Assembly: GCA_052033505.1 (NCBI GenBank)
Contig: JBPOJN010000042.1
Span: forward strand, 12,301-76,300
Direction of reading: 5' to 3'
From: Myxococcota bacterium
Lineage (GTDB): Bacteria; UBA10199; JACPAL01; GCA-016699445
DNA: 64,000 nucleotides
The position numbers were made by a program, and so were the translations under genes. Positions 1 to 64,000 of the stretch are shown piece after piece. The notes below the pieces were generated by a model that was given only the letters and a program-made list of their open reading frames with translations, did not search any database and had not been told where the DNA came from. The stretch's first letter is position 1; each line of letters opens with the position of its first letter.

Positions 1-643
1 TCCTCAATTTGCAGCCGACTTGGTAAACGCCTACATCCGGGAGCTTGCGAATCACATCAATGAGAACGCATTTACGGTTGCCAAGCGAAATAGAATTTTC
101 ATTGAGGGCCAACTCGAGAGAAATAAGACAGAACTATTGGAGTTGGGCCGCGAGTTATCGAAGTTTTATTCCAATAATAGAGTATCCAATGTTACTCCGA
201 ATCTCGATGTCTCACTTTTGAATTCTCCCTCTGAACTTCAAGGAAGAACAGAAGAAGATGTTCTGGGAGGAGTTGCAGACGTGCCCCAGCCTTTTCAGAA
301 GATGGGGAATGAAAACTTAGAATCGTTGAGTGAAACCCAAAATGTCGTAAAAAAAGTCGTTCAAGATATCCCCCAGCAGGCATACCTTCAATACTTAACG
401 TTTCAGAGAGAGTCATTGAGGCAGATCAATACACTTCTTATTCAACAATTTGAAATTTCAAAAATTGACGAAGTGAAAGAAGAATTAAGATTTCAGGTTA
501 TCGATGCGGCCCGTGTGCCGGTTGCCAGGTTCAAACCAAAACGCCGGATGGTAGCCTTGTCGTTTATGGTCGGCGCAGGTTTTCTCTCATTGGTCTTCGT
601 CTTTTGTGTGGAATACTTAAAAAAGGCGAAAGTTCTTTCGTAG
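1..643 (+). CDS. polysaccharide chain-length determinant (Wzz/GumC-like), C-terminal part; 5' end lies outside the window
   Basis: The frame is open from nt 2, with no stop before the TTG at 20. A coiled-coil-like region is followed by 'RFQVIDAARVPVARFKPKRRM' and a terminal TM helix, which is the GNVR-type C-terminus typical of PCP/Wzz proteins. Confidence 0.55.
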   Translation, partial: PQFAADLVNAYIRELANHINENAFTVAKRNRIFIEGQLERNKTELLELGRELSKFYSNNRVSNVTPNLDVSLLNSPSELQGRTEEDVLGGVADVPQPFQKMGNENLESLSETQNVVKKVVQDIPQQAYLQYLTFQRESLRQINTLLIQQFEISKIDEVKEELRFQVIDAARVPVARFKPKRRMVALSFMVGAGFLSLVFVFCVEYLKKAKVLS

Positions 644-703
644 GAATTGAGGACGCAACTTTTTAGTTGTTCCGACGATCACTCCAGAAATCCGAGGTGA
701 TTC

Positions 704-1879
704 ATGTCTATTTCAAATTTCAATAATCCACTGAGAGCGTTACCGCTTGCCGCCTCTTTGACTGCCATGGCTGCTTGCGCGTTTGAACCGACGGGAGTAG
801 CCCCCCCCCTGGATGCCTTGTCTCCGGATACGCTTACTGATGCAGGGATTGATTCCAGGAACCCGGCAGCGGGGCCGGCAGTTCTGCTGCCTATGGCGCA
901 AGGTTCCTACCCCTCGAACGCCATCTTTGCTTTGTTGGGCGGAGGAGAGGTCCCTTCCAGATTGTCTATTACGGCGCGTGAGTTTTGTTGGGGGCCTGCA
1001 GTGGATGTGCAAGCCGGTTCTTGCGCAAATACAACGCTGGTTCAGGATCCGATAAACTACACCGTTTTGGAGCCAGTGACCTCAGGTTTTAATGGAGCTG
1101 TTAGGGGGAGGTTAATTTACGATGATGGGAGCACATCGGAATTAGGGGCAGCGGTATTGTTCTCGATCGATGGCTCGCGCCTGCTCAATTATGATTTTGG
1201 CGAAGCCTTCGGTCCGACGGCGCTCGATTCCAGCGGTTTTTCCCATAATGCAACTTTGATGAACGGACCTGTAAGGCATATGGATGCTGCAGGTGGGTAC
1301 CTGACCTTTAATAATTCGAACGCTGTTTTGGTGGATAATAGCGCTGACCTCACGGAAGGTTCGGTTGGCTTTACTCTTTCTGCCAAGATTAGGACTACAA
1401 TTGAGCAGGAAAGTCCTATTGTCTCGAAATGGTATTCCGGGCCCGCTACGTCGTATGTCTTGAGGTCGAGAATAGTGGGCGGGGTTATGGTAGCGGCGGT
1501 TTCGGTCAATGGAAGAGCGCCTGATCTCGTTGGGACGACTCAGCTCAATGATGGAAACTGGCATTTGTTAACAATGACTTATGATAGTGCCAACGGGCTT
1601 TTGAGAGTTTATTGCGATGGTGCTCTGGACGGGCAAACGACAGTAGCTTCGCCGACACCGATCGTGAACAGCGAAGAATCAATTAGCATCGGTCGCTACT
1701 ATGATGAAGCGACTCCACCGGTTGCTCAGTCAACAGGTTGGCAAGGGGATGTTACAAATGTCCGTATGACGGGCCGCGTTCTTGATCCCCTGAATTATGT
1801 CGGAAAAAACGAGCAATGTACCCAGTTGGCCGAGAACGGACAAGTGCTTCCCGCGGGTTCCCCCTGTCTTACCGAGTAA
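704..1879 (+). CDS. lipoprotein with LamG/concanavalin-A-like lectin domain
   Basis: ATG is preceded by GAGGTGA. Signal peptide with lipobox (LTAMAAC). 'NDGNWHLLTMTYDSANGLLRVYCDGALDG' is the classic LamG_3 core. Confidence 0.6.
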   Translation: MSISNFNNPLRALPLAASLTAMAACAFEPTGVAPPLDALSPDTLTDAGIDSRNPAAGPAVLLPMAQGSYPSNAIFALLGGGEVPSRLSITAREFCWGPAVDVQAGSCANTTLVQDPINYTVLEPVTSGFNGAVRGRLIYDDGSTSELGAAVLFSIDGSRLLNYDFGEAFGPTALDSSGFSHNATLMNGPVRHMDAAGGYLTFNNSNAVLVDNSADLTEGSVGFTLSAKIRTTIEQESPIVSKWYSGPATSYVLRSRIVGGVMVAAVSVNGRAPDLVGTTQLNDGNWHLLTMTYDSANGLLRVYCDGALDGQTTVASPTPIVNSEESISIGRYYDEATPPVAQSTGWQGDVTNVRMTGRVLDPLNYVGKNEQCTQLAENGQVLPAGSPCLTE

Positions 1880-3521
1880 AGTTGACGCCAAGCATAGCGG
1901 TGACGTTGTTTCCCCTGTTGCTGCGTACAAAACCTGCATTCCAAACGTGCTCATAGCCTGCACCCATTTCCACTCTAATTTTTTTGGTACAGCGCCAAGA
2001 GAGGTTTGTTCGACCGCGGAAGCGGTGTTCTGCCGGATTGTTTTGAGTCTGGATGATATCGATCAACTCCGAGCCTGAGAGGAGGGCGCCGAAATGATCG
2101 CTGTCCCGTCTTTCGTAGCTCAAGAGAGTCGTCCAGCGTGATGAAGGGTTGATGTCGTAATTTATTTTGGCGGCAATGCTGTCTCCATCGGGGCCGAGTT
2201 CGGATCCGAGAATACGTCCGTTGAGCACGTGGCCCGAGAGGTATCGCCCATGCCTATAAACCCCTCCGGGTATGTGTTGATACTCGAACCTGAGATCCAA
2301 ATCCCCTTCGTTGGTCAAGGTCGGAAAGTAGAGACCGAAAGCATAGGCCGCGTTATCTTCGAAGAGAACTTTTAGTTCCTTATTCATGTCCTCAAATCCG
2401 ATTTCCCCATACACAACCGCATTGCGCACAAAAGGCAGGGTCAGCCGGGCGTCGAGACTAAACAGTCGGTTGGTGTCCGCCGTTTGCTGTTTGTTTTTAG
2501 TAAAGGCGCTGAAAACTCCGGTGAATTCTCCGATGGCCTCGGCGACGCTGGGATCGTCTGCTCCCCGTCCTCCCATCGTGATGGCGTGATTTAGGCCCAT
2601 TTCCAGGAATGAAAATGGTTTCAGCGTCCATTTAAATCCTGAAAGGATGGCCCTCGGCAGAATCCTCTCGGGGCCTAAGTCCGCGAAGAAAACCTGGATG
2701 GCATTCAATCCCAGATGCCGGAAAATCCAAGGGAGGAAAAAAGGAGAAGAATTTCCCAACTTGATCATGTCGAGGGGTCTTGCGTTATTGGAAAATAGCA
2801 ATCCTCCAAACTCTCCTTGGCCCCAAACGAGCGAGTCCCGTCCGGCTTGGATTTCGAAATTTTTGTAGGCGAATTTTCCGTAAAGTTGTTGAAAGGCTGC
2901 GTTGATTTTGTTGGATCCCGTGTTCGGTACTAAAACCTCAAGTCTGGGGCGGACGTAAAGAGAGGCATATTTCGTGAGCTGGGCTACGTGAGCCGTTTCC
3001 AACCCTAGAGTATTCCCATCGACGTAATGTCGACCTTCTCGATAGGCAACCAGAGGGTTGATACGTGCCTCGATCTCGCCGAGGCCGTTTTGTTGAGGCA
3101 CGGCGCGGGAGGGGCTATCCAGAAACGTATAATCAAAACGAACGGACTCCAGAGGATAGATTCGAAGTGTTTTGGGGCTATCGGATAATTCTTCTCGGTA
3201 GTCGCTTTTGAGACGTCTTAGTAAATCATCGATTGCGATGACTTTTGAAATTTCGCGGTCATCCGGCGTCAAAAGGCCCCTGTCTTCTGAATTTTTCTCC
3301 GCTTCTAGGATCATCCTCGCAATTTCTTTCCGACTCCAAGGCCTTTGTCCGTAAATCGCGTCTTTGATGAGACCGAAGGCAATGAGTTTATCGAGGTCGC
3401 GATAAACAGAATCATCCACCGGTACGTTGGAGGTACTGTAAGCGCTGGCCGAAAGAGATGAAGGCAATGCAGTGATAAGGATCAAAGAGAGAAAAACAAT
3501 CAGAGCCCCGGAACTTTTCAT
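1869..3521 (-). CDS. Wzi-like outer-membrane (capsule-assembly family) beta-barrel protein
   Basis: Signal peptide, then an N-terminal 'DDSVYRDLDKLIAFGLIKDAIYGQRPWSRKEIARMI' helix motif resembling Wzi, followed by a long beta-rich, Gly/aromatic-alternating body. I moved the start to the ATG at 3521, which forms an ATGA overlap with the stop of the upstream MMPL gene. Confidence 0.5.
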   Translation of the reverse strand: MKSSGALIVFLSLILITALPSSLSASAYSTSNVPVDDSVYRDLDKLIAFGLIKDAIYGQRPWSRKEIARMILEAEKNSEDRGLLTPDDREISKVIAIDDLLRRLKSDYREELSDSPKTLRIYPLESVRFDYTFLDSPSRAVPQQNGLGEIEARINPLVAYREGRHYVDGNTLGLETAHVAQLTKYASLYVRPRLEVLVPNTGSNKINAAFQQLYGKFAYKNFEIQAGRDSLVWGQGEFGGLLFSNNARPLDMIKLGNSSPFFLPWIFRHLGLNAIQVFFADLGPERILPRAILSGFKWTLKPFSFLEMGLNHAITMGGRGADDPSVAEAIGEFTGVFSAFTKNKQQTADTNRLFSLDARLTLPFVRNAVVYGEIGFEDMNKELKVLFEDNAAYAFGLYFPTLTNEGDLDLRFEYQHIPGGVYRHGRYLSGHVLNGRILGSELGPDGDSIAAKINYDINPSSRWTTLLSYERRDSDHFGALLSGSELIDIIQTQNNPAEHRFRGRTNLSWRCTKKIRVEMGAGYEHVWNAGFVRSNRGNNVTAMLGVNFTR

Positions 3522-5950
3522 TTCTTCGCCTTCGTCACCCACTGCAGGAAGGGTGGGAACCAGACCAAGGTCGTGATCGTGCAGATCAAAATGCCGACGA
3601 AGCAGAGCAGTCCGAAGGAGCGGATGCCGCCCATGTCTGCGAATCCGAGGGAGCCGAACCCGACCAGGGTTGTGATCGCGGCGCCTAAGATGGGGCGGAA
3701 GCTGACGGAATAGCTTTTACGGAGCGAGTCGGAGCGGTTGTCCATCACGCGCTGGAAGAGATGCACGCCGTAGTCGTCGGCCGTTCCCAAGATGATCGGG
3801 ATCGCGGCGAGATTGATGATGTTGAAAGGTATATTCAAGAGCCCCATCCAGCCCACGGTAGCAGCGAGCCCTATCAAGAGCGGTGACATGACCAGGAACG
3901 TGAGTTTTAGCGATTTGAAATTAAACCAAAGCGCCAGGATGATCATGCCGACCGTGAAGAGTACGACGTAGCGCGACTCGCGGAAGAGTAGGTCGACAAT
4001 TTCATAGAAAACCGTGGATTCGCCCGAGGAAAAAAATGGTCCCTTGCAATCCGTGCATTGCGTCCCGCGGATTTCCTCCACGAACCTCATGAAACGGTCG
4101 GTCCGCGTGGTGTCGAAGTTCGGGAAAATGAAGACCAAGCGTCCCACCGATCCTTCGCGGTCCATGAATTTCTGGCGGATTTGTTCCGGGACGTCTTCAT
4201 AGGTGATTTTCTTGGGCGACAACATCGGCATCATTTCGTCGTAGGATTTTTGTTCTTCGGCGTTCAAAACCCGCTTGATTTGGGGCGTGAAGAGTTTGCG
4301 GATCTCTTCGATCTTCCGCATTTTCTCTTCTTGGTGATCGGGGACGAAGTCGCCCAAGGACAACACGCCCTTGATGGTTGTGCCTTGGGGTGAGGCTTCA
4401 TTTTTCTTCTGCACCGCGCGCAGCGCCGCCGCAGCTTTCTTCGCGTCGTCAAAATCAGAGGCGAGGCCCACTTCGGGGTTCACCGTGTGATTGAAAATAC
4501 CGTCGATCTTGCGGTCCAGATCCTTGGTCTCTTGTTGTCCTAGGATGTGGTTTAAGTTGTAGTCAAAATAGGGACGGCCTTTCAACAGCATGAGCAGCGG
4601 CGCGAGGAGTAGGAAAGACGTGAGGACGAGGTTTTTCTTCGAGAACAGCCAGCGCATCCAGCCCCTCGAAAAATGCTGATCGTCGGCACTCCATTCCTTT
4701 GGCCCTTCTTTCACCGTAATTTTTTCGGGCCAACGTCTTTCGGTCAGGATGACGAGCGGGGCAAACAGCAGGATGAAAGACGCCGCGCAGAGGATGATGC
4801 CGACGCCGGAAATGATACCCATCTCGTGCAAGGCCTTGAAGCGCGTGAGTCCCAGCGAAAAGAAAGCCGCGGACGTGGTCGAGGACGCCGCGATGAAGGC
4901 CCCGCCCAAGTGTCCGATGGATTCGATCAAGGCCTTCTCGGTCGGCTCTCCCAAGATACGGTGCCGGCGGTATTCGGAATAAAAATGGATGCCGTAGTCG
5001 GCGGCCAACCCCAAGAGAATCGCGCAGCAAGCGGAGCTGAAGAGGTTCAAGGAACCGAAAAGCGCGTAGGCCATGCCTAAGGACCAAAAACTGCTAATGG
5101 TGAGTGGGATCCCGATCAAGGTTACGGCCCTCTTCCGGCGGAAATGGAAAATCAGGTAGAGGATAGAACCCACGAACGACAGGACGGAGACAAATTTAGC
5201 GTCGTCCAGGAGGATTTGTTTCTGCGTGAGTTGCTTGATGTAGGGACCGGTCAGCCGGACGTTTAAGGACGCGTCGTAAGAATGTGGATTCAGTTCCGCG
5301 ATGACCCCCTGAATTTTCCCCAGAAATTCTTGGGTTTTCGCGACGTCGGTGGATCGCCAATCCGGCTTGATGAACGAAGCGAAAAGGGTGCCGGCCTTGT
5401 TTTGGTAATGTTTGTTGGGCGAGAGATAAGCGGCGTATTTGCCCTGCAGGTCCTGGATCTCGTTCTCCAAAGCGTCGCCGCTGGATTCGAAATCGATGTA
5501 GAGGCGCGTTTTCTTCAACTTCTCCTGTTCGATGCGTCTTTCGATGCGGTTGTGGAGATCGTCCAAGTCATCGAGAGACAGGAAGAGTAGCGAAGATTTC
5601 CGAAAAAAATCGATCGGGGTTTCGTCGTCGATATAACGAAGCTGAAAGTCGGGATGAGCCGCAAGACGGGTTTTCAAGTCCCCTAAAAAACGAACGGCGG
5701 CTTCCGGCGACTGGGTTTCCACGGCGACGACGATGAAGCTCGCGCCTCCGACGGTTTTTTCCAAAGTCTTGGCCTGCTGAACGACCGGGTTGTCTTCCGG
5801 CAGCAGATCGCTGAAATTCGTGCGGATCTGGAGGCGTTGGATTGCCAAGAGCGAAATGAGGGTAAGCAACGCGCCCAGGAGCAGAACAAATTTCGGGTAC
5901 TTGATCGACCAGCGCACGAAGTCCGAAATTTTTCTTTCCAGGAAAGGCAT
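3518..5950 (-). CDS. MMPL/RND-superfamily lipid exporter (HpnN/MmpL-like)
   Basis: Two blocks of about 6 TM helices each follow a large soluble loop. The N-terminus 'MPFLERKISDFVRWSIKYPKFVLLLGALLTLISLLAIQRLQIRTNFSDLLPE' is typical of the family. I chose the start at internal Met57 (5950) because the longer ORF is Arg-rich and overlaps the PAP2 gene. Confidence 0.8.
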   Translation of the reverse strand: MPFLERKISDFVRWSIKYPKFVLLLGALLTLISLLAIQRLQIRTNFSDLLPEDNPVVQQAKTLEKTVGGASFIVVAVETQSPEAAVRFLGDLKTRLAAHPDFQLRYIDDETPIDFFRKSSLLFLSLDDLDDLHNRIERRIEQEKLKKTRLYIDFESSGDALENEIQDLQGKYAAYLSPNKHYQNKAGTLFASFIKPDWRSTDVAKTQEFLGKIQGVIAELNPHSYDASLNVRLTGPYIKQLTQKQILLDDAKFVSVLSFVGSILYLIFHFRRKRAVTLIGIPLTISSFWSLGMAYALFGSLNLFSSACCAILLGLAADYGIHFYSEYRRHRILGEPTEKALIESIGHLGGAFIAASSTTSAAFFSLGLTRFKALHEMGIISGVGIILCAASFILLFAPLVILTERRWPEKITVKEGPKEWSADDQHFSRGWMRWLFSKKNLVLTSFLLLAPLLMLLKGRPYFDYNLNHILGQQETKDLDRKIDGIFNHTVNPEVGLASDFDDAKKAAAALRAVQKKNEASPQGTTIKGVLSLGDFVPDHQEEKMRKIEEIRKLFTPQIKRVLNAEEQKSYDEMMPMLSPKKITYEDVPEQIRQKFMDREGSVGRLVFIFPNFDTTRTDRFMRFVEEIRGTQCTDCKGPFFSSGESTVFYEIVDLLFRESRYVVLFTVGMIILALWFNFKSLKLTFLVMSPLLIGLAATVGWMGLLNIPFNIINLAAIPIILGTADDYGVHLFQRVMDNRSDSLRKSYSVSFRPILGAAITTLVGFGSLGFADMGGIRSFGLLCFVGILICTITTLVWFPPFLQWVTKAKK

Positions 5951-5985
5951 GAGGCCGTGAGGGGTAGCGGATTGGCCCCGCGAGA

Positions 5986-6894
5986 TCAATTGGAATGAAG
6001 AAGCGCCTTGCGCGGTCCGAATAAGACGCGGCTTAAGCACATGGCGAGAACCACGTAAGTGACGCCGACGATCAGGTCGATGACGTAGTGGTGGTTTAAA
6101 TAGACGGCCGAAAACCACATCCAGACCATGAAGACGCCTAAGTAGGGCGAGAGCTTACGGAACGACCTAAGCGACCACAGGAAGGTCAGTGTGGGAAATC
6201 CCGCGTGCATGGATGGGATCGCTCCGTAAAGCCAGGCGCTTTTGGCGTAAATATTCTGAAAGTAGGGAAAATGCAGTAGCTGGTCGAACCGCACCATGCC
6301 CGCGGCTTGGGGTACGAACGACCAATCTCCGGGATGAAATCCATACTGCGCGACGTACCAAGGCGGCGCGACCGGCAGAAGAATATAAGTCGCGAAAGCC
6401 ATGAGGTTTATGAGCAGGAAGGTCGCGTTGAACAGTCGTCCTTCGCGGTGGTTTTTACGCCACATCAAGAAAGAAAAAGAGATCGGGACGACGACGTGCA
6501 TCGCGTAGGCCAGGGACGCGAATACGTCGAGTATCGTATGCGTGTGCCGGGCCAGAATTTCATTCAGCGTTTGTGGTGGATGCCCGAAGCCGAAGAGAAG
6601 GAGTTCGAGCTTGTAGGGCCCCTCGACGTGAATATGGCCCGCCGAAGTCTTGGGGAAAATACGCAAAAAATCGTACAGGATTCCGAAGAGGGCCATCGGC
6701 GAAAAATCGATCGCGAACTGGCGCGACTTCGGGTGTAAAAAATAACACGAGACGAGGAATCCCGCTAAAAACAAATGCTCCAACCTCAGTCCCATCGTTT
6801 TTTGGATCAGTAAAAAATAAAGCAAGGCCAAAGCGATCGGGACGATATTCGCGACGGGAATCAGGGGATTTTTAGGGGCGTTTTGAGAGGTCAT
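5986..6894 (-). CDS. PAP2-superfamily membrane enzyme, Aur1/IPC-synthase-like (PAP2_3)
   Basis: Polytopic membrane protein with 'IPSMHAGFP' and 'NHHYVIDLIVG', matching the C2/C3 motifs of the inositol-phosphorylceramide-synthase branch of PAP2. Confidence 0.6.
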   Translation of the reverse strand: MTSQNAPKNPLIPVANIVPIALALLYFLLIQKTMGLRLEHLFLAGFLVSCYFLHPKSRQFAIDFSPMALFGILYDFLRIFPKTSAGHIHVEGPYKLELLLFGFGHPPQTLNEILARHTHTILDVFASLAYAMHVVVPISFSFLMWRKNHREGRLFNATFLLINLMAFATYILLPVAPPWYVAQYGFHPGDWSFVPQAAGMVRFDQLLHFPYFQNIYAKSAWLYGAIPSMHAGFPTLTFLWSLRSFRKLSPYLGVFMVWMWFSAVYLNHHYVIDLIVGVTYVVLAMCLSRVLFGPRKALLHSN

Positions 6895-6903
6895 GACGAC
6901 TCT

Positions 6904-7872
6904 TTAAAAAATGACGTTCAAGGCTTGCGGCAATATATCCATTTCGGCCGGAAGCGTGCCCAAGGCCTCGCCGTCGATCTCCACGCCGACCGACGCGTTT
7001 TCGGCTTTTAAGATGACCGAGGAGACGCGTTCGGTCACGACGCCGGAAACTCGGTGAAAGAGCTTCTGATAAAGCTTCATCAGACTGTACGGGATTTTGT
7101 AAAAAGCGAAATCCGGTATCACGATCAAGTCCAGGCATCCGTCCGCGAGGTCGGCGCGCGCGGCGATCGGCATCCCACCTCCGAAGTAGCGGCCGTTGGC
7201 GACGACGACGGCCAAGGGTTTTTCGGGGAATACGAGTGGTTTTTTGGTTTCCGCTTTCTGGGACATTTTGACCGTGATCGGCCGTGGCTTCCAAGCCCTG
7301 CGGCTGTCTAGCGTGGCGCCCAGGTAAGCGAGTTTTTTGCCGAGCAGCGTGCGGAAACGTCCCACGCGCTTGATGACCTCCGCGCTTAAGCCCGCGCTCG
7401 CGATATTGACGAAGAGGCGCGTCTTGGGGCCGCCCATGCTTTGGAACGAAATCCGTCCCACATCGATCTTGCGGGCCTTGCGCGTGGCGAGAATGTGGAT
7501 CTGTTGGTCGATGTCGGCGGGGATGCCTAAGGTCTTGATGAAATCCATGCCCGTACCGACGCCGATGATGCCTAAAGTCGGTCGTGAGGCTGCGTCGAGA
7601 TGCGATGTGTCCAGCCGTGCTGAGTCTTTCTTCTCGAAGAGACCGTTGACGACCTCGCTGACGGTGCCGTCGCCGCCGTAGGCCACGACAAGATCATAAC
7701 CGTTCGCGCGCGCCTCCGCTGCCAGGCATTCGGCGTGACCGATGGAGGTCGACATTTCGAACGAGAAATCACCCAGGCGCTTTTGTAGTTCCGCGGCCAC
7801 ATGGGGCCACTGGGTGCGGCCAGTGTTGCCTCCGGCGTAAGGATTTACCACGACGAAAACTTTTCGTTTCAT
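6904..7872 (-). CDS. DAGK-catalytic-domain lipid kinase (YegS/BmrU/LCB5 family)
   Basis: 'VFVVVNPYAGG', 'VVAYGGDGTVSEVVNGL' and 'GIIGVGTGMDF' are signatures of diacylglycerol/sphingosine/ceramide-kinase-type lipid kinases. Confidence 0.8.
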   Translation of the reverse strand: MKRKVFVVVNPYAGGNTGRTQWPHVAAELQKRLGDFSFEMSTSIGHAECLAAEARANGYDLVVAYGGDGTVSEVVNGLFEKKDSARLDTSHLDAASRPTLGIIGVGTGMDFIKTLGIPADIDQQIHILATRKARKIDVGRISFQSMGGPKTRLFVNIASAGLSAEVIKRVGRFRTLLGKKLAYLGATLDSRRAWKPRPITVKMSQKAETKKPLVFPEKPLAVVVANGRYFGGGMPIAARADLADGCLDLIVIPDFAFYKIPYSLMKLYQKLFHRVSGVVTERVSSVILKAENASVGVEIDGEALGTLPAEMDILPQALNVIF

Positions 7873-8474
7873 AAGACGTGCACCGTTCCCCGCGATTTTT
7901 GAACCAGGCGTTTCAAGGCCGCGATCTCCGCTTCCAATCGCGCCCCCGGGCCGACGAGCGCCAATTTAAGCTGAGAGTCTCGTGTCTCCGCCTCCATCAT
8001 AAAAAGCGGCCGGAGACCACTGTTTGAAAGGTCTTTGAGAAAGTTTCTTTTCTGTGTTTCGGTTTTGAATGTGATCGAAACATCGCGCCGTGCCGGAGGA
8101 AAAGGGCAGATGCGAAAAATGCCTTCGACGATGCGCCCGTAAGCGTTTCCCGAGCCGATGAAGATTTGTTTCAAATCCGGCCCTGTGGCTGCGCGCGGGA
8201 CTTTTTTTGTCCTAATGTTTTTTTTCTTCCAGACGGCCGTGAGGGATAAGCAGATGTCGTCGATCTCACCGTAACGGGGCGCATAATGGTTCGCGGCGCG
8301 GAGGGCTAAAGCTTGGCCCAAGGTTTTCACCTTCGAATCGGCAGGCAGGTAGCCCAGCGTAAATCCTTGCAGGTTCAATTCATATTCGAGAACCCCGATG
8401 TCGCGGTCGGCGGAGGCGTGCACCAAGAGATTGACGGCGTCGACGACGAGAGGTTTGGCATCACGGGGTTTCAT
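7869..8474 (-). CDS. truncated FAD-linked-oxidase-like protein (GlcE-like degenerate paralog)
   Basis: 'GPDLKQIFIGSGNAYGRIVEGIFRICPFPP' parallels 'SQDLFIGNEGTLGILTRGRFRVFPLPE' of the upstream oxidase, but the N-terminal FAD-binding half is absent. There are 4-nt start/stop overlaps on both sides. Confidence 0.45.
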   Translation of the reverse strand: MKPRDAKPLVVDAVNLLVHASADRDIGVLEYELNLQGFTLGYLPADSKVKTLGQALALRAANHYAPRYGEIDDICLSLTAVWKKKNIRTKKVPRAATGPDLKQIFIGSGNAYGRIVEGIFRICPFPPARRDVSITFKTETQKRNFLKDLSNSGLRPLFMMEAETRDSQLKLALVGPGARLEAEIAALKRLVQKSRGTVHVL

Positions 8475-10012
8475 GCGTGAAGCCCCATCTTGCCCGGGTT
8501 CATAATGCCCTTCGGGTCGAGTTTCTTTTTCAAGGTCCTGTAGAAATCCATCCCGGCCCCCAGCTCGCGCGGCAGGAATTTTCCTTTTAGAAATCCGATA
8601 CCGTGATGGTGGCTGATCGTTCCGCCGGCCTTAAGGCACGCTTCCATGGCGTCCCGCCACATGCGCACGTAGAGGTCTCGATTTTCTTCGTGGTTCTTTT
8701 TCTTGCCCACGAGCGTGAAGTAAATCGAACATCCCTCGGGATACGCATGGGAAAAATGGGCCAACGTCAGCACCTGCGGCATCAAGGCTTGTCTCATGGC
8801 ATCATACAGTCCCATGAGCCGATCCCAAGTCGTGGCGACTTCGATCGTGTCGACGACGGCGTCTTGATCCCAAAGAGGAACGAGTTTGAAAGACGCGCTA
8901 TAGCGGTGATTGAGCCAATGTAATCCCGGACCTTCGCCTTGATCCCGCCCGCCCTGGCTAAGGCAAATCTCCAAGGCTTCGGCCTCATGAGCGCGCGCGA
9001 CGTGGGCTTCGCCTTCAAAAGCCAGGACCAGCATGGCTTTTTGCGACAAACCTTCCATAGCTTTTTGGACCCACGTCGGTTTTTTCAGGAGTAACGCATA
9101 CAAACGGCCCGAAGAGCTTCCGGAGGAGTGGCCGGAAGAATGAGCTGCATCGCCTGATTGTTTCTGGCCGTATCGCAGTAAAATCGTATCGAGCGGATCA
9201 TACAGCCGCACGACGGAAGGTTTCAGGCCGGATTGCATGATGAGGCGAATGGCCTCCGACGCTTTCGCGACGTTCGCGAAAAGCACCCCGCGGTAGAGTG
9301 TCGTTTCCGGGAGAGGAAACACGCGGAAGCGGCCGCGGGTCAGGATGCCGAGCGTGCCTTCGTTTCCGATGAAAAGATCTTGAGAGCGGATTTTGGGGAA
9401 GCCGGGAACCGGCGCACCCATGCGGACCAAACGCCCGGAGGGCAATACGACTTCCACTCCTTCCGCCATGTCTTCGATTTTTCCGTATTTGGAGGAAAGT
9501 TGCCCGGCCGATCGGGCCGCTAGATAGCCGCCGATCGAGGCGCAGAACAACGACGAAGGGTAATGCCCCATCGTGTATCCCTTTTCGTTCAGTTCCAATT
9601 CCAAATGATGCCCGATCACGCCCGCCTCCGCGGTCACGGAAAACTTGCCGTTTTTTTCGACGACGGGACTGATCGCGTTCATGCGGCTCAAATCGAGCAC
9701 GATGCCGCCGTGAAGCGGCACGGTGCCTCCAGCAACTCCCGAACCCGCGCCATAGGGTACGATGGGTGTTTTGGTGCGCGAGGCGAGTTTTACGATCTTC
9801 ATGACTTCGGCTGCGTTTTTCGGGCGTACGATCACGTCCGGGAGATGGAGCTTTTTACCGGCCTTCCGATCCAACACGCAGCCCGTCATCGTATCGGCCG
9901 AATACAGAAGGCGATTCGGCGCGTCGGTGAAGACGCGCGAAGGGCCGACGATGCGCGCGAGATTTTTCCGAAGAGAGTTCCGTGACGTCACAGGGTTAAG
10001 CTTTATGGTCAA
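8471..10012 (-). CDS. FAD-binding oxidoreductase (FAD_binding_4 / FAD-oxidase_C), alkyl-DHAP-synthase-like
   Basis: 'PDVIVRPKNAAEVMKIVKLASRTKTPIVPYGAGSGVAGG' matches the PCMH FAD domain. The C-terminal 'HFSHAYPEGCSIYFT' replaces the GDGN motif of GlcD/D-lactate dehydrogenases. Assignment to the AGPS subfamily is inference. Confidence 0.75.
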   Translation of the reverse strand: MTIKLNPVTSRNSLRKNLARIVGPSRVFTDAPNRLLYSADTMTGCVLDRKAGKKLHLPDVIVRPKNAAEVMKIVKLASRTKTPIVPYGAGSGVAGGTVPLHGGIVLDLSRMNAISPVVEKNGKFSVTAEAGVIGHHLELELNEKGYTMGHYPSSLFCASIGGYLAARSAGQLSSKYGKIEDMAEGVEVVLPSGRLVRMGAPVPGFPKIRSQDLFIGNEGTLGILTRGRFRVFPLPETTLYRGVLFANVAKASEAIRLIMQSGLKPSVVRLYDPLDTILLRYGQKQSGDAAHSSGHSSGSSSGRLYALLLKKPTWVQKAMEGLSQKAMLVLAFEGEAHVARAHEAEALEICLSQGGRDQGEGPGLHWLNHRYSASFKLVPLWDQDAVVDTIEVATTWDRLMGLYDAMRQALMPQVLTLAHFSHAYPEGCSIYFTLVGKKKNHEENRDLYVRMWRDAMEACLKAGGTISHHHGIGFLKGKFLPRELGAGMDFYRTLKKKLDPKGIMNPGKMGLHA

Positions 10013-10095
10013 TTTTTACGGAAGCGTCACTTAAATTTTAGGATGCGAGATCGGTTGAGTTTTATTTTTTCCCTGTATAAGAGCTGTAGCCCTCC
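10013..10095. promoter_or_regulatory. divergent promoter region between the lipid operon and glpD
   Basis: An 83-bp AT-richer gap lies between two divergently oriented start codons. No specific operator was recognised. Confidence 0.35.
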
Positions 10096-11841
10096 ATGAA
10101 CCCATCAGCCGAATTTTCCCATCGCACGCGAACAGCGGCGCTTCAGCGCATGCGGAACGAGACCTTCGACCTGCTCGTGATCGGCGGCGGCATCACGGGC
10201 GCCGCGACCGCGCGCGACGCCGCGAGTCGCGGGCTTTCGGTCGCGTTGGTCGAAGCGCGGGATTTTGCGTGGGGGACGTCTTCGCGCAGCTCTAAACTCA
10301 TTCACGGCGGCCTTCGTTATCTTCAGAACATGGAATTAGGCTTGGTGTTCGAGTCGCTATCGGAGCGGTCGTTTTTGCTCAAAACCGTTCCGCACATGGT
10401 GAGGCCGCTGCCTTTTTACATGCCGGTCTATAGAGGCGACCGGCCCAAGAAATTCATCCTGAACTTAGGACTCTGGCTCTACGATCTCTTGGCGTTGGGC
10501 CGCATGCCGAGTTTCCACAAGACTTATTCCGCGAAGAAATTTTTGGAAGCGATCCCGTTTTTGAAAAAAGACGGATTGAAGGGCGGATTCCGTTACTACG
10601 ACGCCAGCATGTGGGACGACGTGCTCGCGGTCGAGACCTTGCGTGAAGCGGCCCGTCTGGGCGCCGCGATCGCCAGCTACACCGAAGCTGTCGCTCCGGT
10701 TTGGGAAAAGGAACGGATTACGGGATTTCAAATCCGCGATAAAGCCACCGGTGAAACTTCGGAACCTTTCACGGTCAAGGCGCGCCAAGTGGTCGTCTGC
10801 GCCGGGCCGTGGACCGATCAGGTCGGCGCGAATCTCTCGCCGCGCTGGAAGCCTTGGTTGAATCCCAGCAAGGGCGTGCATCTTCTCTTCGACCTGAAAA
10901 AAATACCGGTTCCGGGCGCCATGGTCATGAACCATCCGGAGGACGGGCGCATTTCGTTCATCATACCGCGGCCGGATTTCGGCGCGGGTGTCGTCATCGT
11001 GGGCACGACCGACGGTCCCACGCCGCTGGAACCGGAAAAAGCGAAGATCGACCCGGACGACGTGCACTACCTCATGGATTTGTTGCAGCGATATTTTCCG
11101 AACTTGAAACTGACGTCCGCGGATATACTGAGCGCCTATGTCGGCGTGCGTCCGCTCATGGGCGCCCAGTCCAGTACCACCGGCAGTGAAATGACCGCAA
11201 AAGTCTCCGCCGAAGACCTCCAAAAAGTCAGCCGGGAGCATTATATCGGTCACGGTCCCGGCCGTGTCGTCATCGCGGCAGGCGGTAAATACACGACGCA
11301 CCGCCTGATGGCGCGAGAGATCGTCGACGTCGCGTTGAAGACTTGGAAAGAAGACGCGGCTCAAGGCGCGCCCGCATTTCCGGCGAAAGTGGGACCGTCT
11401 CAGACGGACGTGCCGGTCAATCCCCATGCAACTTTAGCCGCGCTCCGAAAAAGTCGCGAAGAAGCAGTCTCGCTCGGATGGACGATTCCGGAGGCTCTTT
11501 GGACCCGCTACGGGGCTGAGGCCTTGGACATCATGAAGATCCACCAAGAATCGCAAAAATCAAATACCATCAACGACCTCGAAGGCTTCCCCTGCCTCGA
11601 AGCCCAGCTTCGCTACGAGATCCGACACGGCATGGTGATAAAGCTCGAAGATTTTTACGTGAGACGGACGTCGCTCTTCGCTTCGAGGCGCGACCACGGA
11701 CTTTCCTGGGCCGAGCGCTTGGCCCAGGTTTGGGCGCAGGAAATGGGATTACCTGAAACTCGGATTTCGCAGGAGGTTAAGAGCCTGCACGACGAAGTGA
11801 AATCTCGCGAATCCTGGCGGGATTCCGTCGCCGGGTCTTAA
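10096..11841 (+). CDS. glpD: FAD-dependent glycerol-3-phosphate dehydrogenase
   Basis: 'DLLVIGGGITGAATARDAASRGLSVALVEARDFAWGTSSRSSKLIHGGLRYL' is the canonical GlpD N-terminus. The length and C-terminal domain are consistent. Confidence 0.9.
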   Translation: MNPSAEFSHRTRTAALQRMRNETFDLLVIGGGITGAATARDAASRGLSVALVEARDFAWGTSSRSSKLIHGGLRYLQNMELGLVFESLSERSFLLKTVPHMVRPLPFYMPVYRGDRPKKFILNLGLWLYDLLALGRMPSFHKTYSAKKFLEAIPFLKKDGLKGGFRYYDASMWDDVLAVETLREAARLGAAIASYTEAVAPVWEKERITGFQIRDKATGETSEPFTVKARQVVVCAGPWTDQVGANLSPRWKPWLNPSKGVHLLFDLKKIPVPGAMVMNHPEDGRISFIIPRPDFGAGVVIVGTTDGPTPLEPEKAKIDPDDVHYLMDLLQRYFPNLKLTSADILSAYVGVRPLMGAQSSTTGSEMTAKVSAEDLQKVSREHYIGHGPGRVVIAAGGKYTTHRLMAREIVDVALKTWKEDAAQGAPAFPAKVGPSQTDVPVNPHATLAALRKSREEAVSLGWTIPEALWTRYGAEALDIMKIHQESQKSNTINDLEGFPCLEAQLRYEIRHGMVIKLEDFYVRRTSLFASRRDHGLSWAERLAQVWAQEMGLPETRISQEVKSLHDEVKSRESWRDSVAGS

Positions 11842-11896
11842 AGTTCCCGTAAAAAGCGATGGCGGGTTTCTAAGTTTTCCTTTAAAAGTCCCACCC

Positions 11897-12283
11897 ATGT
11901 CGATGGCCATCACGCGCGGAATCAAAGTCGAAGTCGAAAGCGAATTCGTCCCCGAACGTTCCAATATCGAAAAAGAAGTCTATTTTTTCGCCTATCACAT
12001 CCGCATCACGAACCAGAGCGAGGATACGGTCAGGCTCTTGAGCCGGCACTGGATCATCACGAACGCGGACGGCAAAAAAGAGGAAGTGCGCGGTCCCGGC
12101 GTTGTCGGTGAGCAGCCGCGGTTAAAGCCAGGTGAATTTTTCGAATATTCGAGCTTCTGCCCGCTCGACACGTCGTTTGGAATGATGCACGGGACCTATC
12201 AGATGGTGAACGGCAACGGAGAAGAGTTCGATATCCTGATCGCGCCGTTTAAATTAGCCCACGAAGAAATACTCTATCACTAA
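11897..12283 (+). CDS. apaG: ApaG (DUF525) protein
   Basis: Matches the ApaG family along its full length: 'FFAYHIRITNQSEDTVRLLSRHWIITNADGKKEEVRGPGVVGEQPRLKPGEFFEYSS'. Confidence 0.9.
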   Translation: MSMAITRGIKVEVESEFVPERSNIEKEVYFFAYHIRITNQSEDTVRLLSRHWIITNADGKKEEVRGPGVVGEQPRLKPGEFFEYSSFCPLDTSFGMMHGTYQMVNGNGEEFDILIAPFKLAHEEILYH

Positions 12284-12549
12284 CGCCCGAACCAGTTCTT
12301 GAGGTTCATCAACCAACGCGAAATCTTCGTTTCTTTGATTTCGTCGGGCGTGCGTTCGGCGCAGAATTTCAGGATCGTTTCCAAATCCTGGCTCTCCAGC
12401 GACTCGCCTTTCATGCGTTTGATGAAGGAAATGCTGACGTCGGCGTCCGCCATGTCCATTTCTTTGATGATGAATTGGGAGGCGGCGTTCGCTGGTTTCG
12501 GCGAAGGTTGAGGATTTTTTTTGCCGGAAGGGCGGTTCGCCATTTTCAA
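12280..12549 (-). CDS. hypothetical small protein
   Basis: The only ORF in this gap. No recognisable domain and no clear RBS. Confidence 0.3.
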   Translation of the reverse strand: MKMANRPSGKKNPQPSPKPANAASQFIIKEMDMADADVSISFIKRMKGESLESQDLETILKFCAERTPDEIKETKISRWLMNLKNWFGR

Positions 12550-12593
12550 AGTCTCAAATACCCTTTTTTAGGTTTTTCGCAAGAAAGAAGACT

Positions 12594-13355
12594 TCATTTT
12601 TTCGGGCCGGTCCGGTGTTTCGCGTAGAGATGATCGCGTCTTTCGATCAAGTCCGCGTATTCGGAAGCGAGCTCGGGGTTGGACCAGATGCGTCGCGTGG
12701 CAGGACCTAGCGGAATCCATGGCCCCTCTACCGGCGAGACGCCCTGGAGCGCGATTGCGCAGAGGATGTCTCCGTAAGAAAAACTCCCGAAGAGGTAATC
12801 GCCGCCGGCCGAACGGTATTTGGTGCGGATATTGTCTAAGAGACTCCGGTAACGTTCCAAAAGGATTTTCTCGGAATCCGGGCCGACTTCGAACTCGCGC
12901 CGGATATAGGCCATGCCCACGTAGGCCATTGGGCGCAGGATTTTGCGAAGAGGTTTGGGCAAAAATCCCAAGGCCTCTTTTTGGGATTCTGGGTCGCGGG
13001 GCATGTGATGCAATACCAAAGCACGTGCGGTGTCCAAGGCGGATTCACAGAGTTCATTCAACTGAAAAATGCCGTGCAGGCATTCGGTGGGGAAAAGTTT
13101 TTCTGCCGACCCTGTACGGTCGGCGTGTTGGGCGATATGGAACGAATCGATGATTTTTTCGTCCTTTGTAAGCAGTGCGGGCACCGTCAGGTCCTTGCGC
13201 AGGAGTCCGAAACGCCAGCGCAATTCCGGCATCCCGAACATCATGAGATGCTCGTGATAACGGTAGGGGATTCTATGGTGGTCCAGGGCCCAGCGGGCTT
13301 TTTCGGTCCAGGGCGAATAACGAATGCCGTAGAGGTGATTTTCAGTCGCGGTCAT
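12594..13355 (-). CDS. glutathione S-transferase-like protein
   Basis: Thioredoxin-like N-terminus 'LYGIRYSPWTEKARWALDHHRIPYRYHEH' followed by a helical C-terminal half. I used the ATG at 13355 rather than the TTG at 13388. Confidence 0.5.
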   Translation of the reverse strand: MTATENHLYGIRYSPWTEKARWALDHHRIPYRYHEHLMMFGMPELRWRFGLLRKDLTVPALLTKDEKIIDSFHIAQHADRTGSAEKLFPTECLHGIFQLNELCESALDTARALVLHHMPRDPESQKEALGFLPKPLRKILRPMAYVGMAYIRREFEVGPDSEKILLERYRSLLDNIRTKYRSAGGDYLFGSFSYGDILCAIALQGVSPVEGPWIPLGPATRRIWSNPELASEYADLIERRDHLYAKHRTGPKK

Positions 13356-13435
13356 AAGTTCTCTCGGACCTAATCCAAAGAAGGGCAAAAAGCGAATGTT
13401 GCTTTTATGTCGGGAGTCGGGAATACGAAACGGCC

Positions 13436-14761
13436 ATGTCTTATAAACAAAAAGTCATCAAAACCCTGCGCGTCCAGAACCAGCAGCAGATCGGCGTCCT
13501 TGCGAGGGTCTTGAACGCCATCGCAGGTGCGGGTGGGGACATCGGCGACATCCGCACCGTCTCGATCGGTACGTTTTCGATGGTCAGGGACATCACCGTC
13601 ATCAGCAGTGGCGAAGAGCAATTAAATCAGATCATCAAAGCCGTCACCGCGATCAAAGAAACTCATCTCGAAGCCGTCATCGACGACGTCATGGAATTGC
13701 ATCGCGGCGGAAAAATCATCATCACACCGCGCCATCCGGTCAAATCCATCGACGACCTGCGCAAAGTCTACACGCCCGGCGTTGCCGCCATCTCGAAGAT
13801 GATCCAGAGCGACCCCAAGACGGCCGATGAGTTTACCGGGATTCGCAGGACCGTGGCCTTAGTCACCAACGGCAGCCGCGTCTTAGGTTTGGGTAATATC
13901 GGGCCCGTCGCCGCTCTTCCCGTCATGGAAGGCAAAGCGGCCCTCTTCGCCCAGTTTTCGGGAATGAACATGGTTCCGATTCTGGTGAATACTTTGGACC
14001 CGAAACAATTCATCGAGACCGTTTGCACAATCGCTTCGGGTTACGGCGCGATCCAACTTGAGGACATTCAAACGCCGGATTGTTTCGAAATCGAAGAGCA
14101 ATTGATCGCGCGTCTTCCGATCCCCGTCATGCACGACGACCAGCACGGCACCGCGGTCGTTTCGCTCGCGGCGGTCATGAACGCCTGCCGGATCGTGGGA
14201 AGAGATTTGATGAAATCGACTGTGGGCCAGATCGGTCTCGGCGCGGCCGGTTCCGCGATCGCGCGGCTGATTATGACCTACACGGGTAAGCCCGTGATCG
14301 GCGAAGACCCTCAGCCTTTGGCCTCCGAACGTTTCCGCCGTATGGGCGGCGAAATCGCGTCCTCCGTCGAGGAGATCATGCAAAAATCCGACATCGTGAT
14401 TTCGACGACCGGCCAGGCCGGGTTGATCGAGCCTCAATGGGTACGCAAAGGCCAGATCATCTTGGCGCTTTCGAATCCCTACCCCGAAATCTCGATCGCC
14501 GAGGCCTTGACCGCCGGCGCGGGATTCGCGAGCGACGGCAGCCGCGTAAATAATTTATTGGGTTATCCGGGACTCCTCAAAGGCGCTATCCAAGCCCGCG
14601 CCCCCAAGATGACCCACGAAATGTACATCGCCGCCGCCAAAGCGATCGTCCGTCACACGCCCGAAGGCGAACTCGTGCCGGACCCGCTCGATTCCACCCT
14701 GCACGACCGCGTCGCGAAGTCGGTCGCGGAAGCGGCTTTGGCCTCTCTCAAGCCCTCCTAA
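13436..14761 (+). CDS. malic enzyme with N-terminal ACT domain
   Basis: ACT-like 'LRVQNQQQIGVLARVLNAIAGAGGDIGDI', then malic-enzyme motifs 'VYTPGVA', 'VTNGSRVLGLGNIGP..LPVMEGKAALF', '[10 protein letters not shown]'. Confidence 0.85.
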   Translation: MSYKQKVIKTLRVQNQQQIGVLARVLNAIAGAGGDIGDIRTVSIGTFSMVRDITVISSGEEQLNQIIKAVTAIKETHLEAVIDDVMELHRGGKIIITPRHPVKSIDDLRKVYTPGVAAISKMIQSDPKTADEFTGIRRTVALVTNGSRVLGLGNIGPVAALPVMEGKAALFAQFSGMNMVPILVNTLDPKQFIETVCTIASGYGAIQLEDIQTPDCFEIEEQLIARLPIPVMHDDQHGTAVVSLAAVMNACRIVGRDLMKSTVGQIGLGAAGSAIARLIMTYTGKPVIGEDPQPLASERFRRMGGEIASSVEEIMQKSDIVISTTGQAGLIEPQWVRKGQIILALSNPYPEISIAEALTAGAGFASDGSRVNNLLGYPGLLKGAIQARAPKMTHEMYIAAAKAIVRHTPEGELVPDPLDSTLHDRVAKSVAEAALASLKPS

Positions 14762-14806
14762 GCCCTCTTGACTCCTCCTCCGCCTTCGAGCGATATCCGG
14801 GACCCT

Positions 14807-16078
14807 ATGATTACACCCAAAGAAGCCCTCGAATATCATTCGCGCGACAGAAAAGGGAAAATCGAAGTCGTTCCCTCTAAACCCTGCGAGACGCAAAAAG
14901 ATCTTTCAATGGCTTATACTCCGGGCGTCGCCGAGCCATGCCGGGAGATCGAAAAAGATCCCGCGAAATCTTTTGAATACACCGCCCGCGGAAATCTGGT
15001 CGCCGTCATTACGAACGGGACGGCTGTACTGGGCTTGGGTGACATCGGCCCCGCCGCCGCGAAACCGGTCATGGAAGGCAAGGGCGTTCTTTTCAAGAAA
15101 TTCGCCGATATCGACGTCTTCGACATCGAACTCGATGCCCGTGATCCCATCACCTTTATCAGTGTCGTCAAGGCCATGGAGCCCACGTTCGGCGGCATCA
15201 ACCTCGAAGATATCAAAGCCCCGGAATGTTTTTTCATCGAAGAAAAATTGATCGAGGCCCTGTCGATTCCCGTGTTCCATGACGACCAGCACGGCACGGC
15301 CGTGATCACGGCGGCGGGGCTCATGAACGCTCTCGAGATCCAGGGGAAAGACGTCAAAAACATCCGCGTGGTCTTCTCCGGCGCCGGTGCGGCCGCGATT
15401 GCCTGCGCGAAGTTGATCATGGAGCTCGGCGTCTCGAAGGACCAGATCACGTTGATCGACCGCCAAGGCGTGGTTTACGAAGGCCGGTCGAATATGGAAC
15501 CGATTCGCGGATTTTTCGCGAAGCCGACGGCGATGCGCACTCTTGAAGACGCGATGAAGGACGCGGACGTCTTCGTCGGCGTGTCGAACAAAGATTTGGT
15601 CACGCCGGCCATGGTTCGCAGCATGGCGCCGAAGGCGATCGTGTTTGCGATGGCGAATCCCGATCCCGAAATCGGCTATCACGCCGCGAAGGAAGTCCGG
15701 CCCGACATCATCATGGCGACGGGGCGCTCGGATTTCCCGAATCAGGTCAATAACGTCCTGGGCTTTCCGTTCATTTTCCGGGGGACTTTGGACGTCGGGG
15801 CGACCCGCATCAACGGCGCGATGAAGCTCGCGGCCGCGAAGGCCTTGGCGGATCTGGCGAAAGAAGAAGTGCCTGAAGACGTCTGCCGGGCTTACGGAGT
15901 TTCGAAATTGAAATTCGGTCCTGACTACATCATCCCTAAACCCTTCGACCCGCGCGTTTTATTGTGGGAAGCGCCGGCGGTGGCGGAAGCTGCGATCCTG
16001 AGCGGTGTCGCTCGCAATCCCTACGCGAGCAAAGAAGCCTACCGGCGTTCGTTGGAAGATTTGCTGGCCAAGCGCTAA
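14807..16078 (+). CDS. NAD(P)-dependent malic enzyme (MaeB N-terminal-type, no PTA domain)
   Basis: 'ALEYHS..KGKIEV', '[10 protein letters not shown]', '[30 protein letters not shown]', '[11 protein letters not shown]'. I preferred the ATG at 14807 to the TTG at 14768. Confidence 0.9.
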
Positions 16079-16079
16079 A

Positions 16080-17555
16080 CTACCCCAGCCACTTCATCAC
16101 GAGCTCGATCATTTTCTTAACCTTCGGCGTGTACGGGGGATAGAACATCTTAATCGTTTCGAGAGGTCCCTGCCTTAAGACGCCGCGTTCGTGCGAGAGC
16201 GTCTTGAACCCGAAAAATCCGTGATAATTGCCCATGCCGCTCTGTCCCACGCCGCCGAAAGGCAGCTCGGGATTTGCGAGGTGCAGCATCAGCGTGTTCA
16301 CGCAGGCGCCGCCGGACGTCGTTTCCCTCAAGACCTTGTCGACGTTCTTGTCGTTTCGGGAAAACATGTAGAGAGCCAGCGGTTTTTCGCGTGATTGGAT
16401 AAGCGCGATCGCCTGATCCAAATCGCGGTAAGCCACCAGAGGCAGGATCGGTCCGAAGATCTCTTCGCGCATGAGCGCGGAGTCCTTCGTCACGTCGGTG
16501 ACCAAGGTCGGAGCGAAATAGCGCGCGGCCGGATCTGTTTGACCGCCGAAGGCGATTTTGGCTCCCTGGCGCACGCTTTCGTCCAAAATCTTTTTCAATC
16601 CTTCCAGATGCTGCTGCGTGACGAGGCGGCAGTAGTCGGGGCTTTTTTCGCGATCTACGTCGGCGGCGCCGTAACGCGCGGCGATGACCTTCCGCGCGGC
16701 CTCGACGAATTTTTCTTTTTGAGACTCATGAATCATCACGTAGTCGGGAGCCACACAGGTCTGGCCTGCATTGATGAATTTGCCCCACAGGATACGCGAA
16801 GCGGCCTTTTCGACGTCCGCCGTCTCGTCCACGATGACCGGTGACTTTCCGCCCAGCTCGAGCGTGACGGGAGTCAGGTGTTTCGCCGCCGCCGCCATTA
16901 TTTTTTTGCCGACCGGCGGGCTGCCCGTGAAGAAAATATGATCGAACTTCATTTCGAGTAGGTAGTCCGCGACTTCCGGTCCGCCTTCGATGACAGCGAT
17001 TTCTTCCTCGGGAAACACGTCGCCTAAGAGTGTTTTCAAAAACACCGCCGTATGCGCCGTCTTCGAGGAGGGTTTCAAGATCACGCAGTTTCCCGCCGCG
17101 ATCGCTGCCGCCACGGGCGCCATCGAGAGTTGGAACGGGTAATTCCAGGGGGACAAAATCAGCACGACGCCCTTGGGTTCGTAGACGATTTCGCTGCGTG
17201 TGCCGAACAAGGTCAAAGGGGCGGCGACGTGATGGGGTTTCATCCAAGATTTGAGGTGCTTGATGATGTCGGTGATTTCCGAGAGCACGAGATGGATTTC
17301 GGTCAGGTCGACTTCGCTGGGGTTTTTGCGGAAGTCTTTATAGATCGCGGCATGAAGTTCCGGCCGGCGCGCCCAGATCGCCGCGTGGAGTTTTTTGAGC
17401 TTCGCGATGCGTTCGGCGGCCGTGGTCGTCGCGAGGCGCCAGCGTGCGGCTTGTTGCAGGCGGTAAATTCGGTCACAGTCCTCGCGCCAATTCGCCGAGA
17501 GGGAAGTGTCATTGTTTTTAACGGCCGAAGAAGCCGAAGAAATCGATGCGCTCAT
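16080..17555 (-). CDS. aldehyde dehydrogenase, class-3-like (fatty/aromatic aldehyde type)
   Basis: 'ELGGKSP' and 'FINAGQTCVAPDY' are the catalytic Glu and Cys motifs. The length and the 'PFGGVGQSGMGNYHG' tail fit the ALDH3 family. Confidence 0.85.
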   Translation of the reverse strand: MSASISSASSAVKNNDTSLSANWREDCDRIYRLQQAARWRLATTTAAERIAKLKKLHAAIWARRPELHAAIYKDFRKNPSEVDLTEIHLVLSEITDIIKHLKSWMKPHHVAAPLTLFGTRSEIVYEPKGVVLILSPWNYPFQLSMAPVAAAIAAGNCVILKPSSKTAHTAVFLKTLLGDVFPEEEIAVIEGGPEVADYLLEMKFDHIFFTGSPPVGKKIMAAAAKHLTPVTLELGGKSPVIVDETADVEKAASRILWGKFINAGQTCVAPDYVMIHESQKEKFVEAARKVIAARYGAADVDREKSPDYCRLVTQQHLEGLKKILDESVRQGAKIAFGGQTDPAARYFAPTLVTDVTKDSALMREEIFGPILPLVAYRDLDQAIALIQSREKPLALYMFSRNDKNVDKVLRETTSGGACVNTLMLHLANPELPFGGVGQSGMGNYHGFFGFKTLSHERGVLRQGPLETIKMFYPPYTPKVKKMIELVMKWLG

Positions 17556-17662
17556 GCGGTGTCTCCTTAAAATGGGTAAGCGTGCCCATCGTAATGGATT
17601 CGCTCCGCTGCCGCAATCTCGTTTGTCTTGCTCAGGGCCGATTTTTGTAGTGCTGAAGGGGC

Positions 17663-18112
17663 ATGAAAGTCGTTTTGTTTCGGCCCGAAATCCCCCAAAA
17701 TACCGGCAACATCGGCCGCCTTTGCGTCGCGACGCAAACCGAGCTCTACCTCGTCCGTCCCATGGGATTTTTCATCGATTCGAAAGAGATCCGGCGCTCG
17801 GGTTTGGATTACTGGGAACATCTGAAATACAAAGTCGTCGCCGATTTGGAAGAGGTGAGGGCCGAAAACCCAGGCGCGAGGCTTTGGTATCTGAGCACGA
17901 AGGGAAAGACGTATTACACCCAGGTTTCCTACCACCCCGACGACATACTGGTTTTTGGCTCCGAAGGCTCGGGTTTGCCGGCCGAAATCCTCGAAAAGAA
18001 CGCGCCCTCCGTCCTGACGATCCCCCAATGGGGGCCGGTTCGAAGTTTAAACCTCGCGACGGCCGTGGGGATCGTGCTTTATGAAGGGTACAGGCAAGTA
18101 AGATCCTGCTGA
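17663..18112 (+). CDS. trmL: tRNA (cytidine/uridine-2'-O)-methyltransferase TrmL (SpoU family)
   Basis: 'VLFRPEIPQNTGNIGRLC', 'LVFGSEGSGLP' and 'SLNLATAVGIVLYE' in a 149-aa protein. Confidence 0.85.
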   Translation: MKVVLFRPEIPQNTGNIGRLCVATQTELYLVRPMGFFIDSKEIRRSGLDYWEHLKYKVVADLEEVRAENPGARLWYLSTKGKTYYTQVSYHPDDILVFGSEGSGLPAEILEKNAPSVLTIPQWGPVRSLNLATAVGIVLYEGYRQVRSC

Positions 18113-18211
18113 TGCCCCAGAGATAATCATTTCGAGGAGTTGAGAGATTTCAGGAAACCTTTTTTTCCATTGAGCGATGTGACTTGAGTTCATCCTCAAG
18201 AGGTTATCTTT

Positions 18212-19009
18212 ATGGCGTCTCTTTCCAAGGTCAGTGAAATCGGGGGCATCGCGGAAATGATCCGTTCCGCGATGAATCAATGTTCCGGCCACCAGCCCAC
18301 GGCTGAGATCCTGAGATTTATGAAGGGCCACGAAGCGATCCATGCCTCCCAGCCGAGTCTCCCTTTTTTTGAAAATCTTTGCGCCTTGGTGAAAGGATCT
18401 CAACCGGTAACGGACAGCGCCTTTTCCCAAAGTCTTTATGCAGCCTGCTCGGAGGTCATAAACATCGCCGGAGATTCCGACAGGGATCATCTCGAAGCGG
18501 CCGCGCGACGTTTCAAGAGGAGCGTCCTAGGGGGAACGCCGGTAGAGGGAGGTTCCATCCCAAATTTGGAACATTCCGCCTTGGCGTCCCTCGGTACGAT
18601 CGGTGATGCTTTCCTCAAAACGATTCTGGCGGAATTAAGCAAATTACAAGAGACGGAATCGGCACTCAGCAAGTTTTTTAAAGATACGGGTAATGCGACA
18701 AAGCTCAGTCGCTTATTTTCGGCACAGGTCGATTTGATTTATACGATGAATCACGATTTTCTTAATTTCAGCAAAGGACTCAAGCCATCCGATGTTTTTT
18801 TTCGGGACATTTTAGCCGACTTAAAAGGGTTCAAAGAAAGTTTGTCGATCTTGGAAAGGTTCGATTGCGATGAGGTCGATGTTTCGGATGGGATTCCACG
18901 CTCGGAACCACAGGAAGAACTGCGATCCTTGGTCCAAAGATTCAAAGAAAATATCGGGAATTTGCGGGGTCATGTTTTATCCCTGCAAAAAGCCATGGGG
19001 AGTAGCTAA
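18212..19009 (+). CDS. hypothetical protein
   Basis: Long ORF with coding-like composition and no recognised domain. Confidence 0.4.
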   Translation: MASLSKVSEIGGIAEMIRSAMNQCSGHQPTAEILRFMKGHEAIHASQPSLPFFENLCALVKGSQPVTDSAFSQSLYAACSEVINIAGDSDRDHLEAAARRFKRSVLGGTPVEGGSIPNLEHSALASLGTIGDAFLKTILAELSKLQETESALSKFFKDTGNATKLSRLFSAQVDLIYTMNHDFLNFSKGLKPSDVFFRDILADLKGFKESLSILERFDCDEVDVSDGIPRSEPQEELRSLVQRFKENIGNLRGHVLSLQKAMGSS

Positions 19010-20019
19010 GCCGCGCCGACGAATCCGCACACCGTCTCCACCCAAGCCGGGTGATCGTTAAGCGAAGGAATTAACCTCAAATCCTCAGCCCCCGCCGCCA
19101 GCGCCGATTCGCGCGCGCGGATGCCGATTTCTTCCAAAGTCTCCAAACAATCCGCCACGAAGGCCGGACAGAAAACCGCGATGCGTTTTTTGCCGTGGGC
19201 GACGAGTTCCGGGATCACGAGATCCGTGTAGGGCTTAAGCCAGGGCGTGCGCCCGAGGCGCGATTGAAAGGCCACGCTGCAGAGATCGTCGGGAATACCT
19301 AAGCTTTTTTTGATCGCATGCGCGGTTTTGAACGCATGCGCGCGGTAACAGTAGGGGACCTTGTCGTTCGGATAATCGCAGCATTCGTCGAATTTCAGGC
19401 AATGTTTCCCGGTCGGATCGCTCTTGAGAATGTGACGTTCGGGTAATCCGTGAAAACTGAAGAGCACGTGATCGGGTCTCAGGTCTTTCAAGACCGGCTC
19501 AGAGACCTGAACGAAAGACTCGATGAATCCCGGATGATCGAAAAACGGCGGCAGGATTTTGACGAGCGGGGCGTTCCAGTAACTTTTCGCGATCCGGTAG
19601 ACTTCCGCAATCGCCGATCCGAAGGACGACGTCGCGTATTGGGGGAAAAGCGGCAGGACACGGATCTCGGAGACGTTTTTTTGGATCAATTCTTTGAGTC
19701 CCGAAGCGATGGAAGGCCGGCCGTAACGCATGCCTACTGCGACGGCGTATTTCGGGCCTAAGGCCTCGGAGACGCGTTTCGCCAAGTTTTGGGTGTGAAA
19801 TAAAAGCGGCGAACCTTCCGGGAGCCAGATTTTGCGGTAAGCTTCGGCGGATTTGGGCGAACGAAAGGGGACGATGATGGCGTTTACCAATAATGCCCGG
19901 GCAATCGGGGAAATATCGATAACCAAAGGGTCCGATAAAAATTCGCGTAAATATTTTCGCACCGCCGGAGTTTCCGGGGCGTCGGGAGTGCCTAAATTGA
20001 TGAGAAGGATGCCGATCAT
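19006..20019 (-). CDS. hemH: ferrochelatase
   Basis: 'GILLINLGTPDAPETPAVRKYLREFLSDPLVIDI' and 'FSFHGLPE' are canonical HemH motifs. Confidence 0.9.
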   Translation of the reverse strand: MIGILLINLGTPDAPETPAVRKYLREFLSDPLVIDISPIARALLVNAIIVPFRSPKSAEAYRKIWLPEGSPLLFHTQNLAKRVSEALGPKYAVAVGMRYGRPSIASGLKELIQKNVSEIRVLPLFPQYATSSFGSAIAEVYRIAKSYWNAPLVKILPPFFDHPGFIESFVQVSEPVLKDLRPDHVLFSFHGLPERHILKSDPTGKHCLKFDECCDYPNDKVPYCYRAHAFKTAHAIKKSLGIPDDLCSVAFQSRLGRTPWLKPYTDLVIPELVAHGKKRIAVFCPAFVADCLETLEEIGIRARESALAAGAEDLRLIPSLNDHPAWVETVCGFVGAA

Positions 20020-20156
20020 AGTTTTTTCTCGAAAGTTTGGTGGATCAAATCATGGATCTCCGGCCGGAAAATTTTGATCTTCTCGTTCGCCGAAGAGGGA
20101 TGCACACGGTTCGTCAATAAAATCACCTGAAACGCGCGGGCCAAATCCAGCCAGAA

Positions 20157-21107
20157 CTAAGATCCCGCATCGCCCAGATGCCCGATCGTATTCGCAGAAA
20201 AAAAACGCCCCGCTTGCGAGTGCGGCGGCTCGGGAAAATCCCAACCCAGGCGCGGGACGACCGATTGATCCACGAAAGACTTGAGGATCTCTTTCGGAAA
20301 AAGCCCGGTTCCTTCGCGGTAGCTCTGCGAAACCGAGGAAAGAAAAACCCGCAGATCATCGACGTGCGAAAAAAGTCCGGCGTGTCCGGAGATACCACCC
20401 AAGGCATAGGCGTTGTCATCATGTACCTCGCCGCGGATCAAACCCCGTCCCGGAGATTGCTCCGTCGCGGCGAATCTGTCCGGAGACCGGGAGCCTGCGT
20501 TTCTTTTCTGGAAGAAGGTGTTTTTGAGCGCCAAAACACTCGCGATTTTATCCTCGAAAATCTGCGAGAGGTCTTTTTCGAATAGGCTTTCCAAAAGAAA
20601 ACCCAGAAGAATGAATCCCAGGTCGCTATAGACCCTCTTCGCGCCCGGAGCCTGTTCGAGCGGCTCCTTCGAGATTTTTTTGAAATAATAAGCCCGGGCC
20701 TCGCGGCGTGACGCATGAGAGGCGTGTTCGGCTTCCCATTCCTTGAAATACGGTTTCCAGGCGGGCAGGCCGGAAGTGTGTTCGAGGAGATGCCGGACCG
20801 TGATTTTTTTCCGCTCCGCATCGTCGAAGCCCGGAAAATAATCCGTCAGAGGACTGTCGATCGCGAGACCGGTTTCGACGATCGCCCGGAGGATCAAAGA
20901 AGCCGTCGCTACGGGTTTCGTGAGTGAAGCGATGTCCCACAGAGTCTCTGCGGTCGCGGGTTCCGGAGAGGGGAGAAGGGTTTGGTGGCCGAAAAAATTT
21001 CGATAAAGAACATCTTCTCCGCGAGCGACCAAGAGACTCGCGCCGGGGAAGACGCCGTCAGCGACGGCTTTTTGCATGGCCAGATCAATAGGGGAAGGAG
21101 CGGTCAT
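20157..21107 (-). CDS. serine hydrolase (beta-lactamase/esterase class C-like)
   Basis: S-x-x-K motif 'IASLTKPVA', with 'HLLEHTSGLP' and 'GHAGLFS'. I moved the start to the ATG at 21107, which overlaps the ldcA stop (TAATG). The longer ORF is Arg-rich and overlaps ldcA. Confidence 0.75.
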   Translation of the reverse strand: MTAPSPIDLAMQKAVADGVFPGASLLVARGEDVLYRNFFGHQTLLPSPEPATAETLWDIASLTKPVATASLILRAIVETGLAIDSPLTDYFPGFDDAERKKITVRHLLEHTSGLPAWKPYFKEWEAEHASHASRREARAYYFKKISKEPLEQAPGAKRVYSDLGFILLGFLLESLFEKDLSQIFEDKIASVLALKNTFFQKRNAGSRSPDRFAATEQSPGRGLIRGEVHDDNAYALGGISGHAGLFSHVDDLRVFLSSVSQSYREGTGLFPKEILKSFVDQSVVPRLGWDFPEPPHSQAGRFFSANTIGHLGDAGS

Positions 21108-22048
21108 TAGAAAATTCCTTGGGTGAAGATGAGCTGCTTGTCTTCGATGCGCCCTTCGCCGCCGAAAGGAATCATCAAGGGATCGGGATGATGTCCGAAA
21201 CGCGCCCCCCAGAGGATGGGGCCCCGGAAATCTTTCAGTCTCTCCTCGCAAACGCGCCGGATCGCGGCCGGGAAAAATTTACCGTGGTGTTTGAAGGTGC
21301 CGAAGACGATGCCGCGGACGTCTTCCAATTTTCCCGCTTGGATCAACTGCGTCAGCATCCGGTCCACGCGATAAGGTTCTTCGTTCGTGTCCTCCAGGAA
21401 CAAGATCGTATCCTTCGTGTCTAATTCCCAAGGCGTGCCAAGCGTCGCCAGAACCATCGTCAAACATCCGCCGACCAAAGTCCCGGAAGCTCGGCCTTTA
21501 CGGAGAACGGCTGTCGCGGAAATCGGATGTTTCGCAAACCAATCCGGATCCGTGATCGCCTGCATCAGGCGCTTCACGGCGCCTGGGCGGTGCAAATGAG
21601 GCGAGACCATCGGACCGTAGAGAGTCGGGAGCCGGTGATATTTCCAAAGATGAATCAAAACCACCGTCAGATCGCTCGAACCCACGACGATTTTCGGAGA
21701 AACGTCTTTGATCAAAAGCGGGAGAAGCCTCTGGCATCCATAACCTCCGCGCGCGAAGAGTAACACCGGGTCGGGGCTGGAGAGGGCTTCGATTAATTCC
21801 GCACCCCGTCTCTCGTCGGGTCCCGCGAGATATCCCGTGCGGGCGCTGATGTCTTTGCGGAACGAAGGCCGCGCGTATTTTTTCAGGAGCGCCACGCCTT
21901 CTTTGAATTTTCCGCGATCGAAAGGCCCCGCCGGCGCGGCGATGCGGATCGGTTCTCCGAGGATGAAGGGACGCGGTTTCAAGAGGCCTCGATTTTTAGG
22001 CGAAAATCCGGATGAAGGAAAGGTTTTTGAGTCTTGGAACATTGACAC
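21107..22048 (-). CDS. ldcA: LD-carboxypeptidase (peptidase S66)
   Basis: 'IRIAAPAGPF', 'GYLAGPDERRGAELIEAL', 'ARGGYGCQRLL', 'GSSDLTVV' and 'FGHHPDPLMIPFG' give the Ser-His-Glu S66 layout. Confidence 0.85.
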   Translation of the reverse strand: MSMFQDSKTFPSSGFSPKNRGLLKPRPFILGEPIRIAAPAGPFDRGKFKEGVALLKKYARPSFRKDISARTGYLAGPDERRGAELIEALSSPDPVLLFARGGYGCQRLLPLLIKDVSPKIVVGSSDLTVVLIHLWKYHRLPTLYGPMVSPHLHRPGAVKRLMQAITDPDWFAKHPISATAVLRKGRASGTLVGGCLTMVLATLGTPWELDTKDTILFLEDTNEEPYRVDRMLTQLIQAGKLEDVRGIVFGTFKHHGKFFPAAIRRVCEERLKDFRGPILWGARFGHHPDPLMIPFGGEGRIEDKQLIFTQGIF

Positions 22049-22080
22049 TTCTCATGCGCCCATGACAGGTTGCGCGCACC

Positions 22081-22677
22081 ATGGATGCAGCGGCGAGCCC
22101 CCTAAAGATCAAAGTCCTCGAACGGCGTAAAATTTCCTTCCTCGAGAAGTTTTACATCTTCGAAATCGTGCGCGGTCTCTGGACGACGATGAAGCACCTC
22201 GCGAAAAACATGCTGCACCTCCGGAAGATCGAGACTTTCGAGTATCCCGAGCAAACCAAACCCATTCCCGACGGCTACCGCGGTGAGCATAGGCTCATGC
22301 AAAAAGAAGACGGATCGGTGAGATGCACCGCCTGCATGCTCTGCGCGACCGCCTGTCCCGCCGAATGTATCGAGATCGTCGCGGCTCAGGACCCCGATCC
22401 GCGCGTCGAAAAATTCCCCGACGTCTACAATATCAACCTGCTCCGCTGCGTTTTTTGCGGTCTCTGCGTCGAGGCCTGCCCCTGCGACGCGATCCGCATG
22501 GACACTAAGAAGATCGACATGTCCGGCTACACGCGTGAGGGTTTCATCTTGGATAAGAACTATCTCCTGCACAATCATCCCGAAGGCATGAGCCCCGTTT
22601 CGATCGCGCCGGACGCCTGGCAGATCGCCGAAGATCCGGAAAAACGCAAAAATCCGGACGCCGGAAAACCGACCTAA
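22081..22677 (+). CDS. nuoI: NuoI-like 2x[4Fe-4S] ferredoxin subunit
   Basis: 'ETFEYPEQTKPIPDGYRGEHRL', 'CTACMLCATACPAECI' and 'CVFCGLCVEACPCDAI'. No other nuo genes are nearby. Confidence 0.7.
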   Translation: MDAAASPLKIKVLERRKISFLEKFYIFEIVRGLWTTMKHLAKNMLHLRKIETFEYPEQTKPIPDGYRGEHRLMQKEDGSVRCTACMLCATACPAECIEIVAAQDPDPRVEKFPDVYNINLLRCVFCGLCVEACPCDAIRMDTKKIDMSGYTREGFILDKNYLLHNHPEGMSPVSIAPDAWQIAEDPEKRKNPDAGKPT

Positions 22678-22738
22678 CGATCTCTTCTTTCTATTTCTTG
22701 GCCCTTTTTGTTTTCTTGGGGTAAGATGACCCCTCTTA

Positions 22739-23737
22739 ATGGCTCATCGTGTTTCTGTCATCATGGGGGATGGAGTCGGACCTGAAATCACCGCGGCGAC
22801 GCGCGAGGTGATCGACGCGACCGGCGTCAAAATCCTCTGGGAAGAAGTCTTCGCCGGCCAAAAAGCTATCGATCGCGAAAACAATACCCTGCCCGACAGC
22901 ACAATCGCCTCTCTCCGTAAAAATAAAGTCGGCCTCAAAGGCCCGCTCGCCACGCCGATCGCGAAAGGTTTTTCCAGCGTCAACGTTCTCCTCCGCAAAA
23001 ACTTAAATCTCTACGCCAACGTCCGTCCCGCGCATTCGATGATCGGCATCAAATCCCGCTACAAAGACGTCGATATCGTGATCATGCGAGAGAACACCGA
23101 GGATCTTTATTCCGGCATCGAACACGTCGTCTCGCCGGGAGTCGTCGAATCCATCAAGGTCATCACGCGCAAGGCCTCGTTACGCATCGCCGAGTTTTCT
23201 TTCAAATACGCGATGCGTTTGGGCCGCAAAAAAATCACCGCCATCCACAAAGCCAACATCATGAAGCTCTCCGACGGCTTATTTTTGGATTGCGCCCGCG
23301 AAGTCGCGAAGAAATTCCCGAAGATCCAATACACCGAAATGATCGTCGACAACGCCTGCATGCAGCTTGTCATGAACCCGCATCAATTCGACATGCTTCT
23401 CCTGGAAAACCTTTACGGCGACATCGTCTCCGACCTGACCGCAGGCTTGGTCGGCGGCTTAGGCGTCGTTCCCGCCGGCAATTTCGGCGAAAAAGGTGCG
23501 GTCTTCGAAGCCGTCCACGGTACCGCTCCCGACATTGCAGGCAAAAATAAAGCGAATCCAACGGCGTTGATACTAAGCGGCGCGATGATGCTCGATCATT
23601 TGAAGGAAAAGAAATCCGCCGAAAAAATCCGCCGCGCCGTCTTCAAGGTCATCAAAAAAGGCAAAAAAGTTACCGCCGACCTCGGGGGGAATGCCACGAC
23701 GACCGAGTACACCAAGGAAATCATCAAAGCGCTCTAA
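22739..23737 (+). CDS. NAD-dependent isocitrate dehydrogenase (isocitrate/isopropylmalate dehydrogenase family)
   Basis: '[11 protein letters not shown]', 'NLYANVRPA', '[14 protein letters not shown]', '[10 protein letters not shown]' and '[15 protein letters not shown]' in a 332-aa IDH3-like protein. Confidence 0.85.
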
Positions 23738-23743
23738 TGCGAA

Positions 23744-25009
23744 TCAGAAGCCGCGTGCGAGGTAAGAGAAAAACTGGTCCACGAAGCCCTGTGGGGTCAC
23801 GCTAAAGTCGAATTTGATTGAGACGCCGTCTTGAAAAACGATTTCATTTTTTGAGGATTTTTCCAGATCCACTCTATTTAGGGCCTGTTCCGTTTTTTTA
23901 ATTTCCCCCATCATCTGACGGTAGAGGTCCATGAAGTCGTCTTCCAATTTCGTCCCTCCGATACGATAAAACCAGAGCGCATGAAGTTGTTCTTCGGATT
24001 CTTTAGGGACCATCCGGATGTCTTGGACCGCCTTGAGTACCGTGGAACCTTCCGCCAGGCGTTGCTTTAGGATTTTTTGAGGCCCGCCTTCCAACGTCCT
24101 TCTATCGCCACTGAGCGAGAGGATGCCTTGATCGCCTCGATCCAGCATCGTGCTTAAAATGGCGATTTTATTTCCGGCTAAAGGAAAAGGATAAGGGCTG
24201 GCCATGAGAGTGAAGACCAGATGGCCCCAATAAGGCCGGTATTGCAGGATATTCGTCGTCTCCCGGTAGGTCTCAAGTGCGCATAGCGCGCCCGCCTGCA
24301 TGGCGATGGCGGGGCCGTTATGGAAAAGATTTCCTTCGAGAACTTCTCTGGGGCATCCCAGAGAGTAAGCGATCACGTGTCCCACGATTTCGTGCCACAT
24401 CAAGAGCTCGGGGAAGAATCTGGCGGATTGGAAAACGGTTTTATAAAAACGAACCGCCTGGAGTCTGTCCTCAGGATAGGGAGTTTCCGTAGACGTCGCT
24501 CGAATCGCGAAAGGAGCGTTTCCGAACCGATTGATTTTGCGCGCGAAGTGCCTCAGAGGTTTGTTTCCTCTCATGGTGTCCGGAGATTGGAGCATGAGAG
24601 GTTGGCCGGCCTGTTCTTGGTAATAAGAAAGCCAGTTGGCGATGCCGTTGAGATACGGGTGATCCAGGTTGTCTGGGCTTAAAGCCAGTGCTGTTTCTAA
24701 AATCTTAGATAGGCTCTGGACCACGGTTTTGTTTTTCCCTAAATCGCTGATTTCGAGGGATTGCCGCCCATGAGTTTTTTGTACCGCATCCAAACCTACG
24801 CTCTCCGCGGTGCACTCGAGTCGGCGCATCATTCTTTCGACGCTGGCGAGATTGGGAGAAGTAATGAGAGTCGGCCCGCCGAGCGTGTAGAGGCCGCGAA
24901 TTTGGTCTTGCGATGTAATGAGGAGCGGCGATGGCATTTGAGACTTCCCCCGAAATCCAGAATTACTGTTGCTTAGGTTATCGCCTGCGAAAAGTGTCCG
25001 TTGCGACAA
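23744..25009 (-). CDS. hypothetical protein (orphan, 421 aa)
   Basis: Long ORF divergent from the kinase gene. It contains only an H-E-x-x-x-H string (WHEIVGHV), which is not a canonical zincin motif. Confidence 0.45.
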   Translation of the reverse strand: MSQRTLFAGDNLSNSNSGFRGKSQMPSPLLITSQDQIRGLYTLGGPTLITSPNLASVERMMRRLECTAESVGLDAVQKTHGRQSLEISDLGKNKTVVQSLSKILETALALSPDNLDHPYLNGIANWLSYYQEQAGQPLMLQSPDTMRGNKPLRHFARKINRFGNAPFAIRATSTETPYPEDRLQAVRFYKTVFQSARFFPELLMWHEIVGHVIAYSLGCPREVLEGNLFHNGPAIAMQAGALCALETYRETTNILQYRPYWGHLVFTLMASPYPFPLAGNKIAILSTMLDRGDQGILSLSGDRRTLEGGPQKILKQRLAEGSTVLKAVQDIRMVPKESEEQLHALWFYRIGGTKLEDDFMDLYRQMMGEIKKTEQALNRVDLEKSSKNEIVFQDGVSIKFDFSVTPQGFVDQFFSYLARGF

Positions 25010-25058
25010 AAATGAGAAAAAAGGAAACTTTTCCTGAATTTATACGAAAACTCAAAAC

Positions 25059-27989
25059 GTGATCCCGTCTAATTACATCACTGGCTACCGAACCCTCATG
25101 TCCTCTCTGCAAAAGGGACTGGCGATAGGGATGTCTCGGCAGGATTTTCAAGAGGCCGCCGGAGTCATTCAAAATCTTGTTGGACAAGAAACACTCCCCA
25201 AATTTCTCGCCTTCCCTAGGCAGGGCATTGAGCACATGCTCAAGGATATACTTAGAGCGTCTCCTGCCTCGGTTGTGTCTTCGGAGATCGAACGCTTAGT
25301 GGATTTATTACGAGATTGTGGCTTGCCTCTTCCCGATCCGAAAAATGAACACTATGACTCTGATATCGAGGACTTCTTTCTTCGGTTTTCCGTGGCTCAC
25401 TTCAGTGCGAGGGCGGTTCATTCCGGATCCATTGGTCTCGGAACGGATCCTTCCCGTTCGGCGATTGCAGGTTCTGGTGCGGTCTTTGACAATAGCGCCA
25501 CGCAGAGAACGCCCCCTCATAAGTCCTCTTCTCCGGCGGATTTCCGGATCGAAGATCAGGTGGATGAAAACGATATCTTGATGCTGCAACCTCTGGAGCG
25601 AGGCGGGTCGCCCCGACGCTCGAATTACCGGCTTCTCCGCACGCAGGATTCCAAGCACTATCCTTTGAAGCCGATCGCCACGGGCGGCACCGCGGAGATT
25701 TATTTAGTGGAGGAAATGGATGACCACGGAAAAGGAACGGGACGCATTCTTGCACTGAAAATGATCGTGCAGGGGCCCGATTTTCACGAGCTCTTGGCGG
25801 ACCATAAAAAGGAGAGCGATTTTCTGCGTGGCCTCAAGGGCAAGAATTTTCTGCACCTCTACACGAGTGGTATCTCTCAGACGGGTTTTCCTTTCATCGT
25901 CACCGAATACGCGAACGCGGGATCTTTCAGAAAAGTCATGGATTCGCGGGATTGGAGCCCGCTGCAAAAAATCAATTTCGCGAAACAGATCATCGCCGCG
26001 GTGGCGGATTTGCAGAGATTGGGCATCGTTCATCTGGATTTGAAACCCGATAACTTTCTCGTGTTGTCCGAAGACGATCCCAACGAAGAAGGTGGACAGC
26101 GCTATACTTTGTACTTAGCCGACTTCGGGCTTTCCAAAAAACTTAAAGACATCGTCCCCGAGAAGAAAATTACCGGTACTCCAGGATTCTTGCCGCCCGA
26201 GAAGCTTTATGAATCAAAAGATCCAGTGCTGGACTCTTATTCCAACGACGTTTGGGCCCTGGGCGTCATTTTGTACGAATTGTTGACAGGGAAGTTTCCC
26301 TGGCATGGGAAATCTGTGCAAAAGATCAATATGGACAGCGTGATGCGTGATTTATCCGATCCTGAAAACCCTCAAATCGAGGGCCCTGAATTGTCACGTA
26401 TCGTCTTGAAGGCCCTCGCTAAGGAGCGTGACGAACGCTACCCGGATGCCATGGCTTTGCAGGAAGATTTGGATACCTACATCGCTCGTCCTCTCGAGGC
26501 GAAAGCGGAAGCGGCATGGCAGAAGTATCTGCTATGTGAACGCGACATCGATAAAGGGGCTTATGCCACGGAGTGGGAAAAGAACATCGTCGCCGCTCTG
26601 GAAGAATATTACCGCGTCTACTTGAGCGATCACAAATATCCGGCGGTCTTAGAAAAGATAAAGAACTTGAGCTATGATTTGTACCTCTACGGTTCTGATG
26701 ACGGCCGTGAAGACCTCATGAGATTGGCTGAGCAGAAAATCAACGCGGTCGCCCCGGGCAGTGAGCAGGCCAAATTAATCCAGCAGATGAACACGGTTCA
26801 GGTTCAGATCCTGACGAATGATGGAAAGGCCAGTTTTCCGCAAGGGACTAAACTTTGGTTGGTGCACTACGAAAATCGCGGCGGGATTCTGCGGCAAGAG
26901 AGCATGCTTGAGTTAGACCCCGATAATCCCCTCTTGGAATACCAACGTTACGGCTCCCATTCCCTCGTCTACCACGCGCCCAAACATGTGCCGGTGGTCG
27001 TGACTTTGCCCGTGCGGCGAGGAGAAAATCCCATTCCTGTGCCCATCTCCTTTTATCTGGAAAACGAAATTCCTCCGGAAGGCGTCGTCGGCGTCGCAGG
27101 GGCATTGGCTGTTTTAAAATCGCCGGGTTCTTTGGGCCAGGTTCACGATAACTGGCGTCCCGATGAGAAAAGCAATCGGGACCAGGATCCTATGTATTAC
27201 GATTGGGTCGCTTTGCCTCCCGTGACCTGTGAGAAATGGTTGAGGCACATGAAAGAGAATGGCGGCCTACTCCAGCGCGGTCTCAAGCCCAGGAACTGGG
27301 TCAAGGACGTGACTTCTCCGTTTGGATACCGTTACGAAAATGGACAGTCCATCGATCCTAAGGCTCCCGTCACGCATCTCAGTTTGAAACAGATGGAGGG
27401 TTACTTGGGGGCATTGTCCCACGAATACAAGGAAAAGGGGTATATGCCCGAAGAGTGGGTTTTATCGCCGTTAAATGGATTAAGATTATTTACGCGGGGG
27501 CAGAATAACCGCAGAGTCTTACCTTGGGGGGATCTGCTGGCGCAAATTGGCGGGGTTGCGGCCGTCAAAACCATCGATCAACCGGTCTCGCCGGCGCCTC
27601 TTCCGATTGATCGTCCTGATAACCTCGATGTTTCACCGCTCTCTGTTTTAGAGGGCCTGATCCCCGGAGTGGCTCCCCGCATCCTCCCGGACGTCGTCGG
27701 GAATGTCGCCAAAATTTTGAACGTGAGCGGCGCGGATAAAGAAAGAATTGCCCAAGCTTTCCCGAACATCCCGCGTGACAAACTGCATGAATATGTTTTC
27801 GTATATGGTACCGCCTTCAATAGAAGCGCGTCGATCGTGGGCCCGGATGACCTGACACCGGTACGTATCGACGAATTGGATCAGCTTGAGATCGCTTTCA
27901 TCCCGTTCGGCCGTCTGCGCCGTGCCAACCGTGATCTCGTGGCCGCGAGCGCCGAAGCCCAGAGATCCAAGCCGTCTTTTCGGCGATAA
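25059..27989 (+). CDS. eukaryote-like Ser/Thr protein kinase with long C-terminal beta-sandwich/FGE-like tail
   Basis: 'GGTAEIY..ILALKMI', 'HLDLKPDNFLV', 'DFGLSK', 'GTPGFLPPE' and 'DVWALGVILYELLTGKFPW'. The start is uncertain (GTG 25059 or ATG 25098). Assigning the C-terminal ~400 aa to PEGA/FGE-like folds is weak inference. Confidence 0.85.
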   Translation: MIPSNYITGYRTLMSSLQKGLAIGMSRQDFQEAAGVIQNLVGQETLPKFLAFPRQGIEHMLKDILRASPASVVSSEIERLVDLLRDCGLPLPDPKNEHYDSDIEDFFLRFSVAHFSARAVHSGSIGLGTDPSRSAIAGSGAVFDNSATQRTPPHKSSSPADFRIEDQVDENDILMLQPLERGGSPRRSNYRLLRTQDSKHYPLKPIATGGTAEIYLVEEMDDHGKGTGRILALKMIVQGPDFHELLADHKKESDFLRGLKGKNFLHLYTSGISQTGFPFIVTEYANAGSFRKVMDSRDWSPLQKINFAKQIIAAVADLQRLGIVHLDLKPDNFLVLSEDDPNEEGGQRYTLYLADFGLSKKLKDIVPEKKITGTPGFLPPEKLYESKDPVLDSYSNDVWALGVILYELLTGKFPWHGKSVQKINMDSVMRDLSDPENPQIEGPELSRIVLKALAKERDERYPDAMALQEDLDTYIARPLEAKAEAAWQKYLLCERDIDKGAYATEWEKNIVAALEEYYRVYLSDHKYPAVLEKIKNLSYDLYLYGSDDGREDLMRLAEQKINAVAPGSEQAKLIQQMNTVQVQILTNDGKASFPQGTKLWLVHYENRGGILRQESMLELDPDNPLLEYQRYGSHSLVYHAPKHVPVVVTLPVRRGENPIPVPISFYLENEIPPEGVVGVAGALAVLKSPGSLGQVHDNWRPDEKSNRDQDPMYYDWVALPPVTCEKWLRHMKENGGLLQRGLKPRNWVKDVTSPFGYRYENGQSIDPKAPVTHLSLKQMEGYLGALSHEYKEKGYMPEEWVLSPLNGLRLFTRGQNNRRVLPWGDLLAQIGGVAAVKTIDQPVSPAPLPIDRPDNLDVSPLSVLEGLIPGVAPRILPDVVGNVAKILNVSGADKERIAQAFPNIPRDKLHEYVFVYGTAFNRSASIVGPDDLTPVRIDELDQLEIAFIPFGRLRRANRDLVAASAEAQRSKPSFRR

Positions 27990-28027
27990 AAATTCAAGTC
28001 AAAAAACTGGTAACATTTTCCGGGTTT

Positions 28028-31000
28028 GTGCGAGAAGTAGGGATGGTTTTGCCTTCATCCATGGAGATTTTTCGAAGTCAAATCCGCCTTTGCTTGTCTG
28101 CGGCGGGGCAGCCGGAGAGCCCGGAGTTCCTCGAGGCTTTCCATGGTCTCAAGGATACTTTTCAGAAGTGGAATGACGAGCTTTCGCGGGCACCTTCAAC
28201 TCTTCCTGAGACAAATCCTAAATTCAGATTCCACAGCAAACTCCAACAAGCCATTTATCTCATAGGAAGATCCGCACCCAAGCCGCAACAGGCTGCTTTT
28301 CTCATTTATCATTTGAGATGCTTGGGGTTGATGCCTCACGGCTTCGATGAGTCGAGTCTAGGAAGCTTCGTATCTTCCTTCGCGGATTCTTTGTCGCCTT
28401 TGGACAAACAGGTCCTCGGGGCTTTGTCCGTTCACGAAGACAGTGCTCGCCCTCCTTCCGCTCCGGTCATACGCGTCGTCCCCGTGCGCGGCGGAAGCAC
28501 TCCCATGGACGTTATAGATATTCCTGAATTTGATCCGAATGCTCCGATCCCCGATAGTGATGACTCCCCGGATCTCATGCTTCCCGGAAACGTCATGAGT
28601 GCGGCGGCCCAATATCAAATCATGAGATTTTTGACCGACGGCGGCGTTGGTGATGTCCACCTCGTTGCTGATAAAAATACGGGCATCACCTATGCCGTTA
28701 AAATCCTGAAAAGGCACGAAGATGATCCAGAGCTGGAGCAGAAATTGCGGAAGGCTCATGAAAAAGAAGTAGCTCATCACCGCTATCTCGACCCGGAGTA
28801 CCATGCGCGCGCCATTTTCACCGGCACCAATGCGTCAGGGGATCCTTTTCTCGTCATGGAACTTCTTGAAGGAGGCACTCTGAGCGACAGGCTCGAGAAA
28901 TTACGCCAAGAACTCTTCGACTGCCTTCCGGATCTGGCTCAAAGCAAAAAATTTCAAGAAAGCCTCCTGCGTCTCCGCCAAAAATTGGAAGTAAACTCTG
29001 CTGAATCGATCACTGTAAGTCCCGCGGGCCGTCAGCACTCGCAGCTTCTGCCCAAGCTCGTGGCATGTACTCCGGAATTAGAAGCGGGTGAGACCTTCAA
29101 CGATAAGCTTATGGAGTTCGGGAGCTTGCATGACGACTTGGAAGATCTGCACCTTCACCTCCAAGAATTCCTGACTCCCTCAGTCGACACGAGTCTGCGT
29201 ACGGAGATGGAAGATTTGAAAATCGGATTGGAAAATCTTCAGCAAAAACTGGAAGACCTCCGCAATCTTTACGCAAACCGACTGCCTGAGCTTTTGGACG
29301 TTGCCATCCGCCTGTCATACGCCGTTTCGAAACTTCACGAACCTCAGGACGAGATAGATCACAAGGGAAGCAAAACTGGCAGGAGCCTTCGACTGGTGCA
29401 TCGGGACTTGAAGCCGGAAAATGTGGTGTTTCATAAGAATGGGAACCTGAAACTGATTGATTTCGGGATCATCGGAGAGCCCTCCACGTCCCCCCGGGAA
29501 GTCGAAGAAGGAATCACCGTGGGGTATGCGCAACCCCATGACGTCGACGATGAGCGGCAAGACATCCACGCCTTAGGTGTTATTTTATTCCAAGTGTTTT
29601 CGGTCAATCAGTGGCCTTTGAAAATCTCCAATTCTCAAGACATCCTGCTGAAGCAGTTGGAAGCTAAGGCCAGAGGTGTACCTCATGGGCTTTTTAAGCC
29701 TCTTGCCACGATATTGAAACGCCTCAATGTGCCGCAGTACCTAATCGACATCATAGAGACGGCGACGGGTTCCAAGGGAAAAACGGAAAAAACATACAAG
29801 AACGCCACAGATTTATATCGAGCCTTAGCGCTCGGCCGCATCGAGCATTTCGAAGAAGAAGCGCGGCGGTGCAAAGAAAAAGACGACCCGGACGGGTGGG
29901 CACTGAAAATCAACGACGCGCTGACTCTGTGTGAAAGTCTTTATGAAAAATACGACTCTCCTGTACTCGCAGAAAAACGCCAAGCCCTTCACCTGAGTCT
30001 TTTCAAGGACTCGGAGCAAAGAGGCCACTGGCGGGAAATGCGCGACAGAGGGCGAAAAATCGTCGCTTTATACCCGAATTCCCCAGCCGCTTCTTATGTT
30101 CAGCGCCCCATCAGTGCGGACTTGCGTTTCGACGGAGACGAAAAGCTTCTCAGAGAAGCGCGTCTGAAAGTTTGTTACTACTACAACGACAAAGGCGTTT
30201 GGAAAGAGGATCCCAAGAAGACCCGCAGTTATCCTTATGGGGAATTTCCGAAAAAAATTGAAGCGGACAGGTTAGGGGGTAAACAAGCCGGGTATAAAAT
30301 CATACTTTACGGCGAAAACATCGAGCCCGTCGCCCGATGGCTGCCTTTCCGGCCCGCCTATACGGACATGAGCTCTCCTCGGAACCACGATCTGAGATTT
30401 CCTTTGTATCCACAAAGATCCATTCCGGGAAACGCCGTCATCGTGGCCGCGGGATTTGCGGCCGCCAAAAGGGCATTCAGTCCCAGTGCCGTTCATTTCC
30501 CCGGGGAGGATTGGCGGAAAGTCGATCATGATTTCGCCGTTCTTCCTTTGCAGGATAATCAATCCTATTACGACTACCTCCAATGGCTTCGTGAAAAAGT
30601 CGGAGACGCCGCCGCGAAACAAGCGGTTCCAAAGCATTGGGGCTTCGATCCTTTCGCGGTGCGCTCGCTTTCGGGAAGTCTATCGCTGAAATACAAAGAT
30701 GGGCGCTCCTTTCATAAGGGAGAACCCATCGTCGGTCTCAGCGATAAGTACGTTCAAAGCCTGAAAAATTCAAAAGGAGAGGACGTTTCTTTCCGCGCTT
30801 ATGTCAGTGAAAAACTCGGAGTGAAAGTCGATCTCCCCTCACTGAATGAATACAAGCTCGCTATTCGCGTCTATCAGGCCGATTGGCCTTGGGGCGATAA
30901 GTCGGGACAGGGGAGCGTGGCATTCCAAGACATGACCGGTGCTCATGCGTCCAATGGCCTTCTCCCCGTTTCCGATCAGCCGGCCACGCAGGATGTCTTG

Positions 31001-31312
31001 CCTTATTCGATCGACATACCCGAGCTGAAGCGCCCTATTTTCCATGCCGTTTCCAACGTCGCTATCTTCATCAAACCGACACCCACCGAAAGGGATTTGA
31101 TTGCTAAGAGGTGGAATATCGTGAATGCGGCACGGATCGGAACGGAGATTTTTCCCATTGCGGGCATTTCTTGGAAGGCACACGAAAAACTCGTGGATGG
31201 TCTAGATCGTATTGAGGGTGCCGATGAGTCGAAAGACGACGCAGGTGTGCGCTTTGTCATATACCTGAGTAAAGCTCAACCGACCCCTGCTCTAGAAACC
31301 CTAGCCGCCTAA
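28028..31312 (+). CDS. atypical Ser/Thr protein kinase (large intra-domain insert), paralog of the upstream kinase
   Basis: 'DGGVGDVHLV..YAVKILK', 'FLVMELLEGGTL', then about 160 aa of coiled-coil-like insert before 'LVHRDLKPENVVF' and 'LIDFGI'. The C-terminal tail is collinear with that of kinase 1. The start is GTG 28028 or ATG 28043. Confidence 0.75.
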   Translation: MREVGMVLPSSMEIFRSQIRLCLSAAGQPESPEFLEAFHGLKDTFQKWNDELSRAPSTLPETNPKFRFHSKLQQAIYLIGRSAPKPQQAAFLIYHLRCLGLMPHGFDESSLGSFVSSFADSLSPLDKQVLGALSVHEDSARPPSAPVIRVVPVRGGSTPMDVIDIPEFDPNAPIPDSDDSPDLMLPGNVMSAAAQYQIMRFLTDGGVGDVHLVADKNTGITYAVKILKRHEDDPELEQKLRKAHEKEVAHHRYLDPEYHARAIFTGTNASGDPFLVMELLEGGTLSDRLEKLRQELFDCLPDLAQSKKFQESLLRLRQKLEVNSAESITVSPAGRQHSQLLPKLVACTPELEAGETFNDKLMEFGSLHDDLEDLHLHLQEFLTPSVDTSLRTEMEDLKIGLENLQQKLEDLRNLYANRLPELLDVAIRLSYAVSKLHEPQDEIDHKGSKTGRSLRLVHRDLKPENVVFHKNGNLKLIDFGIIGEPSTSPREVEEGITVGYAQPHDVDDERQDIHALGVILFQVFSVNQWPLKISNSQDILLKQLEAKARGVPHGLFKPLATILKRLNVPQYLIDIIETATGSKGKTEKTYKNATDLYRALALGRIEHFEEEARRCKEKDDPDGWALKINDALTLCESLYEKYDSPVLAEKRQALHLSLFKDSEQRGHWREMRDRGRKIVALYPNSPAASYVQRPISADLRFDGDEKLLREARLKVCYYYNDKGVWKEDPKKTRSYPYGEFPKKIEADRLGGKQAGYKIILYGENIEPVARWLPFRPAYTDMSSPRNHDLRFPLYPQRSIPGNAVIVAAGFAAAKRAFSPSAVHFPGEDWRKVDHDFAVLPLQDNQSYYDYLQWLREKVGDAAAKQAVPKHWGFDPFAVRSLSGSLSLKYKDGRSFHKGEPIVGLSDKYVQSLKNSKGEDVSFRAYVSEKLGVKVDLPSLNEYKLAIRVYQADWPWGDKSGQGSVAFQDMTGAHASNGLLPVSDQPATQDVLPYSIDIPELKRPIFHAVSNVAIFIKPTPTERDLIAKRWNIVNAARIGTEIFPIAGISWKAHEKLVDGLDRIEGADESKDDAGVRFVIYLSKAQPTPALETLAA

Positions 31313-31476
31313 AAGTTATATTGGATAAAATTTAATCCATAAAGATCCTTTCTTTACAGAATGTAAAAGTTTTTCCTCTAGACCTCCTCTGGGCCACGGG
31401 TCTATAAACGGCCAAATATAAAAGAGAATATCGGACAACGATTTCGGTGAGTTGACGATAAGATAGAAGAAAATTT

Positions 31477-34400
31477 GTGGGCGTCTATAAATTACAAACA
31501 GGATCTTTTTCGAATCCACATCTTGGGGTTGTTCACCAAGCTTTGGTGACGCTTGCGCGAGGTGGTTCTCCTGTGGCGGAGGCGAGAGGAGCCATTGAAC
31601 AACTCTCGTTTTTACCGCGAACCACTCGGGATCAACTGCATCTACTTCTTGACGGCACAAGCAACGCCTCAGATCTCGTGAGAGCTGCGAGGCGTTTGGT
31701 TGCATTGGATAAAAGCAATAGCAGATTTGATCCCCTGCCTATGCTGGATCAACCTAAGCACAAAGCTCATGCGAGCGTCATTAACGTGGACTTAGTTAAC
31801 TCCGGAATCAGAACGCTGGGTGTAGAGGCGTGTTTTGCTGATACGCAAGTCGAAGGTCTTCTTAAAAAACTTGGCCGTATTGTAAAACGTCACGGTGGAG
31901 AAGTGGTGCGATCAACGGGTGATGGATTTGTCGCCCGCATTACGGGGCGGAACAGCGCGCGGCGTGCTGTTCTTGTGGCGGTAGAGATACAAAGCCAATT
32001 GGAGTCGTTGAACAATCGGCTCTATCGGTCCGCGGTTAAGGCGGTCATGCAGAAATATGGACTCACCTCCAAAGAACAATGGAAAGAGTTCGTTCGACAA
32101 GAAGCCGCTCGTGCTCAAATAAGCAGACAAGAAGCCATTCAAAGACTCATAGCTCCCATTGATCCCATTATCAGCAAGGGACCATGGGAAATGCGCGTTG
32201 GTGTCGCAACGGGTTCGATCAGTGAAGCCAGGATTGGCAAAAGAATAAGTATTGCGGGGGATACTACAAGCGCTGCCGAAAGAATGCAGTCAGCGGCAAG
32301 GGATGATGAGGAGACGGGCAAGAAACCAAGCCGAATTTGTATCGACGAAGCCACGATGAATGAGTTGGGTGGTCAATTTGAAACGGTACTCGACTTAGTC
32401 TCCACCAAGGAAAGCCAGCACACTCAGGGGCGCGTCCGGGTTTATTTCGTGACCGGACGTACCGTTTCTCACGACATGGGTCTGCTCGGACGTTCCTCTT
32501 CGGCTCAGATGATGGGCCGGGATGCGGAGAAGCAACAGCTCATCGATTTGATCATGAGAGAAGGCGTTTCGGCAAAAATCGTTTCGTTAGAGGGTGTGAG
32601 TGGGTCGGGTAAAAGCGCGTTGGTCGCTTCCGTGCTGGAGGAAGTGAAGGAAAGCTGCGATTTCATCGTCGGACAGGCGGAGGCTTTTTCTCTCCGCCCT
32701 CTCGGTGCCCTGGTGGACGCTTTGAAAGTCAGAGCCGGAATCCGTGCCGGTGATAAATCCAAAACGATCGCGGAAAAAATCTCTCGTCTCGCAAGCCACG
32801 CTGACACTCAGCGAGATCAGGACGGTCAATCTCGAGAGCAGCAAAGGACTTTCTACGCGCATCTCCTCGGTATTCTTTTCGACGAGCCTCGGAAGGATAT
32901 GCCCGATGAAATCCGTTCTCTCCAAAAAAATCCGGCCGCCTTTAACGCTAAAATGAGGGATATGCTCGCCAGTCTTTTAGGCGGTTTGAGTCGCACTAAA
33001 AACTTGGTTTTAGTCTTTGACGATCTGCAGAAAATCGATCCTTCAAGCTTAAGTCTCGTGGAAAATTTGTTGGCTCATGAATTGAAAGATCGTCCGATTA
33101 CAGTCGTGAAGATGGTGCGGTCCGAAGAAGCTGATCTTCAGAGGGACACTTTGGGATCTACTCTCATTAGGCTGGGAGCGTTAGCTGATCGGCACGTAAT
33201 GGAAATCGCGCAAGGAATTTTGGGAGCCGATTCCTCTGGGGACACCGCTTTCAAGATCACGAAGAAAGCGAATGGTAATCCCGGATTTGCGATCGAGATC
33301 GCGACCGCTGTTAGAAACGGTAGCAGTCTGGATGATATTCCGGGAACGATCCAAGGTATTTTCGAATCCCAATTTGAACGTTTGGCCCAAGAGTCTCCTC
33401 GTGCCATGCAGATCTTAAACCGTGCGGCCATTGTCGGCAGAGAGTTTTCCCTGCAAGACTTGACCGGCATAGGCCTGCCTCTGGCTCTTGTGGAAGAAGC
33501 GATCTCTCGTTTAATGGAGAAGCAGTTGATTGAAGCGACTGGAAACGGGGATTATGTTTTCGTGCAGGACATTATTCGTGAGGCTGTCCTCAAGACGATC
33601 GATCCCGCACAGAAAAGGGATCTTCATGGACGTTATGCGGATTATCTCCAAGGCCCACGGAATGCGGATCCCCGAAAGGATTTCCTAAAGATTGCTGCCC
33701 ATTATGTCCAAGCGGATAAAAATGAATTGGCAGGTATGTATTATTACAGAGAGGCGTCACGCGTTATAGATTTCCGCCCAGATGAAGCTGAGCGTTGTGC
33801 CGAAGAAGCCTTCAATCTGCTTCAAGACAATCTCAAAAAAATTGAAGCTCTATTTGTTTGGGATGAAGCTTTGTTTAAGCAGGGTATGTGTTTGAAGCAG
33901 GTAGCTTTATTGAAAAAATATGCATCCCTGATAAATGATTCAAATAAAAATTTGATTGCTCAGTACAACTTTAGACTAGGCCGCTCTACTTTTTATTCGC
34001 GCAAATCCGATGAAGATGTAACCCAAGCCGAGAAGTTGTATCATGAGGCTCGCAAACTGATAGAAGGCAACCCTTCGGCCTTACGCGCAAAATGTTTAAT
34101 TGAGCTTGGAACTATCTTCACTGATCACAAGAGAGACTATTATAAGGCCAAATATTGGTATGGATTAGCAGTTCAGTCTTTAAGAGAACTTGAGGGGAAT
34201 GACGTTGAAGCGGCTCGCCTGAAGGTGATCGCTCTGTCAAACTTAGTTAATGTTGAATTGAACGTTGGTGTTTATCCTCAAGCAGTTGTCGGGGCTCGGG
34301 AAGCCTTGAGTTTGCTGGAAGCTGGCAGTCGGCCGCGGCTCCAAATTCATTTGTTAAACAATCTTGCGTCGGCTCTTTTTTATCTTGGTAGATACAGCGA

Positions 34401-35085
34401 AGCTAAATTTGAGATCAGTGTAGCTCTAGAATTATCTAGAGCCAATCAAAATTATTACCTCAGTCTTCTTCTTATTAATCAAGCGCGGGTTGCGAGTCTC
34501 ACAGATAAACAGGAAGCGGCCAATTTGTTGAATAGCGCTGTAGCATATGCTGAGGAACGCCTGGTGCATGGGTCTTCCTCAGAATTTGCGACAGGATGCT
34601 TATACAGAGCGTTAGACCACCTTAAAAATGGAGATTTGGTCAAGAGTGAGCAAGATGCTTTCAAAGTTCTTAGTATCGCCAGGGCTCAAGGAAGCGCTGA
34701 TGAAAAATTGGAAGCTATGGCCCATATGGTTTTAGCCCAAGTAAATTTTGGGCGCGAAAATTTTTCTCAGGCTTTAAAACACAGTGAACATTGCATGAAA
34801 GCTTTAAGAAGGTTTGGTATGAAGTTAGAAGAGTTCGATGTGGAAATGTTGTTAGTTCATGCTCAGATTTTGAGGGTCATGAATAATGAAAGTTGGAGAG
34901 AAGTTGTTGGTCAATCTCTCCAAATTTTAGGTGCTCGTCTTGGATCTGATGTGCCTAACTCAGAAGCCGGCCAGGTCGTTGTTTATCAAAAGGTTCTTGA
35001 TCTCGCTAGTCTGGTAGCCGACGAGCAACCCAAGATCACTGAAAGTGGACCTATCGCTTACGAAGCGATGGCTAATGCCGTGTAA
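31477..35085 (+). CDS. class III nucleotidyl-cyclase-like domain / AAA(STAND-type) ATPase / TPR protein
   Basis: Cyclase-like 'VINVDLVNSG' and 'RSTGDGFVARI'. Walker A 'LEGVSGSGKSAL'. 'LVLVFDDLQKID' is Walker-B-like. The C-terminal ~450 aa is TPR-like helical repeats. The GTG start is uncertain. Confidence 0.75.
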   Translation: MGVYKLQTGSFSNPHLGVVHQALVTLARGGSPVAEARGAIEQLSFLPRTTRDQLHLLLDGTSNASDLVRAARRLVALDKSNSRFDPLPMLDQPKHKAHASVINVDLVNSGIRTLGVEACFADTQVEGLLKKLGRIVKRHGGEVVRSTGDGFVARITGRNSARRAVLVAVEIQSQLESLNNRLYRSAVKAVMQKYGLTSKEQWKEFVRQEAARAQISRQEAIQRLIAPIDPIISKGPWEMRVGVATGSISEARIGKRISIAGDTTSAAERMQSAARDDEETGKKPSRICIDEATMNELGGQFETVLDLVSTKESQHTQGRVRVYFVTGRTVSHDMGLLGRSSSAQMMGRDAEKQQLIDLIMREGVSAKIVSLEGVSGSGKSALVASVLEEVKESCDFIVGQAEAFSLRPLGALVDALKVRAGIRAGDKSKTIAEKISRLASHADTQRDQDGQSREQQRTFYAHLLGILFDEPRKDMPDEIRSLQKNPAAFNAKMRDMLASLLGGLSRTKNLVLVFDDLQKIDPSSLSLVENLLAHELKDRPITVVKMVRSEEADLQRDTLGSTLIRLGALADRHVMEIAQGILGADSSGDTAFKITKKANGNPGFAIEIATAVRNGSSLDDIPGTIQGIFESQFERLAQESPRAMQILNRAAIVGREFSLQDLTGIGLPLALVEEAISRLMEKQLIEATGNGDYVFVQDIIREAVLKTIDPAQKRDLHGRYADYLQGPRNADPRKDFLKIAAHYVQADKNELAGMYYYREASRVIDFRPDEAERCAEEAFNLLQDNLKKIEALFVWDEALFKQGMCLKQVALLKKYASLINDSNKNLIAQYNFRLGRSTFYSRKSDEDVTQAEKLYHEARKLIEGNPSALRAKCLIELGTIFTDHKRDYYKAKYWYGLAVQSLRELEGNDVEAARLKVIALSNLVNVELNVGVYPQAVVGAREALSLLEAGSRPRLQIHLLNNLASALFYLGRYSEAKFEISVALELSRANQNYYLSLLLINQARVASLTDKQEAANLLNSAVAYAEERLVHGSSSEFATGCLYRALDHLKNGDLVKSEQDAFKVLSIARAQGSADEKLEAMAHMVLAQVNFGRENFSQALKHSEHCMKALRRFGMKLEEFDVEMLLVHAQILRVMNNESWREVVGQSLQILGARLGSDVPNSEAGQVVVYQKVLDLASLVADEQPKITESGPIAYEAMANAV

Positions 35086-35087
35086 GT

Positions 35088-35723
35088 TTATTTAACCGAC
35101 CGAGTTGGTGTGCTCCCGCCGCCAGCATTAGGAGCTGTGCGTGTGGGTGTGCTGCCCCCAGCATCATTTGTTAGTGTTAAAGTGGGAGTGCTCCCTCCTG
35201 CGCTTAGGTCAAAATCACCTGATCGCGTGGGCGTGCTGCCTCCACCATCATTGGTGCGAGTAGGAGTGCTGCCTCCTGCAGCTAATTCATCCTCGAAGTC
35301 ATTGATGGGCGATGTTGGTGTGCTTCCTCCACCCATCTTCTCGCTCACAATAGCCCCATCTTTACTGGAAAAAACTAAAGATTGATCTGTTCCTAAGATG
35401 GAGCCGATGACCGACCCATCTTTGATCGACAGTGTGGTGCTGGCGTCGATGGTGGTTTCTGCGGACGTGCCGTCTTTGGAGAGGAAGATCAGTTTGGCGG
35501 TTTTTAGGTTGCTCGTGCTGAGCTCGCGGTAGACCTGATAGCCGTCCGCGATGCCTACGAAGTCCCGGGCCGTGATGGGGGCCGAGGATTTGGCGGAGAG
35601 GGTCGGTTTTTTACTGAGCGTGTTCCACAGCCCGGCGCTGCCGGCTTGGGCGAGGGTGGAGAGCGTGATGGTCGTCAAGCCGATGGCTAAGGTCGTGACG
35701 AGATGTTTCTTTTCGAGCTTCAT
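35088..35723 (-). CDS. secreted protein with six C-terminal GGSTPT(R) repeats
   Basis: Signal peptide 'LAIGLTTITLSTLAQA', a beta-rich middle region, then six 'GGSTPT' units in the last 82 aa. Confidence 0.6.
   Translation of the reverse strand: MKLEKKHLVTTLAIGLTTITLSTLAQAGSAGLWNTLSKKPTLSAKSSAPITARDFVGIADGYQVYRELSTSNLKTAKLIFLSKDGTSAETTIDASTTLSIKDGSVIGSILGTDQSLVFSSKDGAIVSEKMGGGSTPTSPINDFEDELAAGGSTPTRTNDGGGSTPTRSGDFDLSAGGSTPTLTLTNDAGGSTPTRTAPNAGGGSTPTRSVK
35091..35336 (-). repeat. in-frame coding repeat: 6 x GGSTPT(R/S/L) units with variable 4-11 aa spacers
   Basis: On the plus strand the core 'GGNGTGCTNCCNCC' recurs six times at irregular spacing of roughly 34-53 nt. Confidence 0.85.
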
Positions 35724-36113
35724 AAATTCCCCCTGGCCTGTTCTCCTTAGGACGCTGTGTCAGGCTGCGAGGGGGAATAAAAGCAACGTTCGTGCCAAAA
35801 TCTAAAATTTATAAAATTGAATAAATATAGATAGTTACAAGTTTACCAACTTTTTTATCCAAGTTAATTATCACTACGATAAAATAAACTGATAAATTTT
35901 AATAAAAATTAATAATTACAAATACTTATAAATAATAATCAGTAAAAATGCAGGTGAGTTTCTACCTTATATGCGGAATTGTGGCTAAAATTTTGGGTAG
36001 GTCTGCAGTCCGGAAAATGAGGGGGTAGAGACCTCGAAAGAAGGGCGAAGAGCCTAAAAAAACACCCGAATACGGTTTATGGTCAGTTTAAAGTTGCGAG
36101 TGTTTGGAAAAGC

Positions 36114-36506
36114 TCAACTTTCGGCATTACGACTATAGCTGGCAGTGCAAATTGTATCTGTCGAAGTAATGCATTCAAAATCCATATCATCGCCAAGAGT
36201 GAATTCACCGGTACAAGACACATCGTTGCCATCGTTATCTTGAACAGTAATTTGAAAAGTATTATCCGGCTCTAATTCACCTTGAGTAGTAGCTTGAGTT
36301 GCAGGAACAGTAAGGTGAATTGTAGTGCCATCTCTTGCCATTAAAAAATTAGCCCCAAAGAAGAAATCACAATCCCTATTAGAAGAGAGGTATTCATCTT
36401 GAGATGGAATCTCAACTCCGTTGTTTACGAGAACGCTATTTCCGCAATTTATAAAAACAAACATTGCGCAAATTATAAAAATAAATTTAAAAAATTTCAT
36501 TTTCAC
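36114..36506 (-). CDS. small secreted Cys-containing protein, hypothetical
   Basis: Signal peptide 'FIFIICAMFVFINCG' (possible lipobox). Very AT-rich gene lying 3 nt downstream of the tail-fibre-like gene. Confidence 0.45.
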   Translation of the reverse strand: MKMKFFKFIFIICAMFVFINCGNSVLVNNGVEIPSQDEYLSSNRDCDFFFGANFLMARDGTTIHLTVPATQATTQGELEPDNTFQITVQDNDGNDVSCTGEFTLGDDMDFECITSTDTICTASYSRNAES

Positions 36507-36509
36507 TCC

Positions 36510-37568
36510 TTAAGGTTTAAAAATAATAAAATCAATTTTAGCACCTGCAGGTCCTCCGCTGACGGTAACAGAATTTGCTGATTTGTCACAAGCTGCCGGA
36601 TTATCGTCTGTACCGTTTTGACCCTCTAAATTAGTAGCGAGGACTATATAATTAGAAGTCCCAATACTATTAAAGGTGACCCTGCATCCGCGATCTTTAG
36701 AAAGACAATCATTTCCTGAATCCGTTACATCAGCTGAAATAACATTCTTTTGTGTAAGAACTGTACAACCGTCTGCAGGGCTAGCCAAAGTCCCAAATGC
36801 AACAGGGGTGAGGCCAGCATTGCTTGTGGATGCTTGATTGATTTTTGCGGCAGTGACAGTTTCATCCGAAATTTGATTGGTGCCGACAGCGGCGGTTCCT
36901 ATCTGAAGATTATTATAACTGCCCGTAACAGCCCCCCCAAAGGATGTTGAGGTGGTCAGGCTGTTTGCGTCTCCATTAATTCTTGCAGTCGTTTCAGTCG
37001 CAAGAGCTGCTTGCAGACTTGTGACCTGAGTCTGTAAATTTATATCCGCTGACTGTCGGGTGCTTGACTCAGTATTAATCGCCATCGTTAATTCTTCCGT
37101 GCTTACAAACACATCCGGCACATCCGCAGCTAAGATATTTGGATCGATCTTCAAAGCCGTCTGCGCATACACCGCATAAGGCACGCTTCCCACCTCCATG
37201 AGCCCGCCCGGCTGATTTCCATCGATTCTCATTTGAAGATATTTTGTTCCAGAAACGGGGGAGAAATCGTCGAAAGCGATGCCGCCACTCGGGACACCTG
37301 CCTGAGTCAAGCCTTCGCCGATCATGACGTTGACCGAGCTTCGCACCATATTCACGGCGGGTTGGGATTCGTAGTAGAGCTCGCTGCCGTCTTGGTCGAT
37401 GATTTTGAATTCGAGGTTGACGTTGTCGCCTTCGAGCAGGTTTCCGCTGTCGTCTCTTAGGACCGCTTGGAAGTTCACATAGCGTGGGACGTCGGCTGTA
37501 TAGGCCATAGACGCTAAGAGCGTTAAGCTTAGACCGCAAAGAGCGGCTAAGAGAGATTTAGTTTTCAT
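36510..37568 (-). CDS. secreted tail-fibre-like surface protein
   Basis: Signal peptide, then 'VNFQAVLRDDSGNLLEGDNVNLEFKIIDQDGSELYYESQ', which resembles the N-terminal module of bacterial 'tail fiber domain-containing' proteins. A coiled 'LQTQVTSLQAALATETTARI' segment and a Cys-containing C-terminal domain follow. I moved the start to the ATG at 37568. Confidence 0.5.
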   Translation of the reverse strand: MKTKSLLAALCGLSLTLLASMAYTADVPRYVNFQAVLRDDSGNLLEGDNVNLEFKIIDQDGSELYYESQPAVNMVRSSVNVMIGEGLTQAGVPSGGIAFDDFSPVSGTKYLQMRIDGNQPGGLMEVGSVPYAVYAQTALKIDPNILAADVPDVFVSTEELTMAINTESSTRQSADINLQTQVTSLQAALATETTARINGDANSLTTSTSFGGAVTGSYNNLQIGTAAVGTNQISDETVTAAKINQASTSNAGLTPVAFGTLASPADGCTVLTQKNVISADVTDSGNDCLSKDRGCRVTFNSIGTSNYIVLATNLEGQNGTDDNPAACDKSANSVTVSGGPAGAKIDFIIFKP

Positions 37569-37705
37569 ACGAACCCCCATGTGCACGAACGGTTTGAAGA
37601 ATTAACATCGATTTCCAATCGGTAAAGTTGCGAATTACTTCTGGGATTTCCGAAGAAATCCCGGAGATTGATTCGAAATTGGAAATAAATTTATCCAACA
37701 GCAAC

Positions 37706-39580
37706 TCACTCATCCTCTTTGAAGCCGACGTCTCTGCCGCTGACGGTAAAATGACGAAATTCGCTGAAGATGTTTTGAGCCAATACCTTCTTAGCGGCCA
37801 CGAAGGTCGCATCGTATTTTTTGGTGAAATCAATGTTGATCGCTCGAGAGGCGAATTGGGTCCAAAAGGACTCGACGGGTTTGATCTTGTCGTCTTCCAA
37901 GACGAAGGCGTCGCTTTCGATCTGCGAGGCGTCGGGGGGATTCGAGAAAAAGGCGCCCATGTCGAGCGTCAGGAGAGGATTTGAAAAATCCAAATCCTGG
38001 GCGCCTTCGAGGGAGGCTTGGACCGTGACGGCCGCGTCGCGAAGTTCGGCGAAAGCGGCTTCGTCCCTGTCGGAGGCGTCGATGACGCCGTCGGCTGTTA
38101 TCTGCTTCGAAATATCATCCGCGTCTAAAACGAGCCGGATCCCTTGGACGAATCGCATCCGCGCCTCTTCCAGCTCGTGATCGGGTCTGAGAACGAAGCA
38201 GGTATTGAGGCGGTCGACGATCTCTTGTTTGGAGACGGTCAGGTTTCCCTCTTCGTTGTAAAGATCCCCGATCTGCATGGGACAGTCCCAGGATGAGGCG
38301 AGATGGAGGGCCATTTGGGCGAATTCGAAGCCGGCGCGGAAGAGTTTCAAATCGGTGCGATTCAGCGCGGCGTCTTGATGGCCGAAGTAAAGTCCTTTGG
38401 GAATGACGAATTGAAAACCGTCGTCACGGTCGGCGCGTTCCAGGAGATCGCGGATTTCTTCGATCAGAGCAACGTAGCCGCGGGATACGTTCAATCCATC
38501 CGAGATTTTGAAATCGTCCCGCGCTTGGAAGAGTAGGGCGGCTTTTTTCGGGAGGTGGCCTTCGTTTTTGAAAAGGGGAAGGTAATCGGTCGGCTTCGGA
38601 CTTTTAGGAAGCGTGATGGTGTCCGACATTATCCCATTTAAAGTGATCGTCTCATCGCCGCCGTTGCTGAGTGTAATATTGGAAAATTTTACCTGTACGT
38701 TCTCTCCGGGGTTGTTTCCCGCGTCGACCAGTGTGAAAGAGCCGGTGGCTCCGTCATAGGTGTTGAAATACTGGTCCTTCGATTGGACCCAGAGATTCAA
38801 GACCGGAGATCCTCCGCATCCGGAAGCGTCGGGGGTTCTTTGGGATACGTCGATGGTTTCTCCCGCGTTCCATTGAAAGTTTGAAAGAACGTTTCCGTCT
38901 TTTGCGGCTTGGACGGTGAGGCTGATACCACCTTCGAGAGTGATGGAGGAGTCGGCATTGTGATGCTGGAAATAAATCGTTTTTCCCGTGCAATCGACGG
39001 TGCTGGTATAAGCGGATTGATCATCTGATTTGGTCCAATAAGCGTCCCGGCAAGCATCTTCGCAAGCGATGTCTCCGGCGCACGACGTAAGGCACGCATC
39101 GCGTTCGCTCGCTATTTGTTGAAAGTAGGCGGTTCGAGCCTGCTGGTCGTATAAATGAGACACACGAGCATAGTCGTTAGTGTTTGCGACCCCATAAAAC
39201 GGACCTGAAATCCCATCAAAAGCGGTTTGGGCCTGGTTTACTTCATTCAACGCCGCCAAATAGCCTTCGGGTCCGAAAATGTTCGAGAGTTTTGCCGACG
39301 GTTGTCCGAAGTGGGAGAGGATATTCTGAGAAGGATCGCTTTCGCCGAGAAGCAACATTCTCGTAAACGCGGCGCCGAAAGTGGCTTGGGTGTTGGTTCC
39401 GTCGAGGCCTAAAGCGGAGTCATAGGAAGCCTTCGCACCCGCGATGTCACCTTGGGAGAGTAGGTTTAAGGCTTGATCGCTTAAGCTTTGAGACGTTGCG
39501 GGAGGCGCGCCGGCACCTCCGCAATTAGCTAGCGTCAGCAGAAGCGCCGTCAGATACGGCAGTGACCGGAATGCTTTCAT
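37706..39580 (-). CDS. large lipoprotein, hypothetical
   Basis: Lipobox 'LLLTLANCGG'. 624 aa with no recognised domain. Its start overlaps the stop of the MlaC-like gene by 4 nt. Confidence 0.5.
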   Translation of the reverse strand: MKAFRSLPYLTALLLTLANCGGAGAPPATSQSLSDQALNLLSQGDIAGAKASYDSALGLDGTNTQATFGAAFTRMLLLGESDPSQNILSHFGQPSAKLSNIFGPEGYLAALNEVNQAQTAFDGISGPFYGVANTNDYARVSHLYDQQARTAYFQQIASERDACLTSCAGDIACEDACRDAYWTKSDDQSAYTSTVDCTGKTIYFQHHNADSSITLEGGISLTVQAAKDGNVLSNFQWNAGETIDVSQRTPDASGCGGSPVLNLWVQSKDQYFNTYDGATGSFTLVDAGNNPGENVQVKFSNITLSNGGDETITLNGIMSDTITLPKSPKPTDYLPLFKNEGHLPKKAALLFQARDDFKISDGLNVSRGYVALIEEIRDLLERADRDDGFQFVIPKGLYFGHQDAALNRTDLKLFRAGFEFAQMALHLASSWDCPMQIGDLYNEEGNLTVSKQEIVDRLNTCFVLRPDHELEEARMRFVQGIRLVLDADDISKQITADGVIDASDRDEAAFAELRDAAVTVQASLEGAQDLDFSNPLLTLDMGAFFSNPPDASQIESDAFVLEDDKIKPVESFWTQFASRAINIDFTKKYDATFVAAKKVLAQNIFSEFRHFTVSGRDVGFKEDE

Positions 39581-40176
39581 TGTTCCCCCTTGGGTTTTAT
39601 TTGTTGATCGAGTTTAGCGAGCAGAGCGTCGAAGCCTTGCGTCCTCAGGATGTGGTTGAATTGTCCGCGGTAGTTTCTCGATAAAAGCGCGCCGGCCACT
39701 TCGACGTCGTTTATCTTCCAGGCGTCGGCGTTTCTGACGAAGAACACGCGGAAACCGACATGTTTATCGGCTTTGGCGCCGCGGAATTTAAGTTCCGCCC
39801 GGTCGCTGGTTCTCTTTTGGGATTCGAGGGTCAGAGAAACATCACCACGAGGGATGCGGGAGAGTTTGTGGACTAAGCTGTTCAAAAAAACGGTCTCGAA
39901 GCGGCCGCTGAAGGCTTTTTTCTGCTCGGGAGTCCATTGCGGCCAATAGTCTTGAAGGGCCGACTGGTAGAAGCTTTCGAAGTCGTAGTGAGCGCGTAAT
40001 GAATTTTTGACGGATTCTTCCCGGTGGGAGGGATCGAGTTCTTGAGAGAGAGTTTTTGTTTCCGTCCAAAGACCGGAAATGATTTCCATGGGTTTTGTTT
40101 CGGCATGGACCGGACCCGAGAGGAGTATTCCGAAAAAGAGCCTGGCTATAAGGATAGTGAAAGCCTTTATTTTCAT
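39577..40176 (-). CDS. MlaC/Ttg2D-like periplasmic phospholipid-binding protein
   Basis: Signal peptide. 'HYDFESFYQSALQDYWPQWTPEQKKAFSGRFETVFLNSLVHKL' and 'WKINDVEVAGALLSRNYRGQFNHIL' follow the Tgt2/MlaC pattern. Confidence 0.6.
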   Translation of the reverse strand: MKIKAFTILIARLFFGILLSGPVHAETKPMEIISGLWTETKTLSQELDPSHREESVKNSLRAHYDFESFYQSALQDYWPQWTPEQKKAFSGRFETVFLNSLVHKLSRIPRGDVSLTLESQKRTSDRAELKFRGAKADKHVGFRVFFVRNADAWKINDVEVAGALLSRNYRGQFNHILRTQGFDALLAKLDQQIKPKGEQ

Positions 40177-40403
40177 AAGCCCCGTTTTCCGAAGATGCGA
40201 TTCTTGGTTTATCGAATTACAATTAATAAAGTTGTTAAATAATCACTGCCAAATAAAATTCGCATCCGAAACGTCGTTTTCAGGGAGAAAGGTGAGCAAG
40301 GAAGAGGCCAAGAGGAAGATCGGGGGTGAGAGTTGAAAAGGTTGAGGATTTTTTAAAAAAGAGGGCGGAAAGTTTGTAAAGTTTACAAGAGAGGTTCGGA
40401 AAT

Positions 40404-41309
40404 TTACATCGCCGCGCACCACTGCTTCATCTGCTCGTAAACCCGTAGGCTTTTTTGGAGGCGGTAGTGGGAGATGCCCAAAAGGATGCGGCAGTGTTCT
40501 TTTCGGAAGGGGATTGCGCTGGAAGGGAAATAGCCTTGGCCGGTGCCGCTGGCGGTCGGGACGAGGCCGTCGCCGAGGAGGGAGCCTATCTTCGAGCCGG
40601 GAACTTTCGAAAGGGTGCCACAGATCAGGTAGTGGCCGGCGGTCTCTAGCAGAGGCGTCCGGTTTCGGTGGCGGTAGAAGAGGTCGTTTGCGTTCTTACG
40701 TCGCCAATCTTCGTCGGTGACATAGCCGTGCCTTAAGTCCTTCACGCCCGCGCTGCGAAGTTCGCCTAAGGTCGAGATGAGTCTCGTGACGGGGGTGGGG
40801 ATGGTGTTTAAAACCGTCGTCGTGAGTTTGCCCAATTTTTCCCAATGCGTGCCTAAATGCGGAGAGCCCAGGTAAAAAACCTTACTCACGAGCCGGATCC
40901 ATTTCCGGTTTTCTTTTTGTCCGTAATGACAGGCGCTGCGAAACAGCAATCCGCCCATGCTGTGGCCGACTAAGACGACTTCCCGGATTTTAGTCGGAGA
41001 CGATGCGATTAATTTTTCCAATAAGGCCGAGAGGCGCTTGCCGTTGGTGGAAATGTGAAGGCCGGAGTTGTAGCGCAAGTAAAGCGGGGCGAATCCGAAA
41101 TCCCGTTCTAGTAGCGAGCCATAGTCGGTTTTTTCGCCGGACGCCTCATCGAAGAAGGTCCATCCCATTTCGGAACCGCAGCTGCCGTGGGCCAGGATGC
41201 AGATTTTGCCGCTCGCTGAGATTTTTGAAGAGCTTAACTTCGGATGCAGCTCCATCTTTACGGCGATCCGGCTTCGTCCAAAATGATCGCCGAAGACGCC
41301 ATTAGCCAC
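40404..41309 (-). CDS. alpha/beta hydrolase (lipase/esterase, PGAP1/DUF676-like)
   Basis: Nucleophile elbow 'LVGHSMGGLL', with 'ICILAHGSCGS' as a possible oxyanion region. Confidence 0.6.
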   Translation of the reverse strand: MANGVFGDHFGRSRIAVKMELHPKLSSSKISASGKICILAHGSCGSEMGWTFFDEASGEKTDYGSLLERDFGFAPLYLRYNSGLHISTNGKRLSALLEKLIASSPTKIREVVLVGHSMGGLLFRSACHYGQKENRKWIRLVSKVFYLGSPHLGTHWEKLGKLTTTVLNTIPTPVTRLISTLGELRSAGVKDLRHGYVTDEDWRRKNANDLFYRHRNRTPLLETAGHYLICGTLSKVPGSKIGSLLGDGLVPTASGTGQGYFPSSAIPFRKEHCRILLGISHYRLQKSLRVYEQMKQWCAAM

Positions 41310-41384
41310 GCAACGCAGGCGCGTCGCATGGTGGCCTAATACCTCTAGAGTTTTTTTGATTTTAGAGATGTTTTTACGTTTTCC

Positions 41385-41921
41385 TTATTTTTTCCCGACG
41401 CGCGTATATCTCATCGTCATAGGTTCGGACTTTTCCTTGCCGTCACCGCTGCAGCTGGATTCGAACGTGTTTTTGTCGATGAAGTGAATCTTCGTGCTGC
41501 CCATGCTCGGGTCTTTCTTGGACTTGAGTCCGTCGACTTTGGCGACGTTCATCGTGAGGCTGTCTTCCGTGCTGCTCGCGAGCTTCAATGTGGGGCGGTT
41601 GCGCATGATGCAATAATGCGTCATCGCGAGCTTGCCGTTGTCGTCGTAATAAACGGAAATCATTTCATTCGGCGTTCCGGGAAAAATACGCTCCAGCACC
41701 GCGCTGCCGCCGGCCGTGACTTCGTATTCGGTGTACACTTTTTCGTTGGGCTTCCCGAACATGGAGGTCGTCGAGGTCCAGCGGCCTTCGAGGGCTTTGA
41801 TGCGTTGCAACTCGGGAGAACTCGTATCCGCCGGAATGGCGTGTTCGCCGGCATGGGCGACGGAAGAAAGGCTGAGAGCCACGGGGCAAACAGCAAGGAA
41901 TGTTTTGAATGTATTTTTCAT
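41385..41921 (-). CDS. secreted beta-barrel protein (DUF1579-like?), hypothetical
   Basis: Signal peptide. 'LEGRWTSTTSMFG...EYEVTAGGSAVLERIF' loosely resembles DUF1579/lipocalin-like families. Confidence 0.35.
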   Translation of the reverse strand: MKNTFKTFLAVCPVALSLSSVAHAGEHAIPADTSSPELQRIKALEGRWTSTTSMFGKPNEKVYTEYEVTAGGSAVLERIFPGTPNEMISVYYDDNGKLAMTHYCIMRNRPTLKLASSTEDSLTMNVAKVDGLKSKKDPSMGSTKIHFIDKNTFESSCSGDGKEKSEPMTMRYTRVGKK

Positions 41922-42028
41922 AAAGCAGGTTCAAGTTTGAGGGAATCCGTCTATCTCATGTGAGTAGAAGATTCAAACGAAACAAAGATCTACCCTGCCG
42001 GACTTTTTGCCATTAAAGTCCGTCGCTC

Positions 42029-42931
42029 ATGCCCGTCCGCTTCGCCCCTAGTCCGACCGGTTCTTTTCACGTGGGTAACCTGCGCACCGCTTGGATCTCT
42101 CGGCGATGGGCGTCTTTCTTAAAACTTCCTTGGGTTGTCCGCTTCGAAGATATCGATGTGCCGCGCGTGGTGCGGGGGGCGCGTGAAAGGCAATTGGCTG
42201 ACATGAAATCATTGGGTCTAGTGCCGGATCAAATCGTGCTCCAGAGCGAGCGGCGGGGAAGGCATTGGCAAGTTTTTCAAGATTTCCAGAAAGCGGGACT
42301 GATCTATCCGTGTTATTGCTCCCGCAAAATGGTGCGCCAGGCCGTCGAGGATTCCGCCTCGGCCCCGCATCAAGAACCTCCCGCCTACAGCGGCCGTTGC
42401 CGTCATATGGCCGATCAAAATTTTAATACGGATTTTCCGAGTTTAGCTTGGCGATTAAAAATGCCGGATGAAAGCGGTGCCGAAGATGCGGTCATCGCGC
42501 GCACGTCTCCGGTTTGGGAGCAAGTGGAGACTCCGGACGCGGCTTCGTTTGTTCCCGCTTATCATTGGGCTTGTGCGATCGACGATCAGGACGGCGGTTA
42601 TGAGTTATTGGTGAGGGCTTGGGATCTGGAAGGAGTGACGTCGCTCCAGAGAACGATCCAATCCCATTTATGCCGTCTTGAAGGAAAAATCTTTGAGCCG
42701 GCCGCCATTTTTCATTGTGCCTTGGTCGTCCGGAACGACGGTCAACGTCTCGAAAAGCGCACGAAGGGTGTGACGTTGCCAGAGCTGTTGGATGCGGGAG
42801 AGGCGGCGGCATCGCTGACGGCGAAATTCGAGACTTCATTCTCGCATGCTTTTCAATGTCTTCCCCCTGGGCTCGTGTTTGGGGAAGAGCGCAAAAAGAT
42901 GACGCTTGGAGAGCTTGGTCTGAAAGAATAG
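42029..42931 (+). CDS. gluQ: tRNA glutamyl-Q(34) synthetase
   Basis: 'RFAPSPTGSFHVGNLRTA', 'VVRFEDIDVPR' and 'YPCYCSRK' in a 300-aa truncated GluRS-like protein with no anticodon-binding domain. Confidence 0.85.
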   Translation: MPVRFAPSPTGSFHVGNLRTAWISRRWASFLKLPWVVRFEDIDVPRVVRGARERQLADMKSLGLVPDQIVLQSERRGRHWQVFQDFQKAGLIYPCYCSRKMVRQAVEDSASAPHQEPPAYSGRCRHMADQNFNTDFPSLAWRLKMPDESGAEDAVIARTSPVWEQVETPDAASFVPAYHWACAIDDQDGGYELLVRAWDLEGVTSLQRTIQSHLCRLEGKIFEPAAIFHCALVVRNDGQRLEKRTKGVTLPELLDAGEAAASLTAKFETSFSHAFQCLPPGLVFGEERKKMTLGELGLKE

Positions 42932-42989
42932 ATCCTGACTTCAAGTCAATTTCGTTGATGAATCCGAAAAACTACTGTCTTTTGGGTTT

Positions 42990-44066
42990 ATGAAAAATTT
43001 CTCTCCACTTTTCCAGCCGCTTCGCTTGGGCGACCTTCAACTCAAAAACCGTATGATCATGTCGCCGCTGACGCGTAGCCGTGCCACTGGGACTGAGGGG
43101 CGCGTGCCGAACGCGCTCATGGCCGAGTATTACCGGCAGCGCGCTTCGGCCGGGCTCATCATCACCGAAGCCACGATCGTCAGTCCCATGGGCGCGGGCT
43201 ATGCGAACACGCCCGGGATTTATTCCGACGAACAAACGGAAGCCTGGAAGCTCATCACCAAGACGGTGCACGACGCCGGCGGTTTGATTTTCCTGCAGCT
43301 CTGGCACGTGGGGCGGATTTCAGATCCTGCTTTTTTAAACGGTGAAACGCCCGTCGCGCCGAGCGCGATCCAACCCAAAGGACACGTGAGTTTACTGCGT
43401 CCCGAAAAACCTTACGTCACGCCGCGGGCTTTGGAATTGAATGAGATTCCCGAAATCGTCGAACAGTTCCGCAAAGGCGCGGAGAACGCGAAGAAGGCCG
43501 GATTCGACGGCGTGGAGATCCATGGGGCAAACGGTTATTTGCTCGATCAATTCTTGCAGGACGGTTCGAATAAAAGAACGGATCGTTACGGCGGATCTTT
43601 GGAAAACCGCGCACGCCTGATGCTCGAAGTCGCCGATGCGGTGATTTCCGTTTGGGGGCCGGGCCGCGTCGGGATGCATCTCGCGCCGCGCAGCGACGCT
43701 CACGACATGTCCGACAGTCATCCGCGCGAGACGTTCGGGTATGTCGCGGAAGAATTGGGCAAACGGAAAATCGCTTTTCTCTGCGCCCGCGCCTCGCAAC
43801 AAGACGATCATTTAGGGGCGTACCTGAAAAAGAAATTCGGCGGGGTTTTCATCGCGAACCAGGAACTGAACCAGACCACGGCGGAAAAACTCATCGTGGA
43901 AAACGAAGCCGACGCGGTGGCGTTCGGCCGCCTCTTTCTTGCAAACCCGGATTTGCCGAAACGTTTTGAATTGAAAACGGAATTGAATACGCCCGACCCG
44001 ACGACCTTCTACGCGCCGGGACCGAAAGGCTATGCGGATTATCCTTTTTTGGGTGCCTCGCTCTAG
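42990..44066 (+). CDS. NADH:flavin oxidoreductase, Old Yellow Enzyme family (NemA-like)
   Basis: 'LKNRMIMSPLTRSRA', 'MAEYYRQRASAGLIITEAT', 'HGANGYLLDQFLQDGSNKRTDRYGGSLENR'. Confidence 0.9.
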   Translation: MKNFSPLFQPLRLGDLQLKNRMIMSPLTRSRATGTEGRVPNALMAEYYRQRASAGLIITEATIVSPMGAGYANTPGIYSDEQTEAWKLITKTVHDAGGLIFLQLWHVGRISDPAFLNGETPVAPSAIQPKGHVSLLRPEKPYVTPRALELNEIPEIVEQFRKGAENAKKAGFDGVEIHGANGYLLDQFLQDGSNKRTDRYGGSLENRARLMLEVADAVISVWGPGRVGMHLAPRSDAHDMSDSHPRETFGYVAEELGKRKIAFLCARASQQDDHLGAYLKKKFGGVFIANQELNQTTAEKLIVENEADAVAFGRLFLANPDLPKRFELKTELNTPDPTTFYAPGPKGYADYPFLGASL

Positions 44067-44085
44067 TTGTTCCCGTCGCCGAGGT

Positions 44086-44916
44086 TCACCAGGAATCAAG
44101 GAACATAGGTGAGCGGCCAAGCGCCGCTCGTGAAGTCGGTGGCGCCGGTGCCGAGGTTAGCGCAGTCGGGGCGACTTCACGCGTTGAAACCGCCCCCATG
44201 GAAGGAGAGTTCGTATTCACCGCCGTCAGGTGGAAGGTCTTCAGGTCCGCGCCTACTTCAGCGCCTGTTCCCGTCGTATAAGGTGTCGTGTTGCTGTCGC
44301 TGTCGACCTGGCAAAAGAAATCCATCAGGTTGTTGTCGAGGATCGTCTCGCTAAAAACAAAAGGTGTGTCGGTCAAGTCGGCATTGGCTAAGGCGGGAGT
44401 CCCGGCATTGAAGAGTGCCACCTGAACCTCCGCCCATCCGGCGGGGATGGCGTCCAGACCTTCCGGAAGCGTGGGCGTAAAATCGTCGAATCCATTGGTG
44501 GCAAAAGTCGTGTCCAGAGGATTGATTTCCAGCTGGATCGGATCGATGCGGTAGCGGCGGTACGTGGTTTCCGCCATCGCATCTTCATTACGGATTTGAG
44601 AATAATTATCGGCTTCGTTGATGCTTAAGTACTCGGCGGGTTCGGATTGGTTCATGTTGTGACAGTAAACGTCCCAAGGTTGGCTTTCGTCGCCGTCAAT
44701 ATAGAGGGTGTAAGTTCCGTTCGCGGGCCTGTCTCCCGTCTCATCGACGGCGGCTTCCTGGACTTCCAAACAGGTTTGCGGAAAAGTCGAAATAACGTCC
44801 GTCGGCGCCGCACCCGCGCAGCCGGTAATGCCGACAAGCCCAAGAGAACCGGTGATCAGAGAGAAAGCCGGCATCGCTAACATCACCAAAATAAAACCCA
44901 TCCGACGTGTTGTCAT
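44086..44916 (-). CDS. lipoprotein, possible GON-like domain
   Basis: Lipobox 'GITGCAG'. 'NGTYTLYIDGDESQPWDVYCHNMNQSEPAEYLSI' resembles the GON/fibrinogen-like 'SGxYxL..xVYCxM..xxYLxL' core. The call is weak. Confidence 0.4.
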   Translation of the reverse strand: MTTRRMGFILVMLAMPAFSLITGSLGLVGITGCAGAAPTDVISTFPQTCLEVQEAAVDETGDRPANGTYTLYIDGDESQPWDVYCHNMNQSEPAEYLSINEADNYSQIRNEDAMAETTYRRYRIDPIQLEINPLDTTFATNGFDDFTPTLPEGLDAIPAGWAEVQVALFNAGTPALANADLTDTPFVFSETILDNNLMDFFCQVDSDSNTTPYTTGTGAEVGADLKTFHLTAVNTNSPSMGAVSTREVAPTALTSAPAPPTSRAALGRSPMFLDSW

Positions 44917-45070
44917 GAGTCCCCCAAAAATTTGATTTTGAATATCTTAGCAGAAGTGAGCGAAAGGGTGCAGGGAAAAGAATATATGAGAGACGGAGGC
45001 GCATTCCGTTGCTAAAATGTTTTAAGTTGAAATCGGGATTAAAAGCGCCAGATTTAGAGGAGGATACAGA

Positions 45071-45385
45071 TTATCTTTTTTTAAGGCCCAAAGAGCCGCT
45101 TTGATGTGAGATCAGGATGAAGTCGCCAGGGCCTCTCTGGAGAAGGGCGTTTGCCGTCGTTGTAATGGCCCAGCCGTGATAAGGATCCCTGAGTTTCGCC
45201 GAATCCTCACTCCAAGACAGTTCGTCCAGAACAATTTCGATGCGGTGGTCCGCCCTGATCATGGATTCACACGCGGCTCCGCAACCCCGCCAACCTAATT
45301 GCTGCATCACGGCCCGTCCGTCCGGCGCTCTGCCCGAGGTGTTCGACCGATATTGATCGCGATGAAGATCGATGCCAGGATTCAT
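45071..45385 (-). CDS. hypothetical small protein (papain/C39-like Cys...His strings)
   Basis: 'WRGCGAACESMI' and 'DPYHGWAI' resemble the Cys and His boxes of C39-type peptidases. At 104 aa it may be a fragment. Confidence 0.25.
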   Translation of the reverse strand: MNPGIDLHRDQYRSNTSGRAPDGRAVMQQLGWRGCGAACESMIRADHRIEIVLDELSWSEDSAKLRDPYHGWAITTTANALLQRGPGDFILISHQSGSLGLKKR

Positions 45386-45467
45386 CGTTTAGGACTCACG
45401 GGGTCAACATGTCTGGCGACAGCGAGGAGCAGCTTGCCTTCCTCGAATCGCTTCTCTAGAGAACGGC

Positions 45468-46283
45468 ATGCCCAAGACTCATAAAACCAAGATACACAAA
45501 CGTCCGTTTCCGTTGACCAGTCAGGAGATCGGAAAATACGACCTCTTGAAGATCTTGCGTTTCGGCGCCTTGCCTTCCGTGTACGCGTCCAAAAGTTTCG
45601 AGCTTAAGGATCATGCGGCCTACGTGGATGCGTACCTCGAAGAGATGAAAGCCCAAGGTAGGATCAAAAATAAAGAAGAATTCCTGAAATTCCTCCGGAC
45701 CGTTTCGTTGAATAGCGGGGGATTGATCGTTTTGACCAAAGGCATGGACCGTTCCTTCGAGCTGAAGACATCTAAAGTCCTCGAATATTTCGAAATCCTG
45801 AAAGATACGCTCATGGGAGACTTCCTCGAGCCTTACTCTCCGAACCCGATCCCGAAGGGCATGATCCTGAAGAAATTTTATTTTTTTGACGTGGGGATTT
45901 CCAATTTCTTGGCGAATCGCTGGGACATCTCGCCTGGGACCGGGAGTTTCAAGTGTACTTTGGAGCAATTCGTCGTCATGGAATTGCGCGCTTATCTTTC
46001 GCGCCGTAAAGACGCCCGGCCTCTTCGTTTTTGGAGATCGGAATATGCGACCGAAGTGAAATGTCTGATCGGCGACGAAGTCGCTATTGACATCGACGGC
46101 TCCAAGGACGCGATCACCAGCCGTAATCTCGAAGGTTTCAAAAGTCTGGGCGCCGACACTCCCTTCAAGCCGAGACATCGTCTAATCGTCTCCATCGAGG
46201 AGAAGCCTAGAAAAGTTGACTTCGTCGAAGTCCTGCCCGTCGCGGAATTTTTATCGCGGCTTTGGGACGATAAATACGCTTGA
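45468..46283 (+). pseudogene. N-terminally truncated DUF4143-type ATPase (AAA domain missing)
   Basis: 'LKILRFGALPSVY' and 'KFYFFDVGISNFL' match the middle and DUF4143 parts of the AAA_14-DUF4143 family. The ~130-aa P-loop domain that normally precedes them is absent. Confidence 0.45.
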
Positions 46284-46321
46284 GAAAGATTTGGTGCCTT
46301 GCGCCGGCTTTCGCCCATGCG

Positions 46322-47584
46322 CTACGGTTCTTTCATTTTAAAAACAAATTCACGCCTCTTTTTTTGCATCTGAAGCAAACCCTTGTCGCATAAATCCGTG
46401 AGGTCGGTCCGGGCGGTTTCGTAAACGACGTGATTTATTTTTCGGTACTTTTTGATCGTCAGCGGAAAAAGTCCTTGGCGGAAATGAAGCTTAAACATTT
46501 TTTCCTGCCTGGGATTTAATTCCGTCCCCGAAGCCGTCAGTTTCGCCAGCCAGTCCGAGAGCGTTTCTTCCGTCTTTTTCTGAATTTCCACGGTCGTGAT
46601 CGCTTCCAGGATCATTTGAGCGGAGTAGAGGGCGAAATACGTCATGTCGGAGTCGCATTTTTCGACGTTCAGGATCGCTTGATAATACCCTTTTCTCTTG
46701 GCCGCGATCGCCTTAGAGACAGAAAAGTATTTCATGAAGTCGTACCCGTGTTTCAGCAGGTAATGATACATCAAGGCCCGCGCCGTCCGTCCGTTCCCGT
46801 CGAAAAAAGGATGAACGTAAACCGTATAAAAATGCAGGATCGAGGCTTTGGTGACCGGATGGACGAAAAAAGAATCGATCCCCTCTAACTTATCCAGCTC
46901 CACCCACGTAAAGAGTTTCTGCATCATCCCGCGGATCCGATTGGCCTCCGGAGGCGTGTAGTCGATGGTTTGGTTGGCTTCATCCACGACCAAAATTTGA
47001 CCGTCCCGATACTTACCCGAATAAGGTTCATCTTCCGGATCCAGCGTTTCTTCCGTCGCGATTCGGTGCACGTCGCAGACAAAAGCTTCATCCAGTTTCC
47101 GGTCGAGATTTTTCAGGATGAAATCCATCGTCCGGAAATTATTGAGGCACATCCGTTCGCTGCGGTCTTGCGGGCTCACCTGTTTGCGGATCAACTCTTC
47201 GGCTTTTTTCCGCGTCGTTTTTGCACCCTCGATCCAGGAGGAATAAAAAGCCTCATCGATCAAACTTTGCGTGAGGAGTTCCCCGAGTAGAGAAGCTTGC
47301 TTGGTTTCTTTCCAAAGAGATCTTTGGATATCGATCTCATGTAGCATCTTCTCCAGACGCGGAGTTTTCCAATACCCAAACGGCTGGTTTTGCTGATCCG
47401 TCAAAGGATACAAAGGCTCAGATTTGTGTTTGCGGATGCTTGAGATCAACTCTAGTAGTTTATCTTCTTTCAATCCTTCTGGGATTCGATGTGAGATTTC
47501 TTCTGGAGAAAAATAGCGGCTGTTGGCTAGGTCGATAAACAGAAACCTTTGAATTTCCTTATCTTTATTGGTTTCCTCAGGCAT
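46322..47584 (-). CDS. Fic family protein (class II, N-terminal inhibitory motif)
   Basis: The Fic motif 'HPFFDGNGRTARAL' is present. 'SSWIEG' fits the (S/T)xxxE(G/N) autoinhibition helix upstream. The C-terminal part is winged-helix-like. Confidence 0.85.
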   Translation of the reverse strand: MPEETNKDKEIQRFLFIDLANSRYFSPEEISHRIPEGLKEDKLLELISSIRKHKSEPLYPLTDQQNQPFGYWKTPRLEKMLHEIDIQRSLWKETKQASLLGELLTQSLIDEAFYSSWIEGAKTTRKKAEELIRKQVSPQDRSERMCLNNFRTMDFILKNLDRKLDEAFVCDVHRIATEETLDPEDEPYSGKYRDGQILVVDEANQTIDYTPPEANRIRGMMQKLFTWVELDKLEGIDSFFVHPVTKASILHFYTVYVHPFFDGNGRTARALMYHYLLKHGYDFMKYFSVSKAIAAKRKGYYQAILNVEKCDSDMTYFALYSAQMILEAITTVEIQKKTEETLSDWLAKLTASGTELNPRQEKMFKLHFRQGLFPLTIKKYRKINHVVYETARTDLTDLCDKGLLQMQKKRREFVFKMKEP

Positions 47585-47857
47585 GTTTGTTCCTGTTTTA
47601 TTACTATCTAGTGCTAATTATGTACTAATTAAATACTAATGTCTACTGTTCCATCGTTGTTTGGGAAGGGAAAGAAGGCTCGTCCGGTGAACTCTGTGGC
47701 GCCGGTTCACAGCAATCTTCAGCAGTCTTCTTTTTATTTTAATGTGGCTTCGATGTGTGTCTGACGCTTACGTACTGATGGTGTCAGGCGCGCTGTCATT
47801 TAATTATAGATTAAAGCTCAAACGGGGATGACAACTTGAAACTTGTCATTATTAATC

Positions 47858-48259
47858 ATGTATGATATAAGGGAGCATAGTGCAGGCCTATGGATCTTGG
47901 AAGAAGAAGGCCAGAACGTTTTGCTGAAGGATTGTTTGAAATTCAGTCTCAGCAAGGTTGAGAGAGTGCGGTTATTTCAGATCCTGCGCGAAGTGGTTGC
48001 GGAAATCCAAATCGGGGGCGCGATTGATGATTTTATCTCCGCCGGAGAATTGAAGCGCTTGGAACGACAGAAAGAGACGGAAGGTTTGGACGTTTGGGAA
48101 GTGAGAGACCCTGGCCGGGGAGGACGGATCGTTTTTATAAGGGAAGATCCGAACTCCATAGTCGTTGCAGCCGTAGATAAAAGACAGTTTTCTCATAGTC
48201 AGGCCATATTGAGAGGAGTTAAACGATGGAAAAGTTACCTAAAAGAGCGCGCAAAATAA
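47858..48259 (+). CDS. RelE/HigB/Gp49-like toxin
   Basis: 'GLDVWEVRDPGRGGRIVFIREDPNSIVVAAVDKRQ' follows the Gp49/HigB 'ElR...yRilf....ivll..f.K' pattern. It overlaps the downstream HTH gene. Confidence 0.5.
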   Translation: MYDIREHSAGLWILEEEGQNVLLKDCLKFSLSKVERVRLFQILREVVAEIQIGGAIDDFISAGELKRLERQKETEGLDVWEVRDPGRGGRIVFIREDPNSIVVAAVDKRQFSHSQAILRGVKRWKSYLKERAK

Positions 48260-48552
48260 GCACCGCCGAGGCTTTGGGACTGGATCCTCGAAACCCTTCT
48301 GATCGTTTTTATATTCGTTATGAGAGCTTGCTGCTCGACTTGCGAAAAATCATGCGAAAGCGCGGCATCAGCGGGAATCAGCTGGCAAAACTCATGGGAG
48401 TCAGCCGGCAGGCGATCTATGATCGGTTTGCCGGAAAGAACACGACTTTGGAATGGATCAGCCGGGTTTCCGAGATTCTAGGGCTACAACTCAAAGTTAA
48501 GATCGTTCAGCCTACTCATTCTTACGAAGAGGATCGTAGAAAAGTAGCCTAA
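48226..48552 (+). CDS. XRE-family HTH antitoxin-like protein
   Basis: 'ISGNQLAKLMGVSRQAIYDRFAGKNTTLEWISRVSEILG' is a Cro/C1-type HTH. Confidence 0.6.
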   Translation: MEKLPKRARKISTAEALGLDPRNPSDRFYIRYESLLLDLRKIMRKRGISGNQLAKLMGVSRQAIYDRFAGKNTTLEWISRVSEILGLQLKVKIVQPTHSYEEDRRKVA

Positions 48553-48663
48553 GGACTCCCAACCTTATCAGCACCTGGAACAATTCTTTTAAATCGTAAC
48601 ATTTGGAATTCTGGAAAAGGCGATTCTCGTCGGCGCGGAAGATAGCTGCTGGTTCGCATCGAT

Positions 48664-48960
48664 TTGGGATTCGACGTCTGGGTCAATCAACGCCCCCGGT
48701 TTCGCGGCATCAACACCGCCGAGATCATTTGCAACGGCGTTCCCGCGGGGGAAGTGTCCGACCGGGCCGAGCAAGCCAAAGCGTTCGTCCAAGACAAGCT
48801 CAAAGACATCGCCTTCGTCGTGGTCAAAACCTACAAGACCGACATGTGGCCGCTACGTCTCCGATATTTTTTACCACCCGACGATTAAAAAGAAGGAGGA
48901 GGTCTACTCAAACGGGTTCTTCCTCTCCATCTGTTCCAGCAACCGCCCCAAGCTACTCTT
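48664..48960 (+). pseudogene. frameshifted thermonuclease (SNase)-like remnant
   Basis: 'RFRGINTAEI...AEQAKAFVQDKL...VVVKTYKTD' is followed, in the +1 frame, by 'CGRYVSDIFY'. Together these mimic SNase 'RLxGIDxPE...DKYGRxLAxVY'. Confidence 0.35.
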
Positions 48961-48985
48961 AGAAAGCTCGACCCTAGGTAAAAGA

Positions 48986-49255
48986 TCATGCCTTTTGGCC
49001 TTCCCAATCTGCCGGATAATAATTCAGGATAACTTCTTCAGGATTTGGCTTGTCCGGGCCTTTTTTAGAAGTCTCCAGCTCTCGAATGCGTGTCTGCCCA
49101 GGCATAAGAGCCAACGTCGCAACCACCAACATTATATAGACCAGAAAAACGATCTTGTGAGCCTCGAAACCTGAAAGCGCCAAGCCATAAACCAGCCAAC
49201 CCCCAATCCCCACGGAAATCACCGTCAAAAGAACTTTGATCCATTTCACAGGCAT
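48986..49255 (-). CDS. small 2-TM membrane protein, hypothetical
   Basis: The portion starting at 'MPVKWIKVLLTVISVGIGGWLVYGLALSGF...IVFLVYIMLVVATLAL' begins just after the stop of the upstream small ORF. Confidence 0.35.
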   Translation of the reverse strand: MPVKWIKVLLTVISVGIGGWLVYGLALSGFEAHKIVFLVYIMLVVATLALMPGQTRIRELETSKKGPDKPNPEEVILNYYPADWEGQKA

Positions 49256-49262
49256 CTTTCCC

Positions 49263-49551
49263 TCATCCCAATCGAACCCCAAACTTTCCCAATCCCCAGA
49301 CATAGACAAGATAAGCCAGCACCATGACCACCGACGAAGACACCATCGCCCACCCAAACCCCCATCCCATCTTAAGAACCAGCGGCAACATGATGAAGAA
49401 AAGCAGCGAAGGCAGAATGGCCCAGAAAATCCCGTTGGAAAGATCCACGATCTTCGCCGTGTCTTATAAAGCCAGAGAATCGCTTTCCCAGTTCTGAAAC
49501 TCCCGTGATCACCATCGCAGAGATCAATATCTTCACGAAAAAATAAACCAT
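49263..49551 (-). pseudogene. small membrane protein with DUF3147-like N-terminus, apparent frameshift
   Basis: The ATG at 49551 has a GGGGGAAG RBS and reads 'MVYFFVKILISAMVITGVSELGKRFSGF'. The hydrophobic continuation 'NGIFWAILPSLLFFIMLPL...' lies in another frame (ORF 49263..49448). Confidence 0.3.
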
Positions 49552-49567
49552 ACTTCCCCCTTATGTC

Positions 49568-50818
49568 CTATTGTCCCAAAACCCCAAGCAGTTCCGACCT
49601 CACCACAAAGTAATCCTTCAGCGCCCGCGCATGATTTAACTTCTGATCCAAATATCTCTGCAAAGAAGAAAACATATCACGCGAGTTCCTTACGCCACGG
49701 TCGTATTCCTCCGACGAGAGAGAAAAATAAAGCCGCCCTTCGCTTAAATTCCTCTCCATCGCATGGGCCATGTCATGACGGATTTTAAGCTCGTGCTTCA
49801 GTTTTCGAAACGATCCTTCGACCTCCTCTTGTCTTTGCATCGCTTCCTGGCCAAAGGCCAAGGCTTCATGCTTCTCAAAACCCGCTTCCGACTTTCCATC
49901 CAACCCGTCGAAAATTTGGAACGTCACGCGCCCGCCCACCACGGCCTCGTCCCGCTCGCCGCGCGCAAAACGTTCCCTCTCGCGGAAAGGATAGAGGGCA
50001 TAGCCGCCGTAAGCGTCCACCGACGGAGACCACCAGCGGTTGGATTGTTTTTGGCGAAGTTTCGAAATGTTCTGGAGCGACTTCAACTCCTGGACCTCGG
50101 GATGGCTGTCGGTATTTACCTCGCTCCTCTGAAGATCGGGGTCGTGAAAATGGTTGAGCGTCCCTCGCACGTCCAAGGTCTCGCGCGGCCTTCCCAAAAC
50201 GATGCGCAACTCATCCACCGCATGCTCGTACTCTTCCTTTGCGAATGCCAATTCCTGCTCGAACGATCGCCGCGCCATCGCAAACTCCAAGCGGTCCGAT
50301 TCCGTCGCCAGTCCCGCCTCGATACGCTTTCCCACGAGACCGGATGAGTGCTGCGTCATTGCAATCGCGTCTTTCAGGCTCGCAACGCGGCTGCGATAAA
50401 ACAGAATTTCGGCGAAGAGAGTCCGCGCCCGCAATAACTCCCCGCGCGACCTTTGGTGAAAGGCCGATTCGGAGAGCGCCATGCGGTTTTTTCGGATCTT
50501 TTCTTCCAAATGATCGCGCCCGCCGCGGAAGAGATTGATCTTACCCTCGACTCCGCCCACGGGTTGAGCCATGCGTTCAAAGTCGCCCGTGCGGAATGCT
50601 TCACCGCCGCCGTAAGCCTGCACGCGCGGTAGGAAGGAGCGGGTCAAATGCCCCGTCCTCGATTTTTCCGCCGCCACTCTCTCTTGCGCGGCTTGCACGG
50701 GACGACTTTGCGAAGCGATGAAATCCGGCAAGTCCTCGAAGGTCACGACCGTCTTCGCCGAAGCCGTTGCGGAGAAGAATACAGAAGCGATGAGAATGAG
50801 AAGTTTAGGGTGTCCCAT
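49568..50818 (-). CDS. TolC/CzcC-family outer-membrane efflux protein
   Basis: Signal peptide. The two-repeat OEP-like helical pattern includes 'AAQERVAAEKSRTGHLTRSFLPRVQAYGG'. Confidence 0.7.
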   Translation of the reverse strand: MGHPKLLILIASVFFSATASAKTVVTFEDLPDFIASQSRPVQAAQERVAAEKSRTGHLTRSFLPRVQAYGGGEAFRTGDFERMAQPVGGVEGKINLFRGGRDHLEEKIRKNRMALSESAFHQRSRGELLRARTLFAEILFYRSRVASLKDAIAMTQHSSGLVGKRIEAGLATESDRLEFAMARRSFEQELAFAKEEYEHAVDELRIVLGRPRETLDVRGTLNHFHDPDLQRSEVNTDSHPEVQELKSLQNISKLRQKQSNRWWSPSVDAYGGYALYPFRERERFARGERDEAVVGGRVTFQIFDGLDGKSEAGFEKHEALAFGQEAMQRQEEVEGSFRKLKHELKIRHDMAHAMERNLSEGRLYFSLSSEEYDRGVRNSRDMFSSLQRYLDQKLNHARALKDYFVVRSELLGVLGQ

Positions 50819-50821
50819 GGA

Positions 50822-51274
50822 TCAATCCAGATTATCGAAGGCCGTGAGAAGCTTCTTGTCCTTCGAACGGAACGTCACGTCGATATTGTAGGGGCGTTTC
50901 GAGATCGCAGGCATTTTCCCGATAAAGGCTTTGCCATCGCTTAACAGATCAAAACTCTTGGATTCCTCCGTCTTGATAATGAATAAAGACGCTTCCGCCT
51001 TCTTCTCGAAATTATCCAACGCAAGCGGCTTCAAATCCGTATCGTACACATACACGCGCACGGTCCCGTCTTCGCTGCGAACGAGTTCGGCCTTGTGGAC
51101 GAGCGCCGCCTTTGCGCCTTTATCCGCTTCCTTATAATCCACGACCGCTGCAATCAGGCCGCCGTATCGTCCCGTATCCGCGAGTTTCGGTCCGTGTCCT
51201 TCGTCATGCGCCTGGGCCGCGTTTGCGTAGCAGAAAGCGGCGAGCAGCATCGCGATTAAGGTTTGTTTTTTCAT
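50822..51274 (-). CDS. periplasmic 150-aa protein, hypothetical (possible metal-binding accessory)
   Basis: Signal peptide ending 'AAQA', then 'HDEGHGPK' and a beta-rich body. ATGA overlap with the RND pump stop, and 3 nt from the OMP gene start. Confidence 0.55.
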   Translation of the reverse strand: MKKQTLIAMLLAAFCYANAAQAHDEGHGPKLADTGRYGGLIAAVVDYKEADKGAKAALVHKAELVRSEDGTVRVYVYDTDLKPLALDNFEKKAEASLFIIKTEESKSFDLLSDGKAFIGKMPAISKRPYNIDVTFRSKDKKLLTAFDNLD

Positions 51275-54200
51275 AACGTATCTCCTTGTGGGTTGAGGGT
51301 TGTTGAAGGTTTCGACTTCTCTAAAGATTTTCCGAATCGGTAAAAAACGGCGGGCGTGACCAAAATATCGAGCAAGGTCGAAGAAATCAGACCGCCGATA
51401 ATCACGACCGCGACGGGATAGAGGATTTCGCGGCCGGGTTCTCCGCGCGAGAGCGCCAAGGGGATCAAGGCTAATATCGCCGAGAGTGATGTCATCAAGA
51501 CCGGTACCAAGCGTTCCAAAGACCCGCGAATGATTGTCTCGATGTTGAACCCCTGTCCTTCTTCTCGCATGAGGTGAAGGTAGTGGCTAATGAGCATGAT
51601 GCCGTTACGCGACGCGATGCCGCAGAGAGTAATGAACGCGATCAGCGTCGCGATCGAAAACACGCGTTCGGTTATATAAATCGCGATCAAGCTTCCGATC
51701 AGCGCGAGAGGCACGTTCAACATGATCTGAAAAGTCACCGCCACGGACCGGAAGTGAAGGAAGAGGACCAAGAAAATCCCCGCCAAGGACAGAAACCCGA
51801 GAAGCGCGATCAATTTCGAAGCCTTCTGCTGGCTCTCGAACTGCCCGCCGTATTTCACGAAATATTTCTCAGGCATCGGGACTTTTTCGGTGATCGTTTT
51901 TTCGATGTCTTTGACCGCGCTTCCCAAATCGCGGCCACGCACATTTGCCGAGACGACGATGCGCCGAAGCCCATCCTCGCGCTGGATCAAGTTAGGTCCC
52001 GTGCTGGGATACAAATCCGCGACCTCTTTCAAGAGCACCGTTTGTCCGGAGGGCAACGTCTTGATCGGCGTGTTTTCGATGGTTTCTTCAGAAGCCCGCG
52101 ACGCGTCGTCGAGTCTCAAAAAAACATCGAACATTCTCTGCTGCTCCAAGACGCTCGCGGCTTCGACCCCGTTTAACGCCGTCTCCAAGTCCTCCGCCAA
52201 GAGTCCCGCGCCGATTCCTCGCTGGGAAGCAGCCTCCCGATTGATCGCAATCTTCATTTGAGGAATCAGAACCAAAGGCTCCGACTGAAGATCGACAAGA
52301 CCGGGTACACCTTCGAGCGCGGTCAACGTCTCGCCGGCCAAGCGTCGTAGTTCGGATAAGTCGGGACCGAAGATTTTGACCGCGATCTGCGCGCGCACAC
52401 CGGAAAGCAAGTGATCCAGGCGGTGACTGATGGGTTGTCCGAGATTGACTGCCACGTCGCCAATGCCGCCGATCTTATCGCGGATCTCTTGTAAGACGAT
52501 CTCATGGTCCCGTCCGCCCTCTTTGAAATCCACGTCGATCTCGTGCCAGTGCACGCCTTCCGCATGCTCGTCCATTTCCGCACGGCCCGTCCTTCGGATC
52601 GTGGATTTTACTTCGGGGATGGAAAGAAGCGCTTCTTCGGCCTTTTTTCCCAACGCATCGGAGGCCGCTAAAGAAATACCTGGTCCCGCCGCGACGCCAA
52701 TCGTCGCCGTGCCTTCATTAAAAGGCGGCAGAAAACTCGTTCCGATAAACGGGAAAGGGATCAAGACCGCAATCAAGAGCAAAGCCGCACCGCCTAAGAC
52801 CAAAACGGGCCTATGAATCGTGCGTTGCAGGAGGTTCCGAACGTGTTTTTTCAGAAATAAAACAATGCGCCCGTCGCCTTTTTCCAAAGCACGCGCCTTT
52901 GGCAGAAAATAGTAACTCAAGACCGGAGTGACCGTAATCGACACCAGAAGCGAGGCGGAAAGTGAAATAATGTAAGCGATGCCTAAAGGAGTAAAGAGTC
53001 TTCCTTCGATGCCGCTTAATGCAAACAAGGGGATAAAGACCAACACGACGATAACCGTCGAAAGCACAATCGAATTCCGGATCTCGGAAGATGCACGGTA
53101 AATCACCTGAAGAACGGATTGAGGATGCGGCGATTTTACGTTCTCTTTGAGCCTGCGGAAAATATTTTCCACATCCACTATCGCATCATCGACCAATTCT
53201 CCGACCGCGATCGCAAGCCCTCCCAAGGTCATGGTGTTCACGCTCAAACCCATCAGCTTAAAGACGATCGCGGTCGCAACGAACGAAAGCGGGATCGCGA
53301 TCAAGGTGATCGCCGTCGTCCGGAAGTTGACCAGGAACAAAAAGAGCACGATCGCGACCATGATCGCGCCGTCGCGCATGGCGGCTTCGACGTTGTGAAT
53401 CGACGTTTCGATGAAACGCGATTGCTTGAAAAGATCGCTTTCGATACGGATGTTCGCAGGCAAAACTTTTTGGAGGCTTTTAAGCTCGGCATCGATACGC
53501 TTGGTGAGTGCCACCGTATCCGCTCCGGGCTGTTTTTGGATCGTCATGACGACCGCGTGCTTCGCGTTGATGCTTCCTTCGCCCCTTTTATTTTTAGGCC
53601 CGATACGCACTTGCGCGATGTCTTTGACCAGGACAGGTTTCCCCAAGTGAAGGCCGACGTAAGAGTTTTCAATGTCTTCGACGGACGCTACGCGGCCCAG
53701 AGGCCGAATTAAAAATTCTTTCTCTCCTACATTAAGAAAGCCGCCCGTAGTGTTCTCGCTGATCTTTGAGAGGACGTGGCGCACTTCCTCTAAGGAGAGT
53801 CCGTGGAACTGCATCTTCTCGCTTGAGAGCAGAATTTGATACTGTTTGACCTCGCCGCCCATCACGACGACCTGGCTGACTCCCGAAATCGTCATGAGTC
53901 GGGGCCGCACGGTCCAATCCGCCAAAGTGCGCAAGTCCATTGGAGAGACCGCTGCATCTTCGCTTGTAAGTCCCACGAATTGGATCTCGCCCATGATCGA
54001 ACTCACCGGGGCGAGCGCGGGAATGACACCGTCAGGCAAGCGTCCAGCCAGGAGTTGAAGGCGTTCGGTTACGAGTTGGCGGTTCTTAAAAATATCCGTG
54101 CCCCACTCGAACTCGGCGTGCACGATCGCGATTCCGATCCCGCTGGAAGATCGCACGCGCGTGACTCCCGGCATTCCGCTCAACACCGATTCGACCGGGA

Positions 54201-54399
54201 TCGTGACCAACGTTTCTACCTCGTCCGGCGCGAGTCCGTGGGATTCGGTAAGCACGGTCACGACCGGACGGTTTAAGTCGGGAAATACATCGACCGGGAG
54301 ACGCGTCACGGTCCAGCCGCCGTAAATCAGCATCGCCGCCGCTGCGATAAGCACGGCCGCTCGATGGTTCAAGGCATACTTCAGTATGGAATTAATCAT
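51271..54399 (-). CDS. heavy-metal-efflux RND pump (CusA/CzcA family)
   Basis: 1042-aa 12-TM RND architecture. 'LGGLAIAVGELVDDAIVDVENIFRRLKEN' matches the HME-RND TM4 signature. Confidence 0.9.
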   Translation of the reverse strand: MINSILKYALNHRAAVLIAAAAMLIYGGWTVTRLPVDVFPDLNRPVVTVLTESHGLAPDEVETLVTIPVESVLSGMPGVTRVRSSSGIGIAIVHAEFEWGTDIFKNRQLVTERLQLLAGRLPDGVIPALAPVSSIMGEIQFVGLTSEDAAVSPMDLRTLADWTVRPRLMTISGVSQVVVMGGEVKQYQILLSSEKMQFHGLSLEEVRHVLSKISENTTGGFLNVGEKEFLIRPLGRVASVEDIENSYVGLHLGKPVLVKDIAQVRIGPKNKRGEGSINAKHAVVMTIQKQPGADTVALTKRIDAELKSLQKVLPANIRIESDLFKQSRFIETSIHNVEAAMRDGAIMVAIVLFLFLVNFRTTAITLIAIPLSFVATAIVFKLMGLSVNTMTLGGLAIAVGELVDDAIVDVENIFRRLKENVKSPHPQSVLQVIYRASSEIRNSIVLSTVIVVLVFIPLFALSGIEGRLFTPLGIAYIISLSASLLVSITVTPVLSYYFLPKARALEKGDGRIVLFLKKHVRNLLQRTIHRPVLVLGGAALLLIAVLIPFPFIGTSFLPPFNEGTATIGVAAGPGISLAASDALGKKAEEALLSIPEVKSTIRRTGRAEMDEHAEGVHWHEIDVDFKEGGRDHEIVLQEIRDKIGGIGDVAVNLGQPISHRLDHLLSGVRAQIAVKIFGPDLSELRRLAGETLTALEGVPGLVDLQSEPLVLIPQMKIAINREAASQRGIGAGLLAEDLETALNGVEAASVLEQQRMFDVFLRLDDASRASEETIENTPIKTLPSGQTVLLKEVADLYPSTGPNLIQREDGLRRIVVSANVRGRDLGSAVKDIEKTITEKVPMPEKYFVKYGGQFESQQKASKLIALLGFLSLAGIFLVLFLHFRSVAVTFQIMLNVPLALIGSLIAIYITERVFSIATLIAFITLCGIASRNGIMLISHYLHLMREEGQGFNIETIIRGSLERLVPVLMTSLSAILALIPLALSRGEPGREILYPVAVVIIGGLISSTLLDILVTPAVFYRFGKSLEKSKPSTTLNPQGDTL

Positions 54400-54482
54400 G
54401 GGTCGTCGGGAAAGAGATCGCTCTCTTCGTGCCCGCTCCGCGCAAAACTCATGCGCTTAGGTGAAGGACGTGACTTGAAAGC

Positions 54483-54923
54483 TTAACAAGCAGGCGGGGC
54501 TTTGCTGGGATTGGAACGGAAAAAAGCCCTTAACAATCCTCCCGGAGGGGAGGGGTCTTTCCAAGGGCTGGAAACGATTTGAGGTAACGGCTTTAAAAAA
54601 TACGAAACACTCAAGCGCAAGACTTGGGAGCGGGCTAAGTTTTCAAAATGAACCGAATTCGCGGATAAAATTGCCGTAGGCGCTTGTTCCCAGTGGTACT
54701 CGTGATGGTGATCGTTAACCGGCGTTTCTTTCGAAGAAGGCGTTACGTCGTAGTGATGATCGTCAAAATGAAAATGAGCGCCGGTCCGGGTCGCCTCGGC
54801 GTGATCGTGCGTGTGTAAAATTTTGTAGGCGTGAACGATTGCATGGATCGCGGCTTCGAAATGGGGAATGGAAACGATCGTAAAGAGGACAAGAAACGGA
54901 AAAAGGATCTTTCGGGAAAGCAT
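54483..54923 (-). CDS. His-rich membrane-anchored protein (putative metal-binding)
   Basis: After one N-terminal TM comes 'HAIVHAYKILHTHDHAEATRTGAHFHFDDHHYD...NDHHHEYHW'. I moved the start to the ATG at 54923. Confidence 0.5.
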   Translation of the reverse strand: MLSRKILFPFLVLFTIVSIPHFEAAIHAIVHAYKILHTHDHAEATRTGAHFHFDDHHYDVTPSSKETPVNDHHHEYHWEQAPTAILSANSVHFENLARSQVLRLSVSYFLKPLPQIVSSPWKDPSPPGGLLRAFFRSNPSKAPPAC

Positions 54924-54933
54924 TTTTGGAATG

Positions 54934-55200
54934 CTAATTGGATTTTTCGTTCGAGGCAACCTTTCTATGCCGTTGTTCCTCTGCAGGAGAAGGATCGAGG
55001 AAAGCAAACGCGACGCTTTTCCCGTCGACCTGCGCGTGCTCGATCAAGTACCTGACCTGATTCGCGACCTGCTCCATCAGAATGCAAAGATCCACTATGG
55101 TTTTCTCCTCCGCGTTCCGAGATTTCTTATGCAGCGACCAAAAGACCCCGGCCTCGCGAGTCTCTGGTCTACCGAGTGGTGCGAGCCCGCGAAACTGCAA
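54934..55200 (-). CDS. small ORF, paralog A of the 56899..57168 ORF (probably 5'-truncated by a repeat element)
   Basis: 'GVFWSLHKKSRNAEEKTIVDLCILMEQVANQVRYLIEHAQVDGKSVAFAFLD' aligns with 'GVFWALHSKPQSAEDQTIIDLCIMMEQVANQITYLIEHAKIDGKSVAFALID'. Its N-terminal codons are supplied by the IR element. Confidence 0.4.
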   Translation of the reverse strand: MQFRGLAPLGRPETREAGVFWSLHKKSRNAEEKTIVDLCILMEQVANQVRYLIEHAQVDGKSVAFAFLDPSPAEEQRHRKVASNEKSN

Positions 55201-55218
55201 AACCCGTGACGTCTGCCG
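55149..55218. repeat. inverted repeat, left copy (short form)
   Basis: 'GGCCTCGCGAGTCTCTGGTCTACCGAGTGGTGCGAGCCCGCGAAACTGCAAAACCCGTGACGTCTGCCGG' recurs as a reverse complement at 56325..56493. Confidence 0.85.
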
Positions 55219-55421
55219 GCTAGTATCCAGAAGAAGCTCTCTTGATAATCTTTTTTCGCTTTCAGGCCCACGGTACAGGTGCTGTTGCCGGGGACGAAGG
55301 TTTTGACTTGGATGTGGACGAATTTAGTGCCTTCGATATTGCTGCAGAGGATGTCGGTATTGGGGCAGTTGCCCAGAGTGACGACGGCGAAGTTCGCCAG
55401 CAACGAAGAATTGAGCGGCAT
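55210..55421 (-). pseudogene. fragment of a PD-(D/E)xK-like (DUF4365-type?) nuclease
   Basis: 'NTDILCSNIEGTKFVHIQVKT' has a D...E...QxK-like layout. The ORF then runs into the repeat element and loses coding character. Confidence 0.25.
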
Positions 55422-55782
55422 TGCCGCGATGGTTTTTGTTCTTTGAAGGGCTCTTGTTGACCACTACAGCACAAAGGCGGACACACTCCAAGCGAAGTCA
55501 AACCAAGAATAAATATTTCGGGGGCGACTGCGTCATTGGATTATTGCGAGGAATTTCCCCACGGTCGCGTCAAAAAATGATGTCTCAACTGTTTTTTAAG
55601 ATACGTTTTCCTGATCCGCTTTTCAGAAATTTTTCGCGGCCCTTGGCGTCGGATTCCTGCAGATACTAACAGGGCCGTAGTTTAGACGACAGTCCGAGAG
55701 GACTTTCGCTGCGGCCCTGTTGTGCAGGCAAGTCCAATGTGTAGCCTAAACTGGGGACTTGGCAGTAAGCTTCGTAATATAT

Positions 55783-55926
55783 CTAGTCGAAGGGAATGCG
55801 ATACGTGATGGAGGATGTCTTGCCAGAATTATGCTCCCCGAGTCGTCGGCGTAAGTCGGAAGTGTAGCCGGTATAGAGACTCGGCACCGCCACGAGGCCC
55901 GTAAAAAGAAAAAGCCCGTAGGGCAT
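55783..55926 (-). pseudogene. truncated GIY-YIG (YhbQ/UPF0213-like) nuclease fragment
   Basis: 'SLYTGYTSDLRRRLGEHNSGK' is the GIY-YIG family core. The ORF stops about 40 aa short of a complete domain. Confidence 0.45.
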
Positions 55927-56097
55927 CTTCTGCCTTACGGGCTTTTCGTGGCGTCCCCAACGGGAGTCGCCCTTCGCTAAAAGCAGGTCAATCACGCTCA
56001 GGGCGTCAGCTCTTTCCTGACGCTCGCCGGAAGTGGCTCGCTTCTCCTCCCTCATCGGTCGGCGGAAAGCGCTGTTCGACTCCCGCAGAGGCTGAAA

Positions 56098-56137
56098 TAA
56101 AAAAAGGACCCTGAAATCAGGATCCTTTTTTTATTTC
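56098..56137. terminator. bidirectional intrinsic terminator-like hairpin
   Basis: An A-run, then the GGACCCTGA/TCAGGATCC stem, then a T-run: 'AAAAAAAGGACCCTGAAATCAGGATCCTTTTTTT'. Confidence 0.6.
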
Positions 56138-56324
56138 AATCGTCCCCTCTGGGATCAATTGAGAACTTATTTCCAAGAAAACTTTTATAAAAAGACTGTG
56201 CCGGAACATCTATAGAAAAAATGGAAAATAGTTTGGGAAAAAAATTGGAATAGAATTTTTTCCGACAGAAATCAGTCCAACGCTCGGAACTTTAACTCCA
56301 ACGCAAAACCCGCGCCCTCTGCCT

Positions 56325-56493
56325 CCGGCAGACGTCACGGGTTTTGCAGTTCCGAGGTCGCTTCCCGCGACACGGCGCTCGCGGACGCTCGTGAAGGAAG
56401 CCAGTGGCAAGCCACGCGCCCCCGTACACGGGGTCACGCAGCTTGCAGTTTCGCGGGCTCGCACCACTCAGCAGACCAGAGACTCGCGAGGCC
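56325..56493. repeat. inverted repeat, right copy (long form with ~90-nt internal insert)
   Basis: Both ends are the reverse complement of 55149..55218. The extra segment lies between two copies of the 'AACTGCAA' junction. Confidence 0.85.
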
Positions 56494-56592
56494 CGCACCT
56501 CCTTAGCCCCGCCTTAAATCACTGTGCGGGCCGGGGTTTTACGTGGAATTGGGACGAATTATTCAATTTGATGGAGCAATTGAGGGAAGTAG

Positions 56593-56817
56593 CTAATCGA
56601 GATCTTTCAAGAGAGAGGATATTTTTACTCCGAAAGCCTTGGCAAGTCGAAGAGCCGTCGTAAGGCTGATAGGAAGACCTTGTTCGATTCTTTGGTAATG
56701 ACGTGTCGCAAATCCGTGCTGGATCATGTCTTCCTGAGTCCATTCCTTCTTAAGACGCAGCTCTCGGCAGCGAGAGCCTAACTTCTCAAAAAATTTATCG
56801 GATTCCGTCTTCTTCAT
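56593..56817 (-). CDS. XRE-family HTH transcriptional regulator
   Basis: 'LRLKKEWTQEDMIQHGFATRHYQRIEQGLPISLTTALRLAKAFG'. I moved the start to the ATG at 56817. Confidence 0.6.
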   Translation of the reverse strand: MKKTESDKFFEKLGSRCRELRLKKEWTQEDMIQHGFATRHYQRIEQGLPISLTTALRLAKAFGVKISSLLKDLD

Positions 56818-56898
56818 TTGAAAGCGACGGTAGATCCACACGTCTTTCCATACCACGACACAAAAGACGTATTTAAATCTTGAGTAAAATAGGCTTCG

Positions 56899-57168
56899 AT
56901 GCTAAAAACATCATCATCGATGATTTCAACATGCCGTGAACTTGAAGGTGCTTTGGAGGATATTTTGAGACCTGTGCGAGCGGTCGCAGGAGTCTTTTGG
57001 GCTCTCCATTCCAAGCCTCAGAGCGCTGAAGATCAGACTATCATTGATCTTTGCATAATGATGGAACAGGTCGCGAATCAGATTACGTATTTGATAGAGC
57101 ACGCCAAGATTGATGGAAAAAGTGTAGCGTTTGCTTTGATTGACCAAGATTCTGTGAACAGAAACTGA
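56899..57168 (+). CDS. small ORF, paralog B (89 aa), unknown function
   Basis: Shares about 50 aa of clear similarity with ORF 54934..55200. It ends 6 nt before the exonuclease gene. Confidence 0.45.
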   Translation: MLKTSSSMISTCRELEGALEDILRPVRAVAGVFWALHSKPQSAEDQTIIDLCIMMEQVANQITYLIEHAKIDGKSVAFALIDQDSVNRN

Positions 57169-57174
57169 TTTCCA

Positions 57175-57951
57175 ATGACACTCGCACTCACAAAACCTCT
57201 TGCCGTTTTCGACCTGGAAACCACCGGCATCACTCCGGCCACAGATCGCATTGTTTCGATTGGAATCGTAAGGCTTTCCCCTGACGGCCTGGCTGATCTT
57301 TCTAAAGAGTATCTTGTGAACCCGGGCATGCCCATTCCACCCGAAGCCTCCGCGGTTCATAAGATTACGGATGAAATGGTGAGAGATAAGCCGCTCTTCA
57401 AGGATATCGCCTCAGAGATCCTCGATGTGTTTGAAGGATGCGACTTGGCGGGATTCAATATTGAAAAATTCGATCTGCCTTTGCTCTCCCAGGAGTTCGT
57501 CCGGATTGGTATCCCAAATTTCGCATCAGGCCGCAGGATCGTCGATGCCATGGTGATTTTTCACAAGAATGAGCGTCGTGACCTGACAACGGCGGTTCGA
57601 TTCTACCTGGATCGCGATCACGCTAGGGCCCACAGCGCCCTGGCAGACGCGCAAGCGGCATCCGATATCTTATCCGCCCAAATCAAGCGTTACGGCCTTC
57701 CTTCCGCTGTTGAAGATCTCCATAAGTACTGTGCCACGCGTCCCGAGAATTCTATCGACTCCGAAGGCAAATTTGTCTGGAAGGACGGCAAGGCGGTCTT
57801 GTCCTTCGGGAAATGGAAGGGTTTATCGCTGGAAGATTGCATTACACAGAACAAAGACTATTTGGATTGGATTTTGAATAGTGATTTTCCGTCTGATTGT
57901 AAGGAGATTATCAGTCAGGCTCTGATGGGAAAGTTTCCCGAGCCATTGTGA
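57175..57951 (+). CDS. DEDDh 3'-5' exonuclease (DnaQ-like) with DUF3820-like C-terminal domain
   Basis: Exo I 'VFDLETTG', Exo II 'GFNIEKFDLPLL', Exo III 'HSALADAQA'. The C-terminal 'SFGKWKGLSLEDC...DYLDWIL' is DUF3820-like. Confidence 0.85.
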   Translation: MTLALTKPLAVFDLETTGITPATDRIVSIGIVRLSPDGLADLSKEYLVNPGMPIPPEASAVHKITDEMVRDKPLFKDIASEILDVFEGCDLAGFNIEKFDLPLLSQEFVRIGIPNFASGRRIVDAMVIFHKNERRDLTTAVRFYLDRDHARAHSALADAQAASDILSAQIKRYGLPSAVEDLHKYCATRPENSIDSEGKFVWKDGKAVLSFGKWKGLSLEDCITQNKDYLDWILNSDFPSDCKEIISQALMGKFPEPL

Positions 57952-58014
57952 CTGGTTTCCTTACGTTTCCAGACGTCTTAATGAGAGCTAGTTGATATAG
58001 TGTTGAACGTCCTC

Positions 58015-58322
58015 TTGTTTATAATGCGGCATCAACACTAAAAGAGAAATTATTCCAAAGTTCTTCGGGTGAATGGAATTTCCAGGGATCAAAGGAAACA
58101 ACAGGACGATCCTTTTTCTTCGAGGATCGTTCCAATAAAACCTAAAATTGAGGTCTTACCTGTACCCCAACTACCGTATATCCCTATCCGCGACGATGGC
58201 CAAGATGACGCGCCATCAATCAACTCAACAATCTCCTGGGCAAACTGCCATCGTCCCAGGGAATCCTGCATTTTTAATGAAACAGGGTCGTCTGGTGATT
58301 TGTTTTTAACATTATCACTCAT
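58015..58322 (-). pseudogene. KAP-family P-loop NTPase remnant (N-terminal fragment, frameshifted and truncated)
   Basis: 'DSLGRWQFAQEIVELI...RIGIYGSWGTGKTSILGFI' is the KAP N-terminus with its Walker A. A stop comes after 77 aa. 'DPWKFHSPEELWNNF' continues in another frame, then ends. Confidence 0.55.
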
Positions 58323-58360
58323 AAAGTATTACTCCGTCGTTACTTCGTCTGTGTACGTGT

Positions 58361-60865
58361 TCAAAATATCGACCACGGGTCATCTCTTGAGAATGACTGA
58401 TTTTGATTTGCACACAATAATTCAAATTTAAAACCAGCATCAACTACCAGTTGGCGCGCTGTAGTGACAATATTACTGTCATCGTTTTCTATGCAGGCCA
58501 GGAGAATTACATCTGGGCTTACGTCTTCTGCAATTTCAAGAAGGGCTTTGATCTTTTTTTCAGTAAAGCCTGAAGATTTTGATTTTGCTTCCCCCATAAT
58601 GAACATTCCCTCTCGAATGCAGAGAATATCAACTTCAGCGCAAGGATTAGGGTCATCATATTTTTTATATAAGGCAGATTGGGGCACATAATAAAATGTC
58701 TCGAAAGCATGTTCTAAGAGAGTTCCCAAAGCCCACATGTCAGCGAGTATGGAGTCCTTGTACAGCGCATCCAACAACCTCTTATTGATTGAATAATCCC
58801 ACTCAATTCCTTGTGGAGGGATATTCTTTTCTCTTCCACACACTTCGCAGATATTACTTGTTTTAAGGTTGTCAACAGAGCTCCAATTGGTACTCCCACA
58901 CTTCCGACAAGGCCATTCGTAGCCCTGGAAGAAAATTTTTGAAGACACTAATTCTGCTAATGCATCATCAAAATTCTCTGTGATATCTTTCTGGACATCC
59001 TTCGCATTGAACCCTTGGCCAGACTGGGCAGTTTTCTTAAATTTGTTGAAGGATTCAGCTCTCTTTTTCTTCATAACGCTGTAACTGATAATACTTCCGG
59101 GCTGAGGCAAATGATACATTGCCCTCACAATAACCGCTGTGAACTTGTCCCACTCATTCTGGGCTTCTATAACAACCTTTTCGCCTAACTGCTTTTTTAA
59201 AGCCTTCTGGATTCTTTCTGCAAAGGAAGTGTTCTGTTTTAAGTGGTCGTAGTTAGCCGCCTCATTCAAAATATCTCGCCAAAATTTATTAGAAATGAAT
59301 CTATGAGCACGAGCTAACCCTTGAAACATATGAGTCACAGCATGGAGGGAGCGCCCCTTGTCTGATGGTGCTATGACTTCATAGAGGGCTTGCGCATCTT
59401 TGTACCGGAGATCATCTTTCGGGTAATAAGAGGTGCGATAAAAAATGGCGCGGAATAAAACATTGTCGTCGGGAAATCCAATTTCTATAGGCCGCTCACG
59501 CCTATCTTCATTAAAAGGGGCTTCCTGAAAATAGGAATGTAAAACAGAAAGCACGCCATTTCTTCGAATCTTAGAATCTTGTTTGACAAACAATCTGCAT
59601 AGTTCTGATTTTCTGGGTAATAACCACCAATGACGGCCATTAGAATAAACGCAGTGACTCTGATAACGTTCCAGCAAAATATCGACTGCATATCTCCCAG
59701 ACATGAGCTGAGATTGATCTGGCAAAATAGAGTAAAAATGATCTGGTTCTGCAGGATAAAAAGACGAAGGATTTTCAGTGATTCGATCAGTTTGGCGGAA
59801 GTTTTGAGATGGCCTCCTTTCCTGATTAAATTCTTTTGGGATCGGTAGTTGATTTTGCTGCTGCGAGATCTGCAGATAACATTTTTTTTCTCTCAATTTT
59901 TGGATAAACTTTTCCAGGATCTCTCCGTCGAGAGAATAGGAGCGGACAGATACTGATCGTTGTCCTGAGTTCCCAGGAAACTTATACTGATGCTTGTTCA
60001 AATATGTGGCCAAAAGACCTATAAACTCTTCGTCATCTAGTTTTGATGCTGGCACTCGAAGTGTCGTAATGTCTGAATATTTGCTTTCTGAAACGAAGTG
60101 TCTTGAATTCCAAAAATAGAGTCTATCTTCAAAACTGTCTCCCACGACAAGGTTGAGACTTTCGCACCAGTGATAATTATGCTCTGGCACGTCCATTCCA
60201 CAATTTTTATTGGATAGTTGCGCGAGACTAATGATTTCGTTGTTAGTACCTAATCGTTTTAATAAGTCATTCGTTGAATGAAATTTCTCACCGTGCACAA
60301 GCATGCGCGGATTTAAATTTTCCGGTGTCAGGGTTAAGGGAAGATATAAATTCTTTGCCTCCCTATCTTCAGCAGCTCCAAAACTGTCTTTTAGAAATCC
60401 ATCATCTTGCCAGTCATAGTAGGCGCTAATCAAAGATTTAGGTGGTTGCATTTCTTTCTTTAGTGCCGGGAGGATAGAAAGTGCGGTAACGCATTGAAAC
60501 TGGTAATTAGGTTTCGCCCAAGACTTACTCGAATCATCATGGTGGGTTGTGTGTTTTAGAAAAGAAATTGGGCTGGCTCTTTGATCGAGCTCTGTAATCG
60601 TTGAATTGTCTAACTGGGCATAAGAATAGATGATGTCAGGATCATACCAATGAATCCATGCAAGATAATTTTCTTCAATACGTCCATTTTCGACGGGAAC
60701 TAATAAAGTTCGGCACCCAGCCCAGCGTTTATAAGCATCCTCGAAAATCTCGTCAAAGACGTTTGAAGCCTTCGCATTGTTCTCGACCAAAAAAAGAAAC
60801 CGTAAAGGTCTGGCGCGATGTTGAATCGAAATATAGTGATCTAATTTCTTGGGGACGGATTCCAT
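58361..60865 (-). CDS. orphan 834-aa protein with C-terminal zinc ribbon and PD-(D/E)xK-like nuclease motif
   Basis: Uninterrupted 2.5-kb ORF in a markedly AT-richer segment. 'CRKCGSTNWSSVDNLKTSNICEVCG' is CxxC-x17-CxxC. It is followed by 'AEVDILCIREGMFIMGEAKSK', a D...E-x-K layout. I recognise nothing in the first ~650 aa. Confidence 0.7.
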   Translation of the reverse strand: MESVPKKLDHYISIQHRARPLRFLFLVENNAKASNVFDEIFEDAYKRWAGCRTLLVPVENGRIEENYLAWIHWYDPDIIYSYAQLDNSTITELDQRASPISFLKHTTHHDDSSKSWAKPNYQFQCVTALSILPALKKEMQPPKSLISAYYDWQDDGFLKDSFGAAEDREAKNLYLPLTLTPENLNPRMLVHGEKFHSTNDLLKRLGTNNEIISLAQLSNKNCGMDVPEHNYHWCESLNLVVGDSFEDRLYFWNSRHFVSESKYSDITTLRVPASKLDDEEFIGLLATYLNKHQYKFPGNSGQRSVSVRSYSLDGEILEKFIQKLREKKCYLQISQQQNQLPIPKEFNQERRPSQNFRQTDRITENPSSFYPAEPDHFYSILPDQSQLMSGRYAVDILLERYQSHCVYSNGRHWWLLPRKSELCRLFVKQDSKIRRNGVLSVLHSYFQEAPFNEDRRERPIEIGFPDDNVLFRAIFYRTSYYPKDDLRYKDAQALYEVIAPSDKGRSLHAVTHMFQGLARAHRFISNKFWRDILNEAANYDHLKQNTSFAERIQKALKKQLGEKVVIEAQNEWDKFTAVIVRAMYHLPQPGSIISYSVMKKKRAESFNKFKKTAQSGQGFNAKDVQKDITENFDDALAELVSSKIFFQGYEWPCRKCGSTNWSSVDNLKTSNICEVCGREKNIPPQGIEWDYSINKRLLDALYKDSILADMWALGTLLEHAFETFYYVPQSALYKKYDDPNPCAEVDILCIREGMFIMGEAKSKSSGFTEKKIKALLEIAEDVSPDVILLACIENDDSNIVTTARQLVVDAGFKFELLCANQNQSFSRDDPWSIF

Positions 60866-60947
60866 GCTTTTACTCCTGATCCTCTTCTAAAGCTTTTTCT
60901 GCGCTAGGCACGACCTACTCATTCGGGACCCCCTGTATCAGCAGGTT

Positions 60948-63512
60948 TCACTCCCTCGCTACCACAGTGTCATACAGCCCGTAATGGGTTAGCCCCTCGT
61001 GGCTTTCGATCCCTGTGTAGCGGAGTGAGGCGTCTTCGTAGCGGCGGAAGGCGCAGACGGCCTGATTCATCTGCTCGGTGTTGAACACCTTGAGTCGCAC
61101 GAGCAAGTGGAAATCATTTACCGTCAGACCAGTGACAGTCTCGAACAGGGCCGGCTCGATCTTGGTGATAACGTCTTGCAGCGTGTTCTCTCGAAAATCG
61201 GTCAGATACATGAATGCCGGAATGCGTGTCGCGAACTTGATGAGCTTCTCCTGCACGAGTTTTCGTTTGGACTTGAACTCCTTCTCCTCGTCGGTGAGCT
61301 GCCTCTTCTCTTTCGCCGACAAGTCCTTGTCCTTCGCCTTATTCTTAAGTTCTTTAACCTTCTCACTTTTGTTGATGATGGTTTCGATGATGTTGTCGCC
61401 GAGCGAGCGCCAGCCTTCGATGCGCTCCACGGCAGCCATCGCTTCGGGATTGTCCAGGATACGGCGGAGGGTATCATTATCTACGTTTACGAGCAGCGCG
61501 CTCTCCCACTTGCGCGCCAGCAGCGTGGCCGAGGTTCCGGCCATCGCGATGTCGAGTATGTGCCCCGCATCAATCTGAGTCATGTTCGCGCCATCGTAGG
61601 CCAGCACAGGCAGGAACGACACAAGGTCCTTGACCGCGTTCTCCGGGTTTGGCTCGTTGGGCGATAACCCGATCCCGTATTCGGAGAGTTGCCGCAGCGC
61701 GCGCGTGGGCGCGAAGTCGAACACGAAGCAGACCGGCTTGAGGATCTCCTCCGCGTTGGGGTCATCGCCGTGGGGGTTCTTGATCGACCACGGTGACTGC
61801 ACGCGAAACGCCGCCTGGAAGTAGGTCTCCGGCGATTTCAGGCTGCGCAGCATCAGGATCGACGACCACTGCGGTACAGTGATACCGGTGGTGAGCTTGC
61901 CGCACGAGAGCGTCATGGTCTTGGTGTCGAAGCCGCTGCCGATGGCCTGGCGCACGGGCGGCAGCGCCTCCAATCCGATGCCCGCCGAGGCACCGGCGGC
62001 CACCGTCACCTTATAGTCGTGCCAAAATACGTTGTGCTTTTCGGCCAGCAGGTTCGCCATCGCATGACAGGCCGCGACGTTGGGCAGGAACCAGAACGAG
62101 TGTTGTAGATACGGTAACAGGCGCGAGTCCGAATACGGAAACGGAGGCCTGGTGCCGGTCTTGAGATGCTCCACCGCCTTGGGCGCATACCCGCCGCGGA
62201 TGATGTCCAGCCATTTCTGCACATCGCTCTTGTGCTTGAACTGCGCCTTATCGCCCGTGCCCGAGGCCTCGAAGAAGGCGTTCAGGTCGAACTCGTCGAA
62301 CTCACCGGCGCTCGCTATCGCCACCAGCTCGTCTGGCATCTGATAGGTGAGCAGCCGCATCTGCGGCAGCGCGCCGTAGGGGTTCCACTTGCCGGGATAC
62401 TTCCTCGTGAACTCTTCCTTGGCGCGCTGCTCGTCGGTGTAAGTCCAGTTAAAGATTGCTTCTTCGATGAACTCGCCCGTGGCCAGCGCCTTGAACGGCG
62501 TGCCGGAGAGGTAAAGGTAGGCCTTTGAGGTAATGGGCAGGAATTCAATCTCTTTCTCCGAGAGTTCGCTAAGGCCCTCGTTCACTCCTTCCAAGCCGGT
62601 GGCATATTCGAGCTTGGCCTCCTTCTTGGCGACTGCCTCTTCCTCGCCCTCGAACAGTTCCTTGGCGGTGTCGCGCCACGCGCCAAAGTGGTATTCGTCG
62701 AAGACGACCAAATCCCACTTCACCGAGCGTAGCCAAGTGTGCCTTGGCTTAATGTTCCCCGCGTCGTCGCGACCCAGCAAGTCTTGAAACGAGCCGAAAT
62801 AGACAACCGGCTTTCTTTGGTCAACTTTCGTCGGGTCGCTACCGGATGAGCGGGAGAGGTATTGCCACCCATCGAAGTCGAAATGGGATTCGAGATCTGT
62901 CTGCCACGCATCCTCGACGGCAGGCTTAAAAGTCACCACTAGGACTCGCTTGGCACCGATCTTCTTCGCCAACTGATAGGCAGTGAAGGTCTTGCCGAAA
63001 CGCATCTTCGCGTTCCACAGGAAGCGCGGGACGGCTTTCTTATTCTCAGACCAGATCGATTTGAAGTAGTCGAAAGTCTTTTCAACAGCCTCGATCTGTT
63101 CCCGCCGCATTGCAAACGTCTCGTGGTGCGTGCCGCTGAACTTCTGACCGGTGCGCAGCTCAATGAGGACGGTTTTCACGTCCTTGAGCGTACAGCGCAT
63201 CCACTCCAACTCGACTTTCTCAAAGTCCTTCTTAACCAGCGCCTCACGCACGTCGTGGTCGGTGAAGATCGTGCCGTCGTCGCGCTCGGCCGACTCGTCG
63301 AGTTCGATCTTATAGTTCTTGATCGCGGCGGTCTTCAGCTGCTCGGCGACGCGTTGTTTCACGTCGCGCGCGGTCTGCCCCACCTTGAGGAGACCTGCGT
63401 GTGCCTTGTCCGCAATGGCGTAGGCGTAGATGCGCGGCCGGGCTTCCGGCTTGGGCTCCAGGATTTCTTCTATGGGTTTACTCATCGTCACTGGCTTCTG
63501 TGGTGTCGCCAT
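60948..63512 (-). CDS. SF2 (DExH) helicase/restriction-type ATPase with N-terminal T5orf172/GIY-YIG-like domain
   Basis: N-terminus 'RIYAYAI...GLLKVGQTARDVKQRVAEQL...ELEWMRC' is T5orf172/MUG113-like. Motif I is 'NAKMRFGKTFTA', motif II is 'LVVFDEYHFG', and 'LSGTPF' is also present. The start is ATG 63512 or ATG 63485; both overlap the end of the upstream MTase-like gene. Confidence 0.75.
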   Translation of the reverse strand: MATPQKPVTMSKPIEEILEPKPEARPRIYAYAIADKAHAGLLKVGQTARDVKQRVAEQLKTAAIKNYKIELDESAERDDGTIFTDHDVREALVKKDFEKVELEWMRCTLKDVKTVLIELRTGQKFSGTHHETFAMRREQIEAVEKTFDYFKSIWSENKKAVPRFLWNAKMRFGKTFTAYQLAKKIGAKRVLVVTFKPAVEDAWQTDLESHFDFDGWQYLSRSSGSDPTKVDQRKPVVYFGSFQDLLGRDDAGNIKPRHTWLRSVKWDLVVFDEYHFGAWRDTAKELFEGEEEAVAKKEAKLEYATGLEGVNEGLSELSEKEIEFLPITSKAYLYLSGTPFKALATGEFIEEAIFNWTYTDEQRAKEEFTRKYPGKWNPYGALPQMRLLTYQMPDELVAIASAGEFDEFDLNAFFEASGTGDKAQFKHKSDVQKWLDIIRGGYAPKAVEHLKTGTRPPFPYSDSRLLPYLQHSFWFLPNVAACHAMANLLAEKHNVFWHDYKVTVAAGASAGIGLEALPPVRQAIGSGFDTKTMTLSCGKLTTGITVPQWSSILMLRSLKSPETYFQAAFRVQSPWSIKNPHGDDPNAEEILKPVCFVFDFAPTRALRQLSEYGIGLSPNEPNPENAVKDLVSFLPVLAYDGANMTQIDAGHILDIAMAGTSATLLARKWESALLVNVDNDTLRRILDNPEAMAAVERIEGWRSLGDNIIETIINKSEKVKELKNKAKDKDLSAKEKRQLTDEEKEFKSKRKLVQEKLIKFATRIPAFMYLTDFRENTLQDVITKIEPALFETVTGLTVNDFHLLVRLKVFNTEQMNQAVCAFRRYEDASLRYTGIESHEGLTHYGLYDTVVARE

Positions 63513-64000
63513 CGAGAAGCTCTCTCTGGTGCTCGGCTACTTGCGCCTCGATAAATGCGATTTCACTTTTAGTCAGCCCGTATCGCTTGTAGAGCTTCGC
63601 GTCGGTCCACTCTTGCTCTAACGGCAAATCAGGCACAAAGGAATACACGTCGCGCGTCGCGTGCTGCGTGGCTTTGCGAAGCGAGACCAAGAAACGAACG
63701 AACCGGGTGCGCAGATACTTCGCGTAGCTGGCCGCCTCTCCCTCATTGTCGAAGTGCCCGGCAACGAGGTAGGTCTCGGTGCATGCAGTGCCCGGCTCGG
63801 CAACGATTGGTTTGCTCAGGAACTTGGTTTCAATCGCCGCGCTTGTGCCCTGCACGGCAGTCATGAGCACTTTCCACTCGTCAATCCACTCGGGGTTGAC
63901 CGTAATTGCCTTTCGCTCCATCCAGCCAACCCGCTGGTTCTCGAAGAGCTTCACCGGCATCTTCAATCCCGCCGCCGACGGCTTGCTCTTAAAGTTCGTG
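63478..64000 (-). CDS. C-terminal part of an Eco57I/TaqI-C-type N6-adenine DNA methyltransferase-like protein; 5' end lies outside the window
   Basis: The frame is open to nt 64000. 'YLVAGHFDNEGEAASYAKYLRTRFVRFLVSL' and the terminal 'WTDAKLYKRYGLTKSEIAFIEAQV' resemble the C-terminal target-recognition/tail region of type IIG/Eco57I-like methylases. The catalytic motifs are not in the window. Confidence 0.5.
   Translation of the reverse strand, partial: TNFKSKPSAAGLKMPVKLFENQRVGWMERKAITVNPEWIDEWKVLMTAVQGTSAAIETKFLSKPIVAEPGTACTETYLVAGHFDNEGEAASYAKYLRTRFVRFLVSLRKATQHATRDVYSFVPDLPLEQEWTDAKLYKRYGLTKSEIAFIEAQVAEHQRELLDGDTTEASDDE

Follow-up and report, generated by a model that had tools for sequence, protein, structure and literature searches.

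What is an intact, AT-rich gene for an 834-amino-acid (aa) protein doing between an RM-like module and the debris of defence genes? The gene lies in a stretch of 64,000 nucleotides (nt) of a Myxococcota contig, which was analysed as a whole and is hereafter called the window. The initial annotation had regarded its product as an orphan that combines a variable, sensor-like N-terminus with a zinc ribbon and a PD-(D/E)xK-like C-terminus, and had proposed it as a candidate for an undescribed defence or nuclease system, either on its own or as a third component with the adjacent helicase and methylase.

The open reading frame proved intact (Table 1), and the encoded protein aligns end to end with the profile of its family and carries every conserved residue. 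A simple scan for sigma-70-like promoters on the minus strand of the 82-nt spacer between this gene and the helicase gene upstream found none.

Table 1. Features of the 834-aa gene, its product and its immediate neighbours in the window
Feature	Position (nt)	Strand	Characteristics and basis
RM-like module: Eco57I-type methylase tail and T5orf172/ResIII helicase	60948..64000	-	upstream; outside the 834-aa unit
AGGAG Shine-Dalgarno	60873..60877	-	7 nt before the ATG; read from the sequence
Intact 834-aa gene	58361..60865	-	ATG start; full-length member of an unnamed protein family of ~850 aa
First Rossmann-like beta-alpha domain, aa 21-105	60551..60805	-	R19, W48/G50 (RWGG), D75-P-D77 (YDPD); secondary structure of the model
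Second Rossmann-like domain, aa 236-336	59858..60160	-	GDSxxDRLxFWNxR motif (D247, W252, N253); model, alignment
Beta-rich domain, aa 337-500	59366..59857	-	G390-x-W...D395, W414-x-L-P417-R-R; model, alignment
Helical domain, aa 501-641	58943..59365	-	SDKGR and FWR motifs; holds the main insertions/deletions of the family
Four-cysteine (C4) zinc ribbon, aa 642-693	58787..58942	-	W-x-C-x2-C-x3-N-W-x11-C-x2-C; sequence, alignment, model
PD-(D/E)xK (restriction-endonuclease-like) domain, aa 694-834	58364..58786	-	model, Foldseek, motif
KAP P-loop NTPase pseudogene	58020..58322	-	38 nt downstream; Pfam KAP_NTPase 3.2e-7

The contrast in composition that had been estimated by eye, about 40% GC against the upper 50s for the helicase gene, was borne out by measurement: 40.9% (GC3 39%) for the 834-aa gene against 58.2% (GC3 78%) for the helicase gene (60948-63512), a difference of 17 GC points over a spacer of 82 nt, with a mean of 52% for the whole window. 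The low-GC block extends over ~3 kb from ~57850 to 60850, ends sharply at the spacer just after the mobile methylase/helicase module, and also holds the KAP NTPase remnant, a 77-aa ORF followed by a frameshift and truncation (in the shifted frame, FDPWKFHSPEELW...), which probably came in together with the 834-aa gene. Also on the downstream side are a GIY-YIG fragment and an ORF with an HTH, and the described position between an RM-like module and remnants of defence genes is correct. The tail of the Eco57I-type methylase shares 42% identity with a plasmid homologue (E 5e-32), and copies of the methylase/helicase module with 77-83% identity occur on eight plasmids among the matches listed. 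In both plasmid copies that were examined (Sphingopyxis, 83% identical; Rhizobium, 81% identical) the 834-aa gene is absent downstream of the module; the GC break together with 83%-identical module copies that lack the gene supports the earlier suggestion that it was acquired separately from the helicase. Our literature search found no description of the module, and no CRISPR-like array is present within the 64 kb.

The predicted function of the protein is clearest in its C-terminal 190 aa, which comprise the zinc ribbon and the PD-(D/E)xK domain. A zinc ribbon is present as proposed, but the two CxxC pairs, C653/C656 (CRKC, aa 653-656) and C673/C676 (CEVC, aa 673-676; together nt 58832-58912), are separated by 16 residues and not by 17; the four cysteines are kept in 136-139 of the 141 family representatives on which the conservation counts rest, and the motifs are likewise invariant in a set of 57 relatives. 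Its matches to known zinc fingers are weak (TRABID NZF, E 0.084; Pfam zinc ribbons, E of at least 0.01). Zinc fingers of the RanBP2/NZF type follow the consensus W-x-C-x2-4-C-x3-N-x6-C-x2-C, and assignment to this type was rejected: the ribbon has the W-x-C-x2-C-x3-N part, but its spacer has 12 residues instead of six and Pfam zf-RanBP gave no match.

The nuclease motif EVDILCIREGMFIMGEAKSK begins at aa 744 (nt 58577-58636) and supplies the arrangement E744-x-D746...E759-x-K761, in which D746 is found in 135 of 135, E759 in 133 of 134 and K761 in 126 of 134 aligned representatives, while the catalytic position 744 is E or D across the family. The AlphaFold model built on the family-wide alignment is confident (pLDDT 90.6, pTM 0.88), an earlier one from six sequences having been poor (pLDDT 59.3), and point mutants can therefore be designed directly. 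It shows an alpha-beta-beta-beta-alpha-beta core (H707-719, E724-733, E743-751, E754-763, H769-782, E786-793) with E744 and D746 on strand 2 and E759-x-K761 on strand 3. Foldseek matched the nuclease fold to Can2, VC1899, Cdn1, Can1, EcoT38I and viral structures (prob 0.84-1.0); Can2-family nucleases take the first four places among the PDB matches (prob 0.91-0.99, led by Can2 8bao at 0.99), and the best match in the viral library (prob 1.0) is annotated as a restriction endonuclease. Both the ribbon and the PD-(D/E)xK assignment therefore stand, with near-invariant motifs, an essentially invariant D/E/K set and folds that match Can2-family and restriction nucleases. Sequence similarity to known nucleases is weak and counts against this reading (VC1899, E 1.4; no Pfam match for the window protein), but motif and model together make it very likely that the gene encodes an active nuclease, predicted to cut DNA or RNA, whose modelled domain is structurally nearest to Can2/Card1-type and NERD-type nucleases.

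The remaining three-quarters of the protein resemble nothing described. As the initial annotation had stated, there is no Walker A motif, and the N-terminal ~640 aa contain no recognised domain: neither sequence profiles nor Foldseek gave a significant relative for this region, and the sub-profile of the first Rossmann-like domain found no sequence relative in the PDB. Searches of the PDB with profiles of the full length, the N-terminal 236 aa and the nuclease domain returned insignificant matches only. Several folds were considered for the N-terminus and rejected. An ANL adenylate-forming enzyme would carry the motif [ST][ST]G[ST][ST]GxPK, which is missing in all 141 representatives (Foldseek prob ~0.1-0.2, TM 0.14-0.17), and the resemblance to periplasmic-binding-protein and glycosyltransferase-like folds is generic alpha/beta similarity (prob <=0.3, TM <=0.2). 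Toprim and CheY-like readings of the DPD motif fail because the acidic residues lie ahead of strand 3 and strand 1 is not followed by a conserved Glu. The description of the N-terminus as variable has to be reversed, since by-domain conservation and the invariant positions in the 141 representatives mark the first Rossmann-like domain as the best-conserved part of the family. Even if the protein is not involved in defence, its N-terminal module is still a new set of domains, probably with a ligand-binding or enzymatic function.

The label of orphan did not survive, as an exhaustive HMM search recovered 2,791 cluster representatives, 614 of them at E<=1e-30, mostly 800-870 aa long and all unnamed. 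A word-indexed search had returned only five relatives, and a 57-sequence profile the same six proteins again, counts that are misleading as to the size of the family. The family is undescribed, as had been suspected: no Pfam, NCBIfam, PADLOC or PHROG family covers the 2,791 representatives, the 834-aa protein itself had no significant match in Pfam, NCBIfam, PADLOC, PHROGs or the PDB sequences, and our literature search found no account of it. These thousands of distinct proteins share a catalytic nuclease end, preceded over three-quarters of their length by a region with no name, domain model or structure. Members occur in Proteobacteria, including Holosporales endosymbionts, and in at least one Chloroflexi genome; a relative is present at one locus in IMG/VR, and phage records contained none.

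Neighbouring genes give no fixed context. Across the 26 loci compared, no family of neighbouring genes is present at more than two, and the 834-aa gene is for this reason a stand-alone gene and not the third part of a methylase/helicase module. About 12 of the 18 annotated loci adjoin defence or mobile-element genes, a raw fraction that does not by itself demonstrate enrichment, and four of the 18 have purely housekeeping surroundings, so that the predicted association with defence islands holds in part. Besides the RM-like module and the KAP remnant in this window, the defence neighbours include AbiEi/AbiEii at one locus, HsdR and YgjP at another (L014, from tightly packed same-strand ORFs and neighbour scans), a TIR protein matching PDC-S73, an island with Mrr, KAP, PLD and PDDEXK_4 genes, and the MmeI-like enzyme, DEAD helicase and T5orf172 protein of L032; in all, Mrr_cat genes are neighbours at two loci. 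An 828-aa protein encoded upstream of one relative (L017), considered as a paralogue, is a ribonucleotide reductase.

The reading that we favour, at slightly under an even chance, is that the protein is a stand-alone, metal-dependent nuclease that serves as a single-gene system of defence or conflict against phages or plasmids. The N-terminal ~640 aa, with their two Rossmann-like, beta-rich and helical domains, would recognise a cue, perhaps a small ligand, a modified nucleic acid or a component of the invader, and would gate the nuclease, possibly through pairing of nuclease domains by analogy with ligand binding in Can2-family enzymes, whose architecture and activation have been described (PMC12825302). 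The triggered protein would then cut DNA or RNA as a defence nuclease against phages or plasmids. A mobile or accessory nature of the gene is indicated by low GC, tiny clusters, broken copies and plasmid copies. Against defence count the four housekeeping loci, the lack of any defence HMM match to the 834-aa protein, and an N-terminus that is strongly conserved and not diversifying, unlike many phage sensors. The candidate system of the initial annotation thus stands as an undescribed family and a predicted nuclease, and as plausible with respect to defence. We put forward more tentatively, as possible rather than probable, that the family constitutes a widespread one-gene immune system in which the N-terminal module senses an invader ligand or modified nucleic acid and switches on the Can2-like nuclease with no CRISPR or cyclase partner, the putative sensor residues R19, D75/D77, W252/N253 and W414 being invariant.

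The same conservation, with the N-terminal domain as the most conserved part and invariant polar residues (R19, D75, D77, N253), would also suit a housekeeping or stress enzyme of nucleic acids, active in DNA repair or RNA processing, with the N-terminus as a second catalytic or substrate-binding module. Loci with thiolase, HisRS and AspRS genes, with a GlnRS gene 40 nt upstream or with a two-component system, the copies in Holosporales endosymbionts, and the SRAP, UvrD and RNR genes close to some copies point in this direction. We nevertheless consider such a role unlikely, because the distribution is patchy, with every cluster at 90% identity tiny, the GC content of the genes is usually lower than that of the host flanks, copies reside in islands and on plasmids (Burkholderia, Piscirickettsia), some are pseudogenised (L020-L022), and synteny is not conserved among the 26 loci.

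Both plasmid copies have recombinases and toxin-antitoxin genes alongside, which is compatible with a selfish or addiction nuclease toxin that stabilises mobile elements and is kept under control by a small regulator encoded upstream or by the N-terminal part of the toxin itself. One relative does follow a small HTH_3 gene by 40 nt, and the Burkholderia plasmid copy is preceded by an HTH-like 174-aa gene downstream of three tyrosine recombinases. This is quite improbable for the family, as no small partner gene is conserved over the 26 loci, many copies lie outside recognisable mobile elements, and the window copy has no small partner, only the 82-nt spacer separating it from the helicase gene. 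The least likely reading, highly improbable, makes the protein a third component of the neighbouring restriction-like module, or an optional accessory to it. In its favour speak the shared strand, the short gap with no predicted promoter of its own, and two relatives: one comes straight after genes for an MmeI-like enzyme, a DEAD helicase and a T5orf172 protein (L032, the one analogous arrangement found), the other 3 nt after HsdR-YgjP. But neither the helicase nor the T5orf172 protein of L032 shows a detectable relationship to the helicase of the window, the two plasmid modules do without the gene, the GC content breaks sharply at the junction, and the expected co-occurrence was not found at the 26 loci, which largely refutes an obligate component.

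Among known systems, a stand-alone defence nuclease of this kind would stand closest to the Can2/Card1/Cdn1 enzymes (DUF1887; VC1899), ancillary to type III CRISPR systems, in which CARF is joined to PD-(D/E)xK. They provide the best structural matches to the nuclease domain (8bao, prob 0.99; also 1xmx, 9u49 and 6sce) and likewise place an N-terminal Rossmann-type module before a C-terminal nuclease. The 834-aa protein differs in being more than twice as long, in the helical domain and zinc ribbon that separate its N-terminus from the nuclease, in lacking a CARF domain detectable by sequence (Pfam, PADLOC), although its Rossmann-like domains may conceal a remote CARF-like fold, and in its non-significant match to VC1899; the PADLOC HMMs CARF_PDDEXK, Can1 and Csx1 matched a few relatives weakly. 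Partners that would make a signal, cyclases and type III CRISPR genes among them, do not recur across the 26 loci.

Proteins with a NERD domain (PF08378) commonly occur as fusions with zinc fingers and in defence settings, and they share the PD-(D/E)xK core with D...ExK. When the window protein and 57 relatives were scanned for the nuclease families that the initial annotation had named, DUF4263 and Mrr_cat were absent and NERD matched four of the 57 relatives (best 4.8e-5), with no match at E<=0.1 for the 834-aa protein itself; NERD proteins, moreover, lack this 640-aa N-terminal module. NERD has been reported as a defence effector (bioRxiv 10.1101/2024.01.29.577857). Type IV (modification-dependent) restriction enzymes such as Mrr are similarly stand-alone, have no cognate methylase and combine PD-(D/E)xK with a separate recognition region, but in the 834-aa protein neither Mrr_cat nor any known domain for reading modified bases was detected. 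Shedu (SduA, DUF4263), to which the protein had been likened, is not its family, as neither it nor the 57 relatives match the DUF4263/SduA HMMs, and its N-terminus is conserved and not variable; the two share the plan of a single protein with a larger N-terminal region, a C-terminal PD-(D/E)xK domain and a place in defence islands. If the 834-aa gene is a defence gene, it would add to this class of sensor plus PD-(D/E)xK proteins a new sensor architecture that current annotation tools miss.

The 834-aa gene (58361-60865, minus strand) is a real open reading frame, with an ATG start and an AGGAG ribosome-binding site 7 nt before it. Its compositional contrast with the helicase gene 82 nt upstream, initially judged by eye, is confirmed: GC is 40.9% (third positions 39%) against 58.2% (78%), in a window averaging 52%. 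When GC was computed in 150-nt steps, a low-GC block extended over ~57850-60850 and ended abruptly in the spacer ahead of the helicase. The block also contains a KAP P-loop NTPase remnant, of which a 77-aa N-terminal ORF (Pfam KAP_NTPase, 3.2e-7) bearing GSWGTGKTS survives before a frameshift and truncation, the later frame reading on as FDPWKFHSPEELW... The Caulobacter relative (L028) has a full-length KAP NTPase too, at a distance of 4 kb.

The C-terminus carries a zinc ribbon and a PD-(D/E)xK domain, as had been proposed. Two CxxC pairs lie at aa 653-656 and 673-676, separated by 16 residues rather than the 17 first counted, and the stretch 'EVDILCIREGMFIMGEAKSK' starts at aa 744. Conservation of the D/E/K residues among homologues holds: in a 57-sequence alignment (~25% mean identity to the window protein), C653, C656, C673, C676, D746 and E759 are invariant and K761 is at least 90% conserved, and the table gives counts among 141 representatives of at least 690 aa. 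In an AlphaFold2 model built with this alignment (pLDDT 90.6, pTM 0.88), residues 645-693 form a four-stranded ribbon and residues 694-820 a helix, three strands, a helix and a strand, in that order, with D746 at the start of strand 2 and E759-x-K761 on strand 3, as is canonical for restriction endonucleases. In a Foldseek search of the PDB, Can2 (8bao, prob 0.99), VC1899 (1xmx) and Cdn1 (9u49) came out highest and EcoT38I and Can1 (6sce, a related CARF-nuclease fusion) lower; the viral library returned a 'restriction endonuclease' (prob 1.0) and PD-(D/E)XK proteins. Weak but consistent sequence support for a nuclease comes from Pfam NERD, matching 4 of the 57 relatives (best 4.8e-5), and from the PADLOC models CARF_PDDEXK, Can1 and Csx1, matching a few; a nuclease-domain profile reached VC1899 at E 1.4 only. 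Because no Foldseek match with the model attained E<=1e-3, the assignment rests jointly on fold, motif position and invariance. An active PD-(D/E)xK nuclease is very probable.

Neither a recognizable domain nor a P-loop had been noticed in the N-terminus, and both observations stand, as no Walker A motif is present in the protein and no N-terminal part gave a significant match by sequence or fold. The model opens with a beta hairpin and continues through two Rossmann-like domains, joined by a less regular segment, into beta-rich and helical domains. Matches to adenylate-forming-enzyme, binding-protein and carbamoyltransferase folds were rejected (prob <=~0.3 and TM <=~0.2 from a confident model), and the ANL signature motif occurs in 0 of 141 representatives. 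The initial annotation envisaged a variable region here, but conservation within the protein peaks in the first Rossmann-like domain (mean top-residue frequency 0.50 vs 0.43 for the nuclease), and R19, G50, D75, D77, G163, W252, N253, W414 and P417 are fully or almost fully invariant (57-sequence alignment, 141 representatives). Such a pattern suits an unchanging site for ligand binding or catalysis better than a protein sensor that evolves fast. As the most likely role we tentatively favour that of a single-gene nuclease for defence or conflict, in which the conserved N-terminal module would gate the C-terminal nuclease.

The protein, first taken for an orphan, is not one. It has no significant match in Pfam, NCBIfam, PADLOC, PHROGs or PDB sequences, and a word-indexed search found only five relatives; their alignment, used for an exhaustive HMMER search of 1.84 billion cluster representatives, retrieved 2,791 proteins at E<=1e-3 (1,533 at E<=1e-10, 614 at E<=1e-30). 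Of these 2,791, the best 150 are mostly 800-870 aa long and align over their full length. A search seeded with a Bradyrhizobium member listed 119 relatives, all 'hypothetical protein' without a Pfam domain and each in a cluster of 1-8 sequences. Species-representative genomes yielded 15 loci, in Alpha-, Beta-, Gamma- and Deltaproteobacteria, Holosporales endosymbionts and one Dehalococcoidales genome. An accessory gene is further indicated by the GC of relatives, usually below that of their flanks, by three broken copies (L020-L022), and by occurrence in no phage record and at a single IMG/VR locus. Two of these, L020 and L022 from deltaproteobacterial MAGs, are degraded and split into 2-3 ORFs within syntenic neighbourhoods sharing four neighbour families, suggesting that this lineage inherited a copy that has since decayed.

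When 295 ORFs within 6 kb of the gene at 26 non-redundant loci were compared all against all, none of the neighbour families was shared by three or more loci. The gene thus stands alone, and it is horizontally moving. Defence- or mobile-type neighbours occur at ~12 of 18 annotated loci, a raw count that is suggestive of the defence-island association looked for; four annotated loci stand in plainly housekeeping surroundings. A repair or RNA-processing enzyme, the next candidate role, is unlikely. Still less probable is an addiction nuclease of mobile elements. SRAP (SOS-response-associated peptidase) genes adjoin two relatives (L010, 2297-2962, overlapping the family-gene start by 11 nt; L032, 13176-13838), and BLAST clustering placed them in no common family.

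The methylase tail upstream of the gene is 42% identical to a plasmid homologue (E 5e-32), and the T5orf172+ResIII helicase partially matches the PADLOC type IIG model. The helicase protein is 77-83% identical to plasmid copies from Burkholderia, Sphingopyxis, Rhizobium, Pseudosulfitobacter, Acuticoccus and Deinococcus, and the RM-like module is thus very mobile. On those plasmids, two separate genes encode the methylase. Two plasmid copies were examined, and in both the helicase is followed by a gene unrelated to the 834-aa family, which, together with the GC break, marks the 834-aa gene as a separate insertion, in line with the separate acquisition first suspected. That it is an accessory of this module, the third component suggested at the outset, is very improbable given these gene-free copies and the lack of recurrent neighbours. 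A window-like arrangement does recur at L032, where the helicase and T5orf172 proteins have no detectable relation to the window helicase; we read this likeness as probable repeated landing beside restriction-like modules, not a conserved system.

Elsewhere in the window, inverted repeat arms (55001-55210 and 56433-57137, 76-90% complementary) each hold a copy of an ~88-aa ORF without a Pfam match (54934-55200, minus; 56899-57168, plus) and flank a GIY-YIG fragment (55783-56055) and an HTH_3 ORF (56593-56856); such a segment could be invertible or rearranged. At 28028-35085 (plus), a 1,202-aa ORF that has no PDB sequence relative follows a Ser/Thr kinase-domain protein of 1,094 aa, and GC drops to 45-49% across ~32-38 kb; this region may be another acquired conflict system. 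A heavy-metal efflux system may have its metal-binding partner in the histidine-rich ORF of the table.

Features of the window and of the 834-aa protein, and neighbours of the family gene at individual loci
Feature or locus	Position	Strand	Remark
Eco57I-type methylase + T5orf172/ResIII helicase module	60948-64000	-	
KAP P-loop NTPase pseudogene	58020-58322	-	38 nt downstream of the 834-aa gene
DEDDh (DnaQ-like) exonuclease	57175-57951	+	Intact, ExoX-like C-terminus; PADLOC candidate family PDC-S48 (9e-32)
Histidine-rich 174-aa ORF	54483-55007	-	Just upstream of RND efflux pump gene (51271-54399)
First Rossmann-like domain	aa 21-105		AlphaFold2 model
Second Rossmann-like domain	aa 236-336		AlphaFold2 model
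Beta-rich domain	aa 337-500		AlphaFold2 model
Helical domain	aa 501-641		AlphaFold2 model
Four Cys	aa 653, 656, 673, 676		136-139 of 141 representatives
E744 position	aa 744		E or D in every case among 141 representatives
D746	aa 746		135/135 aligned representatives
E759	aa 759		133/134 aligned representatives
K761	aa 761		126/134 aligned representatives
Window			RM-like module, KAP NTPase remnant
L002			AbiEi/AbiEii, transposase-like genes
L003			VMAP-C, MoxR-type ATPase
L010			TIR protein matching PDC-S73
L013			Integrase
L014			Type I HsdR, YgjP (assigned via ORF sizes and pooled neighbour scans)
L017			1,749-aa protein bearing SduA-like segment
L023 (Burkholderia plasmid)			Recombinase trio, MazEF, IS66
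L024 (Piscirickettsia plasmid)			RelE toxin-antitoxin pair, Fic, recombinase
L028			PLD, Mrr, resolvase, KAP NTPase, PDDEXK_4
L031			ParB_N; Mrr at locus edge
L032			MmeI-like enzyme, DEAD helicase, T5orf172 protein, directly upstream on the same strand

By Pfam and PADLOC models the 834-aa protein matches neither Shedu, whose logic had been invoked for it, nor itself NERD, nor the CARF domain of the Can2 family, and its gene shows no conserved co-occurrence with the adjacent RM module. Its N-terminal 640 aa and its whole architecture are undescribed in the sequence libraries and literature searched, and its nuclease end is of a known kind. What it shares with Can2 stops at the nuclease domain and the broad plan of a Rossmann-type module ahead of a nuclease.
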